Source: Rhodosorus marinus CCMP1338
Lineage: Eukaryota > Plantae > Rhodophyta
Reading direction: 5' to 3'
Length of the DNA: 64,000 nucleotides
Assembly: GCA_029953675.1 (NCBI GenBank)
Contig: JAMWBK010000002.1
Coordinates: 868,001 to 932,000, forward strand
In this document: positions 1-64,000 of the stretch, one piece after another
Layout: each line of letters starts with the position of its first letter
Numbering within the stretch: the first letter of the stretch is position 1
Translations under genes and position numbers: made by a program
Notes under the pieces: model-generated
What the model saw: the letters and a program-made list of their open reading frames with translations, nothing else
Database searches by the model: none
What the model was told of the DNA's origin: nothing

Positions 1-1229
1 CCCCCGCTTTTTTGACAACTACCCGCAGCAGGTCCTTTGCTCCAAAAAAAAGAGAGAAGGGGAGGTCCCAAGCGCAAAACACATTTCTCTCCACGAGAAG
101 AACATGTAGGCTGGCAAAGCCTTGAGTTGAATCCTCCCCAACCGACAACTCCCCCCCCCCTTTCCCTCGCACGGAGATCGCTAAACAAGTGCATGGAACC
201 AACGAGAACTGAATGAATTAAAGCAGTTTTTTTCTACACGCAGAATCTGATGAAACATATTTACAAAATGTATGTTGATCAGCAGATGATTCGAAAGAAT
301 ATCTATAGGGGGTGTTTATATTCATAAAAAAGGCTAACTATTTGCGAAATTTGTATTTAATCGAGCGCTTGTGTGTTTCTGAGGAGGGGTTATTTTTGGT
401 TGTGAAGAAAAGGTGATAATGTTTAACGGAAAAGGATATTCCCTAGCCGAGCGGATTTGTTCTTGGTTGGTGAAAAGGAACTGTTTTGATAAAATTCGGC
501 GTTTGCTATAAGCAAAACATTTTGACAGGGTGTGGTGGGTGGGCATCGGACGAGTGAGTGAGTGAGGTATTGTGGTTGCTAGGGGTGGTGGTTGGCGAGG
601 AAAGTGAAGGGGGGTGAGGGACAGTGTCTTGTTAGGGGAGGCGTTACTTTTCTTTCTCTGTGTTTTGTTTTTGATTTTTGTTTGCAACTGGTGAGCACTT
701 TTTGTTTTTAATTCAGAACGTAGATTGGGGGGGATCTTTACGCGAGAAAGAAAACGAGGTAATTTGCAGTCCACTGGTTTGAGCTTTGGACAAAAGGTGC
801 AGTACCTACTGGAGCCGTGACGAACGGCCAGCGAAGGAAGGAAGTTTTTTTGGGGGGGAGCCATAAGCGAGTTAATATCTGTGCGACTCCCATTCGTCAA
901 TCACGGGTCAAAGGTAGTCCAAATCAGACGCAGGGATGAAACCCGCTATCTTAACCCAAACCCGAAGAAACTCTGTTCTTTTATTCAATTCCCTTTTTTC
1001 TCTCTTTTCTACCGCTTCCCAGTGTGTGAGCTCTAGGCCCTTCAGTTCACTAATATCCCTGATGCTCTCTGTGGGGAAGATCTGCTTCTAGGGTCGGCAG
1101 ATCTAGTGTACCATCCATGGTGATTGGTACTATAGTGATTGATTCCATAGGGATTGATGCTATCGACGTTACTATCGTTACTATTGTTGTAGCGTGTTCT
1201 CGTGGATCTTAACACTCGGTGAGGACCGT

Positions 1230-2150
1230 GGCCTTCTGTATCTGATTGCAGCAACCACCAATCAAGTCGTCATGAGGATCTAAGTAATACAATTTCGATA
1301 AGTGAATAGTCAAGTTGAAGTTCTGATTAGTCAATACTCCGGTATTTGGGAGGCACCTCCCCCAGGCAACCAAGTGGGGCCCTCGCCAACCGCTTTGCGT
1401 GGAGGACATGTGAGTTTCGTCTAATACAATTTCCGAGCCTTGAGAAACAGGCATCACAGGATTGTTGTACTCAAGACCTTATTTTTGTGTATCCAAACTA
1501 GATTCGCAATACTTCTGTGAAAGCTAGGGATTTGCAACAATCCTATCTGAACACAACCATCTGGTGCGACTACCGCAGCCAGTCACAAGACTACGGGGTG
1601 AATTACGTGGTGGGGCCCTCATCTAAGGATCTGCCAGGACCTATCAAAACGGGTAATAGGTGATTCGTGAAAAATGGCCTGTGCTGGGTACCTCCTTTGG
1701 TTGGAAGGTGTGCGTTCTAGGCCATGTGTACTCTCGTGTCGTAGAGAAGCTGAAGCGAACTGCAATATCATGAAAATGTACAAGAATTTGCATGTTCATG
1801 TAGGCCGGCAGCTGTTTTTTTCTCAAGCTCGAAGCACGCTTCCGGGCGGTCTTGTGGGTCCTCAAGGCCAAGAGGTTCAGCAGATTTTCGGAACCATTTT
1901 CTTTGCAATGAGGGGTGTTGACTACTATTGCAGTCAATTCTGCTAAGTAGCTACTAGTTTCTCATTCAGAAAGCCGTAACGCCATCCAGGCATGAAACAC
2001 GAACCCCACTACACCAGGGCTTGTGTTCTGCTTCTCCACGATGAGTCGTTATATTGTCTTCTGCAAGCATGCCGCAAGGGATGCGACAGAGTTTTCTCTT
2101 TCCAGTAGCGACAGGTTCTGTCTGTACTCAAGGCACGGTTGACTGAGTCA
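1230..2150 (-). mobile_element. Decayed Ty3/Gypsy-like integrase (rve core plus C-terminal region)
   Basis: Minus-strand frames give motifs in the expected order, broken by stops and frameshifts: FVVDSVNR, LDGVTAF (D..G..F), TPHCKENGSENL (resembles TPYHPQ.NG..ER), PSTGHFS, and GWRGPHLV...IHLSKL (resembles W.GPY.V...HVS.L). Boundaries are approximate. Confidence 0.55.
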
Positions 2151-4481
2151 ACTACAAAACTCCCAATCAAGAGACCGACCCTACAATCTTCTTGGCTCTG
2201 CTCATGGCCAAAATCCTGTTCGGCTTCCCCAGATCTCTCCCAATCTATTGCGGTAGATACATCGCTGAATCACAGACGTCTGGTCATCCTTGAGGTTGAT
2301 CTATGAGTGTCTCGTCGAGAACAATTGACATCGCCGGAACTGATCGAGAGCATCCTGTGCACGCTGGGACTGCAGAGCACTGAACACCGCTACATGCTGT
2401 GTTTCGGTCGGACGAACGGCTGATGTTGGTTGAGGAAGAAAGATTTATGCAGATGCGCTAAAGTTGCCAGTTGCCGAGAAGGTACTAGACGCTACAAGGA
2501 ACGCCTTTCATGACTGAGAACAATGCAACGTCACCAGACAAAGCAAGCGCTTTGCGCACAAGTTTGGTTCGCAAACCAAAAGCCCAAAAAGCCCAAAACA
2601 GAATCAAAAAGACCCAAGCTATTCCCGTGCTCCTAAGGATGAGCTACCGGAACGCCCGGCCAACCCAATCAACGTCCTGCGCAAGATGGCTCCTGCGGTC
2701 CCTAGGCTGATAAGCTGTACGCTTGTGGATTCTCTGATGCGCGCTTGAGGAGAGGGGTTGATTGCGAAATCGAAATTGTTCATCGACCGTCCCAGCCCAA
2801 CCGAAATCCCCGCAGACGAGTCACCAGAATATCTACAATCCTCACTATCAGAATCACGTCCTGTTCGGTCCTGACAGTTTTTTCCGTTCAAATTGAAAAT
2901 CCCGTTTTAATTCTAGAACTGAGCCCCCACCCACTAGTGCAACTCAACTTGTTAGGAAAAAAACGGCCAGGGGTCTATCTGAACGCCAGATTTTGCATGG
3001 TCTCCGATCAATTCAAAGGGTAGGGTAAAAATGTGTCAAAGAGACACACGCTCGATACCCCTGTTTTTATATCAGATATTCGCACTGTCCCGTGCGATAT
3101 AATACTCTTTTGTTTTAGAAAAAAAGCGGAAAATGTCGACCACTATCAGGGTAGGCACGTGTTTGGAGGAACGTATCGCCTTGCAATGAAAATACTAACA
3201 GAAGAAGAAAGGTATTGTAGGGTAGATGCTTCATAAGGGGTGAGATGGTCTTGCACAAGTGAACCGGGCGAGATCGGGCCGCGAAATCCGTGGGAGGTCG
3301 CCGAGGTCTCCAGTAAAAAAAAATAAATTCCAAATCCATAGAATATGCCATGTTCTAAAATATACCCAAAGGAGGACGGGGAGGGGAGGGTTGAGGGATG
3401 GGATCGCCCAAAGGAAGTTCCTAGTCCTATCTTTTCGTTGATAATCTAAAGCATATGGTCTGATTAAGAATTTATTGCAGTTCCCCCTCGGGTTTCGGGA
3501 ACCAGATCATTCCCAGCTGGTCAATATTATAGACTGTCCAGGCGGCGGCCACTTCCGATACCATCGGATCAGTCAATAGTAGACGAACCGGCGGAGAAAT
3601 TATTCTCCTTTTCCATTCTACTGGATTCTAATTGACTGATCCAATCAAAAATGTTTATTAACTCAGTGTTCCTACTTTAATGGCGGGTTTAATGCTCGAA
3701 CAAAAAATATCTTGACCGCAATTCGAAGGCGATGATATTCTTTTAAAAAAGGAGTGCAAAAAAACACGCACACACCTGGGGGTAGATAGAGCGGACAAAC
3801 CCTGCGGTAGGCTGATAAACGCATCGTTTTTATTAGGGGTGTTGTGGAGAAGAAAGATTATTGTATTAATAATACTCAAGGCAAACTTACTAGAATAAAA
3901 GAATATTAGAAACAGGTAAATACTTTGTTAAGATCGTATAGAAGATAAAAGCCCTTTGTCTGTTGGGGCTGGTTGATTTTGCTTCTGCCATTCATGCTGC
4001 ACAGTTCCTCTCAAACCCTACCCCACACACCAATATATTGGATTTTCAAATAGACGAAGAAACATGATCTTCGCGCAATGGAAAACAGGTTGCCGAAAGA
4101 TTTTTTCCCCAATCACTTCGAGATATTCGAAGGATTGATATTTTCTCGAAGGTCGTCGTTTCTTTTCTTCCTTTTTTCTTCGACGATTTGAGAGGGGATC
4201 GATTCTTCTGTGTTGCGGGGTAACCTCCGGGTCTAGATGTGCCTATTTGGGATATTATAGATCATAATTATGAATCAAAAGCATGAAAAAAGATTGGTTT
4301 TTCTTGAATTGATTGTGTCCGGGATTAGTTTTGGGACAGATTTTGGGGAGGGAGGAAGGGAGGGGTGGGGGTGGGGGATTCTGGGAGGTTGCAAACCTGG
4401 ACGTTGAAGGTGGACCAGGTCTTTGTTTTTGGGAGCTCGAACATGGGGGGGGTGGGGAAGGGGGAAACAGACTACTAGCTT

Positions 4482-4524
4482 GAGGAGGGAGGGAGGGAGG
4501 GAGGGAGGGAGGAGGAGGAGAGGG
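4482..4524 (+). repeat. (GGGA)n/(GGA)n purine microsatellite upstream of the DUF1995 gene
   Basis: Seen directly: gaggagggagggagggagggagggagggaggaggaggagaggg. Confidence 0.9.
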
Positions 4525-4811
4525 CAGGATATCGATAGCGCGTTTGTTTTCTGGTTGGAGGGAACTGGTTTGTATAGAAGTTTGGACTTCACAGGGAAGA
4601 CTCGAAGTGGACTGAAGGGATTTTGGAGGCAGACGGCGGTGGTCGTTTTCGGGGAGGGGTATCTTGAGCTGAGTTTTTGGTAGTGCTCCATGTGTGTCGG
4701 TATGGAGGTGAGCTATTGAGAGGTGGTGAAATTTTGGGTGAGAATTTTTATTCTTGGAAGGTCTGAGGTGTTTGGCAAAGTAGAGAACGAAAAAGAGGTT
4801 GGAAGGGCGCT

Positions 4812-5968
4812 ATGGCGTATGTGAACTGTGGCGTTGGGGTATCCCGGGTAGGGGTGGAAGGGAGAGTAGCGAGCAGAAGGAGGTCTACTGTGGTGGCCGT
4901 AGCGAGGAAGGTGAGGCGAGTGAGGAACGCGGGGGATGAATTGATAGGCGAAGGAGCAAAAGGTGAGTGTTTAGGATTCTCGGCGTTGAGTGTCATTTCG
5001 ATTTAACTGGGAATTTGTACGAATTTCTGACTACCGTTTTTGGTCCTTTTCTCGCTTTTGTTGTGGTCAGAGGGATGGTCTCGCTCAGGAAACTCCTCCA
5101 GGTTTCCCGTGGACTGGAATGCGGCTATGGACCAAGCCGGTGCCGCGGCCTGCAAAGCAATAGGCAAGGGCGAATCCAGGATACTAGTTGAACTGAATCC
5201 ACCCGTCCGGCATATAGTGATGGTGGAAAAATTGATCAGTCCATTGATTCAGGCCGGGAAGAAGGTGAAAGTGTACTTTGACACTATTGCTGAAAGCGCG
5301 GAAGCGGCTTCAATGCTGCCGGATCACCTTCGCGACCGTACGGAGTTCACTTACCTCGGGGATCGTGAGGACATGGGCGATTGCGACATCGCGGTTATAT
5401 ACCAGCCTAACAATATAAACGGCAACCCTAAGAAGATCGAGGATGTAGAGTGGGTTCATTACCGATTGGAATGGAATGAGCCGAGACCTGTAAGTACTCT
5501 AGCAATGGCTCCAGCAAGTGTATATTTCGGCGTGGAACTATGAGAGCTGAACAAATTTTCTTGGTTCAGGTTATCCTTGTGAATCCGAAACTCATGTCCC
5601 TTGGATCCGGATTGGATGCCCTGGGCAACATTCGACGGCCTATGTTCATTGAGGATTATGTTCACGCGTACTATCTGGATCCTAGCGTGTTCCACGACGA
5701 AAACATTCACGGAGGTTTGTTGTGTGAGTATCCACGAAAGTGGGAAATGTATGTATTCCGGTCCAACGGTGGATTCAGGCTGGTCGCTCAGCACCGAGCG
5801 AAGCCCAACGCGGAGAAAGTTCTCGTACAGTACTTGTGGAGGAGTGATATGATGAAGAGTAATAGTCAACGGATGAGACCTGATGTTACGCCGTTCCCAG
5901 TGTGTGACTCAATGCCCACCAGAAAGCATCCTGTGGTTGAAACAATTGGGAACCCAGAGTTCTTCTAG
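4812..5968 (+). CDS. DUF1995-family plastid protein (LPA3-related), 3 exons
   Basis: Exons 4812-4962, 5071-5489 and 5570-5968 join in phase at GT-AG introns. The N-terminus is transit-peptide-like. Motifs include FPVDW...A, RPVILVNP, YYL.P and GGLLCEYPRKW. Confidence 0.78.
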
Positions 5969-6049
5969 AATGCAGTAACAGCGTTTAACGAGTAATATGT
6001 AATTTTGTGTGACATTGTATTCTAGTATTGTACTTAGCGAGAGAAAAAA

Positions 6050-7650
6050 AAACGAGTTGTGTAGCTTGTAAGAACCACCCTTTGTATCATCTAGTTCTTG
6101 GGTTAGTTGAAGGCGACTGCTCCACCGACGAAGCCACAGCGCCCTTGAAAGAAAATCTGGCCCGTGTCTTGTTCCCTAGCATCCTGGAACAGGAACGAGA
6201 AGGCTGTTTGAGTTCTAACCTATCTGACGATTCATATATGATTTAGGGTCCCGGAAAGCTCGTTGCGCGTGATGCTGTCAATCGAGCTGAGGTGACAAGA
6301 ATCTTGACGGTGGAGAAAACAGTTCCAAGAACGGGAAAAGATCCCTGTGTTGTTGACGCGTCGAAATATATCAGAGGAGTCAAACAGCCAATCCGCTTGC
6401 AATCTGTACAACGAACCCTTCACGCGGAAACGGAAAAGGTCCACTCTACCAAGTGCTTTGCTGTCGAACCTGCTTAACCAAAGGGGTCTCAACTATACAC
6501 AGCTTAGCCCTTTCTGGGAGCACAGTCAATTTCTAGACAAGAACCAGGTTTCCCATTAGTATCTTCGGTACTAGATCCTGACCAGCAGTCTGAAATAGAC
6601 TTCATGGTTGTCCAGGAAAGGGTCGCTAAGTGGGCCAACGAGATCGGGTATTTCAGAATTAGAAGGCAATCAACGAAGTAGTAAATCTAGTGCTCCTTGA
6701 ACATGAACATCATCGGCTCAAATGCATTGGATCTTGTAAAACTGACACCACCAAAGATCGACACACCCTACGCAGAGGCAGTCAGGAGCCCAGGAAGTGC
6801 AGAGAGACAAGTACGAATGGCAAACCTGAATAGAGCTAAAGGGAGTGGCTTGTGTGTTGGAAGGCTTGCAATGGGTATTTCCAGTGTCCGAATACTGTTT
6901 CGCGGCTATTCACCGCCAGTGAACACTGGTGGCATTGTCACGTCCTTCTCTGATCACTTTCAGCCGAACTCAACCTCGTTTGCATAGCCACCTTCCTCCT
7001 TGACACTCGGTGAATAATCGCCCTAGGCGATTAAATTATGGTAAAGTTGTGCCATCTAGTTCTATGGTATAGCTCCTACGCCTGGGTAAAGGCCACAACC
7101 CGCTCGGTCAATCCAGCCTTTTTTGCCGTGTGCCATTGTTTCATCAGACCTTGGGTACATGGATATTTTTCAGCATGAAACGCGTAAGGCACGATCTACA
7201 GAATCTAGTTTGGAAGGGTTTGCAAACACGTGACACCCTCTCGCTGGCTCGGATGAGCCTGGAAGGGCTGCAAAATGTACCACCCAAACCTCTTGACAGC
7301 CACAGCTCTCAGGATTCATATCTTGAGCCGGAACTTTTGGCAAAGAAGACTTCTCCAACATTTCGAAGAGGAAGCACATGCTGTGTGCACAGAGTAGCGT
7401 ACCAGAGGGTACGGTGACAAGTCTCCTCCAAGTTATGAAACGGTCTGATGACTCTCAAAATCATTGATATCCGGTCACTGCTGCGGTCGCTGCAAGCAGT
7501 TGAATAGGGTTTTTTGATTTTGATGAAGCACCCTTGGAACAAGCAAGGACAACTGTCCAACAAAAAAGTTTTGGAAAATCTAACTCCAGTTTTGAAAACC
7601 TCATTGTGTAAAAGTTTCAAAAAATGAATCTTCGCATTTGAATCGAAGCT
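6050..7650 (-). mobile_element. Possible highly decayed Ty1/Copia pol remnant
   Basis: Weak minus-strand motifs in Copia order: FDSNAKIHFL (resembles KFD.RA..FLGY), then IYYFVDCLLI (resembles YVDDLLI), then YISTR (resembles YLS.TRPD). Many stops are present. Confidence 0.3.
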
Positions 7651-7844
7651 TGGCGTTGTTTGTATTGGTCTACTTAGAGATCTACAGATGGATGTTCACG
7701 TCGATATGAGAGGACGAGCTTAGCGCTGAGGCAAACGAAGGTGGACTTGTTGTAGTGAGACCATCATCAGTGTTTTGTCTGTTTTAAGAGGAGCAATACC
7801 CCGGTTCTTAGGTAGAGGTTTTCTGAAACGCCCTCTTCCCAAAA

Positions 7845-9009
7845 ATGGAAGAGCAGGAGCTGACTTTGAAGGGCGACGAGGAAGCAGTCGTTACGACCAA
7901 GCGCGAGAAGAGCAGCGTTTCCTTCTTTTCCAGACGGGAGGAGCCGAGCGTGACATTCTCGCAGAATTTGTCTTCGTCTATTCCGAAGAGGAAGATGTCG
8001 CGCCTGGATCAGTGCGAGATCGGCGAGTTTGGAATGAACGGTTCTTTCGTCGACCGTGCGTTTTCCAACGATCGAAAGTCTAGTCGCACGGTCGCTGCTT
8101 GGCGAAAGTCTGATGTTGTCCCCTGGGCGATGGACAACGATATCGACTTGAGCAACAGCTTTATCCAGCGGCAGGAGTCCTTCTTGGATCGAATTCGGCG
8201 TCTTAAGATAGGAGGCGCAGGTGACGAGAACGACTCTCCTCTCGAATTTAACGCTAGCCGCTCATCAAGCAAGTTTAGGACTCATTCAAAACTTAAAAGA
8301 GCTCGCAGGAAGCCCCTTCGCTTTGATACCGAGGACATGCTGACAGAGGAACAAGCACAAAAGATTGGGTTCGTTTACGGGGACGAACTGCTCGATGTGG
8401 GCTTCTCAGTGAGAAGAAAAGCTGTCCAGCATGTAAAAAACTACATCGCAGAAATAAGGGTTCCTGAATCTGAACAGGCATGGCCTCTCATATTATCTTC
8501 AGCTGACGTGAAGTGCCTTAGAGAAAAAACTATGGAGCCTCCCGGGAGTGGGGAGTACACAAACTTCGCTGTAAGTATCTCAGCAATCCTCGGTTGCCTG
8601 CTAAGGCTGAAACACGGTACAACAGAGTTTTTAAGATGAAAACCGTTCGACGGCGTGCTTCCCACAGAAACTTCGCGACTTGTACGGCCGCGATGGGATA
8701 TTTCGATGTCGCGGGTGCCGCAGCTTTCTGTTCCTTCCAGGAGATTTTATTGAGGAAGGGTATCCGTGGGCGACATTTCGCAGTGCATTGCCCGGCGCCT
8801 TGGTGAGAGCAAAGGTCACTCAGGAGAATGGCCTATCGTCGTGCTTCCTCTGCCAAAAGTGCGGCTGTTTTATTGGCCGATCCAACCACATGGGCGGGAC
8901 ATTCGTTTGCTCGAGATCTATCCACTACCACCCCATGTCCAAGGACGAGGAAGACCTTATCTTTAGAGCCTGCAAGAAGCGAAAGCAGAAACTTGATGCT
9001 AGGAAGTAA
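7845..9009 (+). CDS. MsrB/SelR-like zinc domain protein with long N-terminal extension (non-canonical active site), 2 exons
   Basis: Exons 7845-8570 and 8668-9009, phase-0 intron gtaagt...cacag. The sequence LSSADVKCLREKTMEPPGSGEY, DGIFRCRGC, PWATF..LPGA, CQKC matches the MsrB layout. RYCINS is replaced by GTFVCSRS. Confidence 0.75.
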
Positions 9010-10098
9010 TGTCGTGATCGGATTTCTGTTTCACGATCAACGAGAATTCACATGTAAAGCACCGGGCAGCACTCGGGGGAAACTATTGCTGGGAAGCAAT
9101 TTTGAGTACTACTTTCAGTCTTCAGGCTAACTTCAATCAGGTTAACCTGATAATTAGTCGTAGAAAGGGACAATCGTCCAATCGGATGACCTTATCCAGT
9201 AATCGAGTGCACGCACGAAGCTGTAAAAAGAACATATTTTTGAGCTAGGACTAATAGTCAACCGAAGTACAAGAGCCCCAGGAACTGCCGCTGACTAGCT
9301 TCGGGAAAACGAACTAAAACGCTAGCTACTCAACTTCCTGTGCCAGTACCGACCTCGGTTGGTGCTGGCACAGCTCTCTCCATTAGCGCAAAACGTGGCG
9401 GGCCGTGCAGGTTGATGAAGACTTTTATCAGGGAAAGTCAAATTCGGATTCGCTCCAGATGCGTGTAGAGTCTGCCCCTCGTCCCGTCATGCCAAGAGCA
9501 ACAGGCTTTCAATATGCGCGACTACGCAATCGCCTATACTAGTTTGCCGGAGTACGTCTTTTGCCCGAACGCGGGAGGGATCATGCGCTTCTCCGCGGCC
9601 GCGCATATCAAGCAGATGTGTCAGTGCGGACCTTCGTTATTCATCGCTGTATGCCTAGAACCACAGGATTTGGTATCGGCTCGGGGCGGCAACATGAGTT
9701 TACCGGCGCAGCTGCTTCTTCACTAGCCCACGTAGCCCACGTTCTGTATCTTGCTGCAAACGCCCCGGGGAATCGAGTCGAGTCGCTTATTCAGGGAATC
9801 TCTGTTGAACATCCCTCAACGAGAACAGCAGTCCGAGCCAGGCCTCGGTCGTACTCAAAACTTATTTCGATTTTACATTTATCGAAATAAAGAGCGCAAA
9901 CCTTCCTTCTTTGTGAGTTTTGTATGCCGTGGGTTTCTGGAAAAACTAACGATCCCAGCGGTTGTAAAAGTTTTCTATCCCCCATGCTTTACTGTTCTCA
10001 CATCGCTTTAGCTAAGAGGCCAGTAAACGACCAAACCATTTCCATACTACTAGTTCGCAGTGAACGTGTTTCATTCGGAGACGGACAAAGCACCACCT

Positions 10099-10332
10099 CT
10101 CAGGGAGCGAAGGATGTGTGCAGACGGACTTGTGGACTCTCCGACTGGATTAGTTCGTTGCTCTCACAATTCAGCTCTGGGAGCGGAGGATGTGTGGAGA
10201 CGCCCTTGCCGGCTCTCCTACTTGACTAGTTCTTGAGTTTCACAATTCAACTCAGGGAGCGGAGGATGTGAGGAGACCTCGCCCTTGCGGACTTTCCCAC
10301 TTGATTTGTTCGATGCTTTCTCAATTCAACTC
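10099..10332. repeat. Degenerate tandem repeat, three units of ~76-79 bp
   Basis: Units start at about 10099, 10175 and 10251. Each begins ct(c)a/tgggagcg(a/g)aggatgtg and ends (t)caattca(a/g)ct. Confidence 0.9.
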
Positions 10333-10466
10333 CTATTACGATCGCTCACTCCTGTGCTTACAAGCAACTCTTGAGAAACGAATTTGAGATCCGCGCTTAT
10401 AGCAAACCCCATTTCTATCCCCCAACCGCCCTAATATTCACGTCGAGCATCAGTCTCGTTTCATTT

Positions 10467-10863
10467 TTAGTTATCATTATTTCTGTATTTCCGTTTTGAA
10501 CTCCGTATGTGATCTAGGTAGCTCGCACAAGTCTAGAGCTATTGGCTTAGATTAGAGCCGCAAAACTCCTATATCTAGCACTCACGTCGGGTATATAATA
10601 TTCTAGCCACTCTGCGATCAGAGGAGTTACAATAGTGAAAGCTATAAGTGGATGCGCGACTCCATGAGCGCCTCTATAGGCTCTGAAAGAACTTCCATTT
10701 CCAACAGTTTCTGATTGAAAAATATATGCACGGCGACAGTGAGAAAGAAAACAAGAGAATAGATTCAGCTCCAAACTTACAACCGGCGTATGAGAGCGCC
10801 CTGAAGCATCCACCTGTATCTCTCGAGGAAGCTTGTTTGAGGGAATTTGCAGCCGTCTTGCAT
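10467..10863 (-). CDS. Hypothetical protein, 3 putative exons; true start uncertain and may lie further upstream
   Basis: Strong donors (gtaagt, gtgagt) and in-phase acceptors give MQDGCKFPQTSFLERYRWMLQGALIRRLAYRGAHGVAHPLIAFTIVTPLIAEWLEYYIPDTCASYLDHIRSSKRKYRNNDN*. No family was recognised. Confidence 0.3.
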
Positions 10864-11344
10864 TCCATTTCTTTCTGATATGAGGGTTTGACTTAGACAC
10901 GAGGTCACTGCTGTGGTGGCGCCGCTTGCGTTTGTGGCTTCGAGAATCTTTTCGCGACGGGTTAGATGATGCCGCCACTCGCTCGCGTTGTTTCCCTCTT
11001 CCTTGAGCTTTACAGGGGCACCTTCGACTGATCCTGCTGAGAAATTCTCGAGAATGAATCGTAGACCCAACTATCCCAGAAAGAATGCCAAGAAGCCGCC
11101 CTGAGCCGAGCTATTGGTTCGATGAGCTGTTTTTGCAGGTCGATGTGGGAGACTGATGTGATCGAGTATTCGTTTTTGGATTAAACTCTTATGGAATACA
11201 ACTTTTCATAAAAAGACAATAAATTGTAAGTTTAATATGACAAGTATATCAAAATAATCGTTAGCAGAGTTAAGGTATGAAGAAACCCGGCATTGGCCGC
11301 CGCCTTGACCCGAAGAATTGAAATGAATTTAGATTATAGCACTC

Positions 11345-11820
11345 CTCCAGACCAAAAAGCAATCTGTTTCCCAATTAAAAAATAGATAGATACGGGCATG
11401 CTCTAAAGTGAAACAAACGGCCAGGAACCGAACTATGCGTAGAAAGCCGACACGACTAGATGACAGTTCAGATTGGCTCGCTACTCTACCAACTGAGTTT
11501 TGGTGCGCTTTCATTTTTGTTGTTGTCAAAGATCGAAGCAACTGTTTCATATCAACCGATTGATGGGAGGGTGAGAAGGGATTTGAGGGGTCCTAGAGGG
11601 GTGTGGCACTAGCTGAGGCCAATTCCTCTCCCGCTTTGGCTTTGAGAGATTTTCATTCTCCTAGCGGACGTCGTCTAAGGGACGTCGCCACTCATCACTT
11701 CCGAAAAGAGGCTTAACCCTCCTATCCCAAAAAGCAAACTGTTTCCCATTTAAAAATAGACAGATACTCTAAACTGAAACAGCCGGGAACCGAACTATTC
11801 GTGGAAAGCTGACACGATTA
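11345..11820. repeat. Direct repeat pair of ~110 bp (11345-11460 and 11718-11820)
   Basis: Both copies share ccaaaaagcaa(t/a)ctgtttccca(a/t)ttaaaaa..ctctaaa(g/c)tgaaaca..ggaaccgaactat(g/t)cgt(a/g)gaaagc(c/t)gacacga. Confidence 0.85.
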
Positions 11821-12840
11821 TCTTTTTTTCGCAACCATCGAAAAGATAAAGAAAAAATTATACAATTCTGTCCCAGATGGCAAGATGAATTATTATCGTT
11901 TAAATTATTTCGGAAATAGGTGTCCCTCAATGCAAAACCACCTAAATAAACACAATTCAGCGAGTTTGTGTTTTTAAAAGCTAAGGTTGTAGGAAAGGGG
12001 GAGGGGGAAGTTTTTGATTCTAACTTATACGAAGACAGTGATATAACTGTGTTATTTTCTAATTTTATATCTCTTTCTTGCCAACCAGAGAAAAATATTC
12101 CGTAAGTTCTATCCCCCCTTCTCTAGTTTCAAAAATTTTGACGTTGAGTTTTGATTCATTGAGAGGATGAGAAACGGCAAATCCCAAACTGTTTCAAATT
12201 GCCCCCCTAGATAAAAATTGAGAAGTAGATATAAATTTGTCATATTAAATTTTTCGATCGTTTTAGGTCACAAACTCTTTTCTTTCTTCCCCCCCTTCCT
12301 CTCTTGATCTTTAAATCGTATTGCTTCTTCCCACCGCCTGTATATAGGTAATATCGATATAATTTATCGTATCCAATAAAATCTACTGCAATCCTCCACC
12401 GTGCTAGAGCATTCGACTGTGTAAAATATTTGTTAATGAATAAAAATATGGGTATTCTGAATTCTCAAGCCTAAATTGAGCGGGTTATACGACAGTTTGT
12501 TTTTATAGTATATATGATACTTTGTTTTACTGTATTTATCTGTAAGTACACGTCTTTTTTGGTGGGTGAACCAATAGAGTTCGGATCCAATGGGACTTTC
12601 GAATGTTGAGCAGGAAACGATCGATGCTACTGCTCTTGATGTGGCAAGGAGGATATACAGAGGGATGAGATTCACCCGGATAGGGGAGAGGGATGTTGCG
12701 TCGCGCACAGTATGGAACTGAAACTTTAGGAGGATCTGCGGGTATATGATCATACAGAGATTGTTTTGAGTTGCTGCGGTTTGATCTGGCCTGGCTGGTG
12801 GAGCTTTCCCCCCATTTCTGTGTGAGTTTTCTAGAGGGGA

Positions 12841-13699
12841 ATGGGTTTACGAGGGTTGGGCGGGAGGCGGCGGAGCAAGGGGCTTGACAAAGAAGCACAG
12901 CAGGGACAGGAAACTAAGGGTGCGGATGAGTTGGAAGAAGTAGAACAGGTGGAATGTGTAGACTCAGAGCTGGCTGAGGGCGTGGAGAAGGTTGATGTGC
13001 ATGATTCAGTGGAGGACTTCGATGAGGTTGTTTTGCTGGCCCCTGTGAAGGTCTACTCGAACGTACAGAGTAGGCAACTGGGAGTTGACTGGCATGCGCT
13101 GGAAGGAGATAAGGGATTCAGGGTTAAGTTCGCTCTGGATCGGGAGACGCTCAACTCGGTCAGGTCGCTCGTTGATGAGATTGACGTGCCCAGGGATGAG
13201 CTTCAGTGGCACGAGAAAGTTGGATTGAGCTACAAGTACATGCGAAAGCACAAGATGGAAGCACAGTACTCTGGAAAGTATTGCATCTTCGCGGTAAGCT
13301 GTTCAGTAGATCAAGGAATCTGGGGTGCTGGCAAGGGCATTCGCTCAGAGTGTCATTTTCAATCTTTTCTTTCAGACTGTTCCTCCTGAGGACGGTATTT
13401 TCCGGTGCCGAGGGTGTTCGAACTTCCTCTTCAGCAACCGTATGATTGTCAAGTGCAGGTCCCCATACGTATCTTTCCATGACTCCTTCCCGGGCGCACT
13501 GATGGAATCGACACATCCCAGGGCTCATGGATACGATGTCGACTGCTCCATATGCCTGAGCTTCATCGGCCGGGAGGAGCCGGATACTGGTAACTTCCAA
13601 GTCAACTCCGCATCAACGTATTTTCAACCCCTGCAACGACGGGAGATTGGGATGCTTAGCAAAATGTGTAACAATAGATGGAGGTTACTTAGCGCATAG
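12841..13699 (+). CDS. Second MsrB/SelR-like paralog with acidic N-terminal extension (catalytic Cys replaced), 2 exons
   Basis: Exons 12841-13293 and 13376-13699, with a phase-0 intron at the same position as in paralog 1 (after F-A). Motifs: DGIFRCRGC, SF...FPGAL, CSIC..FIG, GNFQVNSAS (resembles RYCINSAS). Confidence 0.75.
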
Positions 13700-15325
13700 G
13701 TGACCTACATTTTCAACGAAATCGCCCTAATTGGGCGAAAAGCTTGATGCCCCGAGTAAGCCTGCAGCACTGGGTCTTAAGGTCTACTAATCGCGCGGAA
13801 GAGGAGTGCTTGTTGCAACGCAAGAGCAACTGCACTGCCAGAAAAGAGCCTCAGCCATGCTCCGCAGCTTGTACTCAAATTTTTGCCGACGACTGAGTGG
13901 CTAAGGTGGAGTTTTGGAGGGGAACGAACACTACTCCATGTTGAGAAGACCTTAATAGCGAGAAAGAATGATCCGAACCTGAACCGAAGGTTCTTTTCTT
14001 ATAAACCGAACGAGAAATTTTGTTATATCAACTTCCCAACGGAATCAATGAGATTTTCCTTGTCCATAGATATTTGAGGGTTTTGATGACTCTCTTCCGG
14101 GGTGGGGAGGTCGTAGAGGAGTGTCCAGGCGCTCTCGTTATGCTGGATGGCCTATTTGAAAACCCAAGGCTTTTGCTTTTGTTGACGTTGAAGCTGCTCA
14201 CCCGATGCGCATATGTTTCCAGAGGGAGTTGGCTCTCAGGTTCGACGCAGCTGCGTTCAGACATGAAGCTCTTCCAGTCCTTAGTGGCGCTCGTCGCTTC
14301 TTTGCTGATAGCAGCATCATGCATTGAAGAGTTTCAGAGCTCATTCCGCATTTGGTGAACGATTCGTAGTCGTGAACAGTAGAATCCATTAATGGCTCCC
14401 GTCTTAAACCAGTTCTGAGCTACGCTCCAGACTACCTCCTTTCATGAATGTTCTTCCCACGAGTTTCGATCCATTCATACTCGCGACGGTGAAGACTACA
14501 AATCTATCCCGCATTCACTTCATAGACCAGGGACAGTGCAAAAAAACGGAAACGGGAATAGTCGAAAACTCTGTTCACTACTGGAGAACTACTAGGCACA
14601 TCTGACGAGCTTGAGGAGAGGTCTGCTGACTAGATAACCCCTTTGCGCCGTCTCTCCAAGCTCTGCGAGGAGCACCTAAACGGAGAGTTTAAAAGCAGAA
14701 AGGGCTACACCTTCGACGAGGTAACGGGTTGTTCTTCTTGCCTCCGCATACAAGCTGACCTCGTTGGAAGAGACCCTGCGTCTCGAATAGTTCGAGCAGG
14801 ATTTCTCGGGAGGATGTCATTGTCTGCAGACTGACACGGCAGGCGCTATGAGAATGTCAAGTTTGCCGAGCTCTTGAGCGGCGTGCTTTTGGAAACATCT
14901 TCTTGTCCACCAGCAGAGCATGAAATAGCCCAAAAGAGATTGCTTGGAATTTGCGTCCGAGGAGTCTACGGCCGCGACTGTGGGTGAGCGGGCGGTTGTG
15001 GCGGTGCGGGCGACCTCTCGAGAATTGGATTGTTGTTTTACTAGTTCAGAAGTTCATATCCTCAACAGTTTTGAGAGAAGTTCATACAGTTGACAGTCAT
15101 ATAATCTGTTCATAGTTGGTTTTTCAAATTGTAGAACTAGACTAGTAATCGAGACAAGTTTCTTTTTGAGTTGATACAGTCGAAAAGTATGCATAATGAA
15201 CCAAGTTGTCGTTGACCAAGTTGATCGAGTTGATAAAATTGAAAGCCTATAGAATCAACGGCATGTCATGAGTTTGGTGTTCGCACAGAGTCAAAAATTG
15301 TAAGTGAGACCAAGCTGAGAGTCTT

Positions 15326-15784
15326 TCAAGTAACTTGTTCTTCGGTCGGACTGCATAGCATATTCACCGACATGATGCTGGACCGGTGGACACTCCGCAT
15401 GTGGCGCTGGAAGTCCGTCTTCTGGAAGAACAGTTTGTTACAGAGGGAACAACCGTGAAGCTTCTCCTTTTCGTGCACGACCCGCACATGCTTCTTACAG
15501 TTACTCTTGTTCCCAAAGGTCTTGCCGCAATACTTGCACTCAGATTTCTTCGCCTGCTGGTGCACGTTCGCAATGTGGACGTTCAAGTGGCTGCTCTGTT
15601 TGAACAGCTTCCCACAAGTCTTGCACTCGTACGGCCTCAACTGGTCGTGAATCCCAAGAATATGCCGATCCACATAGAACTTCCTCGAGAAGCTCACCCC
15701 ACAATAATGGCAGAGGTACCTCGGCTGTGGCTGAGCCTTCGGTTCCTCGCACAAGGAAACATGATTATCAATTATCAACGCCAT
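15326..15784 (-). CDS. C2H2 zinc finger transcription factor (4 fingers), intronless
   Basis: Four C-x2-C-x12-H-x4-H fingers (CHYC, CKTC, CKYC, CSLC) with a RPYEC linker; ATG at 15784. Confidence 0.92.
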   Translation of the reverse strand: MALIIDNHVSLCEEPKAQPQPRYLCHYCGVSFSRKFYVDRHILGIHDQLRPYECKTCGKLFKQSSHLNVHIANVHQQAKKSECKYCGKTFGNKSNCKKHVRVVHEKEKLHGCSLCNKLFFQKTDFQRHMRSVHRSSIMSVNMLCSPTEEQVT

Positions 15785-18700
15785 CTCCTACAAAAGCACC
15801 ACCCACGAAAAAAACTCCGATCATCCAAACACAAACCCCCTCCTCCCAAGCCTGAAACCTTCCGTCCAAGCTTTCCACCCAACACTCTACACCTCAAAAC
15901 CCACTTCACCCTAACTCAACGCACATCCTCCCCCCACCGCCCTTCATCACCATATTCTTCCCTCACTACACTCCCCAACCTTGCTATCAAACACCCACTG
16001 CACTCTAAATTCCATTACCACCACGCCTCATTAACTCCTCTTTCCATTATAATGATCATTCCCACCCTCTTCCACAACAGGCTCCACCCCCAATGGAAAC
16101 CATCAGAAAAAGAGAGTGTGAGAGAGAGAGAGAGGAAGAGAGTCTCACATCAAGCCCTTCCCCAAGTAAAAACTCTTTTTCTCTTAAAAAGTACTATCAT
16201 ACATCAACAAGAAGATTAAATATTAGTACTTATTTAAGGATAATGCATTATTTTATCTATATTCCGGGTTTTTCTTTTATTTTAGACATATAATATATCC
16301 AATCTAGCTGAACTTTTTATGCATATCTTAGCCCTTTTCGACTTTATTGGTTTTGTTGAAATATTCACGTAGCCATTTATTCACGTCGTCTGTTTCCGTC
16401 GTACCAATCAATCTGTTTCTAAACACCTCGGTAATCCAATAAAAACGGGTTACGTTGGTAGGGTATAATTTATTGTTGAAGAAAATTATCCTGTTGGTCT
16501 TTTTTTAGCTAAAAAGATAATATAGCAGAGAGGAGAAAAAGATGGTGTGGGAAGGGGAGGGAGGGGGGTGGGGAAGGAGTTGGAAGCAGTTGAACAGATG
16601 TAGAACTTTTATTTTTAGGAAGTTTAATCGTACATGAGTTTTTGGAGTTTGTGAATTTCTATTTTCTTGGTAGAAGGGGGGGGGGAGGAAAGGGAAGGAA
16701 CTTTTTTATGTATTTTAATCTTCATTAGACCGAAAGACGATTTTCTTGCGTGTCGATTGAAGTGGAACACACCAATTGCTTCCCAGATTTCAAAGAAATA
16801 GTTACGGAAAAAGAAGTTGAACGAAATACCTACAAGCGCAAGGGGATGGATTTTTTTGTATAGAACGGTGAAAACGAATTCGTTCCCTGTGCCAAGATTC
16901 GACCCTTCTTTCCTTCAAACGGGGCTTTACTTCCTCTCCGACCTCCCCCAGGGCTGTTAAGTTGCAGACCTCTTCATGCACGCCTGGAATTTCGTCTACC
17001 AGAGGCGGAAGCCAGACCAAGGCAATGAACAAATGCTTGTAAAGAAAACCATTTTCAGATCTTACGCTAATAAGTTAGCCTATATCGCCCAGTGATGGCA
17101 AAAACCCCTGCCCTCTAAGGTTCCCCTTTCCTCCTCCCTCCTCCACCATCTCCCTCTCATTACCCCTCGGTATAATCAATTGCCCCAACAATCTTCAAGC
17201 AACACACGAATCTCCAGGGGCAAGAATATTGTTGCCGAGGTAAACATAGAAAACCAAACAAGGCGATAAAAACTTTCGCGAGGTACCAGCTTCTCTTCAT
17301 CCGTAGCCTAGTAGGGTCCTGTTTACCAGAGAAAATACTGGATTCGTCGTATTTTTTTTTGTTCTTTACCATTGCCAACGTCGTCTATCGTATGTCATAT
17401 CGTTTTATATGATATATGCGCGTTTTGGTTGTAGACTTTGAGAATAGAATTTTATACTGTTGTAGAAAATTATGTTTTTTAAACGGACTTTTCCATGTCC
17501 ATCAAAAATATGCTTCCATAAATTAGAGATATCATCCAGAGTATGGGAATCAGTATACGAGAATAGCGCTGAAGGCCGATTTTTAGGATTGAACAAGGAC
17601 AAGTCTATATTCTAGAATCATCTCTGAAATCCGCAAACACGAAGGTGACTGGCCAGAAAAAAGGCTCGAAATTATTTTTAATAACAAAACTCAAATTGGG
17701 ATCTTTTGCGGAAGTGGAAGGGAGTCGTTTTACTTCTCTAGCCAATAGAAAGTCTATCGCGTCTGGAGCCAAATTCCACTTCCTCGATGTTATCGAATAA
17801 ATTAATATATATAAAATAGTTTCTCTTTAAACAGGATGATATTTGTGATTATTTTCATTGGTATATCGAGATGATGTACTATGACAAAATCGAATCATGT
17901 CCTTGGAACAATTCTAGACGTGATACGCGACATTGTTAACTCGATAGAAAGGGGCCCTATGCTTCGTCATTGGAAGATAGATCATATGTATATTCTTATA
18001 ATATACCGCTTTTCATATATAAAAAAACAAGGAGAGGAATGTTTTTAATGATTGGGAGATATCCGATCGAGGGTTCCCATTCCACAAAACAATTTTGGAG
18101 GGACAGGCGATTTTGATAATGTCCGAATTTTTTTGGTTTCTTTGTTTCAGGATGGGATCAATAAAATTTCAAGTTTTTACGAGGATCATTTTTTGCAAAT
18201 GGCGTGTATTTCCTGTAAAGTCAGCCATTATCCCCCGCCTGTTTTTCAGTGCAGAAGCGCCCTTGGCCTTTTTTTTTTTTTTTTTCTTGGAACGGAATTT
18301 TTTTTCTTCTGGGGGTGTGGGGATGGAGAGTGCGAGCGTGTCGGGTTTAGGGACACTTGTTTCTCTCTTTCGTTTTTTTTTTTTTAGCCTTTGTACGTAT
18401 AGTGGCATTGGGCGCTCTCTCAAGAGCGGCTCCAGCAATAACTTTTTCTCTGATGGAGCGCGATGGGCGAGGGTGAGGGTAGGAATGGTTTGGATTAGTG
18501 TACTGGACACACGTGCGGTAGCCAATTCTCCTTCAGAACAGGAGTCCCACCTTTGTCTATGGGCTCTCACAGACGGTACTAAGCCGCTAGGGTGTAGGTT
18601 GTGCTAGAATTGGCACCTTAGTGTTGGAGTCGTCGAATGCTTGGCGACCTAGAGACAGAGTAGGAGTTGGGCGAGGTTAGTTTCGGTTTTAACCTTTTTC

Positions 18701-19186
18701 GTCCCCGTGATGGAGTCACTCGATTAGCGATTGAATTTGCTATGATCGCGAGAGAAAAAGCATCAACAAGTCGTCGTGTTTCTTTGAGATTCCCCTTTCC
18801 ATCAACGCACGGCGACAGCGAGGTTGGAAAGTAATGTCCCCGAGCGGTTACTCTGGTGAGATCTATCTGTCTTCAAAGTTAACCTCATCCATGACGGCGA
18901 ACGATGGATTGAGAATGGGATCAGCTCACGTTGGTTGCAATGCCGGGTTATCATCTCCCCTCTATTTTGGACCGTTTCGTACAAGCGTGCCTCATTGCAG
19001 CTGGGGTTGCCTCAGGGATCTGTGCATGGAATATCTAATTGCTGAGAGTGAATCCCAACCTGCATTTCGTACTCTTGATGCTTGTCGGCAGTACTTGATG
19101 TATTTATTCACAGATTGATAAGTTGGAACAGGGCCTAAGTGAAGTCAAAAGTGACCAACAGCGACGGCCTTCGCAATCCCTCGTCA

Positions 19187-22100
19187 CTAGGTCGTCCGTC
19201 CCTTCGATTTCTGCTGTGTGCCCACTAGGTCGGAGAACGCCGATTTTCGGCGAAGCAAGGAGGCCGGTGACTCGTACTCCTCCACCAAGCCATTCTTCAT
19301 GACAGCCACTCTGTCTGAATCGATGATTGTGTTAATACGATGAGCAATGGTTAGAACCGTGCTCCCCTTGAACTCGGATCGGATTGTCTTCTGCACAATC
19401 GCATCAGTCTCAACATCAACATTCGCGGTCGCCTCGTCCATCACGAGAATCTTTGGATTCCGAACAATCGCCCTCGCGATACAGAATAGCTGCCTCTGCC
19501 CAAGGGAGAAGTTCTCTCCACCCTCAACTACTTCGGCGTCAAGTCCACCTACATATCGCAAACACGACATACATACACACGTTTTTAGTTCTGTAGAAAG
19601 GACACGCAAGCGTTTTCGCAAGCTCTGAACATATCTGTACTAACCAGAAAGGTTGGCAATGACCTCCTTCAGCTGAACCAGCTCCAGTGCGTTCCAAAGC
19701 TCAGCATCAGTCTTTGTATGGAAAGGATCTATGTTCAGCCGAACATTCCCCGAAAAAATAATCGGGTCTTGCGGAATCATGCCGAGCTTCGAGCGCAAAT
19801 CCTTCAAGCCAATGGTGCTGATGTCTATGCCGTCGATTAAGATACTCCCTTCTGCTTTCTCGACCAAGCGGAACAAGGAAACCGTCAAGGACGACTTCCC
19901 TGAACCTGTCCTTCCAGCTATCCCGACCTTCCAGAGCGGGTCTACTGAAAGATCAACTCCCTTCAGAACCAAGTCAAGCTCCGGTCGGTATCTCATTTTG
20001 AAGTCTTTGAATTCCACCCGACCTTGATCGGGCCAGTTGTCCGGTGGTCTATTGTCCGGAATAATTGGTTCAGCTTCTCGCTCAACATCCTTCGAATATT
20101 CAACTTGACGTTCCACGCTCGTAAGCTTAGTTTCCATGTCAACTGCTCCGCGGACCATAAACGCAGTGACGCCAGTGACGGATATCGTATATGTCAGCAA
20201 TAGCCCGGCCTGCGACGCATTTAGCCCAATCACAGCAGCATCGCGGGAAGCTACTACGAGGCATCCTACAGCAAGAAGAATGAAGAGCGACACCATCTCA
20301 AGCCGAAACTGCAACCACCGCATTGCCACCTGCAGAATATAGTATGCAGCATTCGCATCATCCTGTTTATGGTGGTTTTCTGCACAGGCCTCCGCACTCC
20401 GACCGTAAGCGCGAATTGTACTAATACCATGAGGCGAAAACGCTTCCGTTAGCTAAGCTCCTCAAGCTATCAGTAGGGTGTACCTTCAATTACCTGGTGC
20501 CATACAGAGACTCCGAAAAATGGGCATAGATCGGGCTACGCTGAATTGATTCAATTCTCTGTAGTTCTCTCGAGGTTCTGCGGTAGTACCACTGCACTGT
20601 CCAGTACCCCAGCAAAATGAACGGCAACGCAATGAGGAACCATGGCAGGAATACCACTACAAGAATATACACACCAATCATGTTCAGAATGAGGAAAAAT
20701 TGGTTGTCCATAACCGGAGGTAAAAGAATATCGACAGCATCTGTGTCCTTCGAAAACCGGTTCAGAATTCGACCCAACGGTGTAGTGTCAAAGAACACCA
20801 TCGGGGCTCTCAATACATTCTGGAGCATATCGTTGTGAAGGCATTTAGCAGCCTTCGTAGAGAAGTATGCGAAAAACGTTGATCGGGTAACAGCAAGCAG
20901 CCCGAGGATAACTCCGAACATTCCGTATATCCCAGCGTAGAAACCTAAGCGCGCTTGAGTACCTTCCAAGTCCACCACAAATTGATTTGACCAGTACGTC
21001 AGCCACAAGTCGGGTGCCATGTTAGACAATTGGGCCATACAATAGATGACAAGCATAGAAATGGCATAAAACAGTCCACCTAATTGCAACGGTTTCAAGG
21101 GCAGTGGGTTTCAGATAAGTGCGCTTCCAGACAGCCGGCTGAGACGGACAGCTTGATATTCCTCCCAGCAATGATTCCTCACCTCCTGCACGGAAGTAGT
21201 CCAACCAAACGGCTTGAGAGATTCCGCCATGAGCTCTTGCTTCGGTGTTCACCAAGTGACCATCCTGCTTCTCTTCCTCCTTCGTTGCGATCATGTCCAT
21301 GGTCTGCATGAGGTTCTCCATATCCGTTCCTTTGTCTGCCTCAGACGTTTCTGTATCATATTTTGTCACAGTTGCCTGCAGAGTTGCTCCAAAGGCTTCC
21401 ATGATCTGGAAAAGCTGTGTTCCTGGATACAACACGAAGGGAAATAGTTTTCAGTTTAAGGGCTGCATGGGCCTGAGTGCACGTCAAAGATGACTTCTCG
21501 TCAGAAAAGGTTGCTTACCTTCCCTGTTCAGTTCCGCAAACGTTCCAACATCAACAATTCGACCACCCTTCATAACGTAAACCCTATCGGTGTAGGGCAG
21601 GAACTGAAGCTGGTTCGTCACGAGAATTCTCGTCTTCTTGCGAAGTTGCTTGGCGAAGCATTCCCGGAACATCTGTTCTCCAACGTGTGCATCGACTGCA
21701 GACAAAGGGTCATCAAGTATATATATGTCGGCGTTTGTGTATACGGCTCTCGCGACAGACACACGTTGTTTTTGGCCTCCAGAGAGATTGATCCCTTTCT
21801 CTCCGATCTCTGTCAGATCTCCGGCAGGGAGGGTCTCAAGATCAGATTCGAGGGCGGTTGAATGGATTGTTTTGGAGTACATCGTGTCGTCGTAAGCCTC
21901 TCCGAAAATGATGTTACTTCGAAGCGTGTCGTTGAAAATCCAAGGCGTCTGGGCTGCATATGCGACGGAACCTCGCACGTCGACGCTTCCCTTAGAGTCC
22001 AAAAGGATTAGAACGTGAGGTTGGCGGTTAGGACAGATTTTCTTGTCAGATTCAAGATCAGGGTCCACACTACCTCAAGCTTCGAAATTTCACCCAGCAT

Positions 22101-24041
22101 CGCCGAGACCAAGGAAGATTTTCCACTGCCGACCGCTCCAACAATTGCCACGAATTCCCCAGGTTCCACTGTGAAGTTGATGTTTTTCAGTTCATACGCA
22201 TCTTCGTCCACCGCTTCATCTACTGCATCTACTTCATCTAGTTCCTCTAGTTCCTCTTGTTCCTCTTGTTCCTCTTGTTCCTCTTGTTCCTCTACTTCCT
22301 CTACTTCCTCTACTTCCTCTACTTCCTCTACTTCCTCTACTTCCTCTACTTCCTCCACCTCATCCTCCGCTGGAGCTTGGTCCGTAGACCCTCTTCGCCT
22401 TCGGAATAATCCTCGCTTCTTCTTCTGAGGCTTCTCCCGTGACTTTTCCTGTCGCTTCATCCTGCTCAGAGAATCATCATGATCTGGGATGAAAAAGAGT
22501 TGACATCAGAGTTTAGAACACAGCGGAACCTAACCGGTTGACACGAAACTAAATGTTCGATCAGGTTATACCTTTTCTCCACATGAAGCGACCTTCCACT
22601 ATCTCCACCCGTCCGCCCTCAGGGCTCCCCTCTTTGTCTGTCCAATTTCGATCCTCATCGTTCATCTGGCCGGCTTCCAGCAGAGCCGAGAGGCGTTTGT
22701 TCGACACCTTCAGCTGCGCGAGCTGGGTCACGAGCATGGGCAGCAGCAGAAGTGGGAACCTTAACACGTTCATGTACCCAATAGCTGGGAATACGACTTC
22801 CGGAGTCAGGATATTACCCTGCGCAGAATAAATCACGAGCACAACAATTGCAATAATTGACGGCAGCGCGGAGAACATTCCAAAGTTGATCCCCCGAAGG
22901 ATTGATGTCTTCAAGATTGCCTTAACCTCCTTCGCGCGGACCTCTTGAATTCTCTCTTCAAACGAATCCTCCCAAGCATACAATTTGATGGCCTTTATGC
23001 CCTGCAGCACTTCGTTCATCAGTTTGACTCTTACATCTGAGTGTACCATAACCTCCTTCCGCAGCGAATTTGCCCAGAGGAACATCTTTCCTTGCAGCGG
23101 GATTGTCAGAATCATCAGTCCAAGACCTGCTAGAGCTGCAACTCCGACGAGACGAATCAGCAGGGCGAGGCCTATGATGATTACCAAAGGCCCGGACCAC
23201 AGTTGCTGGAGAAACTGCGTAACCTCAACATATCTAGTGAAGGCATTGAAGGACATCCAGTTAGCTATCTAGTCGCGCATGCGCTAGTGGTTCTGCGACA
23301 CGCTTCCTCACCTTTGCGTGTCGTTGCTCATTAAGTTCACGATTTCTCCCACCGTGACGTTCTGCCTAGAGCTATTACTCAAGTTCGTGCTCTTCTTAAA
23401 AACAGCCGCTGTCAAAGCAGCGCGACAGCTTATTCCCATTTTGTACATTATAAGGAAAGAATGACTCTGACATACACCCAACCCGACCCACTGGCCAAAC
23501 GCGAGGATGATCTATTTGCAACGAATACCGGTGAATTGTTGTCAGCGATTATTTCAGGTTGGGGGACGACTGCACTGGAAGATTGGGTGAGACGTACCAC
23601 ATACAAGTACCCAAGTCCGGGGGATATGGATGGGTCTCCCAGGAAGATAGTTATTTGTTGGATGAGCGTCGGAGCTGATAAGTTGTATGCTTGAGACACA
23701 AGCATAAACATGGCTGCCACCGCAAACATTCTCCTGTGAAGCTTCATAAATACTCGGCTAAGCGAGGGCGCCGGATCAAGGTCCTGCTCCCTCCGAGCGG
23801 CCTTCCGCTTCTCGTACTCTTCTTCGAACTCAGATTCTCGGAAGCTAGCAGCCTCACTTTTAGGAATATCCCATATGTCCTCTGGATTCAGCTGTCTTTT
23901 CGCACCCCGCTTAATCAGCGGATTAATCCATGAATACGAAAACCTTGACAGCCATGACGCACTGTCCGGTCCGGGTCCAGGAGGCCCTGGAAGTTCATCT
24001 TCCACCTCCCGCTTCCTTCCGAAACACTTAAACATCTCCAT
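19187..24041 (-). CDS. ABC transporter subfamily C (MRP-like, short form without TMD0), 9 exons
   Basis: TMD1-NBD1-TMD2-NBD2 layout. NBD1 has [17 protein letters not shown] and DDPLSAVD; NBD2 has [17 protein letters not shown] and MDEATANVD. Eight canonical GT-AG introns join in phase. Confidence 0.95.
22219..22365 (-). repeat. Coding 9-bp tandem repeat encoding (EEV)7(EEQ)4(EEL)2 within ABCC NBD1
   Basis: Plus-strand units ttcctctag, ttcctcttg and ttcctctac are seen directly, in frame in the ABCC exon. Confidence 0.95.
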
Positions 24042-24704
24042 TTCCTCTCAACCCCCTTCTGCCGGGCTAAGGAAACTGCCACCCACCCCCCTCCCAGATA
24101 GTCTCAGAAAACCCTCTCTCCCAACCACGTCCAAAACTCGTTCAACCGCTTCCCCCTCCGTTCCCATCAATCCTTCACGCAACTTCTATCAAACCTCAAG
24201 ACTTTCTCCCCTACACCTCCAGCTCGCCCCATGGCTCAGGACCACGCGGCCGCTCTTGGCTGGTGGCTTTATAAACCCTGACCAATTGCCCGGAGCATTT
24301 CTCAGCCAAGAAAATCCACTGGATTGGAAAACACGACCACCCCGAGGATCCCGACACTCCCATTTCTCTCCTTTTTTACAGCTGACCACATTTATGATTA
24401 CTTCTCCCCTCTAAAAACATTCGCGAGATGAATATTTGTAATAAATGGATTCACATCGGGAGGGCCTCAGCATCACTACCCCCAATAGTTCCGCACTGTG
24501 CAGTGGAGCTTCTCGTCTCTAGCTAGGTTGGACAGGCCCACGCATTCTCATTCTCGGCCGAAAAGTTTCCGGTTTTAATAATTCTGTTGGGTGCCGCAGT
24601 TGTTCAGGGGGTTGAAAATTGAGAACCAGGGAAAATGGAATGTTTTTGCAGCATTAGAGAGTAACGGGTGATGAGAAAACAAGGGAGGAGGGGGGGGGGA
24701 ATTG

Positions 24705-25125
24705 GGGGTGGGACTTGACCGCCTTATCTAGATGTTGCTGACTTCTGCGTGGATGCCTTTCAGTTCACTTTTTGAGACGCTTTTTGTTGGTTGATTCAAG
24801 TGAGCCCCTCCGGACGGATTCTTTTTTGGGGATATTTTGAACTTGATTTAGAAAGTTATGGGTGCAAATTGTTTGGTAACTAAAAGAACATCATTATGGG
24901 CTGCGGGAAGGCTTTCTGTGGATTATTGGGGAAACAAGGTGGGGTTGTTGGGGTTGAGACTGGGGCGTCTTGTCTAGATTTTGCTGACTTCTGCGTGGAT
25001 GCCTATTAGTTCAGTTCTTGAGATTTTTTTTTTGCTGGTTGATGGAGGTCAGCCCCTCCTGACGGACTCTTTTTGGGGATATTCTAATCTTGATTTAGAA
25101 AATTATGGAAATTGTTTGGTAATGA
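24705..25125. repeat. Near-tandem direct duplication of ~160-170 bp (about 24705-24880 and 24950-25125)
   Basis: Both copies carry tctaga..ttgctgacttctgcgtggatgcct..agttca...agcccctcc(g/t)gacgga(t/c)tc..tttggggatatt...cttgatttagaaa(g/a)ttatgg..aaattgtttggtaa. Confidence 0.9.
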
Positions 25126-27193
25126 AAGAAGGGAACTTTGAAGTTCGGGAAGACTTCTACGGATTTGTACCTGCTGGGGGCTTCCTGGCTGTTCTGTACA
25201 ATTTGGGGACGGAAGCTCAAGATCTGCTTGATGTGTCATGGGCTAGGGGAAAGCTTGGACTCGCAGAGAAAGCAGCTACGTCTCAACGGTTCTGAACGCG
25301 GATATCGTATCGAGCTTCCTTCCTTCGCTATGGAAGCCACCAACATGCATGGTTACCCAAGTTCGTGGACAGAGGGGTTTCCCGCATCCTTCGGGATGAA
25401 GCTGATCGGGTGGCCGTTGGTAGGACTCTGTGCAATAGGGAGGGGCAATACTTCCGCAATGAAGAGCCTCTCACGCGGACGGTGTCTCTCCAACATCTAG
25501 GATCGGCACGACGTATTCTAGTCCGACATCACCCCATGGGAGAGGGGTCTGTTGAACAGAATGGCTGTCATTGCGAAGATTCCATATCAGAACTTCTGCA
25601 GATACCCTCCACCGAACGAGTCTAAGCAGCCTCTAGACTGACTGTGCGAAAATTTCAGACCTATTGCCTCGGAATCGAAAGTACACGTTGGACAAACAGA
25701 AGTTCGTAGGGATCGAATGCAAGTCAAATGCTGTCCCCAAGGTGGATCATGAAGCATAATTTTGAGAATATGATACTACATTAAGAACATACACCTCCGA
25801 TAGCTTCCAGAACAAAGGTTTAGCTCCTAAGCTGGAACAATAATTTACCAAACCAACTATTTAGCACAATAATACAAGAAGTAATTTTTCTAAAATTTGG
25901 GAATAGAAACTGGTACGACTGTACGAACAAGTTCCTAGAGGCTCTAGCGGTCAAATGCCTCTTTTCGCCTCTTTTTGCAACCTTTCCTGCTGAGGAGAAA
26001 ACAAGGTGGCTGGCCGGGGGAGTACAGGAGGATGGAATCATCGATCAACATAAAAAGCTCTTTTTTAGAAGTAAAAGTTTATTCTTTCCCTTCGGAGGAA
26101 GAACCTTCGTTTTGCAGGGGGGAGGGGTTGTTTTGAATCCACATTCCAACCTTCGTAAGCGTCATATTTTGTCTTCCAAAAAAAAAACAAATTAGAATAG
26201 AAATATATGTAATTTTCTATTTCTTGAACAGTACCAATCAACGGTAGCGTTTAAAACGAAGGGGTTTTGTAAGGGATTTTTATTCATGGAACAATACCTT
26301 TGCTAGGGAGGTGAGGAAATGAAATCGGCTTTCCCCGAAGATTTTTTTTCGAAAGCCAGTCAAAGGGGATCCTGGATGTGCTTCTTTGCTGGTGGGGCGG
26401 AGGTGGAATTCTGGCTCGAGTTGAAAATCTCCTCTTGTCATTTTGCGACACGACTGTTCATGCTGCTGGTCCTCTCGACAATTCATAGCGTAGAGTTCAG
26501 GATACAGGATAGATCTTGAGCTTCTTTTGGAACCCGCTTCATCAGGAGAACTGGGGCTTGTTTGGCACGCCAACGTGCTTCGGACAATGGTTGTAGAGGA
26601 AAATATCGCAATCGATTGACAGAATCTGGTAGGCTTCGGACAAAGCTAGAACAAGATTCAAAGCGGAGTTTCTTGTTGGGACAGATTCATTGCTGGGGAT
26701 CCACAACCTTTTCGGCCGGCCTGGGTCCCCCAAGTTCAGTACGGCTCAGTGAAGCGAAATCACTGGGCGGAGAAAAATTTGGGCCCTCAGTTCTGCCCAA
26801 GACCTGGGTTCCACTACTTGCTAGGCAGGCGAATTGACGAAGGGAACTATGAGATCGTCCCTGTATGTGAACGAAGCCACACAACCCATTAGGGGTTTCT
26901 TTAACGCATAGATAGTTTCTTTGTTCCCTCCTGACGGGCTGCTTCAATAGGGAGTCCTTTAGTAAAGCGTTCACGGTTACATTCGAACGGTGGATGCTAT
27001 ACGGGTTAAAGAAGAAAAGCATTGCTCTTTTCAAAGCAGACGCTTCAGAAACATGCCAAAGCTTTGAATGTACTCTACAGCTCGCAATCAGAGCTGTAAT
27101 CGATCGCTGATCGCCGAGGCTGAGCAAAAATATTTACAAGGGTGATAAGAGAACACATATACACACATCGAGCCAGCACCTAAAATGAATCTG

Positions 27194-27831
27194 CTATACA
27201 GGCGCCTGACAGTCCACGCTGGAGCTCACATTCTCTACAGATAGGGAAGATATCGAGGACGCGAGCTCGCACTTCGACAGATTGGACGCGTTGTCTAGAG
27301 AACTCTCTCTGCGCAGGAGAACCAGGCCGGTATGTCTCAGAGAACAGCCGTAGTAGCTTGAGGAACAACGAGTTTGGCAATTCAAAGCTTACGGAAACCC
27401 AGCTTTCTCGATCTCTCCATCCCGTTCAGCCCGAAGATCCATGCCCCTCTGTATCAACAAGAGGCACTCAAGCAACCGACTGTTCTCCTCCTCGAGCTGT
27501 GAAGCCTTGTATTTCAGATCCCTAATCGAGGCTGTTAACATTTCCAATCGTTCCTCTTCTTCCAACAAATTCATCTTGGAGCAATTCCTCTGCCTACTCT
27601 TCGTCCCACTGAGTAACTCTCTCCTTTCCCTCCTGAAATGCAAACACGAAAAGGGACGTCAGCAGTGGCCAGGATACGACTGCAGCTACCGTCCCAAAAG
27701 AGAATGCACAAAACACGTTACCTTTGACCACGCTTCTTCTTTAGGCCTTGCACTGGTAACACCCTCGCCATCCCACTAGGAACCTTTCTCAGTACTCCGG
27801 CTCTCCCATCCACCAAGCCCGCGTCAACCAT
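27194..27831 (-). CDS. Hypothetical protein with a basic region followed by a coiled coil (bZIP-like), 3 exons
   Basis: ATG at 27831; two phase-2 GT-AG introns join KKKRGQR|RERRELLSGTKSRQRNCSKMNLLEEEERLEMLTASIRDLKYKASQLEEENSRL... to a Ser-rich tail. Confidence 0.55.
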
Positions 27832-29246
27832 GCGTTTAGGGGTGCGCTCTGTATGTCACCGCGGTTATGTGGGTGAAGGTTAACCTATATACACATGTAT
27901 AAAACTTGTCCACCTCCAGTGTATCGTGCGGAAGCTTTGGAATCTCAGTCCTTACACCAGCCGTTGACCATTCATCTGGTGCGGGTTCCACATTAAAAGC
28001 TTAGCACTGTACCGCCTGGCCCTCCATCGTGCAGCAGTGGATACCCGTTGGCGAAAAAAAAGGGGGCATGAGCAACACACTTGGTCAATTCAGAATATTG
28101 AAAGCATACCTGACAAGTGGACGTCAATCTCATCATGTAAAAAAGATGGGAACTGTGTGCGAACGAGGAAAATGGGAGCTCTTTTTCAGTCATTTGAGGG
28201 AAGAAAAAATCAACTGCAAAACAACACCAAAAACAGGGGGGAGAGCTTTAGGAGTCATTTTAATTGGTTTTCCTTCCCCGGCCTAAGAGTTCTCACTGGA
28301 GAAAGGACAATGAATTACCCACTACATCTTCAACAAGAAAACAAATTTCTATTTCATCAAAATCGGTCTCCTTCCTTCCCGCTGGACAACGTCCCCCCAC
28401 CCCCCAGCAGCCCGAACAACCCCATCCAACCGATACTCAACAGAGTCACTCATTCAACCAGTCCGTCCCTCCCCCCCCGGCTCAAAAACCCCTTCCCTGG
28501 ACAATAATAGAATAAACTTAGTCACTAACCCCCCTTAGTCGCCAATCCTTTTCTACATGCTCTTCCGCATTTCCGGACAAGCTTACAAGAGACCTTCTCC
28601 GAAAAAGCTTGGTGTGGCTACAAAAAATATTGTGGAAAAAGGAAACGTCACTACGTTGTGCGTTTCAGGTGAGTATTCTCTACTGGCTGTGTACTTGGGA
28701 ACCCCATAAAAAAAAAAGAAGAACGTTTATTTAGAAAGGGACCCGAGCCATCCCTTTTTTTTTTAATAGCGGGATAATTTTGTGCATCAAAAGAGAATAT
28801 ATAGGGTGCCGCCGCTATTTGGGAGTCACGTAATATGGAAAATTTCAAAAGGCGGCTTTGCCGATAATAAAACGGAGAAAACATTTTGAAAAAATGAATA
28901 CGGAATTTTGAATTTCTATATTGGAGGAATCATCGTTGAAGACAAAATTCCCCCTTCCCCCTCCATATCCCAATCATATCAATTGTTTGGAAATATTATT
29001 AAATATCTGCGTCCCGGACAGAAAACTTTGCAAAAAAAGGAAAACAGGACGGGGTGCCTCGAAGAGCGAGGAAAAATGCTCCAGTTTCATCGCAATTCAT
29101 GAGGTATTGAGTGTGAACGGTACAGATTGGGAAACCCGTTAGGCTCGTGGTTTTTTTGGTTTCACATGATGCGGAGTGGCGATGGGCGCCTTTTTTCTTG
29201 CTCCAGGGAAAGACTGGTGAAAACCTTGAAACCCCCTCCACTTCGA

Positions 29247-29286
29247 TGGGTTTAATGGGTTTTATTGGGTTTTAATGGGTTTTAAT
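29247..29286. repeat. Short tandem repeat, (TGGGTTTTAA)-like, 4 units
   Basis: Seen directly: tgggtttaatgggttttattgggttttaatgggttttaat. Confidence 0.8.
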
Positions 29287-32200
29287 AGTAGCGAATAATC
29301 GAAGAAGAAAAGTTTTGGAAGGTCAGTGTAGGAGGCAGTTTCTACAGTTAAAGAGAAGAGCGGCCCTTCATCTAACAATAGAAATGACGAGTGCCTTGTT
29401 CTAGACAGAGGTGTTAGAAAAAGGCAACATCCTAGATGTCTACATTCTCCCAATTGTCAATCTAGAACGGTTTAATTCTCTTGCATGTCTTCGAAAGCCC
29501 TCCCGGTTCAACACTATCAAGGCTTCAGGTGGTTTGGTCTTGCCGAGCTCGAGCCCTATGACTTACTCAGATAGATGCTCTTACCGAGCAAAATTTAGAG
29601 CTTTTTCGGTCATATCGGATGGCACAACCCTCCAATTCTTGGCGTTTGAGAATGTTCACCTATATCTGGAAAGATATTCAGAGACTTCATTTCCAAAAAT
29701 ATGGAAATGAGTTGCGGAATAAGGGCACACAGACAACTCTGCATGAGCAAACAAAGGGTGTGTTTCCAGCGTTCATTTCCTCCTACAAAGATATGTATAG
29801 TGGGCACAGCCCTTTACAGACGAGAATTGAGGGCTATCTCCTCATAAGTCCAAGTGGAGCACTTAGCATCGCGCCGAATTTGTATCCTTTCAAACCAACG
29901 AACCACACGTGCCCCAATTTCACTTTTATAAGTACAAAACGTATGTCTAGAATTGTTTTTAGACCAAAACGTAATATAAATAATCACTATTTTCAAAATA
30001 ATTTTGACGGATTGGTTTTTTCTTGGGTTGCTGCTTGCTTGGAATAGTACTCTGGGTGGTCCTCACAAACCACCCATATATATAATATGCCGCATGTCGA
30101 GTATTGAAATGTTTTACTGAAGTTCTGAACCCTAGTTGCACCCTTCTATATCCGGTGCAAGAAACGGAAACGATCTTCCGGGCCTTTTCTTTTTTGTGTC
30201 TTGTTTGTGCTTAAAAGCACGATTATTCCGTAATGTCCAAACGGGCGAGAGCGAAAACCGAATATTGTCTTTTTCTTTTTGTGGTGAGCATATGCCTTTT
30301 TTTCGGTCTTCCCGTCTGTTTCCCATGCCACGTAAACGGTTTGCTTTTGTCTTTTTTGTTTTGAGGTTTCTTGATTTCTCGTTTCCTCTTTTTTTTTCTT
30401 AGTAGTCCGGCGCGAGGCGTTGTTGGTCTTGTGCATTCAACAGGAGACGCCCAATAAAAAAAACGAGACGGAAACTTCTCTTTTCCTTTCTTTCTAGAAT
30501 GTCTTTTATCTTTTGGGGTTTTAACGTGAACAGACGTTGGGGATCTGTATTCGGAGGAGCGTCAAGGCTCACGAAGTTTCCATCTTCATATATATTTATT
30601 TATTTTTCGGAAGATGGGCGATCCAGACCGTTTTACGTTACACAGATCGTTGTTGCTCGCCGGATGATGTTGATGTTGATTTGCTTTCGCCTGTCGTTCG
30701 TGCTCCTTCAGGCCCCTACGGCGCCCATGTCCGGATCAAGTAAACGGTTTGGCAGTGCGGGCTCGGGAGTGAGCGTGCAGTCACGTTTGTACGCAGTGCC
30801 CAAGTTCCCAAGGCCACTGCTCCACAATTCTAAACACTGAAGCGCTTCAAGTGCTGTCTGTAGAGATGCACGAGCTGAGCCCGTTCAGCAGGGTGTTGAT
30901 GTTGTCTCTGTGGAATCTGCATTAGTATGCGACATCCACCTGCATCTAGCCGCGCCTGTAAGTCTGAACGGACGCCTCTACATCACTCGTTTACTCTCAA
31001 CCAGTAGGGCAGCTTTCACTAATCCCTGAAAAAGTCAATCGATCCTTGAGAAACTACTCACAGTTGCGTTTCTCCAACCCGCGGGGCAACCCTCACGAAT
31101 CCTTGCGCGCTGAGAAGCTACTCTCCAACACGGCTGTGCTAGTCAACAAGGACAAGTCTATAACCCTACGCAAACCTTGTAAGGTGTGCTCCAGGAATGG
31201 TTTTCGAATGAAAGGCATTGTACAAAAGGCCACAATGGCACCTTCTTCCCATGATTCACATATCTACCTCTTGAAAGACCCAATGTTCCCCATTGTCCGG
31301 GAACTCGCTGGCACAGCTTCAACAGTCAAAAACTTGCAAAAATGCGGAGGAGTAAAAGGGCTGCTAAGCAAACCCGACACCTCGAGAAGACAGATTAAGA
31401 AGGGGACTTCTTTGCACCCGCGGGAGAAACGAAACGAAACGAAATGCTGTCGAGGGACATGAGCTGATTGCTCTATGAAAAAATATATAGATGATCATCA
31501 TATAACTTACGTGTACATGTCCACCCAAAAACGTTAATATCGATACGCACCCACCACAGTTCTTGACCATGGAGACGAGTGCCCGTTGAACGGGATACGA
31601 TAGCGTCACATGTGGTAGTAGTATGGCGAGGCGCTTTCAAACAAAGAAAAAGGTAAAAGGCTGAGATAGTAAGGGGTTTAATCGCGCATGGATCCACGTT
31701 GCCGCCTCTTTCTCCAGATTGTACACGTAACCTGCTCGGCGACACGGAAAAACGTCGGAAGGCCCCCCAGCGCCTAAAATTGACTGCTGGGTTTACCTCA
31801 CATGGGTTCCTCGCTTACACTGAAGTGGTATAGACATATATCAGTACAGCTACCCAAGAGCACGGATGCCACGTTCCTCTCTAAAAAAAAAGATAAAATT
31901 CATACAAGAAAGTGAAAGAATTTCGTGGCGGGTTCCCCGTTCAATTGGCTGAATAATTTCCTCGGAATTCACCATCTGTACTGTTGAAACTTGGATTAAA
32001 ACCCCCGTTGTCCCTTTTCTCGAAAGCTGAAATTGTTTTGAAGGTTGTTCGGGTGTCCAAGCAAAGGTCAAGGTTGTTCTTAAATAGACTTTTTGTACTA
32101 AAACTAGACTTGAGGAAGTCTGGGCAGTGATCAAAAAGTAAAGCAATTGAAACTTTACGAACAACACACACAACTGGAACATCGGGTGCCAACATATACG

Positions 32201-34852
32201 TTCCGGATTTGGACAACTGTCCGATTCAAACAAGTCGAACACCCAACCCCCCTGCCTGGGGCCTTGCGCATCTCAGCTGTACCAAGAGCAAAAAAAAGAA
32301 GTCGCCTTGCTCACCCCCTAGCTGTTATTGAGCATCCGAAAAAGACTGAAAAAAATATTCATCTCATGATCTCCCGAGCTGCCAATTGCTACGGCATTAC
32401 CATACCGTTAAACCAATTATGCCATTACTTTTGAAGTCGTCAGTAAAAATTTAGTTTATTCCTCTTCTCATCCCTTTAGATGTCGCCGCAATTTGCCTTG
32501 TTGTATACGTATCGCCTGAATAAGCTGCCACTACCCGCTGATTCCAAGGACCGTCCATATTTTCATTTTCTTTTATTACATATGAAAATTCCGTGTCTTT
32601 GTGGGAACGGATTTATCGGAATGTAAGCACAGCGCGGGATGTCCCTCAAGGCTGCAACGTGTGTGTGTATGTACGAGAGGCCAGGAAGCCGAATAAAAGC
32701 TCCCAGTGATCGCTGTCCTATGTCATATGTACCTATCGACTAAAAGGCTAGGTGCCGTGTTACTTTCTCCACACAAGGGGTCCTTACCGACCATCTCAAC
32801 TCAAATAAAAAAGGAATTCTGACCCCTCCGGACGTTTTCAAGAAGAAAACGACAAACCAATATGATTTGCAACCGTGCTAATTTTCTTTCCTTTTTATTC
32901 TTGTTTTCCCTGTAACCCTTCCCCCCCCTGGTCATGAGCTGCCGTCCTCCTCTATTCGAACACTATACCCCTGAATTGATCTATGTACCATCTGAAAACG
33001 ATCTTTTTGAACGAGAATTGACACAAGGGCGGAGTTGTTGAAGGGTGCTAAAAGTTCGATAAATTTTAACTTCCGCTCAACCCGTGCTATTTCAACTGCC
33101 ATATCACGTTCTGTTATTGAAAAGAAATTCTGAGATGGTCTAATTATTTTAAGATAATTGTTTTTTGCAACTAATCGACCTTGTGGGGGCGATGGGTTTC
33201 AATGGTGATCGTTTTTTGCAAATCGTCGGGTGTGTGACTAGCTGGAGTTTTATCCCCGTGAGTGGGGGACGTTGAGCTCGGAATGCCTCTTTTATTGCTG
33301 ATCGAAAGTTTTGGGCGACAAGAGTCACAATCGACTGCTACTATAGAAAACACTTAGAAACTTCTTTGCAGAGACGGGTTTTATAATAAGTGACCACTTT
33401 CCCCCCTCCCCCTAGAAGGCCTTGATCACTCTGATGAAAACAGAAGAAAAAAAAATCGGTGAGCGATTGTCGTGCTCCCCTTTTTCGCTACTATTTCCGG
33501 GCTCTAATTCTGCCTTGCCAAGTTCATTGAGCAGGGAGCCTAAACCAAACCTGATTAAATGCTTCGGTCTTCGAGGCGGTTGTTCGGTGGCTTTTTTGTT
33601 CTTGTGTATCTTATTCGCGTATGGAAACTGATAGTGTCGGTACCATAGGGAGACTGGGGCACCAAATAGACCTTTCAACACCCCCGCAGGACCCGAACAT
33701 ATAGGACTTTTTGCTGAGCGGGTCGCTTTCCGATTGCATATTCTTCGCTCTTCCTGCCGTCGAAAGAAGAGCACGCCAAGAAATGGGTTTTTGTATGAGT
33801 CTCTACGTGGGAGGTTGATGAGGGTTGTGAAGTATTGAAACAAAACCTCTTTCTACCAGGGCCAATCGAAAAATAAAATTTTCGTTTGATTCTGCTAGGT
33901 TGAAAAGTTCTTTGGGAACGTTAGAAACCTTAAAAGAGCACGTTGGCTGCACACAAAATGCAGGGGGGTCGTTAGTTTTGTTTCTTTTAAAAGCGTTTGT
34001 CAAGGGCGGATGTTTTGGAAGCGTGCAAATAGCCAAAGAGAGTGTGTCTTCCACAGGCGCACACATGCGTACCCTTTTTTTTCTTTTTTTGTTCCCTCCG
34101 CACATGTGAATATACGGGAGCAGCAAAAAAAGGAGCTTTTTTAAAGCGTCACGGAGCCGCAACCAAATCATTAGATTGCGAAACTGTTGCTCCACGTTGA
34201 GAAGCACAATCGCGGATAGGGAAACCACTTCCCGGGGCACTTTAAAGGAGTTTCTCAGGGGAGTGTTTAGGTAACAGTTGAAGAGGAGTCCTCGTTTGTG
34301 ATTCTGAACTTTTCGAATACAAACCGTTACTCGTTTCTGTACGAAGATGTGTGTGTTTGGAAAGCTGCGGAAGCCATGTGGGTCTCCGCTAAGCCAGAAC
34401 AAACTGGACGCAGGAAAACTTTAGAAAGTCTAGCTGTGAGAACGGCATATCCTCTTATGAGATGACAATCAAGACAGGACATTTGCGTGATTGCTATTAT
34501 CAGACAGCAATCACGCGTTTGGAGGCGATCATTCGGTTCCAAAGAAGCGGGGTGAGTCACTAGTCCGCTGATCGTGAGAACGGCCGGTTCAAGATCAATG
34601 ACGAAGAGTGTTCCTCTTGAAGCTTGTTCTGCATTAGCTAGTCCACGCCAGGTTCATGTTTTTTTGGGGGGGGGGGGGGGGGGGGTGGTCCTTCTATGAG
34701 ATCCTCTGCACGAAGCATTGTTCAACGTTTCTGCACTGCTACGAATCTACAGAGGATCGCACTTTTGCTTCACTACTAAATTTACAGTTGGAAAAAAAAA
34801 AGTAGCGTGGTTCCGCAGTTTAAATAAGCAACATGGTTCAACTCCATATACC

Positions 34853-37646
34853 TTAAGCTGCTTCTGCAACCTCGACAGGGTCGGCAACATTCTGTACATA
34901 GACACCGTCATCTACTTCATTGTCTTCTCCGAACGCGTGTTCCGTTTCATCCTCCTGCTTCTGTCTATCCCACATTTCATAGTAAACACTCTGCTTCTTT
35001 ATCAGCTCCTCGTGGGTACCCCGCTCAACAATCTCTCCATGCAATAGCACGATGATTTCGTCCGCGTTAACAACCTGCGCATTGCAAACCCAAGAAAATA
35101 CAAGTACCTTTAGAAAGTGTAAAAACAACAACACGGGGAAGCAGGTCTCCAGTCACCGTCTCACCGTTGACAGCCGATGAGCAACGATTATGCACGTCCG
35201 TTCACGTCCTATCTCAGTCAGCGAATCCGCTATCTCACGTTCCGTCTTCGAGTCCAAAGCACTCGTAGCTTCGTCCTGCAGGAGTATCCGCGGCGCTTTC
35301 AGCATACACCGAGCGATCGCAACCCGCTGCTTTTCTCCACCAGAGAGTCGGAGACCACGTTCTCCAACTTTGGTTTCGTACCTACGGGGCCAAAAGTAAA
35401 ACCGTTCGGCGATGAAAATTCACCATTTCGAAACTCTCATGGAAAGTGGCTCCTAAATCTCCCAACTCTACAACGCTTCTGGTCGACAAAGTCGAGAATA
35501 TGATCATACCCCTTGTCCATCTTCTCTATGGTACCGCTGATTTGTGCCAGTTTCGCCGCTTTCTCCACTTCCTCACTTGTGGCCCCGGGTTTGGCGTACG
35601 CGATGTTATAACCAATCGTGTCATTGAAGAGCACCGTATCCTGAGGGATCATTCCCATCTCTGCCCTTAGACTCGTCGTAGTTACCTGGATGTATCAAAA
35701 TAAAAAGTTCGTTGTTGAGTCGCCCGAGATACGGTGCTTGTGGCGGGCGCGAGAAACTCAGAGCGTTTTTCCTACCTTGGAGATGTCTTGTCCATCGATC
35801 AGGACACGCCCTTCGGTAGGGTCATGAAGGCGGTAGAGAAGGCTGAGCAGCGTAGACTTTCCGGAGCCCGATGGCCCAACTACTGCGGCAGTTTTTCCAG
35901 CAGGTACACTAAAGCTGACGCCCTTCAAGATTTCATCTCCTGCGCCGTACCGGAAGCGAATATTTTCAAACTTAACCTCCCCATCTGTCACGTCCAAATG
36001 ATCGGCATCCGCGGCGTCAAGGATTGCGGGTTGCCTTTGAAACAGCTCCATCAAGTTCTCCATATCCACAAGCGTTTGCTTAAGTTCCCGATACTGCCAT
36101 CCAATAAACTGCAGCGGGACCCACATTTGTTGCAACAAGGTTGAAGCCATGACGAGATCTCCCACCGTACGGACTCCAGCCATGATGTCAAGAGTGGATA
36201 GCAGAAGAACAAGAGTACTTCCAACAGCAAAGATCGCCTACGCAGTTTTGTGGGGGGGGGGGGGACAGGGCATTCTTGTCAGAGAAAACTTGCAGGCGTT
36301 CACAGACCTCTTGACGTCCGCGATCTGAGACTCAACACGCAGTTCAAACGGCGCCGTTAAGCGAAGGCTCATCCTTGTCGCATAGTAAAACCGGTAGTAT
36401 ATGCCGAATTTGTCCTTACCCCCTGGACCATGTTCAACAACGCGTACTCTTTATCGTTCCTCACAGATACTCGTTCCAGGTGCGAGAGGCTCTCGTCATA
36501 CCGTGAAGACTCAAAGCGTTCATTGTTGAAGATCTAGGAGTAAAATTTCAAAGCCAAGCTTTCAGTGAGTTCACTGCTGGCCGGCAGGTACGGTTTGTGG
36601 TTTTACCGCTGAGTGACATCCTCACCTTGACCGTCTGAAAGTTCGTCAGCGAATCGTTCAGCTTTGCCGAGGCTTCGTTTTCCACTAAATTGAGCTCCTT
36701 TCGAGTTTGTATCATGCGATTGTTTAGCAGCAGGGTCGTTCCAACGTAGACCACGAAGCTGATCAGCGTGATTATCGCGTAGCTTGGAGCAAACTGGGTT
36801 GACAGGACGGCCGCCACCATTCCCGCCTCCAGAAGTGAAGGTAAAAAGCTGAACAAAAGTACACGAAATACACCGTTAACAGATCGGGTGCCCCGGTCGA
36901 CAATGCGGACCTACGAAACAGGGGCGGGGGGACATGGGGGTGAGGATTGCTTTTTTCACCACGAGGGAGTTGCGATATTCACGTACAAGGGCACCAGTGC
37001 GGGAATGAGAGTGAAAATCTGCGTCAAGATCATGTATATGCTCAAAGCTCATTCTGGTAACTCGTCTCCCAACAGCATATTGCGCGCGTGAAAAGACCAC
37101 GTTTCGTGATTCGTGTGTAACACCGGACAGCAGCTTCAGAAGACCGTACAGGATAACCAATGAGGCGCACACTTGAGTGGCCGTGAAAGCCCTTCCTATC
37201 TCTGGCGAAGCCAAGAACGGAAGAAAGCGAAGCAGTGGGCCGGGAATTGCTCCGAGGGTGACCGTATCAACCGCCGCTTTGAAGAAAAACGGTACCAGCA
37301 AGTTCAGTACCTTCGACGTGAACATGAGCATCATCGCCAGGACCAGCCGTCGTACGATCTTCTTCTCCCGGCTTGACACCTTGGAGAGGAAGGAGAACAC
37401 CTCCGAAAGGGATGCCCCCTTCGGAGTCACTTTCTTCTCATCAGGATTGAACCCAGCCTCAGCGGGCTTCTGTGCTGGCGCCGCCGCAACTGCCCTAACC
37501 GGAGCAACCCGTCGACACCTCCTCACCGAGGCCCCAATTCCAAACCTACCATCAACCAAAGTACGCCTACTACCACAAACCCCACCACGATTCAATCCTC
37601 CCAAACCACCCACAAATCCCAACACGGGGCGTCGACGTTGTTCCAT
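34853..37646 (-). CDS. ABC transporter subfamily B half transporter, ATM1/ABCB7/HMT1-like, with organellar transit peptide, 7 exons
   Basis: Motifs [83 protein letters not shown] and IVAHRLST; six in-phase introns. Confidence 0.93.
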
Positions 37647-37829
37647 CCTTTCAAAACCTCAACAAAAAAATACAAATGTTCCCCTTCCCTTCCTTCTTCA
37701 CGCCAAAACAACGACCAAAACTCCCTTCTCAATCAAACATCCTTCACGTCCATCCGATCCCCACATCCCCCAACACCGAAAATCCCAAACAAAAAAACCA
37801 ACGATCTCATCCAAACTCCTTACAACCTT

Positions 37830-37890
37830 AACTCTCTCTCTCTCTCTCTTTTAGCCACTCCTTTCCCAGAGAACAAACTCTCTCCCCCTC

Positions 37891-37920
<30 letters not shown>
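37830..37920. repeat. (CT)n microsatellites upstream of the ABCB gene
   Basis: Runs of ctctct at about 37832-37850 and 37896-37920. Confidence 0.9.
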
Positions 37921-37921
<1 letters not shown>

Positions 37922-38861
37922 CTTTCTGTCCTCTCTCCTCCCCCACCCCCCCTCTCAAGAAACACTACTCAAAAAAAGGCTTTCAAAAAAGCAACATTTT
38001 AGCTTCTCAATTTTTTAAATTTCCCTCCTCCTCACGAAGAAAAAAAAGATCGAATTGAGATCGTGTAGAACTGAGAATGGGAGAACCAAATGTCATCTAA
38101 TGAAAGAATGTCATATTCAACTCCATTTTCTGAGTTTTTTTCCATCACCCGAAGGATATGTGTGGTGGCGTTAGAAGGGGTGGGAAGAGGGGGGTAGTGG
38201 CTATCACCAAAAAAATCCTCAAGTCTCAGGCGTGACTCCAACGCCAGAATTTTTTTTGTGAGGTTCGGGAGAAGGGGGGGGGGGGCTGGGTAGGATGGGG
38301 AGAAGGAGAGCGTTGCTTTGGCTTGGGCTGTTTATACCTGTTTCGCAGACATGAAGGAGTTTGGTTTATGAGCTAATGCTGACTGAAAGGGGAAGAAATG
38401 ATGGTGGTGGCGGGTGGCGGAGGCACAGATCTGGTCGCGTTCGATTGGGGAGGTGTTTTTGTTGATTTTTTTTTCTAAAATGTTGTGTTTGGGGGTTTTA
38501 CTCTTGATAAGCCCTTGGATCAATGTTCCGGATTTCCCCTGGAGCAAGCAGACTGCCGAGCACCTTCTCGTTTATGTCGGTAAAGTTTTCTTTTTTAGCT
38601 CGTTAACAATGCGAGCGATTAGCGATCAGAATGGGTTGTTCAAAAAACCCCTATTTAACTTTTTGAGGTAGTAGTACATGTAAAAAATTCTTCGCCACGA
38701 CGGACGCTTCCATGGTTGGCTTGAGAAAGGCCACCCAAGCGAAAGAGTAAAACCCGAAAAATAAACCTTTGTACGTTCTCTAACAATCGTATCGACTTCT
38801 ATTCGTCGACTATCTCTCCAGAGCAACTTGCTCGAATAATAGTGGCTATAAGTTCCTGAAT

Positions 38862-41800
38862 CTAGGCAGTCTCCTCTGTGTATGTTTCCATGGGCGGGCA
38901 GGTGCAAATGAGCTGACGATCACCGGCAACATCGTCGAGCCTGCCAACTGTTGGCCAGAACTTGAAGGACTTGCTCCACGGCGCCGGGTATCCACCAACC
39001 TCCCTTGGGTAAGGACGATCCCATTCTTCGGCAACCAGAACATCCGGACTGTGAGGTGCGTGCTTCAGCATGTTGTTGTCTCTATCCATGGCACCCGTCT
39101 CTATCTGCCGGATCTCCTCCCTAATCATCAGCAGAGCGTCGACAAACCTGTCTAGCTCGGCCTTGGACTCTGACTCTGTTGGCTCAACCATGAGCGTTCC
39201 GGAAACAGGCTGAAGTGTGTCACATGAAGCCCTGGGTCAGAAATAGTCTAACGAAACGCACAAGCCTGAGGTGATTTTGGCCTACCCATGACATGGTCGG
39301 GGCATGGAAACCGTAATCCTGCAGTCTCTTCGCCACATCGGATTCCGTGATCCCGCTCGCCGCCTTGATTGGACGAATGTCAATGATGAATTCGTGAGCG
39401 ACTCGACCGTTGTTTCCAGTGTACAAAATGTCATATGCTCCTTCCAGCCTCTTCTTCATGTAGTTCGCATTCAAGATGGCGTATTGGGTTGCTTCCTTAA
39501 GCCCGTCCGAGCCCATCATTTTGATGTACATGAAAGAGATGGGCAAAATTGCGGATGAGCCATACGGTCCCGCAGACACTGGTCCCATCGCCTTGTCGGA
39601 AGCTCCAACTACTGGTGACACCGGGTGAGACGGAAGGAAAGGAGCCAGCTGCTCCGCAACTCCAATTGGGCCCATTCCTGGACCACCACCACCATGCGGA
39701 ATGCAAAAAGTCTTGTGCAAGTTGAGATGGCACACGTCTGCACCAATGTGTCCCGGGGACGTCAATCCAACCTGTTGCGAAAAAAAAAAGAAGAGCTCCA
39801 CAGGAATGAGAATCGGAGGCCAATTTTGGGGGTTTCGACCACGTCGCCGACCTGGGTCTGGTCCAGTTCCATACCTGCGCGTTCATGTTCGCTCCGTCCA
39901 TGTACACCTGACCTCCATTGGCATGGACCGTGTCGCAGATGTCCTTGATCGTCTCCTCGAACACGCCGTGGGTGCTCGGGTAGGTAATCATAAGAGCCGC
40001 CAACGTGTCCTTGTATTTCTCCGCCTTCTCCTTCAGCTCGGCAACGTCAATGTTTCCCAATTCATCGCAGCCAATTGGAACGATATCAAGACCGCACATT
40101 TTCGCAGAAGCGGGATTGGTGCCATGTGCAGAAGTTGGAATGAGGCAGACCTTTCTATCCACGTCTCCCCGGCTGTCGTGGTACGCTCTAATTGCCATAA
40201 GTCCGGTGTATTCTCCCTGTGCTCCCGAATTTGGCTGAAGCGAGACCTTGTAGAACCCAGTGATGTCCGCAAGATCTTTCTCGAGCTCCGCGAACATCTC
40301 ATAGTAGCCCGGTAGCTGCTCCTTCGGAGTAAACGGGTGGGGCATGCACACCTCGGGCCATGTGACTGGGATCATTTCGCTCGTCGAGTTCAGCTTCATC
40401 GTGCAAGATCCGAGCGGTATCATCGAGTGGACAAGTGAGATATCCTTCGATTGCAACCTCATCATGTACCTCAGTAGCTCGTGTTCCGTGTGGAAAGAAT
40501 TGAAAATCGGATGCGTCATGAAGTCCGATTTACGCTCAAAGTCCGTTCCAGCGAACCCGTTCCCGGAGACGGAGCCAACAAAGCTTTCCGCAGACCCGTC
40601 AATCCCGAAACAGCCCATCAGCTTGGTGACATCCTTGGCTGTATGTGTCTCATCGAAAGAAACCGTCAGAACGGTATCTGACATCTGACGGATGTTGATT
40701 TTGGCTGCCGCACAAGCGTCCACGACCTTCTGAGCCTCTGCTGTGGATGGATACTCGATCTTAACGGTATCAAAGAACTTGTGGGATCCAACATTCAACG
40801 CGCTCTTCTCGGCCCCCTCAGCAAAGACCTGGGCCATGAGATGAGTTCTCCCAGCAATCTTCTTCAGTCCCTCGGGACCATGGTACAGTCCGTACATTGC
40901 AGCCATGTTCGCTAGCAGAGCTTGTGCGGTGCAAATGTTGCTGGTCGCTTTGTCCCTCCTAATATGCTGCTCACGAGTTTGCATGGCCATCCGCAACGCG
41001 GGCTTGCCCTGTGCATCCTTACTCAGGCCAATAATCCTTCCAGGCATGAGTCTCTTGTACTCTTCCTTCGTCGAGAAGAAAGCTGCATGCGGACCACCGT
41101 ATCCCATCGGTACACCGAGCCTCTGCGAGTTACCTAGAGCAAAGTCCGCTCCGATCTCACCTGGCGACGTCAGCATGGTCAACGCCAAAAGGTCCGTGGC
41201 GAGGACAACCTTGGTACCGTTGTCGTGGGAATTCTTGATCACATCCTTGAAATCTTCCACGCTTCCATCAGTAGCTGGGTACTGCAGAAGCACACCACTT
41301 GTATCTCCGTTGGAGAAATCGTAGGTCGCGTGGTCTCCAACTATAACTTCAATACCAAAGCCCTTGGCCCGAGTCTCAACTACTGCGATCGTCTGTGGGT
41401 GGCACTTCTCAGAGACGAAGAACTTGGCCCTCTTGTTGCGAGAAATGGCAAAGCACATCGCCATTGCCTCAGCAGCGGCCGTTCCTTCGTCCAGGAGCGA
41501 TGCGCTGGACACCGGAAGTCCAGTCAAATCCGATACCATAGTCTGGAAGTTGAGAAGCGACTCAAGACGGCCTGGAGGGATTGCAGTTTACTTCGATTAG
41601 CTCCTTGATAGAACAAATTAGCACACTCATATCTGGATGGCTCACCTTGGGCAACCTCAGCTTGGTATGGAGTATATTGAGTGTACCAGGCCGGGTTCTC
41701 TAGCAAGTTTCTCAGGATGACGTACGGGGTATTCGTGCCCGCATAGCCCATGCCAATGTGATTCTGGTTCAATTCATTTTTCGACATCATGTTCTTCAGA

Positions 41801-42168
41801 TAGTCGATGGCTTCAGTCTCAGTCATAGCCGCCCCAACCCTCAGGTCCTCTTTCTTCTGGATTGCAGCTGGAACAGTTGTATTGCCGAGTTCCTCCAGAC
41901 TCTCCACGCCGACTGCCCTCAGCATCTGTTCCAGCTCTCCCTCCGCCGAAGACCCATTATGACGATTCGTGAATGAATCCAGCTTCGCGAAGGGGTCATC
42001 GCTCTCTTTCAGAGTGGCGACAAACCTAGCCGCAACCTTGAAGGTCCCGATGCTCACAGGCGCAGATAGACCTGCCCTGACCCCACCGGCAGAAGCCGCG
42101 GCGCCCCGCACCGCTCCGAACACGGATCCGCTCCGTCGGAGCAAAGTCCGTGTCGCCAAACCTGACAT
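38862..42168 (-). CDS. GLDC: Glycine dehydrogenase (decarboxylating), glycine cleavage system P protein, mitochondrial, 4 exons
   Basis: Mitochondrial-type presequence. Motifs [63 protein letters not shown] (PLP lysine) and [14 protein letters not shown]. Three canonical introns. Confidence 0.98.
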
Positions 42169-44933
42169 CTGTATTATTTCCTCTCCTTCCTCAAAACAAA
42201 CTCAACAAAAGGACAGAAACCAACCCCCCCCCCAAAAAACCACCTCACAATCTAAACACACATCCACTCAAGCAGTCAATCGACCTTCCTTCAACCCTCA
42301 TACCATCCCTGTGCAGACGCCTGCGACTACCTCTCACCCTCCAGCACCCGTCCCCCCCACATTGCTGCCCAGAAGTCCTGCAATCCGCTCCTCCATATAT
42401 ACAATCTAGAGGAGTGCGGGGATCCCAAATCACAATGAAAAACCCAATCGATACGAGCACGAAAGCAGATGAGCTGATACTTCCATTTTCGAGTCGCGGC
42501 CATTAAAAGGAAACTCCCAATGCACCACCAAGAATATACACCGACCCCTGGAAAATTCTAGACCCACAACCAACGGACGCCTTATACCCCCCCTTTGAGA
42601 ATATCCTAAACTATCGATATTCTAATAAAATACCCAAAAATAATAAGATTGGAACTACTTAATGTTTGAACTTTGATATACAAAAGTATACAGAGGGGTG
42701 CATTCTTCTTCACCAAAAACCCCAGGGGTTTAATCAATTGGGACTAGCTCATGACCATACGTTTGTAAAGACGGGATCCAACCATTCCCCAAAACTCAAT
42801 AAAAGGAACAAAAAAACAAGTCCGACCTGTTGGTACAATGTACAGGGTTTGGCGAAATAGGGGGTGGGATATTTTCCCGTTGAGGTTGGATATGTTTGAA
42901 TTTATTAATAAATTACTAGATAATTTCGTGCAGTTGGGGAATTGGAGAGCTTTTTCGTTACCCTTTGGGTGGGGTTGAGGGTAGAGCGAGATAGCAAGAA
43001 GTCGATGTTGAGTTTACCAATAGATGTATGATTTAGGCGTTTATGATCTGTTAAGAGTTTTAATTGGTTATTTTAGGATTGCAATGCAAAAAATGTGGGG
43101 TTTCGTCGCTGTTGCTTTTTTTTCTTTGGTGAAATGCATTTCAGATGTGGCCTTTTCGAGGGCGAACCGGCGCAACTGTTTTTCGAAGTGTGGTGGGAGG
43201 GTTGCCTACAAAGATTGTGTCGTGTCCGAGGAGCGAGATGGTAGAATTGATACAGGCATTCATCTTAAAGAATATCTCGGCTAGAAAAGAAAAGGATGAA
43301 AAAAGCAATCTTAAACTGCACTCGTTTTCCTCGTTTACGACTCATGGGATCACATCCCATCCATCAACTCGGTCTATGGAGGCCACCGTTGGTCGGTTCA
43401 GACAAATGTGCATGGCTGTATTGCTTTACTGAAAGGTCGCTTGCATGTCCATCTGAAAACAGAGCGCAGGAGCTGAAGGATTTCGTGGTCGATGTAGAAG
43501 ATGGACAGTGTGCATCTGTCGTCTGAATCTTTTGCGGCCGTTTGGAATGCCTGTGTGACTCAGTGGGCGGCAAGTATGGTCAGGCAGGGATGGTCCGCAG
43601 CCTACTTTTCGAAGGTAGTAACAGAAAATGAAGGGGAGGATTACAGATACACGAGGATTCAGTTTAGGAGTCCTTTGAGAACAGGGCGGGGACCAAGCTA
43701 CATTGAGGCCAGTCCACATATCCATCCGAACTGACTGCCCTGGATGGATTACCCCCATCTGTCCCAGAACATCGACTCCTTTTTTCGGGTCCAAACAGCA
43801 TCTGTAGGAAGTCTAGCTGAGATTACTCGGACTGTTTGCACAGAAGGGTGTAAACGTTAAGCACATGCAAGGGCCTTCATGATAATACAGCAATTTAGAC
43901 TCTCCTTCGAGGGTAACAATCTCCACCATATCATTCAACTTCCAAGTACGCGATACCTCAGTGATCACTTTAGATAGTCAAATGGGGTGCTTACGTGAAC
44001 ACTATATGTTTACTTAAGCTATGCGCATCCACGATCCAATATGTTACCCCGTCCTACGATCGTAAGCCCAATTCTAAGGCGAAGAATCAGGGCACGCAAT
44101 GACAGCAGTCAAACTGACTGATTATTTTTGCACGGTATGCAAATCGTGACATCCTTCATGATTGACTCAATTTCGGACCTCTGGCAGATGTGCAGCACTC
44201 TACAACAGATTATGCACACCTTTTATGCTCATCTAGCTGACGCCATGTGCTGTAGATGCCAACGTGGGCTTCAGCGTGGCTTGGTGTGTGCTAATATGTG
44301 GTGGAACAACCCCTCGAGGCATTCCTGGCAATGGTTTACGTTCGCAGGTCGAGGGAGTCAAGCGCTTACCTAGTTTCCTTAGATGCGCATCCAATGGCAA
44401 GTTTAGCACTTCCAACCAGCAGAGAGGAGTTTGTAAGCCCTGCACCCCCGCCGGGAGGAGTAAAGGCCTCCTAGCGTTTTGGTTCATTGGAAGTGGAAGC
44501 GATGTCTTCAGCAGGCCTGGGGCTGGTCATCCAGATAATAACGACTGAACCTCAAAGGATGACTTGCCAATCCTATAATCAGTTGAAGAGAGACATGTTG
44601 GCCCTATTTCAACCCGCCCCACCCTGCAGCACCTTCTTCCCTGCACCAAACCCAATAAGTGGTGAGATCGCGCTTATCAGGAATTACTGTATTTTGATAA
44701 AATTAACTGGCCAAAGAGATTTGTCTTGAAATGGAGAATGATACTTGTTTTAGAATTAATTTAATTTTTTAGAGGTTCTGAGGATATTGGGTTGATATTC
44801 TTGTCTTGCGCGTGGAGGGGTCGCGAAGTGGCCCGTGTAGTGAGGTTTGGAAGGACTTCTCGCTGATTTGGAACTACGGAGGAAAGCGCTAGTAGTTGTG
44901 GAATAACAATTTCTAGATAGACGTAACGATAAA

Positions 44934-45915
44934 ATGGGACTTTTCGGGAAAAAATCGGATCCGCCACCACCGAAGCCGAAGCCGGCTAAGGCGCCTGATA
45001 TGTTCGGTGAGAAGTTTTGCCAAGTTATTCGAATGAGGTTTTCGGGGGCTGCTGTTTGTGGCCTTCTTGGACAATGTGGAGGATGTTTGTGTTGCTCACC
45101 CGATAACACATCGAACGTATTACGTTTTGCTCTACTCCCTTCGGCGTTCTGGCAATGGAACGAACAGAAACTATTTTCAACATGAAGTTCACTGCGAAAC
45201 AACTCGGAAAGCTCGCGAAGAAGTCGGAAAAGTCGATCAAAGATGAGAAACTGAAGTGCAAATTAGCAATTGAGAAGGGCAACGTGGAAAGTGCTAAAGT
45301 GCATGCTGAGAATGCAGTCAGAAACGAGAAACAAGCGGTGTCATACCTTAGGTGACGACAAATGATTTTCTTCCTCTCCATGTCTAGAAGCTGTTCTGTA
45401 TTGACTTGATATTCATTTGCCCTGTGAAAGGCTGCAATCGAGAATTGATGCGGTGGCGTCAAAGCTCGAGGCTCACTCGCAAATGATGCAAGTTACTTCG
45501 AGCATGGGCGCGGTGACTGAAAGCTTAAACACAGTCCTCGGCACAACGGATATAACGAAAATTACCGAAGTGATGGATACTTTTGAGAAACAGTTTGAAG
45601 ATCTTGACCTCCAGGCTGCGTATATGGATGACGCTATAGGAGATTCGGTAGCAGGTTCCACCCCGCAAAGCGAAGTTAACAAACTGATGCAACAGGTTAG
45701 TATGGAAATCCTGCTGTGGGGGTACAACGAAACAATTATGCTCATTGACTATTCCTGGATGACCGACTCAGGTTGCCGAGGAGCACAATCTTGAGATGAA
45801 GTCGGAGTTCCTCGGTGGGGCTGTCCCACTCACTTCACAACCCGCGGCTTCCCAAGCAAAGCCAGTCGAAGATCCGCTTGAGGAGCGGATGAGAGCTCTT
45901 CAGAAGGAATTTTAA
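44934..45915 (+). CDS. CHMP1: ESCRT-III associated protein CHMP1/Did2/Vps46, 4 exons
   Basis: Motifs FNMKFTAKQL, AKVHAENAVR, SRIDAVASKL, DTFEKQFEDLD, TPQSEVNKLMQQVAEEH and the C-terminal MIM1-like DPLEERMRAL; three GT-AG introns. Confidence 0.93.
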
Positions 45916-47223
45916 ATCCAATGCAGGATTCCAACAAGGGGGGAACGAAACTTAAGCGCATATTCAGGCCTTGTACTTGCACATCCGTGTGACTGTGCCC
46001 ATGGAGCTCGCCTGTTAAGATACGGTCCACTGATGAACCAGCACGCGATGTGTCCTGTGGTTGTGATATTCTTGGCTTGGAACAATGAGCTTGTGGAAAC
46101 CACCTAGAAGAGGAGAGTGAACATATTTAAAAGAAGAATACCGCCAAAATAAAGGCTTGGCCAGAACTTATCCCATTACATCGTCAATGTCCTTCACAAA
46201 GCTCGTTCTTCAACTCTCATCTATTCTCAATTCGGAGCTTCTTCACGCGGAAGAATTGGTTCTCTAGATATCACAACGGCTTGATCAACTCCGGTTTCGT
46301 CCCCTCCTTTTGAAGATAGTCCACGTACACCATGTCACTATCGGTTTTTTTTTCAGACAGCAACCCTGAGAGGAGACCTTATCGCAGAGCGAGTTCCTTC
46401 CTTCGAAAAGCGAGTTCCTTCGAAACGCCACGGCACATCTCCATGATCGGGAGTCGCATTTATCGTCGGTGAGAGGACAATTGAACCGTATCCTATTGCA
46501 ATAAAACGCACAGTTGGTACAACACGCGATCGACAAAGACCGGGCAGACCGGTCGATACTCCCACTAGCTAGAAGTTAGATGAGACCCCTGGACAAGGGG
46601 TCTTTAACTGAGTTTAGAGCGAAGATAGAGTAGTGGTATTTCGTGTGGTAGGTAGCTGCCGAATAAAGGCTACGGAGAGAGAGAGAGAGAACGAGCCTCC
46701 GAAGACTAAGGCGGCGTTGGAACGCCGGAGCATGAGTGTCAACGAAATAGAGGAAACACAAGATTCTCATCGACATCGCGACAACAGTCTCGAAGCCAAG
46801 CCCCGCCTGAACTCTCAACGGACCCGAATGCCGGAATCGCGGCGAGGAAACCCGGTTTGTCAGCCGATTGCAAGGGTGGTCGTGTTCGCGAGGCCCCCTG
46901 GTGTACAACCTCGTTGTGGCGGCGCATGATTCGAGCAGCTGCAGCACGCGTTCCCTAGGCGAAGACAGCAAATAACTGGAGGCAAGAGGGCACATAAGTG
47001 TCAGATCAACATATCTACTACGGAGTCCCTCCGCGACCCACGACAAGATCAGCAACTCTTCGGAGGTCGGGATATGTACTGTTGGTTGTAGTGTTTATAG
47101 CATTGTGGAAGTGCTCAGGCGCTCACCTCCTGCGCACAAAACTACAATCGCTAAGACTAGACATCTCCCATCGATATCTTCCCTTTGACAACTTTTTCAG
47201 AGATCGTCACTCATTCTGACATG

Positions 47224-47664
47224 TGTCGCTTCGGTTGACAGTGTTTATGGTCAATCATTTATCATTCTGACTGGCTTCGGGTTTCTATTTTATCAAGCTC
47301 ATGGGACAACAAGCCCCATGTAGTTCTCATCAATCACGTCCCCCTCGGCCCAGGGGGCTCGTACGTTGCACGGTACTAAGCGGGTACGAAACTCATGCTG
47401 CGTGATTAGTACGTCCCTCATGGCATTCTATAATTAGTACGCAGTGCCATGACGGGGAGTACTACTCCGGCTGCACCCTAAAGTCACTGACTCTGAGCTG
47501 GACCAGTCCGGACTAAGAACAAGAGCTATCTGCAAATACATTCTCTTTATTCACTCAGTCCAAGTTACCAGGGAGAGAGACAGAGAGGGTGGTGTTCGTG
47601 GCACACGCCAGGGGGTGCTGGTACACTCGTCTTTTAAGACGTAGTCACGGGGAAGACGAGTTGT
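47224..47664. other. Hairpin-dense non-coding segment (candidate structured RNA or TE terminal region)
   Basis: Stems at 47224-47240 (C-UUCG-G loop), 47300-47320, 47340-47357, 47409-47462 (~17 bp) and 47623-47664; purine tract at 47570-47589. Confidence 0.4.
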
Positions 47665-48532
47665 ATTTTTAGTCATTAGGAGGATGGTTCTCTCGTTGGT
47701 GTGGATAGCAGTTGCCCTTATACCTGGCCTATAGGGACACCACGCATTACTCGAACTACTTATGAGAGGCGAATTCCTCGCTGTCGATGCACTGGGAGGT
47801 TACGCTAGCTAGTGTAAGGCTCACAGATGCAAGCGTGGTGGAGTTTAGCCGATCTTGTTCTCGAGGCTCGTTCCTTGCATCGTTTGTAATGAGCTCTAGG
47901 TCTGCCGCAGGATGTGAGGATTCGATTTTGCCATATCGTATTAATGTCCTAGCTGTCGCCAAATGGAGCTCCTATGGGCAGAGTTACCCCTACTCGTAGT
48001 TTGCTCTACCCCTATCCAGCCATCTGGAGTCTTTCCCTTACTGTTTATCTCCAACAGTGTCATTACCTACTGCTGTATCTAGTGAAGAAGGTTGATCCCG
48101 CAAAATCTCCTAGTGCTCAACAATAGCGAGGTATTACATCACAGCCGCCCGATCCCCGTCGGTTTACTTTTTCTCCTCACAGCATGACGTGCGCTATAAA
48201 AGTTCTCAGAACTCAGACCCACCGTGAGCTGTTCCGTTGAATAGAGAGGACGAGGTCCTGGGTCAGCGCACTCGATTATCAGAGTGCAGGGAGGGTAAAA
48301 GGATGCCACCAGATTCTCAGAAAATGTAAGGTGACGTGGAAAAGAACTACTACTCTCTTGCTCACTGAACGGCTCGAGCACCAACTGCGAAGTTTCGAAT
48401 TGGTGTCTCCGAATACATTTGAAAGCTGAGGTATATTCCTAGTGCAGCAAAAACAATCCAATCCAGCTACGGAGGTATGCTACGGACAAAATCAGAGCAA
48501 GCTTTCCCATGCAAAGAGGAACGAATTGCGGT

Positions 48533-48560
48533 GAAAGGACCCCCGGATCGGGGGTCCTTT
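48533..48560. repeat. Isolated inverted repeat (11-bp perfect stem)
   Basis: gaaaggacccc-cggatc-ggggtcctttc. Confidence 0.9.
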
Positions 48561-50749
48561 CTCAAGTGACGGTCGATAGCAGGAATTATCCAGATTCTAC
48601 AGAACCCACAAAACCATCTTTTTTGTAGTTTTCCAAAGTCCGAACTAGACACCAAAGTTTGCTAGCAATACTTTCGGATAGCGAGTGGACATTTCTTTCT
48701 AGAAGCAGCAGTTTTACCCTTGTGTAATCCACATCCTTCGGGAAAACAAGCTAGTTTTCCCCGCCGAACCTCGAAAACCACGTCTCCAAGCTTGGGGAGG
48801 TTCCTGTTAATGCCAAATTTTCGGTGAAATGGAGGCCTCTACCCTAGCTAAGAGATATCTGCATTACAGCATACAGTGGAATGCTAGCAAGGCGCTTGTT
48901 GAAGAAATGTCATGTTGAAGAATTGCTGCTATGTTTTCCGAAAGTACAATTGCCCAAAAACATTTGCAAACTGCGCCCACCAATCATTGCCGGGCCATGG
49001 CGGGCTTTGCCCACCCTCCCCCCCCCCCCTTGAGCCCATAAAGGAATAAAGCCCCACAAAAAAAAACTATTCCCCCAAGCGCACCCTTTCCACCTACAAA
49101 CTCTGTGTCCCAAACCTTCGTCAACGGAGAACAAAACGCTCATTCTCGTTAAAAACCGTCTAAAACCTAATAATCTTCACAATCTGATTGCAAAAATATA
49201 TAAAAATTCATATAGCTCATTCCGCTTTGTTAAACCTGAGCTTACCAAAAAAAAAAAAGAGTCGTGAAAAAAACAAAAAACAGTACAAGTTCCCCCCTGG
49301 CCTCGAAGTTGTTTTGTTTGAAGATTTATCAGTTTTTCCTACAAAATATGACATAAAACCTCAACTAGCCAATGAATTGGAATATCCACGATAAAACCAA
49401 TCAATAATGATAATATGGATTAAACTTTTTACCAGATTAGCTTGGTCATTTTGAGGAGATGAGTTTTTCGAAATTATTTAAACGGTCGTTTGTGGTTCAG
49501 GAAAAATCAAAACGGAAATTTCGATCGACGCGAGAGAGTTTAGGCTCGTTTAAGTGCAAATTTTGAGGATAAATTCCCTATGGAATACGAAAAAAGTTTT
49601 GTAGGGGGCGATGGGTTGTGCACCACTACGTAGAATACTTGTAGGGCGATGTTTGATGATGCTGGGCGTCGTTCCTAAATTGTATATAGCTGTATTTCGC
49701 ATGTTCGTAGTTTTTTTTTTAATCGATTGATCGGGTAGTTTACGAGGGTGATAGGGGAGGGGAGGCGACGAAGGGGAAAAAGTCTGGATGTGTAAGCTAC
49801 AAGGTTTGCTTATGGAGAAACTCACAAAAGCGACGGGCTGCCGGCATTCCACAAAGGGGGGAGAGGGGGGGAGTGGACTATTGGGGGATGCCACAGCTGG
49901 TGCTGATCGAGATCATCATCATCAGCACAGCGTTTCGTCTTCTCTTCAGGAAAAGTTGCCCCCGCCTCTTTTGGTGGTAGACGGGGCAACTTGGCTCTGT
50001 GCGGAGCTAAATTTTGTGGGAAAAGCATCATCGCGCGTGAAGCTCACCCGTTGATATATCGAAACCACGCCGGTGCAGGGATCGGTTGAAATTGGAACCC
50101 GTGCATAGGATGAGTGAGCACTCTTTTGGATCCATCAAAAACGTTTTCTTGCGACGGGGACGAGGCCAAAGACTTCATTCACGTGCGGGGCCGGACTGGG
50201 GGTTCTTATACTGACAGTGCCCAGTTTCCTGCAACGTGCGAAAGGACGACCCTTGCCGATAGAAGCCGAACGACAATAGCGTCGGACGTCACATCCATGG
50301 CCTTGAAGAAGTCATGTGAACGTGGTTCGAAAAAGCCAAGAAGGGTATCTACCCCTTCTCTGGGGTACCAAACCGTGGATTTTCGTATTGAAGTCTCAAC
50401 CGTATATGAGGACAAGAACCACAACACACAAGCGAGAGGGAAGCTTCGACAGCCACTCGGGATTCCCCTACATCCCTCTGAGAAATCTGCAGAAAGAAGT
50501 GGCCAAACCAAGTCCATAGATTCTGTGGGTGGTCCCACTCTTTCGTTCCAATGAATTGATCAAGCCCTCAAACTTTTCTATAACCCTGGCAAGATATGCG
50601 ATACGCCGGCGCTTGTTGCGACATACTCGAAGATTAGAGTACCCCTGCGGTAAACCGCGGATTTACGGCCGTCCAAGACGGTAGACGAATTGGCAAACCC
50701 CGCAGAGCAAACCTGAGAGTTCTATGCTATACTTTTGGACGAGAGCAAG

Positions 50750-51485
50750 GGATGAGAACTATAATATACACATCTATTTCACTTACACAACACGGAGAAG
50801 ATGCTATGGACGATTGTCAAGGGAACCAAAAATATCATCCACTTCATGCGCTCCTTGGTCTAAGGCTTTCTGTACGTATTCTTCTCTTATGGCCTCTGCC
50901 AACCCAAATTCTCAACTCCCTTTAAGTATTGATCAAATCCAGCAAAAAACGGGAACGTAGGTATTATGTATCATTACGACCTAGTCCTTGATTCTTCTCT
51001 CCGTCAAGATTGGAGAATGATGAAGGCGGCTTTGGTGGCTCCGACCGCAAAATGATTGAAATACAGAAAAACCCTGATGCAAATGAAAATCAATGCAACC
51101 AAGTCGGCGCTATTCCCAATGAATCAAGAAGCCGATGCCCCACCTCCTTCATTTTTCAAACAAAACCGTACTGGACGGGTACCTTAGAACATGGGATTTT
51201 CCGTAACCCAGATAAATAATTCTTCAAATCAATAAAAGCGGTCATAATGGAAAAAGGATTCCGTTTGTACTGTACCCGTGGCCCCCCCCGGGCGATAAAT
51301 AAGCCGTCCTGTTCTTCGTTTATGGTCGAAGCAGCATGTTTCGCCTTACATAGGAAATCTACGGATGGAAGAGATTCCAATCGGTGCTTTTGGGGTGTTT
51401 TGGACGATGCAAAATATCTGGACAAGAACATAATGTACGAAAGTATAAGGGGTACTGATATCAGAGAATCATTTGAAAATGCCAC
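50750..51485 (-). mobile_element. Possible decayed LINE reverse transcriptase fragment
   Basis: Minus-strand INEEQDG..RG (resembles EEQ.GF..GRS), AFIDLKN (resembles FIDLKKAFD), FEK*RRWGI and LHQG. The motifs are weak and their spacing is imperfect. Confidence 0.3.
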
Positions 51486-52881
51486 CGCTAGAAGCGTATA
51501 TTCGTTAATTTCTTGTTTTGGACATCCAACTCTTCCCCCGTTTCCATTCTCTTTGGGAAGTGCCTTCGCTGGGGGGGGGGGGTGTGTGTGTGGAAGTGGA
51601 ACCAGGCTAATAAATATTTTGTAAAAAAGAGGGAGGAATGGTCATTCTCAACGCTCGCATCGGTTCCCAGTTTTGCCCCAAAAATAACTTCTATTTGGCA
51701 TTATACGGAAAAACACACCACGCCCCGCGCCCTGGTGCGAAAAGAAAATATAGATAAAATAAATTCGCCAAAGCCGAGCCTTCGTCTTGTTTTGGAAAAA
51801 AAGGAGGATTCCATTTTCATTCGTCAAGTTTTCCCACTCTTTAGAAAGAAAATTAGAATTTTTTAGTTAGAACGGAGAAAGTCCGATAGTGTAGTGTATG
51901 GCTCAAGAATTATTAAGCATTTAATGGTTCAACTTCCACTATGGTGGATAATATAAACGAAAACGGCCTAGGATGACAGAGAAACCATTAATTAGACTTG
52001 AGCAACCTGCTCCCAAGTTTATTTCTCCCCCTATACAATAAAATACAATGCCCTTGACAAGGTTGAAACCAAAAACAAACAAAAAAAATGGAAACCCCCC
52101 GGTCTAACCCCAATCACATATCGAAATGCTACCACCTACCAAATCCGAATTGCCATTTACAAATTAACTTGTTTCATGAACGGAAATTATTCGGTTAATT
52201 TAGGGGTGTGTGTGAACAAAAAAGTACATTTTTTGCAGATATACTTCCAAATTTTCTTTTGGTGTCTGCAGAAATTGATAGTGAGACTTTCTTGTTTCTT
52301 TTGGGGGGAGGGATTTAGGCGACCGAGGAGGATGATCGTGCGCTTCCTTATGTAATTTACTTGAATTAGAAAGTGTTAACATAAGCTGCATAATGTAGGG
52401 GGGGGGGTTGGTGTGCAGTTGTGTCTATGAGTTTTTGAGAAACAATTTTTTATTTTATTTTTTGCTCTTGTTTCGTTGCGGCTTGAAAGTAGGGTTGCGA
52501 TAGTGTTGGAGTGGTGGAGGAAGGAGGGTCTTGGAAGGTAGCGGGCGATGTCTTGTGTAACGGGCGTTCGGATGAGGGATATATATCAGTAGATGTTTGT
52601 ACTGGGTACTTGGAGGAAGGGAAGGGACTGAGGAATGCACTGGATGAAGCTGAGAGGGGTTGAAGACTGTGTTTGGGGCAGAGGAGCGGTGGGGTTGATG
52701 GTTTAAGCGGCCTTTTTGAGAGGTTTTGGGACATGGGTGTGATGAGGGAATGAGCGTCAGTGTCGCTTGTCCCGTTTTTATTGTTTCGACTGCGACTTTG
52801 CTCGGTTCTTTTTTTTTGGGGCGGGGGCGGGAGGGGGAGGGAGAGTTTCAGTGTGCGTTTGAGTGATTTATTTGAGCAAAG

Positions 52882-53913
52882 ATGTTGGTAGAGGAGGAGC
52901 TTTTGCATTGCTTGGAGGCCTCGGGCATTGTCCGAGCGAGGAGGAAGATGTGGAGGTCGCTTCCTGAATCGTTTCGAGGTGGCGATGCGGTGAAGGTGTG
53001 GGTGACCGCAGAGGCGGCATTCAACAACTACGAGGCTCTGAGGAAGGGCCAGATGATGCTAGAACGCGGCTTGATCAGTCCCGTCGGTGGAAGAAGAAAG
53101 AAGTTTGACGTCAATAGCTTCTATAAGATCACACGAGCAGAGTCCGGGATTTGGGATGGAGCGTTTAAAGAACCGGACCAAAAGCTTCTTGTTCGTTTGG
53201 TGTTGGATAATATTGTCGTCGAGACAAAGTCGCGTGGTTCCCCGTTTCCATCGTACTTCTCTGCGCGCGAGGCAGTGAAGCTTTGGGTGGCGAGAGGGAC
53301 TGTCCCTGATGTGCACATGGCTGTTAAAGTCGGGGAAAAGCTTGTTCAGAGCAGGTTCATCGAGCCTGTCGGACATAGGAGACCTTTTGCGAACAAGAAT
53401 CGTTACTTTGCGGTTACCATTGCTCAGCAGGATGATTACGTTGCGACTGATGAGCTTGTGGCGTTTTTGGAGGGAAACGACGGAAAGAAGAGAGGGTCGG
53501 TTGTCTTCCAGAAGTTCGTCACCACTATAGTGGCGAGCAACAAATCATCGCTGGAAACCGTCCATGCCGAGTTCGTGGACGACGAGCTCGAGAAAGAGGA
53601 AAGGGCGAGCGGTTTCGGCAGCAGATTGTCCGCCATCCGACAGTGAGTTGACCAAAGCCTAGGAAATGTCCTGTAGTTCTGCCGTGAACTGAACCAACCT
53701 CTTCTTGTTTTCCACTGCAGCTCGTTGGTTAGCATTGGAGGGAATGACATGACATTTGAGGAAGAAGATCTTTCGTAAGGGCCGATTTCTTTTAGGGAAA
53801 CGCTGTACTTGAGGTGCAATATTTCTGTTCTGAATCGTCCTTCTTTTATTCCTGGTCGTGCTTCTTACAGGGTCCCTTTCTTTGAGCCGAAGAGTGTTCC
53901 ATTCTTCGAGTGA
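52882..53913 (+). CDS. Tandem DEP-domain protein, 3 exons
   Basis: DEP1: SFRGGDAVKVW...EALRKGQMMLERGLISPV...F...FY. DEP2: FSAREAVKLW...AVKVGEKLVQSRFIEPV...F..Y. Phase-2 introns at 53643-53720 and 53775-53870; stop at 53911-53913. Confidence 0.72.
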
Positions 53914-54556
53914 AGAGGATCAACATCCGCCCAGTAGGCGCCTTCGGCGATCGAAATCTCCGAGATACGGAGACCACTGATATGTTGTCGCCGATGGGCT
54001 GGAGATGCGTTGCGTAGACATGACTTCCTTATCTTCTTTGCAGCGAGTGTTTATATGTCTTTGTTTATTTTATCCTATTAGTGCAGTGGAGAAGTTAAAA
54101 AGTCCACTGTCTATGTGCCGCTCTTATGGGTGCCTCAGGGGCTTGGTGCACCGCAAGAGGCCGTTTGCCATCAGGTGCCACGGCTTGTGTGTTCGATGCT
54201 TCACTGCCAACTTGAGCGGTGTTGGCTTCTTCGTTGGCGTTATTTGAGACATCATCCATCCACAGCAACTGGCTGCAGTGAAAGCGGTACCAGGCTCAAC
54301 GAGGCTCAGCGCGATTCGGCGAAAGCAGATTGCCTCCAATCTTGACTACGAAGTTGACTTACTGGTGCACTTCTTTCTGGAGTCTGCTTATCGTCAATTC
54401 GTCCTGAAACTTGCTCAGTTTAGAGCGTCCCTCACAGCCAGTAGCAGAACCTTTATTCGTAGCAAGTCACGCTCTTCTCATGCAAAACCATTCTCAACCA
54501 TAACCAGCACTTCCATCCGTATCTGCTGAACATTTCCTTACCCAACCCAACCCAGG

Positions 54557-54700
54557 ATTGGAATCATTGACTCTCGTTCATTGGTTAATAGGACCTAACA
54601 CATAGCTTATATCCAATGAATTCTCATTATAGTACCTCTAAATTGAATAATTGATTGGAAATAAGAGAATGAAAGAATTGGTTGGTTATTATTATCCAAT
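54557..54700. promoter_or_regulatory. Cluster of six CCAAT boxes ~300 bp upstream of the 55002 gene
   Basis: ATTGG at 54557, 54580, 54654 and 54677; CCAAT at 54613 and 54696. Function is inferred. Confidence 0.45.
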
Positions 54701-55001
54701 GGGAGATTGACTTATCTCGAGATTGCTTGGTTATGAGTTCGACGTCATATGGATCGAAAGGTGACGTCAAGGGAGGGTTGCGAATTTCTCGCTAGAAGTT
54801 AGCGGTGAAGGTGTGCATGCTTCAAAGACGATCGATGCTGGTGGGTTTGTAGGAAAAGGCCTGAGTAAAAGAGAGAACACAAAGGGTTGTCCGGCTACTT
54901 GATTAGGTTGAAGGGTCTTAAGGAAACTTTGTCTTGGCTTGGTGCCCGTTTTCTGCGGTCATCCGTGAGGGATTGTAGGGGATTTTCTAGGAGGGTCGAA
55001 G

Positions 55002-55358
55002 ATGGAGAAGTTCAAAAGTGCTTTTATGGTGCCGGTTGGGAGAGGTGTTGGGTCTAGGAGGGTGGCAGTATGCGCGAAAAATTCCCGGGACAATGGCGTG
55101 AGCGCCGAGGAGAAGGCCGCGAGAATGGCTGAGTTAAGGCAAGAAATCGTTCAGAATCCGGAGAAAGCGCAGGAGGTCCTGAGGTTTATGAGCATGCGGG
55201 ATAGGCTAGAGTACGTCGACTCGAAAGGCAATTTGACGAGGACTTTTTACTCTGCAGTTGCTCTCACCGTGTTAGTGTACGGCGGGTTTATGTACATTAG
55301 CTACTACTTCACTGTTTCGTTTGTTCAATACCTTTTCAGGGTAATAAGGGTCCTGTAG
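55002..55358 (+). CDS. Hypothetical plastid-targeted small membrane protein (3' end may be spliced)
   Basis: ATG at 55002. Transit-like MEKFKSAFMVPVGRGVGSRRVAVCAK, a helical charged middle and a hydrophobic segment SAVALTVLVYGGFMYISYYF. Confidence 0.55.
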   Translation: MEKFKSAFMVPVGRGVGSRRVAVCAKNSRDNGVSAEEKAARMAELRQEIVQNPEKAQEVLRFMSMRDRLEYVDSKGNLTRTFYSAVALTVLVYGGFMYISYYFTVSFVQYLFRVIRVL

Positions 55359-55882
55359 CTGGTTTCCCGAGAGGTACCTGATCGTAGCCCTGCACGTCGA
55401 GAGTAATTGACTAATTGAAAGGAGGTGAATCGCGATTTTACGAGATAGTTTTTAGAATCGGATTCAAAGTATAACCCAGCCAGAGGATAGCAGAGAACAG
55501 AGCCTGAATGTGAAGTTGACCCCGCGTGTGGTACACATGTTCAGAACATTTGGATTAAAAAAGTCAAGGAAACTCTTCTTGCTTCGGACGGGTAGTCCCG
55601 TACATCGCTGTCAGCTTCAGCAACAGTTTTATGTTTAATTCGCGCCCTTCAGGAAAGGTTGAAGAATGCGGTTGACTTCGTCGCTACGACAACTCTAGAA
55701 AAAAACAGCGAGCTTTACTCAAAGCTGTCAAGAGCGTCTACACGCACGGGCTCTCCCTATAGGGTGCACGCTGTATCGACCCTCAGAGCCCGCAACACCC
55801 GTAGCGGCTCTATATACAATGCTCCCGGAGGCAACAGGCCCTTCGGTTCACCCTTGTACTAGCAACGAACGCTCTGCGAGAA

Positions 55883-57579
55883 TCATACGAGGCCTTTAAC
55901 GCAACACAACTCAGCGTTCAGGATCGATCCTCCAGCTGCGCCAACAATTGTGTTGTGGCCAAGTAGCACGAGCTTGATATCCAGGACGTTGCATTCTCTC
56001 ACACGACCAATGGTCACAGTGTATCCTGAATTGAGGAAACGACACATCAAAGCGTTAGTACAGGTCTGCATCCAAACGTGCAGGAGCATCCACGCATACC
56101 GTTGCCGACCATCCTGTCCAGGCGAGGCTGAGGTCTGTCCGGGGCGTCGTTGTAATCCACATCTTTCGCGGGCGCAGATGGTAGGCCAAGGGACTTGGCA
56201 ATGCTTGGATACGATCTGATCGCGTCAATGACCTCCTCGGGTGTTGCCTTCGTCTTCAGCTGCATGGATACTGCTTCTGTATGTCCATCGATCACATGGA
56301 CTCGATTGCACATCGCGGATATCTTGAATTGAAAAGATACGAGGTTTACTTTAGCCCATGAAAGCCACTTGTCTGTCCAGTTGCTGGACGTTCCTCGTAC
56401 CATGAAGTCTGCATCCTGAAAAGAACCGTCAGCGCAAGTACCCAAAATTTTCTTGGCCTCTGTTTCCATTTTCCCTTCTTCGCCACCAATGTGTGGAACA
56501 ACGTTGTCGAAGATATCCATCGACGACAGTCCCGGGTAGCCGGCTCCAGAAATTGCCTGAAAGATAAAACGAAAACAATCTTGAGACGAGATGCAAGGGG
56601 AACGCGCGAGCTACTCTCTACGTACTTGCATGGTAGACACAATGACTTTTTCGAGGCCAAACTTTTCATGGATAGGCTTGAGACCTATGCTCATAGCTGT
56701 GGTGCTGCAGTTGGCATTGGTGATGATGAAACCAGGAATGTCCTTGTTCTTGCGTTGCGCCTCGATGATATCTAAGTGACTCGCGTTAACAGTGGGGATC
56801 AGAATCGGAACATCGTCATCCATGCGATGGTTCTTAGCATTCGAGAACACAGCCTACACAGAAACATTGGGAAAAGAAGTAGTAAGTGATTTGGAGCTGC
56901 TGAACAGCTGCAGTCTGGTTCACATTGTGCACACAGAGCGAGTCTAGAACCCACGGCTCCAACGGAGAGGGATAGACTGTATACCTTTCCAGCCTTCGCA
57001 AACTCGTCCTCGATGTCACCAGCAAAAGTATTATCTAATCCACTGAAGATAATCATTGCGTCTTTGAAAGCTGGTGCATCCGGCACACATTCTGAGACGA
57101 CAATTTCTTTCATTTTCCTGAAGAGCGGCCACAGCTTAGAAAACGAACGTCTACACAAACACAAGCATTTTTGGGGGAGCCTCTGGCGTACTCAGGGATC
57201 GCAGAGGCCTGCTTCCAGGATACTGCGTCATTGTACTTTTTCCCAGCAGATCGAGGGGATGCTCCGAGTCCAACCACGTCGAACCAGGGGTGGTCCTCCA
57301 GAAGAGTCATAAACCTCTGACCAACGGACCCAGTACATCCCAGTACGCCCACCTTTACTGGAGATCCATCGTACGCCATAACAACTCTCGCCCTCTAACC
57401 AAAAAAGGCACAGAAAAGCAGACGAACATGATCAGCACATCCCTCACTTCCGAACTGGATCCCTTGAAAACCAGACTCCTCACCCCTCTTCTCTGCACAG
57501 CCCGCTCATTGTTCCTACTAGAGAATCCAACAAGAGAAGATCTCCCGATGGCCCCTGTGACAAACCCGACTTCCACCAT
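55883..57579 (-). CDS. asd: Aspartate-semialdehyde dehydrogenase, archaeal/fungal (HOM2-like) type with plastid transit peptide, 7 exons
   Basis: Motifs [74 protein letters not shown] and [17 protein letters not shown]; six in-phase GT-AG introns. Confidence 0.96.
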
Positions 57580-59239
57580 CGTAACCAAAAAGAGTACGGA
57601 AAAAAAGGAAAAAAGGGGAAGGCTATTACAGAGCAAAATAAAAACAACCAAGCTCCAATATAGAACTGCAAAGACAAAGCTTCAAAAACCTCCTCCTACT
57701 CCATACCCTCCCACCAGCCCACACACACACACCCCAGACAACTTCCCGTCCCCCCAAAATGCATCGACTTCGGCTGTATATACTCCAGATTGAGGTACCC
57801 TGTCAAGATGGAAAACTCTCCCACAATTTTTCTTTGTTGTGTATTCACACGTCCCGATGGAAAACTCACTCCCTCCAATTTTTTCTCAAAAAACAAGCAC
57901 GAGAGCCTTTTTGGCCGTGGTCAAAAACCCAATCCATCAAAAATATTTTCCAAAAACAATTTTCAGCATATTTGACGAGGTGAATCCCTTTTTTTGAGTC
58001 AGATTTGGGCATCATTCTAAGTTTTTTCGTAAACGAGAATATCAGGCGCAATGGATGCGGCTAAATTGTTTTAGTTTTTAGGATTTGACGAGATGGATCA
58101 GAACGAGATCAGCTTACAGAATAAACCTTTGCTAGACAATAAGTATTATTAAATACATTATCAATAGCGTTTCTTTTGTCGTATTTATGTTTAGTCTACT
58201 GGCTAAGTAGGTCCCTCGGTGCCGGCGGAAAACGGAGGTTTTTGGATCAAAGGAGGGCCTAGGTGGAATAGGATTAGTAAATATTCGCTATTCTATTACT
58301 TGATGTTGATAGTAGAGGTTAGTGTTTTTGTACTGACGGAGAGGTTGCTGAGGCCATCGCGACAGGAGCTGTGGGTTCCTGGGGCCCGAACGCGAGACGT
58401 ATGGAATTTAAAACACACATCCTGGGCGACTGACCTTTTGTGTCGAGAGTTGACCTAAATACCACCCTTCCCCCGGCCGTGGCTGCGCTCTGGTAGCAGA
58501 AGAAGACCATACATCATGTTCCCGTGGTGGTCAAGAGGATATCGGAACTAATCGAGAAGTGCTGCCTTCGTGAACGTTGATTCCAAGTTCTCAGGAAACC
58601 CAAGCAATGGTATTCCGGTTTACGGCACGAGGAGCGCAGAAATCCAACGGTCTACTCACATTTCTGTTGCGAAGGCAAAAGTTGGAGAGCAATCTTCCCA
58701 CTTACGATTAAACCAGGGAACAGCGCTCAGGAGTGCTCCTAGGCCAGAGGAGTGACAAAACGGCCCTTGGAGGGGGGTAAAAGAAGTCGCAACCGGTCCG
58801 CAAGGGAACAGAAGAGTTGTAAACTACTGACCAAGTCGAGAACAGAGCCGCGAACGGCGGAAAAGGCCAAGAAAGGAGCAAAGGCAGTGATACAATAATA
58901 GTTAGTTATACCTCTTGGGAGTGTTTCCCAAAGCAGTCGCAAATAGCCTGTAAAAAACTGGCTAGCAGGCCTGGTGGCTGTTCAGGGTAGTTTGAAGAAA
59001 AGCTAGGCAGAATTTCTGGAAAAGGTGAGCTCATAGCAGGGTATTCGATTTGTGTTCGTGAGCTATACCCGATTGTTCTGCGCAATTGAGACCGTCTGCG
59101 AATACCTTCTCTGGGTATATGCGAGCGTGGTCGCTCAGATAGGCGGAGCTTGTCTAGTTGCCTTGTATCGAGAAAGCAGATGTTCCTCGCAGGTTATCCC
59201 CGGGCACATCGGTTTGCCGCTTTCAATCACGCGTTGAGT

Positions 59240-59432
59240 CATCGAGTGCTTTGGTTTAGTTGGTAGTGTAGGTTCTCGTTGGCTTCGTGCGCTCTTTCGG
59301 AACAACCCAGGGCGTCTTGATAGCCTTCTCGCGGAGCTGTCTTTGACCCTCTGGCGTTCCAACGCTGCTGTATTGTTGGACACGCGTCCTCAGTGCCCTG
59401 TTTCTCGCTTCTCAGGGTTAGTTGGGATCTGA
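59240..59432 (+). mobile_element. CRE-like non-LTR retrotransposon family B, 3' fragment, copy 1 (most diverged)
   Basis: IECFGLVGSVGSRWLRALFRNNPGRLDSLLAELSLTLWRSNAA, ending gatctgaataa. Confidence 0.75.
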
Positions 59433-59837
59433 ATAAGTGGATACCATTGAATATTGATAAATACTAAGTCGCAGCCTGTCATTGAATTTTAGGTGATTTT
59501 TCCTGGTGAGAGCAGGATATTTTGAAAGGGAGTTTGTAGCTCTTGGAATAGAAGGTATATGAGCGAACTATATCTTTTGCGTATGTGGCTCTTTTATTTC
59601 TTGTCTTCGAGTGTCCCTCACTAGTATACCATCGAGCTTGCCTCATGTAGGTCTCACAGTGTTTCCTCCAACTCTTCTAATCACATCAGAGTCCTATTGA
59701 CTAGCAAGACATGTACTTATGTACATGTCTTGCTTCAACGCGTCTGATCCTATCCAGGATCTGCACGTTCATAGTTTTTTTTTCCTATCATCACGCTTCT
59801 GGCACATGTGGTGGGATGTAAACTGTGCCATCAACCC

Positions 59838-60030
59838 TATCGAAGCTTGGTCTCGTACAGGTTCTCGCTGGCTGCGAGGTATCTTTCACAACGACCCAGG
59901 GCGTCTAGATAGTCTGCTCACGGAGCTTTCTTTGACCCTGTGGCGCTCAAATGCTGCTTTTTTTGTAGACGCGCGTCATCAGCGTCTTGTCTCTCGCTTC
60001 TCAGGGTAGTCAGGCTCTGAATAAACGGAA
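59838..60030 (+). mobile_element. CRE-like family B, 3' fragment, copy 2
   Basis: GSRWLRGIFHNDPGRLDSLLTELSLTLWRSNAAFFVDARHQRLVSRFSG*, ending ggctctgaataaa. Confidence 0.8.
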
Positions 60031-60039
60031 CAACAAGTT

Positions 60040-60730
60040 CGAGACCGGTAAGCGCCAACCGCGGATACGCAGGCATGACCGTGAAGAAGCAGGAGGTGAG
60101 CCTCCCCCCCAAACCGCGCAGGCGAGCCAAAATAGCAGGAAGATGAACTCAGAAGGGTGGCATACGAGTCCCGATGTATGTCCCACGAAAGGGGTTTTTG
60201 GATTACATCGCTCCTCGAAGGGGCCAGACCCGACCGGGAAACGCCCTCCTCTGGCGGTCTCGACGGCACAACCACGGCATCAATATCCTCGGCAGTTTCT
60301 ACTCCATTTCCAGCACACGGCGCTGCAGCAAGGACTCCCGAACGCTGGCTGCCGAGGGAGTCAAGAACTCCCGCCCAGGAATCGCAACGAGCCTGGGTAC
60401 CACTCGGCAGGGCAGTGCATTGTTGAAAGGCGGCCTCCACTTCCGCAAAAACCACCCCGAGCCGCGGTGCGAGAGTCGCGTCTAGCCTCCCAACCCGAAG
60501 CCCTCTCAACAAACCACACACAGGCGGATCATGCTCCGTAGACCACGTATTAAGCTCATTGGCGCACGAACTCACCACAGCCGCCGGCTGAATCGCCGCA
60601 TAAGATCCCACGGCCAGCCCGCCCAACCGCACGGGCAACGCGATCTGCCGGTGAAGGACATCCTTTTCTGCGACTCACGCATGGGTTGCCATCGCGCCGC
60701 CTGAAGACCAGACAACGTTCTGAGCACATT
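60040..60730 (-). mobile_element. CRE-like family A' internal fragment (RT thumb to pre-zinc-knuckle region), inverted
   Basis: Minus strand QIALPVRLGGLAVGS..IQPAA and ARLRGLGGRLTSCFFTVMP, which resembles the CRE motif ARL.S..G..A..WL...P. Confidence 0.75.
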
Positions 60731-60875
60731 TGAACCCGGACCCTGTGGAGGGGCAATGCCTGGGTTACCCTTAATAGCTTTAGGTAGGTAGGTAGTTCTG
60801 CTTGCTGTCACCTGTCGGTGACTCCCCGTTCCCTATCGTAGGACACCCACCCGGGTTGTTAGTTTCTCAATAAAA
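60731..60875 (+). mobile_element. CRE-like family A' 3' end (ORF C-terminus plus 3' UTR and A-rich tail)
   Basis: RTLWRGNAWVTLN followed by a UTR homologous to 62410-62545, ending tcaataaaaagaaagaaaa. Confidence 0.75.
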
Positions 60876-60899
60876 AGAAAGAAAACGACTGGACATGCC

Positions 60900-62545
60900 C
60901 CCTCAGCTGGTGCGTGATAGCGCGGGAGGTGGACGCGCGTTCTCTACATGTGCTCAGTCGTCTTTGCGGGCCGCTGCATGACCAACCGCTCTTGTCAATT
61001 GGCGATGCCAATTTGTGGCAAACGCAGATTCAACTCCCTTGCCGCTGGTGTGGCTTGAGATTTTCCTCCCAGGCGCGCATCCAGCCCGCTGCCGCCGTCG
61101 ACGCCTGGCTCCAGCTATTCCAAGGCCCGCTCGCAGATCTGCCGCCTACCCTCCGATTGAAGCAGCTACTGACGAGCTCCGATGATAAGTCTACGCTTCC
61201 CAGAACATGACCCTGCTAGCTGTCGAGATCCAGAACTTGCTCCGCACTGGTTCGGAGAACTTGCCCGGAGATTGTTCGCCTTCCCTCGCCCGCGCCGCCA
61301 CATGAGACGGACTCCTGAACCCGAGTCCTGTGCGACGCCATATGCCGTCAACTGAGACCGTCGAAGACAGCCCACCCGGCCTTTAACCCACGTGCAACGC
61401 GCCTTCTCCAACGTCTCTGCATCAGACAGCGTAAAGTGCCATAGTCGACGAGCCAACGGTCCCAGTCTACGTGCGAGCTCGACTTCGCTCAGAAACCGGT
61501 GGCGCAAGCGGTACCTGGCTTCGCGATATTCCAACAGCCCGCACACTCTTCGTCACAAGGGCAGCAACTCATCGCGAACATCCGACAACTCCTTGGAGTA
61601 CCGCTCGTTGACAAACCGCTGCCCGCGCCCTGCCCCTCCTGCAGAACGACCCATGACGTCCACGGTTATCAACTCCTCCACCTTTGCACCCGCTCCCTAC
61701 GACTGCGGATCCATCGACACCACGAGCTAGTGCGGAACACCGCGCGGCTTCTGAGAGATTGGGGCTACGAGGCCTTTGTATGCGGCAGCGATGTCAAACC
61801 CTACCTTTCGCGATTCGGCGTTGACATACCGGTTTGTCCCCCCATTATTGAATGCTTTGGCTTGATAGATAGTGTAGGTTCTCGCTGGCTGCGAGGTTTC
61901 CCTCGCACCGACCCAGGACGTCTAGATAGTCAGCTCCTGGAGCTTTATTTGACCCTGTGGCGCTCAAATGCTGCTTTGTTTGTAGACGCGCGTCATCAGC
62001 GTCTTGTCTCTCGCTTCTCAGAATAGTTAGGCTCTGAATAAACGGCGACGTTGTCGTCGAGCCAGGACCAGTGCACGAGGAGCTACCTCATCGAGCACCT
62101 GATATCTACGGGAAACACGGGCGAACGCACCGGACGTTATTCTTCGATGTCGTAGTTACCAGCCCTCTCCAGACGGCCTTCCTGCGACGTACAGCTAGCT
62201 ACACGAACTGCCCTCGCTGCCCACACTGTCTCTCAATAAAGGGAAAGTCAGTAAATATCGCGCCGCTGTGGCTGACCCAGAGGATTTTATCCCGATCGCC
62301 CTCGAGACCCATGGAACACTCGCGACCTGTACGATGGCAGACCTTGCTTGGCTCACGAGACACCGTCACTCCGACCGCAGCGCCCTCAATAGAGCCCTTG
62401 CCGCTATGAACCGCACGCTGTGGAGAGGCAATGCCTGGGTTGCCCTCAATAGAGGAGAGAGTGCTAACCCCAGTACTAGGTAGTTGGTGATTATTTCGGT
62501 AGTCGTCACATAGTTATGACTCCCCTTTGCCTTTCGTAGGATACC
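60900..62545 (+). mobile_element. CRE-like family A, 5'-truncated copy (thumb, CCHC knuckle, RLE endonuclease, 3' UTR), interrupted by family B copy 3
   Basis: QIQLPCRWCGL, RARLRSETGGASGTWLRDIP, CPSC-x8-(Q/H)LLHLC...RHHELV, RAPDI...FFDVVVTSP, FIPIALETHG and NRTLWRGNA; frameshifted. Confidence 0.85.
61788..62043 (+). mobile_element. CRE-like family B, 3' fragment, copy 3, nested in family A
   Basis: SDVKPYLSRF...PIIECFGLIDSVGSRWLRG...LTLWRSNAALFVDARHQRLVSRFSE*. It is flanked by cggc on both sides. Confidence 0.85.
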
Positions 62546-62569
62546 CATCCGGGTTCACAGTAAAACCTT

Positions 62570-63090
62570 CAGGTTTATTCAGAGCCTAACTACCCTGAGA
62601 AGCGAGAGGCACGACGCTGATGACGCGCGTCTACAAACAAAGCAGCATTTGAGCGCCACAAGGTCAAAGAAAGCTCCGTGAGCAGACTATCGAGACGCCC
62701 TGGGTCGTTGCGAAAGATACGTCGCAGCTAGCGAGAACCTACACTATCTATCAAGCCAAAGCATTCAACAATGAGGGGGACAAACAGGTATGTCACTGCA
62801 GAATCGCGCGAAAAGTAGGGTTTGACATCGCTGCTGCGTACTCTGATTCCTTCGCATGCCGCATGGACCGAGCTCCAGCTCCTCGACGCCGAGCGGACGC
62901 TGCAGGTAACTGGTCGCCTGAGGACAAGGGATGGAGAGGTCAATGTACAACTGCGACGGGCATTTAGGTCAGACACAACGAGATCCCGGTCACTCTCGTC
63001 AGCAATTTCCGTTGCCGCCGCCAGAGGGACCTCATACTCCACTTCTCGGTCGTACCGAGCGGTTGAGAACGAAGGTAGCGGAAAAGCTAG
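62570..63090 (-). mobile_element. CRE-like family B, copy 4 (longest, whole RLE region), tail-to-tail with family A
   Basis: RYDREVEYEVP...RDLVVSD...SDVKPY...FVPLIVECFGLIDSVGS...LTLWRSNA. Confidence 0.85.
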
Positions 63091-63104
63091 CAGTAAAGCT
63101 CCTT

Positions 63105-63155
63105 CACGTTATTCAGAGCCTAGCTAGCCTGAGAAGCAAGCAACAAGACGCTGAA
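63105..63155 (-). mobile_element. CRE-like family B, copy 5 (~50 bp 3' tip)
   Basis: Reverse complement tcagcgtcttgttgcttgcttctcaggctagctaggctctgaataa matches the family B terminus. Confidence 0.7.
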
Positions 63156-63499
63156 AACCAAGGTTGGGTATAAGGTTTTTTTTTATCTGAGGTGGGCACG
63201 ATTGAGCTTGTTCGCGATCTTGGTGTGGTTCGCCATCTTTCTGCGGCTGTTCCTCGCCTTTCCCGGCGTCTCCTGGTCGTCCGCGAAGGGGTTTTTGGGT
63301 GGTTTTGGCCTGGGAAGGTGGATTGGTTTAATTTTTGGTGTTTGTGTTTTGCGCGGCGATATTACGGTCATCGGCTGTGTTTGTGGGGTACACCTGAGCA
63401 CACTCTTCCCCGGCGTCCCTCTGAATCTGCGCTTCAGATGGTTTCATCAACTGCCTCTCCTACATTCCGCTTAATCACTCCGCAGTCAGTGGAGCTGCG

Positions 63500-64000
63500 A
63501 CTCGGGAGATTCGGCACACTCGCCGAGCTGCCAGGTTGCACCAAGGCTACTGCGGAAGCCTTAGTTGTCCAAATTGCTCGCGCTGTTGATGCTGCTGCTG
63601 AAACCAACCGCCTCGCGGTGACGTCTACGCTCACTGCTTTTGCCGATGCCCCGTGTCCCGGCGCGACGACGGCGGCCGCGGTTGTCCCATTTGTGCGTGT
63701 CCCATCTGCGATAAACTGGGTTGGTTGCTTGTCCGGCCTGATGAGGTTCTGGCTCTGCTTCGGTCCGCTCCGAAAGGTCGTGCACCTGGTCCCTCAGGAC
63801 TCCGGGTCGAAGTTTTTCACTGGTTGGTTGAAGAGGGACTGGACGCCATTGCGCGGGTACTGGAGGGTCTTGTCAATGGGGACTATTTTTGCCCAACTGG
63901 TCCTCTTGCCCAAGGCTGGACATTCAGACCAGACGCCTCCCTTGCCCAATCGGGATGTGCGATGCATTGCGGAAGCTGGCGAGCCGCTTTCTATCGCGTC
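63500..64000 (+). mobile_element. CRE-like retrotransposon RT N-terminal part (domains 0-2), continuing beyond the window end
   Basis: VRPDEVLALLRSAPKGRAPGPSGLRVE, then LVLLPK, then PIGMCDALRKLASRFL (resembles RPIAVGE.LRRL), with frameshifts. Confidence 0.85.

Follow-up and report, generated by a model that had tools for sequence, protein, structure and literature searches.

Two related genes lie in tandem within the window, the 64,000-nucleotide stretch of Rhodosorus marinus DNA analyzed here (Table 1). As originally noted, they share a strand, lie about 4 kb apart and are each interrupted by a phase-0 intron at the same codon: both introns directly follow TTC GCx (F-A), and the F-A codons align between the genes. 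Their spliced translations match the models deposited for this organism with 100% identity, and no third copy was found within the window. Exon 1 of gene 1 encodes an N-terminal tail with a single helix at 103-121, a clade-specific strand-helix-strand at aa 176-207, and the N-terminal helices of a domain resembling methionine-R-sulfoxide reductase B (MsrB), up to MEPPGSGEYTNFA. Exon 1 of gene 2 encodes a tail, a helix at aa 101-112 and the N-terminal helices of the domain, up to MEAQYSGKYCIFA.

Table 1. Features of the paralog pair and its spacer, in positions of the window
Feature	Position	Strand	Description
Gene 1 (NDN08_007591)	7845-8570 + 8668-9009	+	355 aa; GT/AG splicing gives open frame
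Gene 1 exon 1	7845..8570	+	Residues 1-242; deposited model and L002 junction
Gene 1 intron	8571..8667	+	97 nt, GTAAGT...CACAG, phase 0 after F-A
Gene 1 exon 2	8668..9009	+	Residues 243-355 and stop codon; beta-tent core
Gene 1 CxxC pair 1	8707-8718	+	C256/C259
Gene 1 CxxC pair 2	8851-8862	+	C304/C307
Gene 1 FIGR	8869-8880	+	At HLGH position
Gene 1 C323	8908-8910	+	Conserved; Asn97 column
Gene 1 C-terminal helix	8941-9003	+	aa 334-354, with conserved C344
Inter-paralog spacer	9010..12840	.	3831 bp; consecutive locus tags, no annotated gene
Spacer tandem repeat	10099-10332		76 bp, x3
Spacer dispersed repeat	11415-11458 and 11777-11820		Short
Gene 2 (NDN08_007592)	12841-13293 + 13376-13699	+	258 aa; GT/AG splicing gives open frame
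Gene 2 exon 1	12841..13293	+	Residues 1-151
Gene 2 intron	13294..13375	+	82 nt, GTAAGC...TTTCAG, phase 0 after F-A
Gene 2 exon 2	13376..13699	+	Residues 152-258 and stop codon
Gene 2 CxxC pair 1	13406-13417	+	C162/C165
Gene 2 CxxC pair 2	13544-13555	+	C208/C211
Gene 2 FIGR	13562-13573	+
Gene 2 Q226	13598-13600	+	On catalytic-Cys column, followed by VNS
Gene 2 C-terminal helix	13637-13693	+	aa 239-257, with conserved C248

The tails were correctly predicted to be non-homologous, one basic and Ser-rich and the other acidic, but the lengths given for them (~200 and ~110 aa) were too long. Both are disordered, spanning ~165 aa in gene 1 (pI 9.4, 14.5% Ser) and ~88 aa in gene 2 (pI 4.5, 24% Asp+Glu). 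The paralogs are 32% identical across 176 aa (E 2e-24), and their alignment shows homology extending ~40 residues upstream of the SelR match. The module common to both genes is larger than the SelR domain, adding an upstream strand and helix as well as a C-terminal helix.

Descent of both proteins from MsrB, as first proposed, is supported by profile and structure searches alike, and every computational check suggested alongside that proposal favored it. Pfam SelR scores 28.8 bits for gene 1 and 30.9 bits for gene 2, above its gathering cut-off of 24.9 bits, and is the best HMM match in all 18 family members searched (best E 2.7e-20). The AF2 models, with pLDDT >90 across aa ~170-355 of gene 1 and ~100-258 of gene 2, are closest to solved MsrBs; for both models the top ~30 Foldseek matches are all MsrB (E 4e-10, TM 0.7-0.82). 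Compared with the canonical references (human MSRB3 6QA0, B. pseudomallei 3CEZ and E. coli 6SYM), the pair shares the fold and the N-terminal W..L..Y.vLR..xE.PfsG.Y segment, keeps an aromatic side chain where GWP(S/A)F has its Trp, and retains a remnant (V/I)NS..L.F strand. Unlike canonical MsrBs, it carries the long disordered N-terminal tail, the upstream strand and helix and, at the C-terminus, a helix of 20 residues. It also fails the MsrB equivalog model TIGR00357, whose cut-off is 113 bits: the two proteins reach 15-16 bits and a canonical control 170.

The catalytic machinery of MsrB comprises the nucleophilic Cys95, its activators Arg93-Asp85, and His77; His77 and Asn97 polarize the sulfoxide (PMC1278935). 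Alignment with canonical MsrBs bears out the claimed loss of the active site with retention of both CxxC zinc pairs, since both genes lack the Cys95-Arg93-Asp85 triad and His77, along with His80. The catalytic-Cys column is occupied by F321 in gene 1 and by Q226 in gene 2, the latter being the Cys-to-Gln change read originally. The off-register Cys noted in gene 1 is C323, which falls at +2 on the Asn column of C-I-N-S, and HLGH indeed reads FIGR in both genes. The same holds throughout 25 red-algal members, scored at active-site and zinc columns that hardly vary among 29 canonical MsrBs: all 25 retain the zinc Cys, whereas none retains the catalytic Cys, His77 (Phe in 24) or the second His of HLGH, and one retains Arg93. 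HLGH has become F-[LI]-G-x in this family, the Asp85 segment is deleted in 20-22 of the 25, and Met takes the place of the GTE Thr in 20; the position of the substrate-contacting Trp is aromatic in every member, with Trp itself retained in gene 1. Judging from these replacements, both proteins have probably lost reductase activity. Natural variation at His77, Val81 and Asn97 is also seen in the selenoprotein MsrB1, which has Gly77 and Phe97, so neither His77 nor Asn97 is fixed within the family, but in MsrB1 these changes are tolerated only because the nucleophile is selenocysteine (PMC1278935); the red-algal pair has no nucleophile at 95 and no in-frame TGA. C323 of the gene-1 clade sits at what was the pocket floor, and the C-terminal helix of both clades contains an invariant Cys (C344/C248).

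The two genes had been described as a duplicated and diverged family, and although the duplication stands, they are not an isolated pair. Orthologs are present in other red algae, and the genes belong to two sister clades of a wider family, represented by 25 members from seven or more red algae, in which each species has several paralogs with very different tails. This family is undescribed, and members already in databases are labeled as active MsrB. The gene-1 and gene-2 clades are each recovered in 198/200 bootstraps and their sisterhood in 128/200, while the whole red-algal set is monophyletic in just 69/200. A single sample of another species contains both a gene-1-type (P0003) and a gene-2-type (P0011) sequence, and the duplication is older than speciation. 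In a third gene, from another organism (L008), a phase-0 intron of 93 nt lies at the codon common to both genes.

On balance, we think it probable that both proteins are non-catalytic MsrB descendants from sister paralog clades, produced by an old tandem duplication, and that they act as binding or scaffold modules. Both proteins preserve the beta-tent fold together with the structural Cys4 zinc site, but the catalytic machinery has been removed: Cys95, Arg93-Asp85 and His77 are lost and the VFxD loop is deleted. Hydrophobic residues consistently replace two that once belonged to the active site (Thr of GTE to Met, His77 to Phe), and the Trp position stays aromatic. The polar reaction pocket may consequently have become a hydrophobic/aromatic one, or have been filled in, and either outcome would point to a binding or scaffold module instead of an enzyme. 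Conservation of the Met, the Phe and the aromatic residue could also reflect repacking of the core instead of a ligand pocket. The capped amphipathic C-terminal helix may offer extra interaction surfaces, as may the long disordered tails of gene 1 (basic) and gene 2 (acidic), and selection has preserved both products of the tandem duplication. The best functional analogy is with Mis18, YPEL5 and cereblon, which serve as assembly or recognition modules and likewise combine a zinc-stabilized beta-tent lacking catalytic residues with extra assembly helices or tails. Mis18 consists of a Yippee-like domain and a C-terminal helix, and YPEL5 and cereblon work within E3-ligase complexes. The SelR-domain protein of the Tetrahymena mitoribosome may offer a further precedent for using this fold without catalysis. 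A non-catalytic binding or scaffold module would be the likeliest function, and we hypothesize a sensor or scaffold role.

It is possible, if unlikely, that proteins of the gene-1 clade are instead redox enzymes or redox switches in which C323 attacks a sulfoxide or other electrophile and C344 or C223 serves as resolving thiol. Non-canonical thiol chemistry is possible for gene 1 because C323 and the helix Cys (C344/C248) are both conserved: C323 is found in 4/4 gene-1 orthologs, P0014 and P0016 have a Cys in that column too, and the column corresponds to Asn97, which sits at the base of the active-site pocket in MsrB (PMC1278935). Gene 1 also keeps the substrate-binding Trp. However, the thiolate activators Arg93 and Asp85 and the sulfoxide polarizers His77 and Asn97 are all gone, and both proteins fall far under the equivalog cut-off. 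Moreover, the strand of C323 lacks a Cys in gene 2 and in most of the family, so such chemistry is not the common function of the family.

More doubtful still is a role as structural subunits of a large complex such as an organellar ribosome, with no ligand pocket. The first non-enzyme structural neighbor of both models is 6z1p_BL, the SelR-domain protein mS81, which is an integral small-subunit protein of the Tetrahymena mitoribosome (PMC7326499) and shows that an MsrB fold can be built into a large assembly. Long disordered basic tails like those of gene 1 and many family members are, in addition, typical of ribosome- or nucleic-acid-associated proteins. The T. thermophila chain nevertheless bears little resemblance to the two proteins, with 14-15% identity and an rmsd of 13-15 A across the aligned residues, and it is ciliate and organellar. 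No recognizable N-terminal targeting sequence is present, gene 1 beginning MEEQELTLKGDEE and gene 2 having an acidic tail, and several paralogs per species with such different tails fit poorly with a single stoichiometric subunit.

Both genes are transcribed. A spliced gene 1 transcript (L002) is full-length and has its junction exactly as predicted; a second isoform (P0008) retains the intron and encodes 256 aa. The predicted splicing is not matched in gene 2, whose only transcript found (L001) is polyadenylated and keeps the intron. We infer a full 258-aa gene 2 protein from the conservation of exon 2, from the contiguous transcript of the ortholog (L007) and from agreement with the deposited model. 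A comparison of two strains gives dN/dS values of 0.067 for gene 1 (p 1e-20) and, for aa 86-258 of gene 2, 0.105 (p 3e-12; exon 2 alone 0.09), at a dS of 0.2-0.4, close to the UTR divergence of ~0.21, and neither gene has a frame disruption in either strain. Both genes are under strong purifying selection and are selectively maintained. Together with the transcripts, this means that they are not pseudogenes. That they are decaying MsrB duplicates and the deposited models prediction artifacts might be argued from the loss of every catalytic residue and from the intron-retaining transcripts of both genes, which would truncate the protein ahead of the domain, but this is extremely improbable given such low dN/dS where synonymous and UTR sites have diverged ~20-40%, the invariant zinc ligands and the intact orthologs of both genes in another species; the selection analysis effectively rules it out.

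The notion that the proteins are divergent Yippee/Mis18 or CULT members has next to no likelihood and is rejected: those families share the beta-tent fold and two CxxC pairs, the Yippee-Mis18 HMM weakly matches 6/18 family members (best E 0.0017), and Foldseek lists Mis18, YPEL5 and cereblon at E 1e-4 to 1e-3, but SelR or MsrB leads by many orders of magnitude in HMM, profile-to-PDB (MsrBs at E 5e-24, Mis18 at 6e-5) and structure searches, and no CULT model was matched in the HMM search of family members. The red-algal proteins also contain the MsrB-specific N-terminal segment W..L...Y.vLR...(T/M)E.PfsG.Y, and their remnant (V/I)NS..(L/I).F fits the eukaryotic RHCVNS-type MsrB. The aromatic cage of CULT maps onto MsrB positions including His111 and Phe113 (PMC4287342), whereas in the red-algal family the His111 position (second His of HLGH) is variable and the Phe113 position lies within the VFxD segment that most members have deleted. 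The loss of catalysis in the red-algal family is independent of the Mis18, Yippee and CULT families and much more recent.

The proteins encoded by NDN08_007591 (gene 1) and NDN08_007592 (gene 2) both descend from MsrB. Their Pfam SelR (PF01641) scores of 28.8 and 30.9 bits lie above the curated gathering score of 24.9 bits, phmmer searches of the PDB with the two proteins returned MsrBs only, and the Pfam models for Yippee, Mis18 and CULT matched neither protein, even at E ≤ 10. The same holds for their relatives, in which SelR is matched by all 18 family members compared (best E 2.7e-20) as against a weak Yippee-Mis18 (PF03226) match in 6 of the 18 (best E 0.0017) and no CULT match in any, so that membership of the Yippee/Mis18 group was rejected; a profile of these 18 proteins finds solved MsrBs at E 5e-24 and Mis18 structures at 6e-5. 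AlphaFold2 models of the two proteins have pLDDT values >90 over residues ~170-355 of gene 1 and ~100-258 of gene 2, and in Foldseek searches with each of these predicted structures the first ~30 PDB matches are all MsrB (E ~4e-10; TM 0.7-0.82, normalised to the target). The next neighbour is a SelR-domain protein of the Tetrahymena mitoribosome, and matches to Mis18, cereblon and YPEL5 reach no better than E 1e-4 to 1e-3. As modelled, then, both proteins keep the beta-tent MsrB fold, and the MsrB derivation put forward in the original prediction stands, the Yippee/Mis18 match being no better than that to SelR whether judged by HMM, family profile or Foldseek. Membership of the CULT family was rejected because its aromatic cage (three Trp plus Tyr/Phe) is not present at the pocket positions: two cage residues map to MsrB His111 and Phe113 (PMC4287342), and here both genes have Arg at the His111 column, which varies within the family, and the Phe113 column lies within a VFxD segment that both genes have deleted. 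Sprouty (E 0.003) and LIM matches on gene 1 fell below cut-offs and were attributed to its Cys-rich composition.

Both genes give an uninterrupted frame after canonical splicing, and the spliced products are 100% identical to the deposited R. marinus proteins, whose UniRef name is just "MsrB domain-containing protein". Each carries a phase-0 intron directly after an F-A dipeptide, and the F-A codons of the two genes are in register in a pairwise alignment, so the shared intron position originally noticed is confirmed. The genes are separated by 3831 bp, a spacer that holds repeats and no annotated gene, and tblastn across the 64-kb window found no third copy.

Coordinates of the two MsrB-like genes, their introns, the spacer and neighbouring features (window positions unless an accession is given)
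Feature	Position	Strand	Description
Gene 1	7845-8570 + 8668-9009	+	355 aa; canonical GT..AG splicing
Gene 1 intron	8571-8667	+	phase 0; TTC GCT/GTAAGT
Gene 2	12841-13293 + 13376-13699	+	258 aa; canonical GT..AG splicing
Gene 2 intron	13294-13375	+	phase 0; TTC GCG/GTAAGC
Tandem repeat	10099-10332		spacer; 76 bp, 3 copies, ~80% match
ORF	10547-10978	-	spacer; 143 aa, no Pfam match
Short dispersed direct repeat	11415-11458 and 11777-11820		spacer; 362 bp apart
DUF1995 domain	5040-5543 + 5540-5968	+	two overlapping ORFs, different frames
Multi-finger C2H2 zinc-finger ORF	15326-15784	-	downstream neighbour
ABC transporter exons	19187-24041	-	ABC_membrane and ABC_tran domains; downstream neighbour
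Porphyridium purpureum family gene	VRMN01000001.1 (L004) 2501-3103		intronless

Most MsrBs, though not all, have two CxxC pairs that form a structural zinc site. Both pairs are intact in gene 1 (C256/C259 and C304/C307) and in gene 2 (C162/C165 and C208/C211). With residues numbered as in mouse MsrB1, the nucleophile is Cys95, which an Arg93-Asp85 pair activates, and His77 and Asn97, the latter at the bottom of the pocket, hold a water that contacts the sulfoxide oxygen (Kim & Gladyshev 2005, PMC1278935); a substrate-contacting Trp and the His and Phe of HLGHVF were described by Lupas et al. 2015 (PMC4287342). When these columns are assigned from MAFFT alignments with canonical MsrBs, Cys95 is F321 in gene 1 and Q226 in gene 2, Arg93 is G or N in the two genes, and in both the VFxD segment, which bears Asp85, is deleted and HLGH is replaced by FIGR. 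The Asn97 column holds N228 (of VNS) in gene 2 and C323 in gene 1, and the substrate-contacting Trp of GWP(S/A)F is still Trp in gene 1 (PWATF) and has become Tyr in gene 2 (PYVSF). Counting from the Gly of T-G-x-R-Y-C would bring the gene 1 Cys into register with the catalytic Cys, a placement we rejected because the multiple alignment puts it on Asn97; since the preceding loop has a deletion, this register rests on the ungapped downstream match of CSRSIHY to NSxSLxF. The alignment thus agrees with the original prediction on the preserved CxxC pairs, the loss of HLGH, the Cys-to-Gln change in gene 2 and a gene 1 Cys that lies two residues off register. Judged from these columns, the canonical catalytic set is completely absent from both proteins, and we are confident that neither is a canonical MsrB enzyme. 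Against the NCBIfam MsrB equivalog TIGR00357, with its cut-off of 113.05 bits, they score 15.4 and 15.7 bits, and the canonical control P0027 scores 170 bits.

The two genes are members of a larger family. A profile built from the first four homologs was run exhaustively with HMMER against 1.84 billion representative proteins and returned 21 at E ≤ 1e-10; word-index homology searches gave 4, 2 and 7 matches, and the wider family surfaced solely with the exhaustive profile search. Orthologs of gene 1 (P0002, P0003 and P0010), orthologs of gene 2 (P0011, P0012 and P0014) and ~18 further proteins carry the same signature, made up on its N-side of xME.PfsG.Y, the two CxxC pairs and the aromatic residue in G(W/Y)atF, and on its C-side of F-[LI]-G where HLG would stand, (V/I)-(N/S/C)-S instead of C-I-N-S, and a helix at the C-terminus. 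All members with a named source are red algae of the Stylonematophyceae or Porphyridiophyceae (Rhodosorus, Purpureofilum, Bangiopsis, Timspurckia, Erythrolobus, Porphyridium purpureum and P. aerugineum), and several of these species have several paralogs each; orthologs of the pair are present in other red algae. We compared 25 red-algal members with 29 canonical MsrBs, in which all of the positions considered are near-invariant. The zinc cysteines are kept in 25/25 of the red-algal proteins, and the Trp position is aromatic in all 25. The catalytic Cys occurs in 0/25 of them versus 29/29 canonical proteins, neither His of HLGH is found in any of the 25 (the first, His77, being Phe in 24 and Tyr in 1), Arg93 is present in a single member, the Asp85 segment is deleted in 20-22 of the 25, and the Thr of GTE is Met in 20, Phe in 4 and Ile in 1.

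In a neighbour-joining tree the gene-1 and gene-2 clades are each recovered in 198/200 bootstrap replicates and are sisters in 128/200, and the 25 red-algal sequences form one group at just 69/200. The duplication that gave rise to the two genes is old: one sample of a second species yielded both P0003 (gene-1 type) and P0011 (gene-2 type), and the duplication therefore predates that species split. At the same codon, a gene-2-type gene from yet another organism (L008) carries a phase-0 intron of 93 nt with GT..AG ends, and the Porphyridium member P0158 has no intron. The catalytic Cys and HLGH are also lost in some MsrB-like proteins outside the red-algal group (P0138, P0153, P0035 and P0077/P0151), an example of independent active-site loss being P0138, a Patescibacteria MAG protein with FVGR...YRIYS. 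In some of these proteins Thr has likewise become Met and His has become Phe or Tyr, a pattern that suggests a recurrent route of active-site loss.

Both genes are expressed and under purifying selection, and a reading of either as a pseudogene is ruled out by their transcripts and low dN/dS. The transcriptome of another R. marinus strain supplied three transcripts. L002, which encodes P0007, is a full-length spliced gene 1 transcript with the junction exactly as predicted, and a gene 1 isoform that retains the intron (P0008, 256 aa) occurs alongside it. The predicted splicing was not seen for gene 2, since its only transcript in that transcriptome, the polyadenylated L001, keeps the intron (582-670 of the transcript) ahead of an intact and conserved exon 2; after three intron codons the frame reaches a TGA, so that the product (P0006) is 154 aa long and lacks the MsrB-like domain. 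The conservation of exon 2, the deposited model and the orthologous transcript L007, which encodes P0011 and is contiguous across the junction, nevertheless support a full-length gene 2 protein. Intron retention in both paralogs could be regulated, or it could simply reflect unprocessed RNA. Between the two R. marinus strains, dN/dS (Nei-Gojobori; one-sided p) is 0.067 for gene 1 as a whole (p 1e-20) and 0.21 for gene 2 (p 1e-11), with values of 0.105 for residues 86-258 of gene 2 (p 3e-12) and 0.42 for its acidic tail (p 0.01); dS is 0.2-0.4, similar to the UTR divergence of ~0.21.

Beyond the SelR match, the predicted models share an upstream helix (residues 191-202 of gene 1 and 101-112 of gene 2), flanked in gene 1 by short strands at 176-178 and 205-207, and a C-terminal helix of ~20 residues with an S/T-x-x-E cap and an invariant Cys (C344 in gene 1, C248 in gene 2). 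The N-terminal extensions are disordered and, as the original prediction had them, unrelated, basic and Ser-rich in gene 1 (pI 9.4, 14.5% Ser) and acidic in gene 2 (pI 4.5, 24% acidic), but their lengths are ~165 and ~88 aa rather than ~200 and ~110. Two motifs are conserved in the tails of the gene-1 clade, QRQESFL.R, which forms a predicted helix, and RRKP.R.D.ED.LTEEQ.

Because the same hydrophobic replacements recur family-wide at two active-site positions and the substrate-contacting aromatic residue is kept, we suspect that the former catalytic pocket is now either filled in or remodelled into a binding site of hydrophobic character. Both proteins may thus serve for non-catalytic binding or as scaffolds, and the C-terminal helix and the charged disordered tails would offer further elements for interaction. 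Taken as a whole, this interpretation seems to us reasonably likely. The proposed mode matches that of Mis18, YPEL5 and cereblon, non-catalytic beta-tent proteins that work as binding or scaffold modules. Non-catalytic use of the MsrB-type fold itself already has precedents, and the Tetrahymena mitoribosome has a SelR-domain protein as a structural part (PMC7326499). One rather unlikely possibility is that these proteins are a family of readers, in which the catalytic pocket, rebuilt from polar to hydrophobic with Met, Phe and Trp or Tyr, binds a partner side chain without turning it over and the gene 1 and gene 2 products pair. The ligand on the partner protein would then be a side chain that bears a methyl group, such as methionine or methionine-sulfoxide, and the role would be that of a methionine-redox sensor or recognition module. 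By analogy with Mis18-alpha and Mis18-beta, which pair with each other, basic-tailed gene 1 would associate with acidic-tailed gene 2 via the conserved Cys-containing helices at their C-termini. The main alternative to a binding or scaffold role is that the gene-1 clade performs some non-canonical thiol chemistry with C323, at the floor of the pocket; such chemistry is inapplicable to gene 2 or to most family members, and we consider it improbable.

MsrB is treated as a universally conserved repair enzyme. Pseudoenzyme offshoots of enzyme families are common. A coherent, multi-paralog, selectively maintained clade that lacks the active site would mean that the MsrB beta-tent enzyme has been converted to a non-enzyme at least once more, and within a single eukaryotic lineage. 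With the zinc site, the lid at the N-terminus and the aromatic residue of the pocket persisting as intermediate features, the family offers a young and tractable case of how beta-tent enzymes may turn into binding modules, as has been proposed for Yippee, Mis18 and CULT. It also opens a second question, namely whether cells have non-catalytic readers of methionine or oxidised methionine. Literature searches for catalytically dead MsrB, MsrB pseudoenzymes and red-algal MsrB-like proteins gave nothing relevant, and there is no separate Pfam model for the red-algal family. Genome pipelines name SelR-domain proteins as MsrB, and family members stand in the databases as "Peptide methionine sulfoxide reductase B5", "MsrB" or "peptide-methionine (R)-S-oxide reductase", with MsrB-type labels, including "MsrB5", seen in Porphyridium and Timspurckia members. 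Four such proteins (P0158, P0021, P0018 and P0078), whose sequences are without the catalytic Cys, the Arg and both His, are probably over-annotated. On a practical level, recognising the family corrects red-algal MsrB annotations and the number of antioxidant genes counted in these algae.

The genes around the pair (a DUF1995 gene, a C2H2 zinc-finger gene and an ABC transporter) provide no functional clue, the latter two having no evident link to it. The two DUF1995 ORFs match consecutive parts of the profile, the first positions 1-110 and the second positions 111-195, which points to one gene that has either a short intron or a change of frame. Local GC skew is strong (0.29 and 0.25) in the 2-kb bins 4001-6000 and 52001-54000, and GC content rises to 0.55-0.585 at 60001-64000, compared with ~0.47 for the rest of the window.
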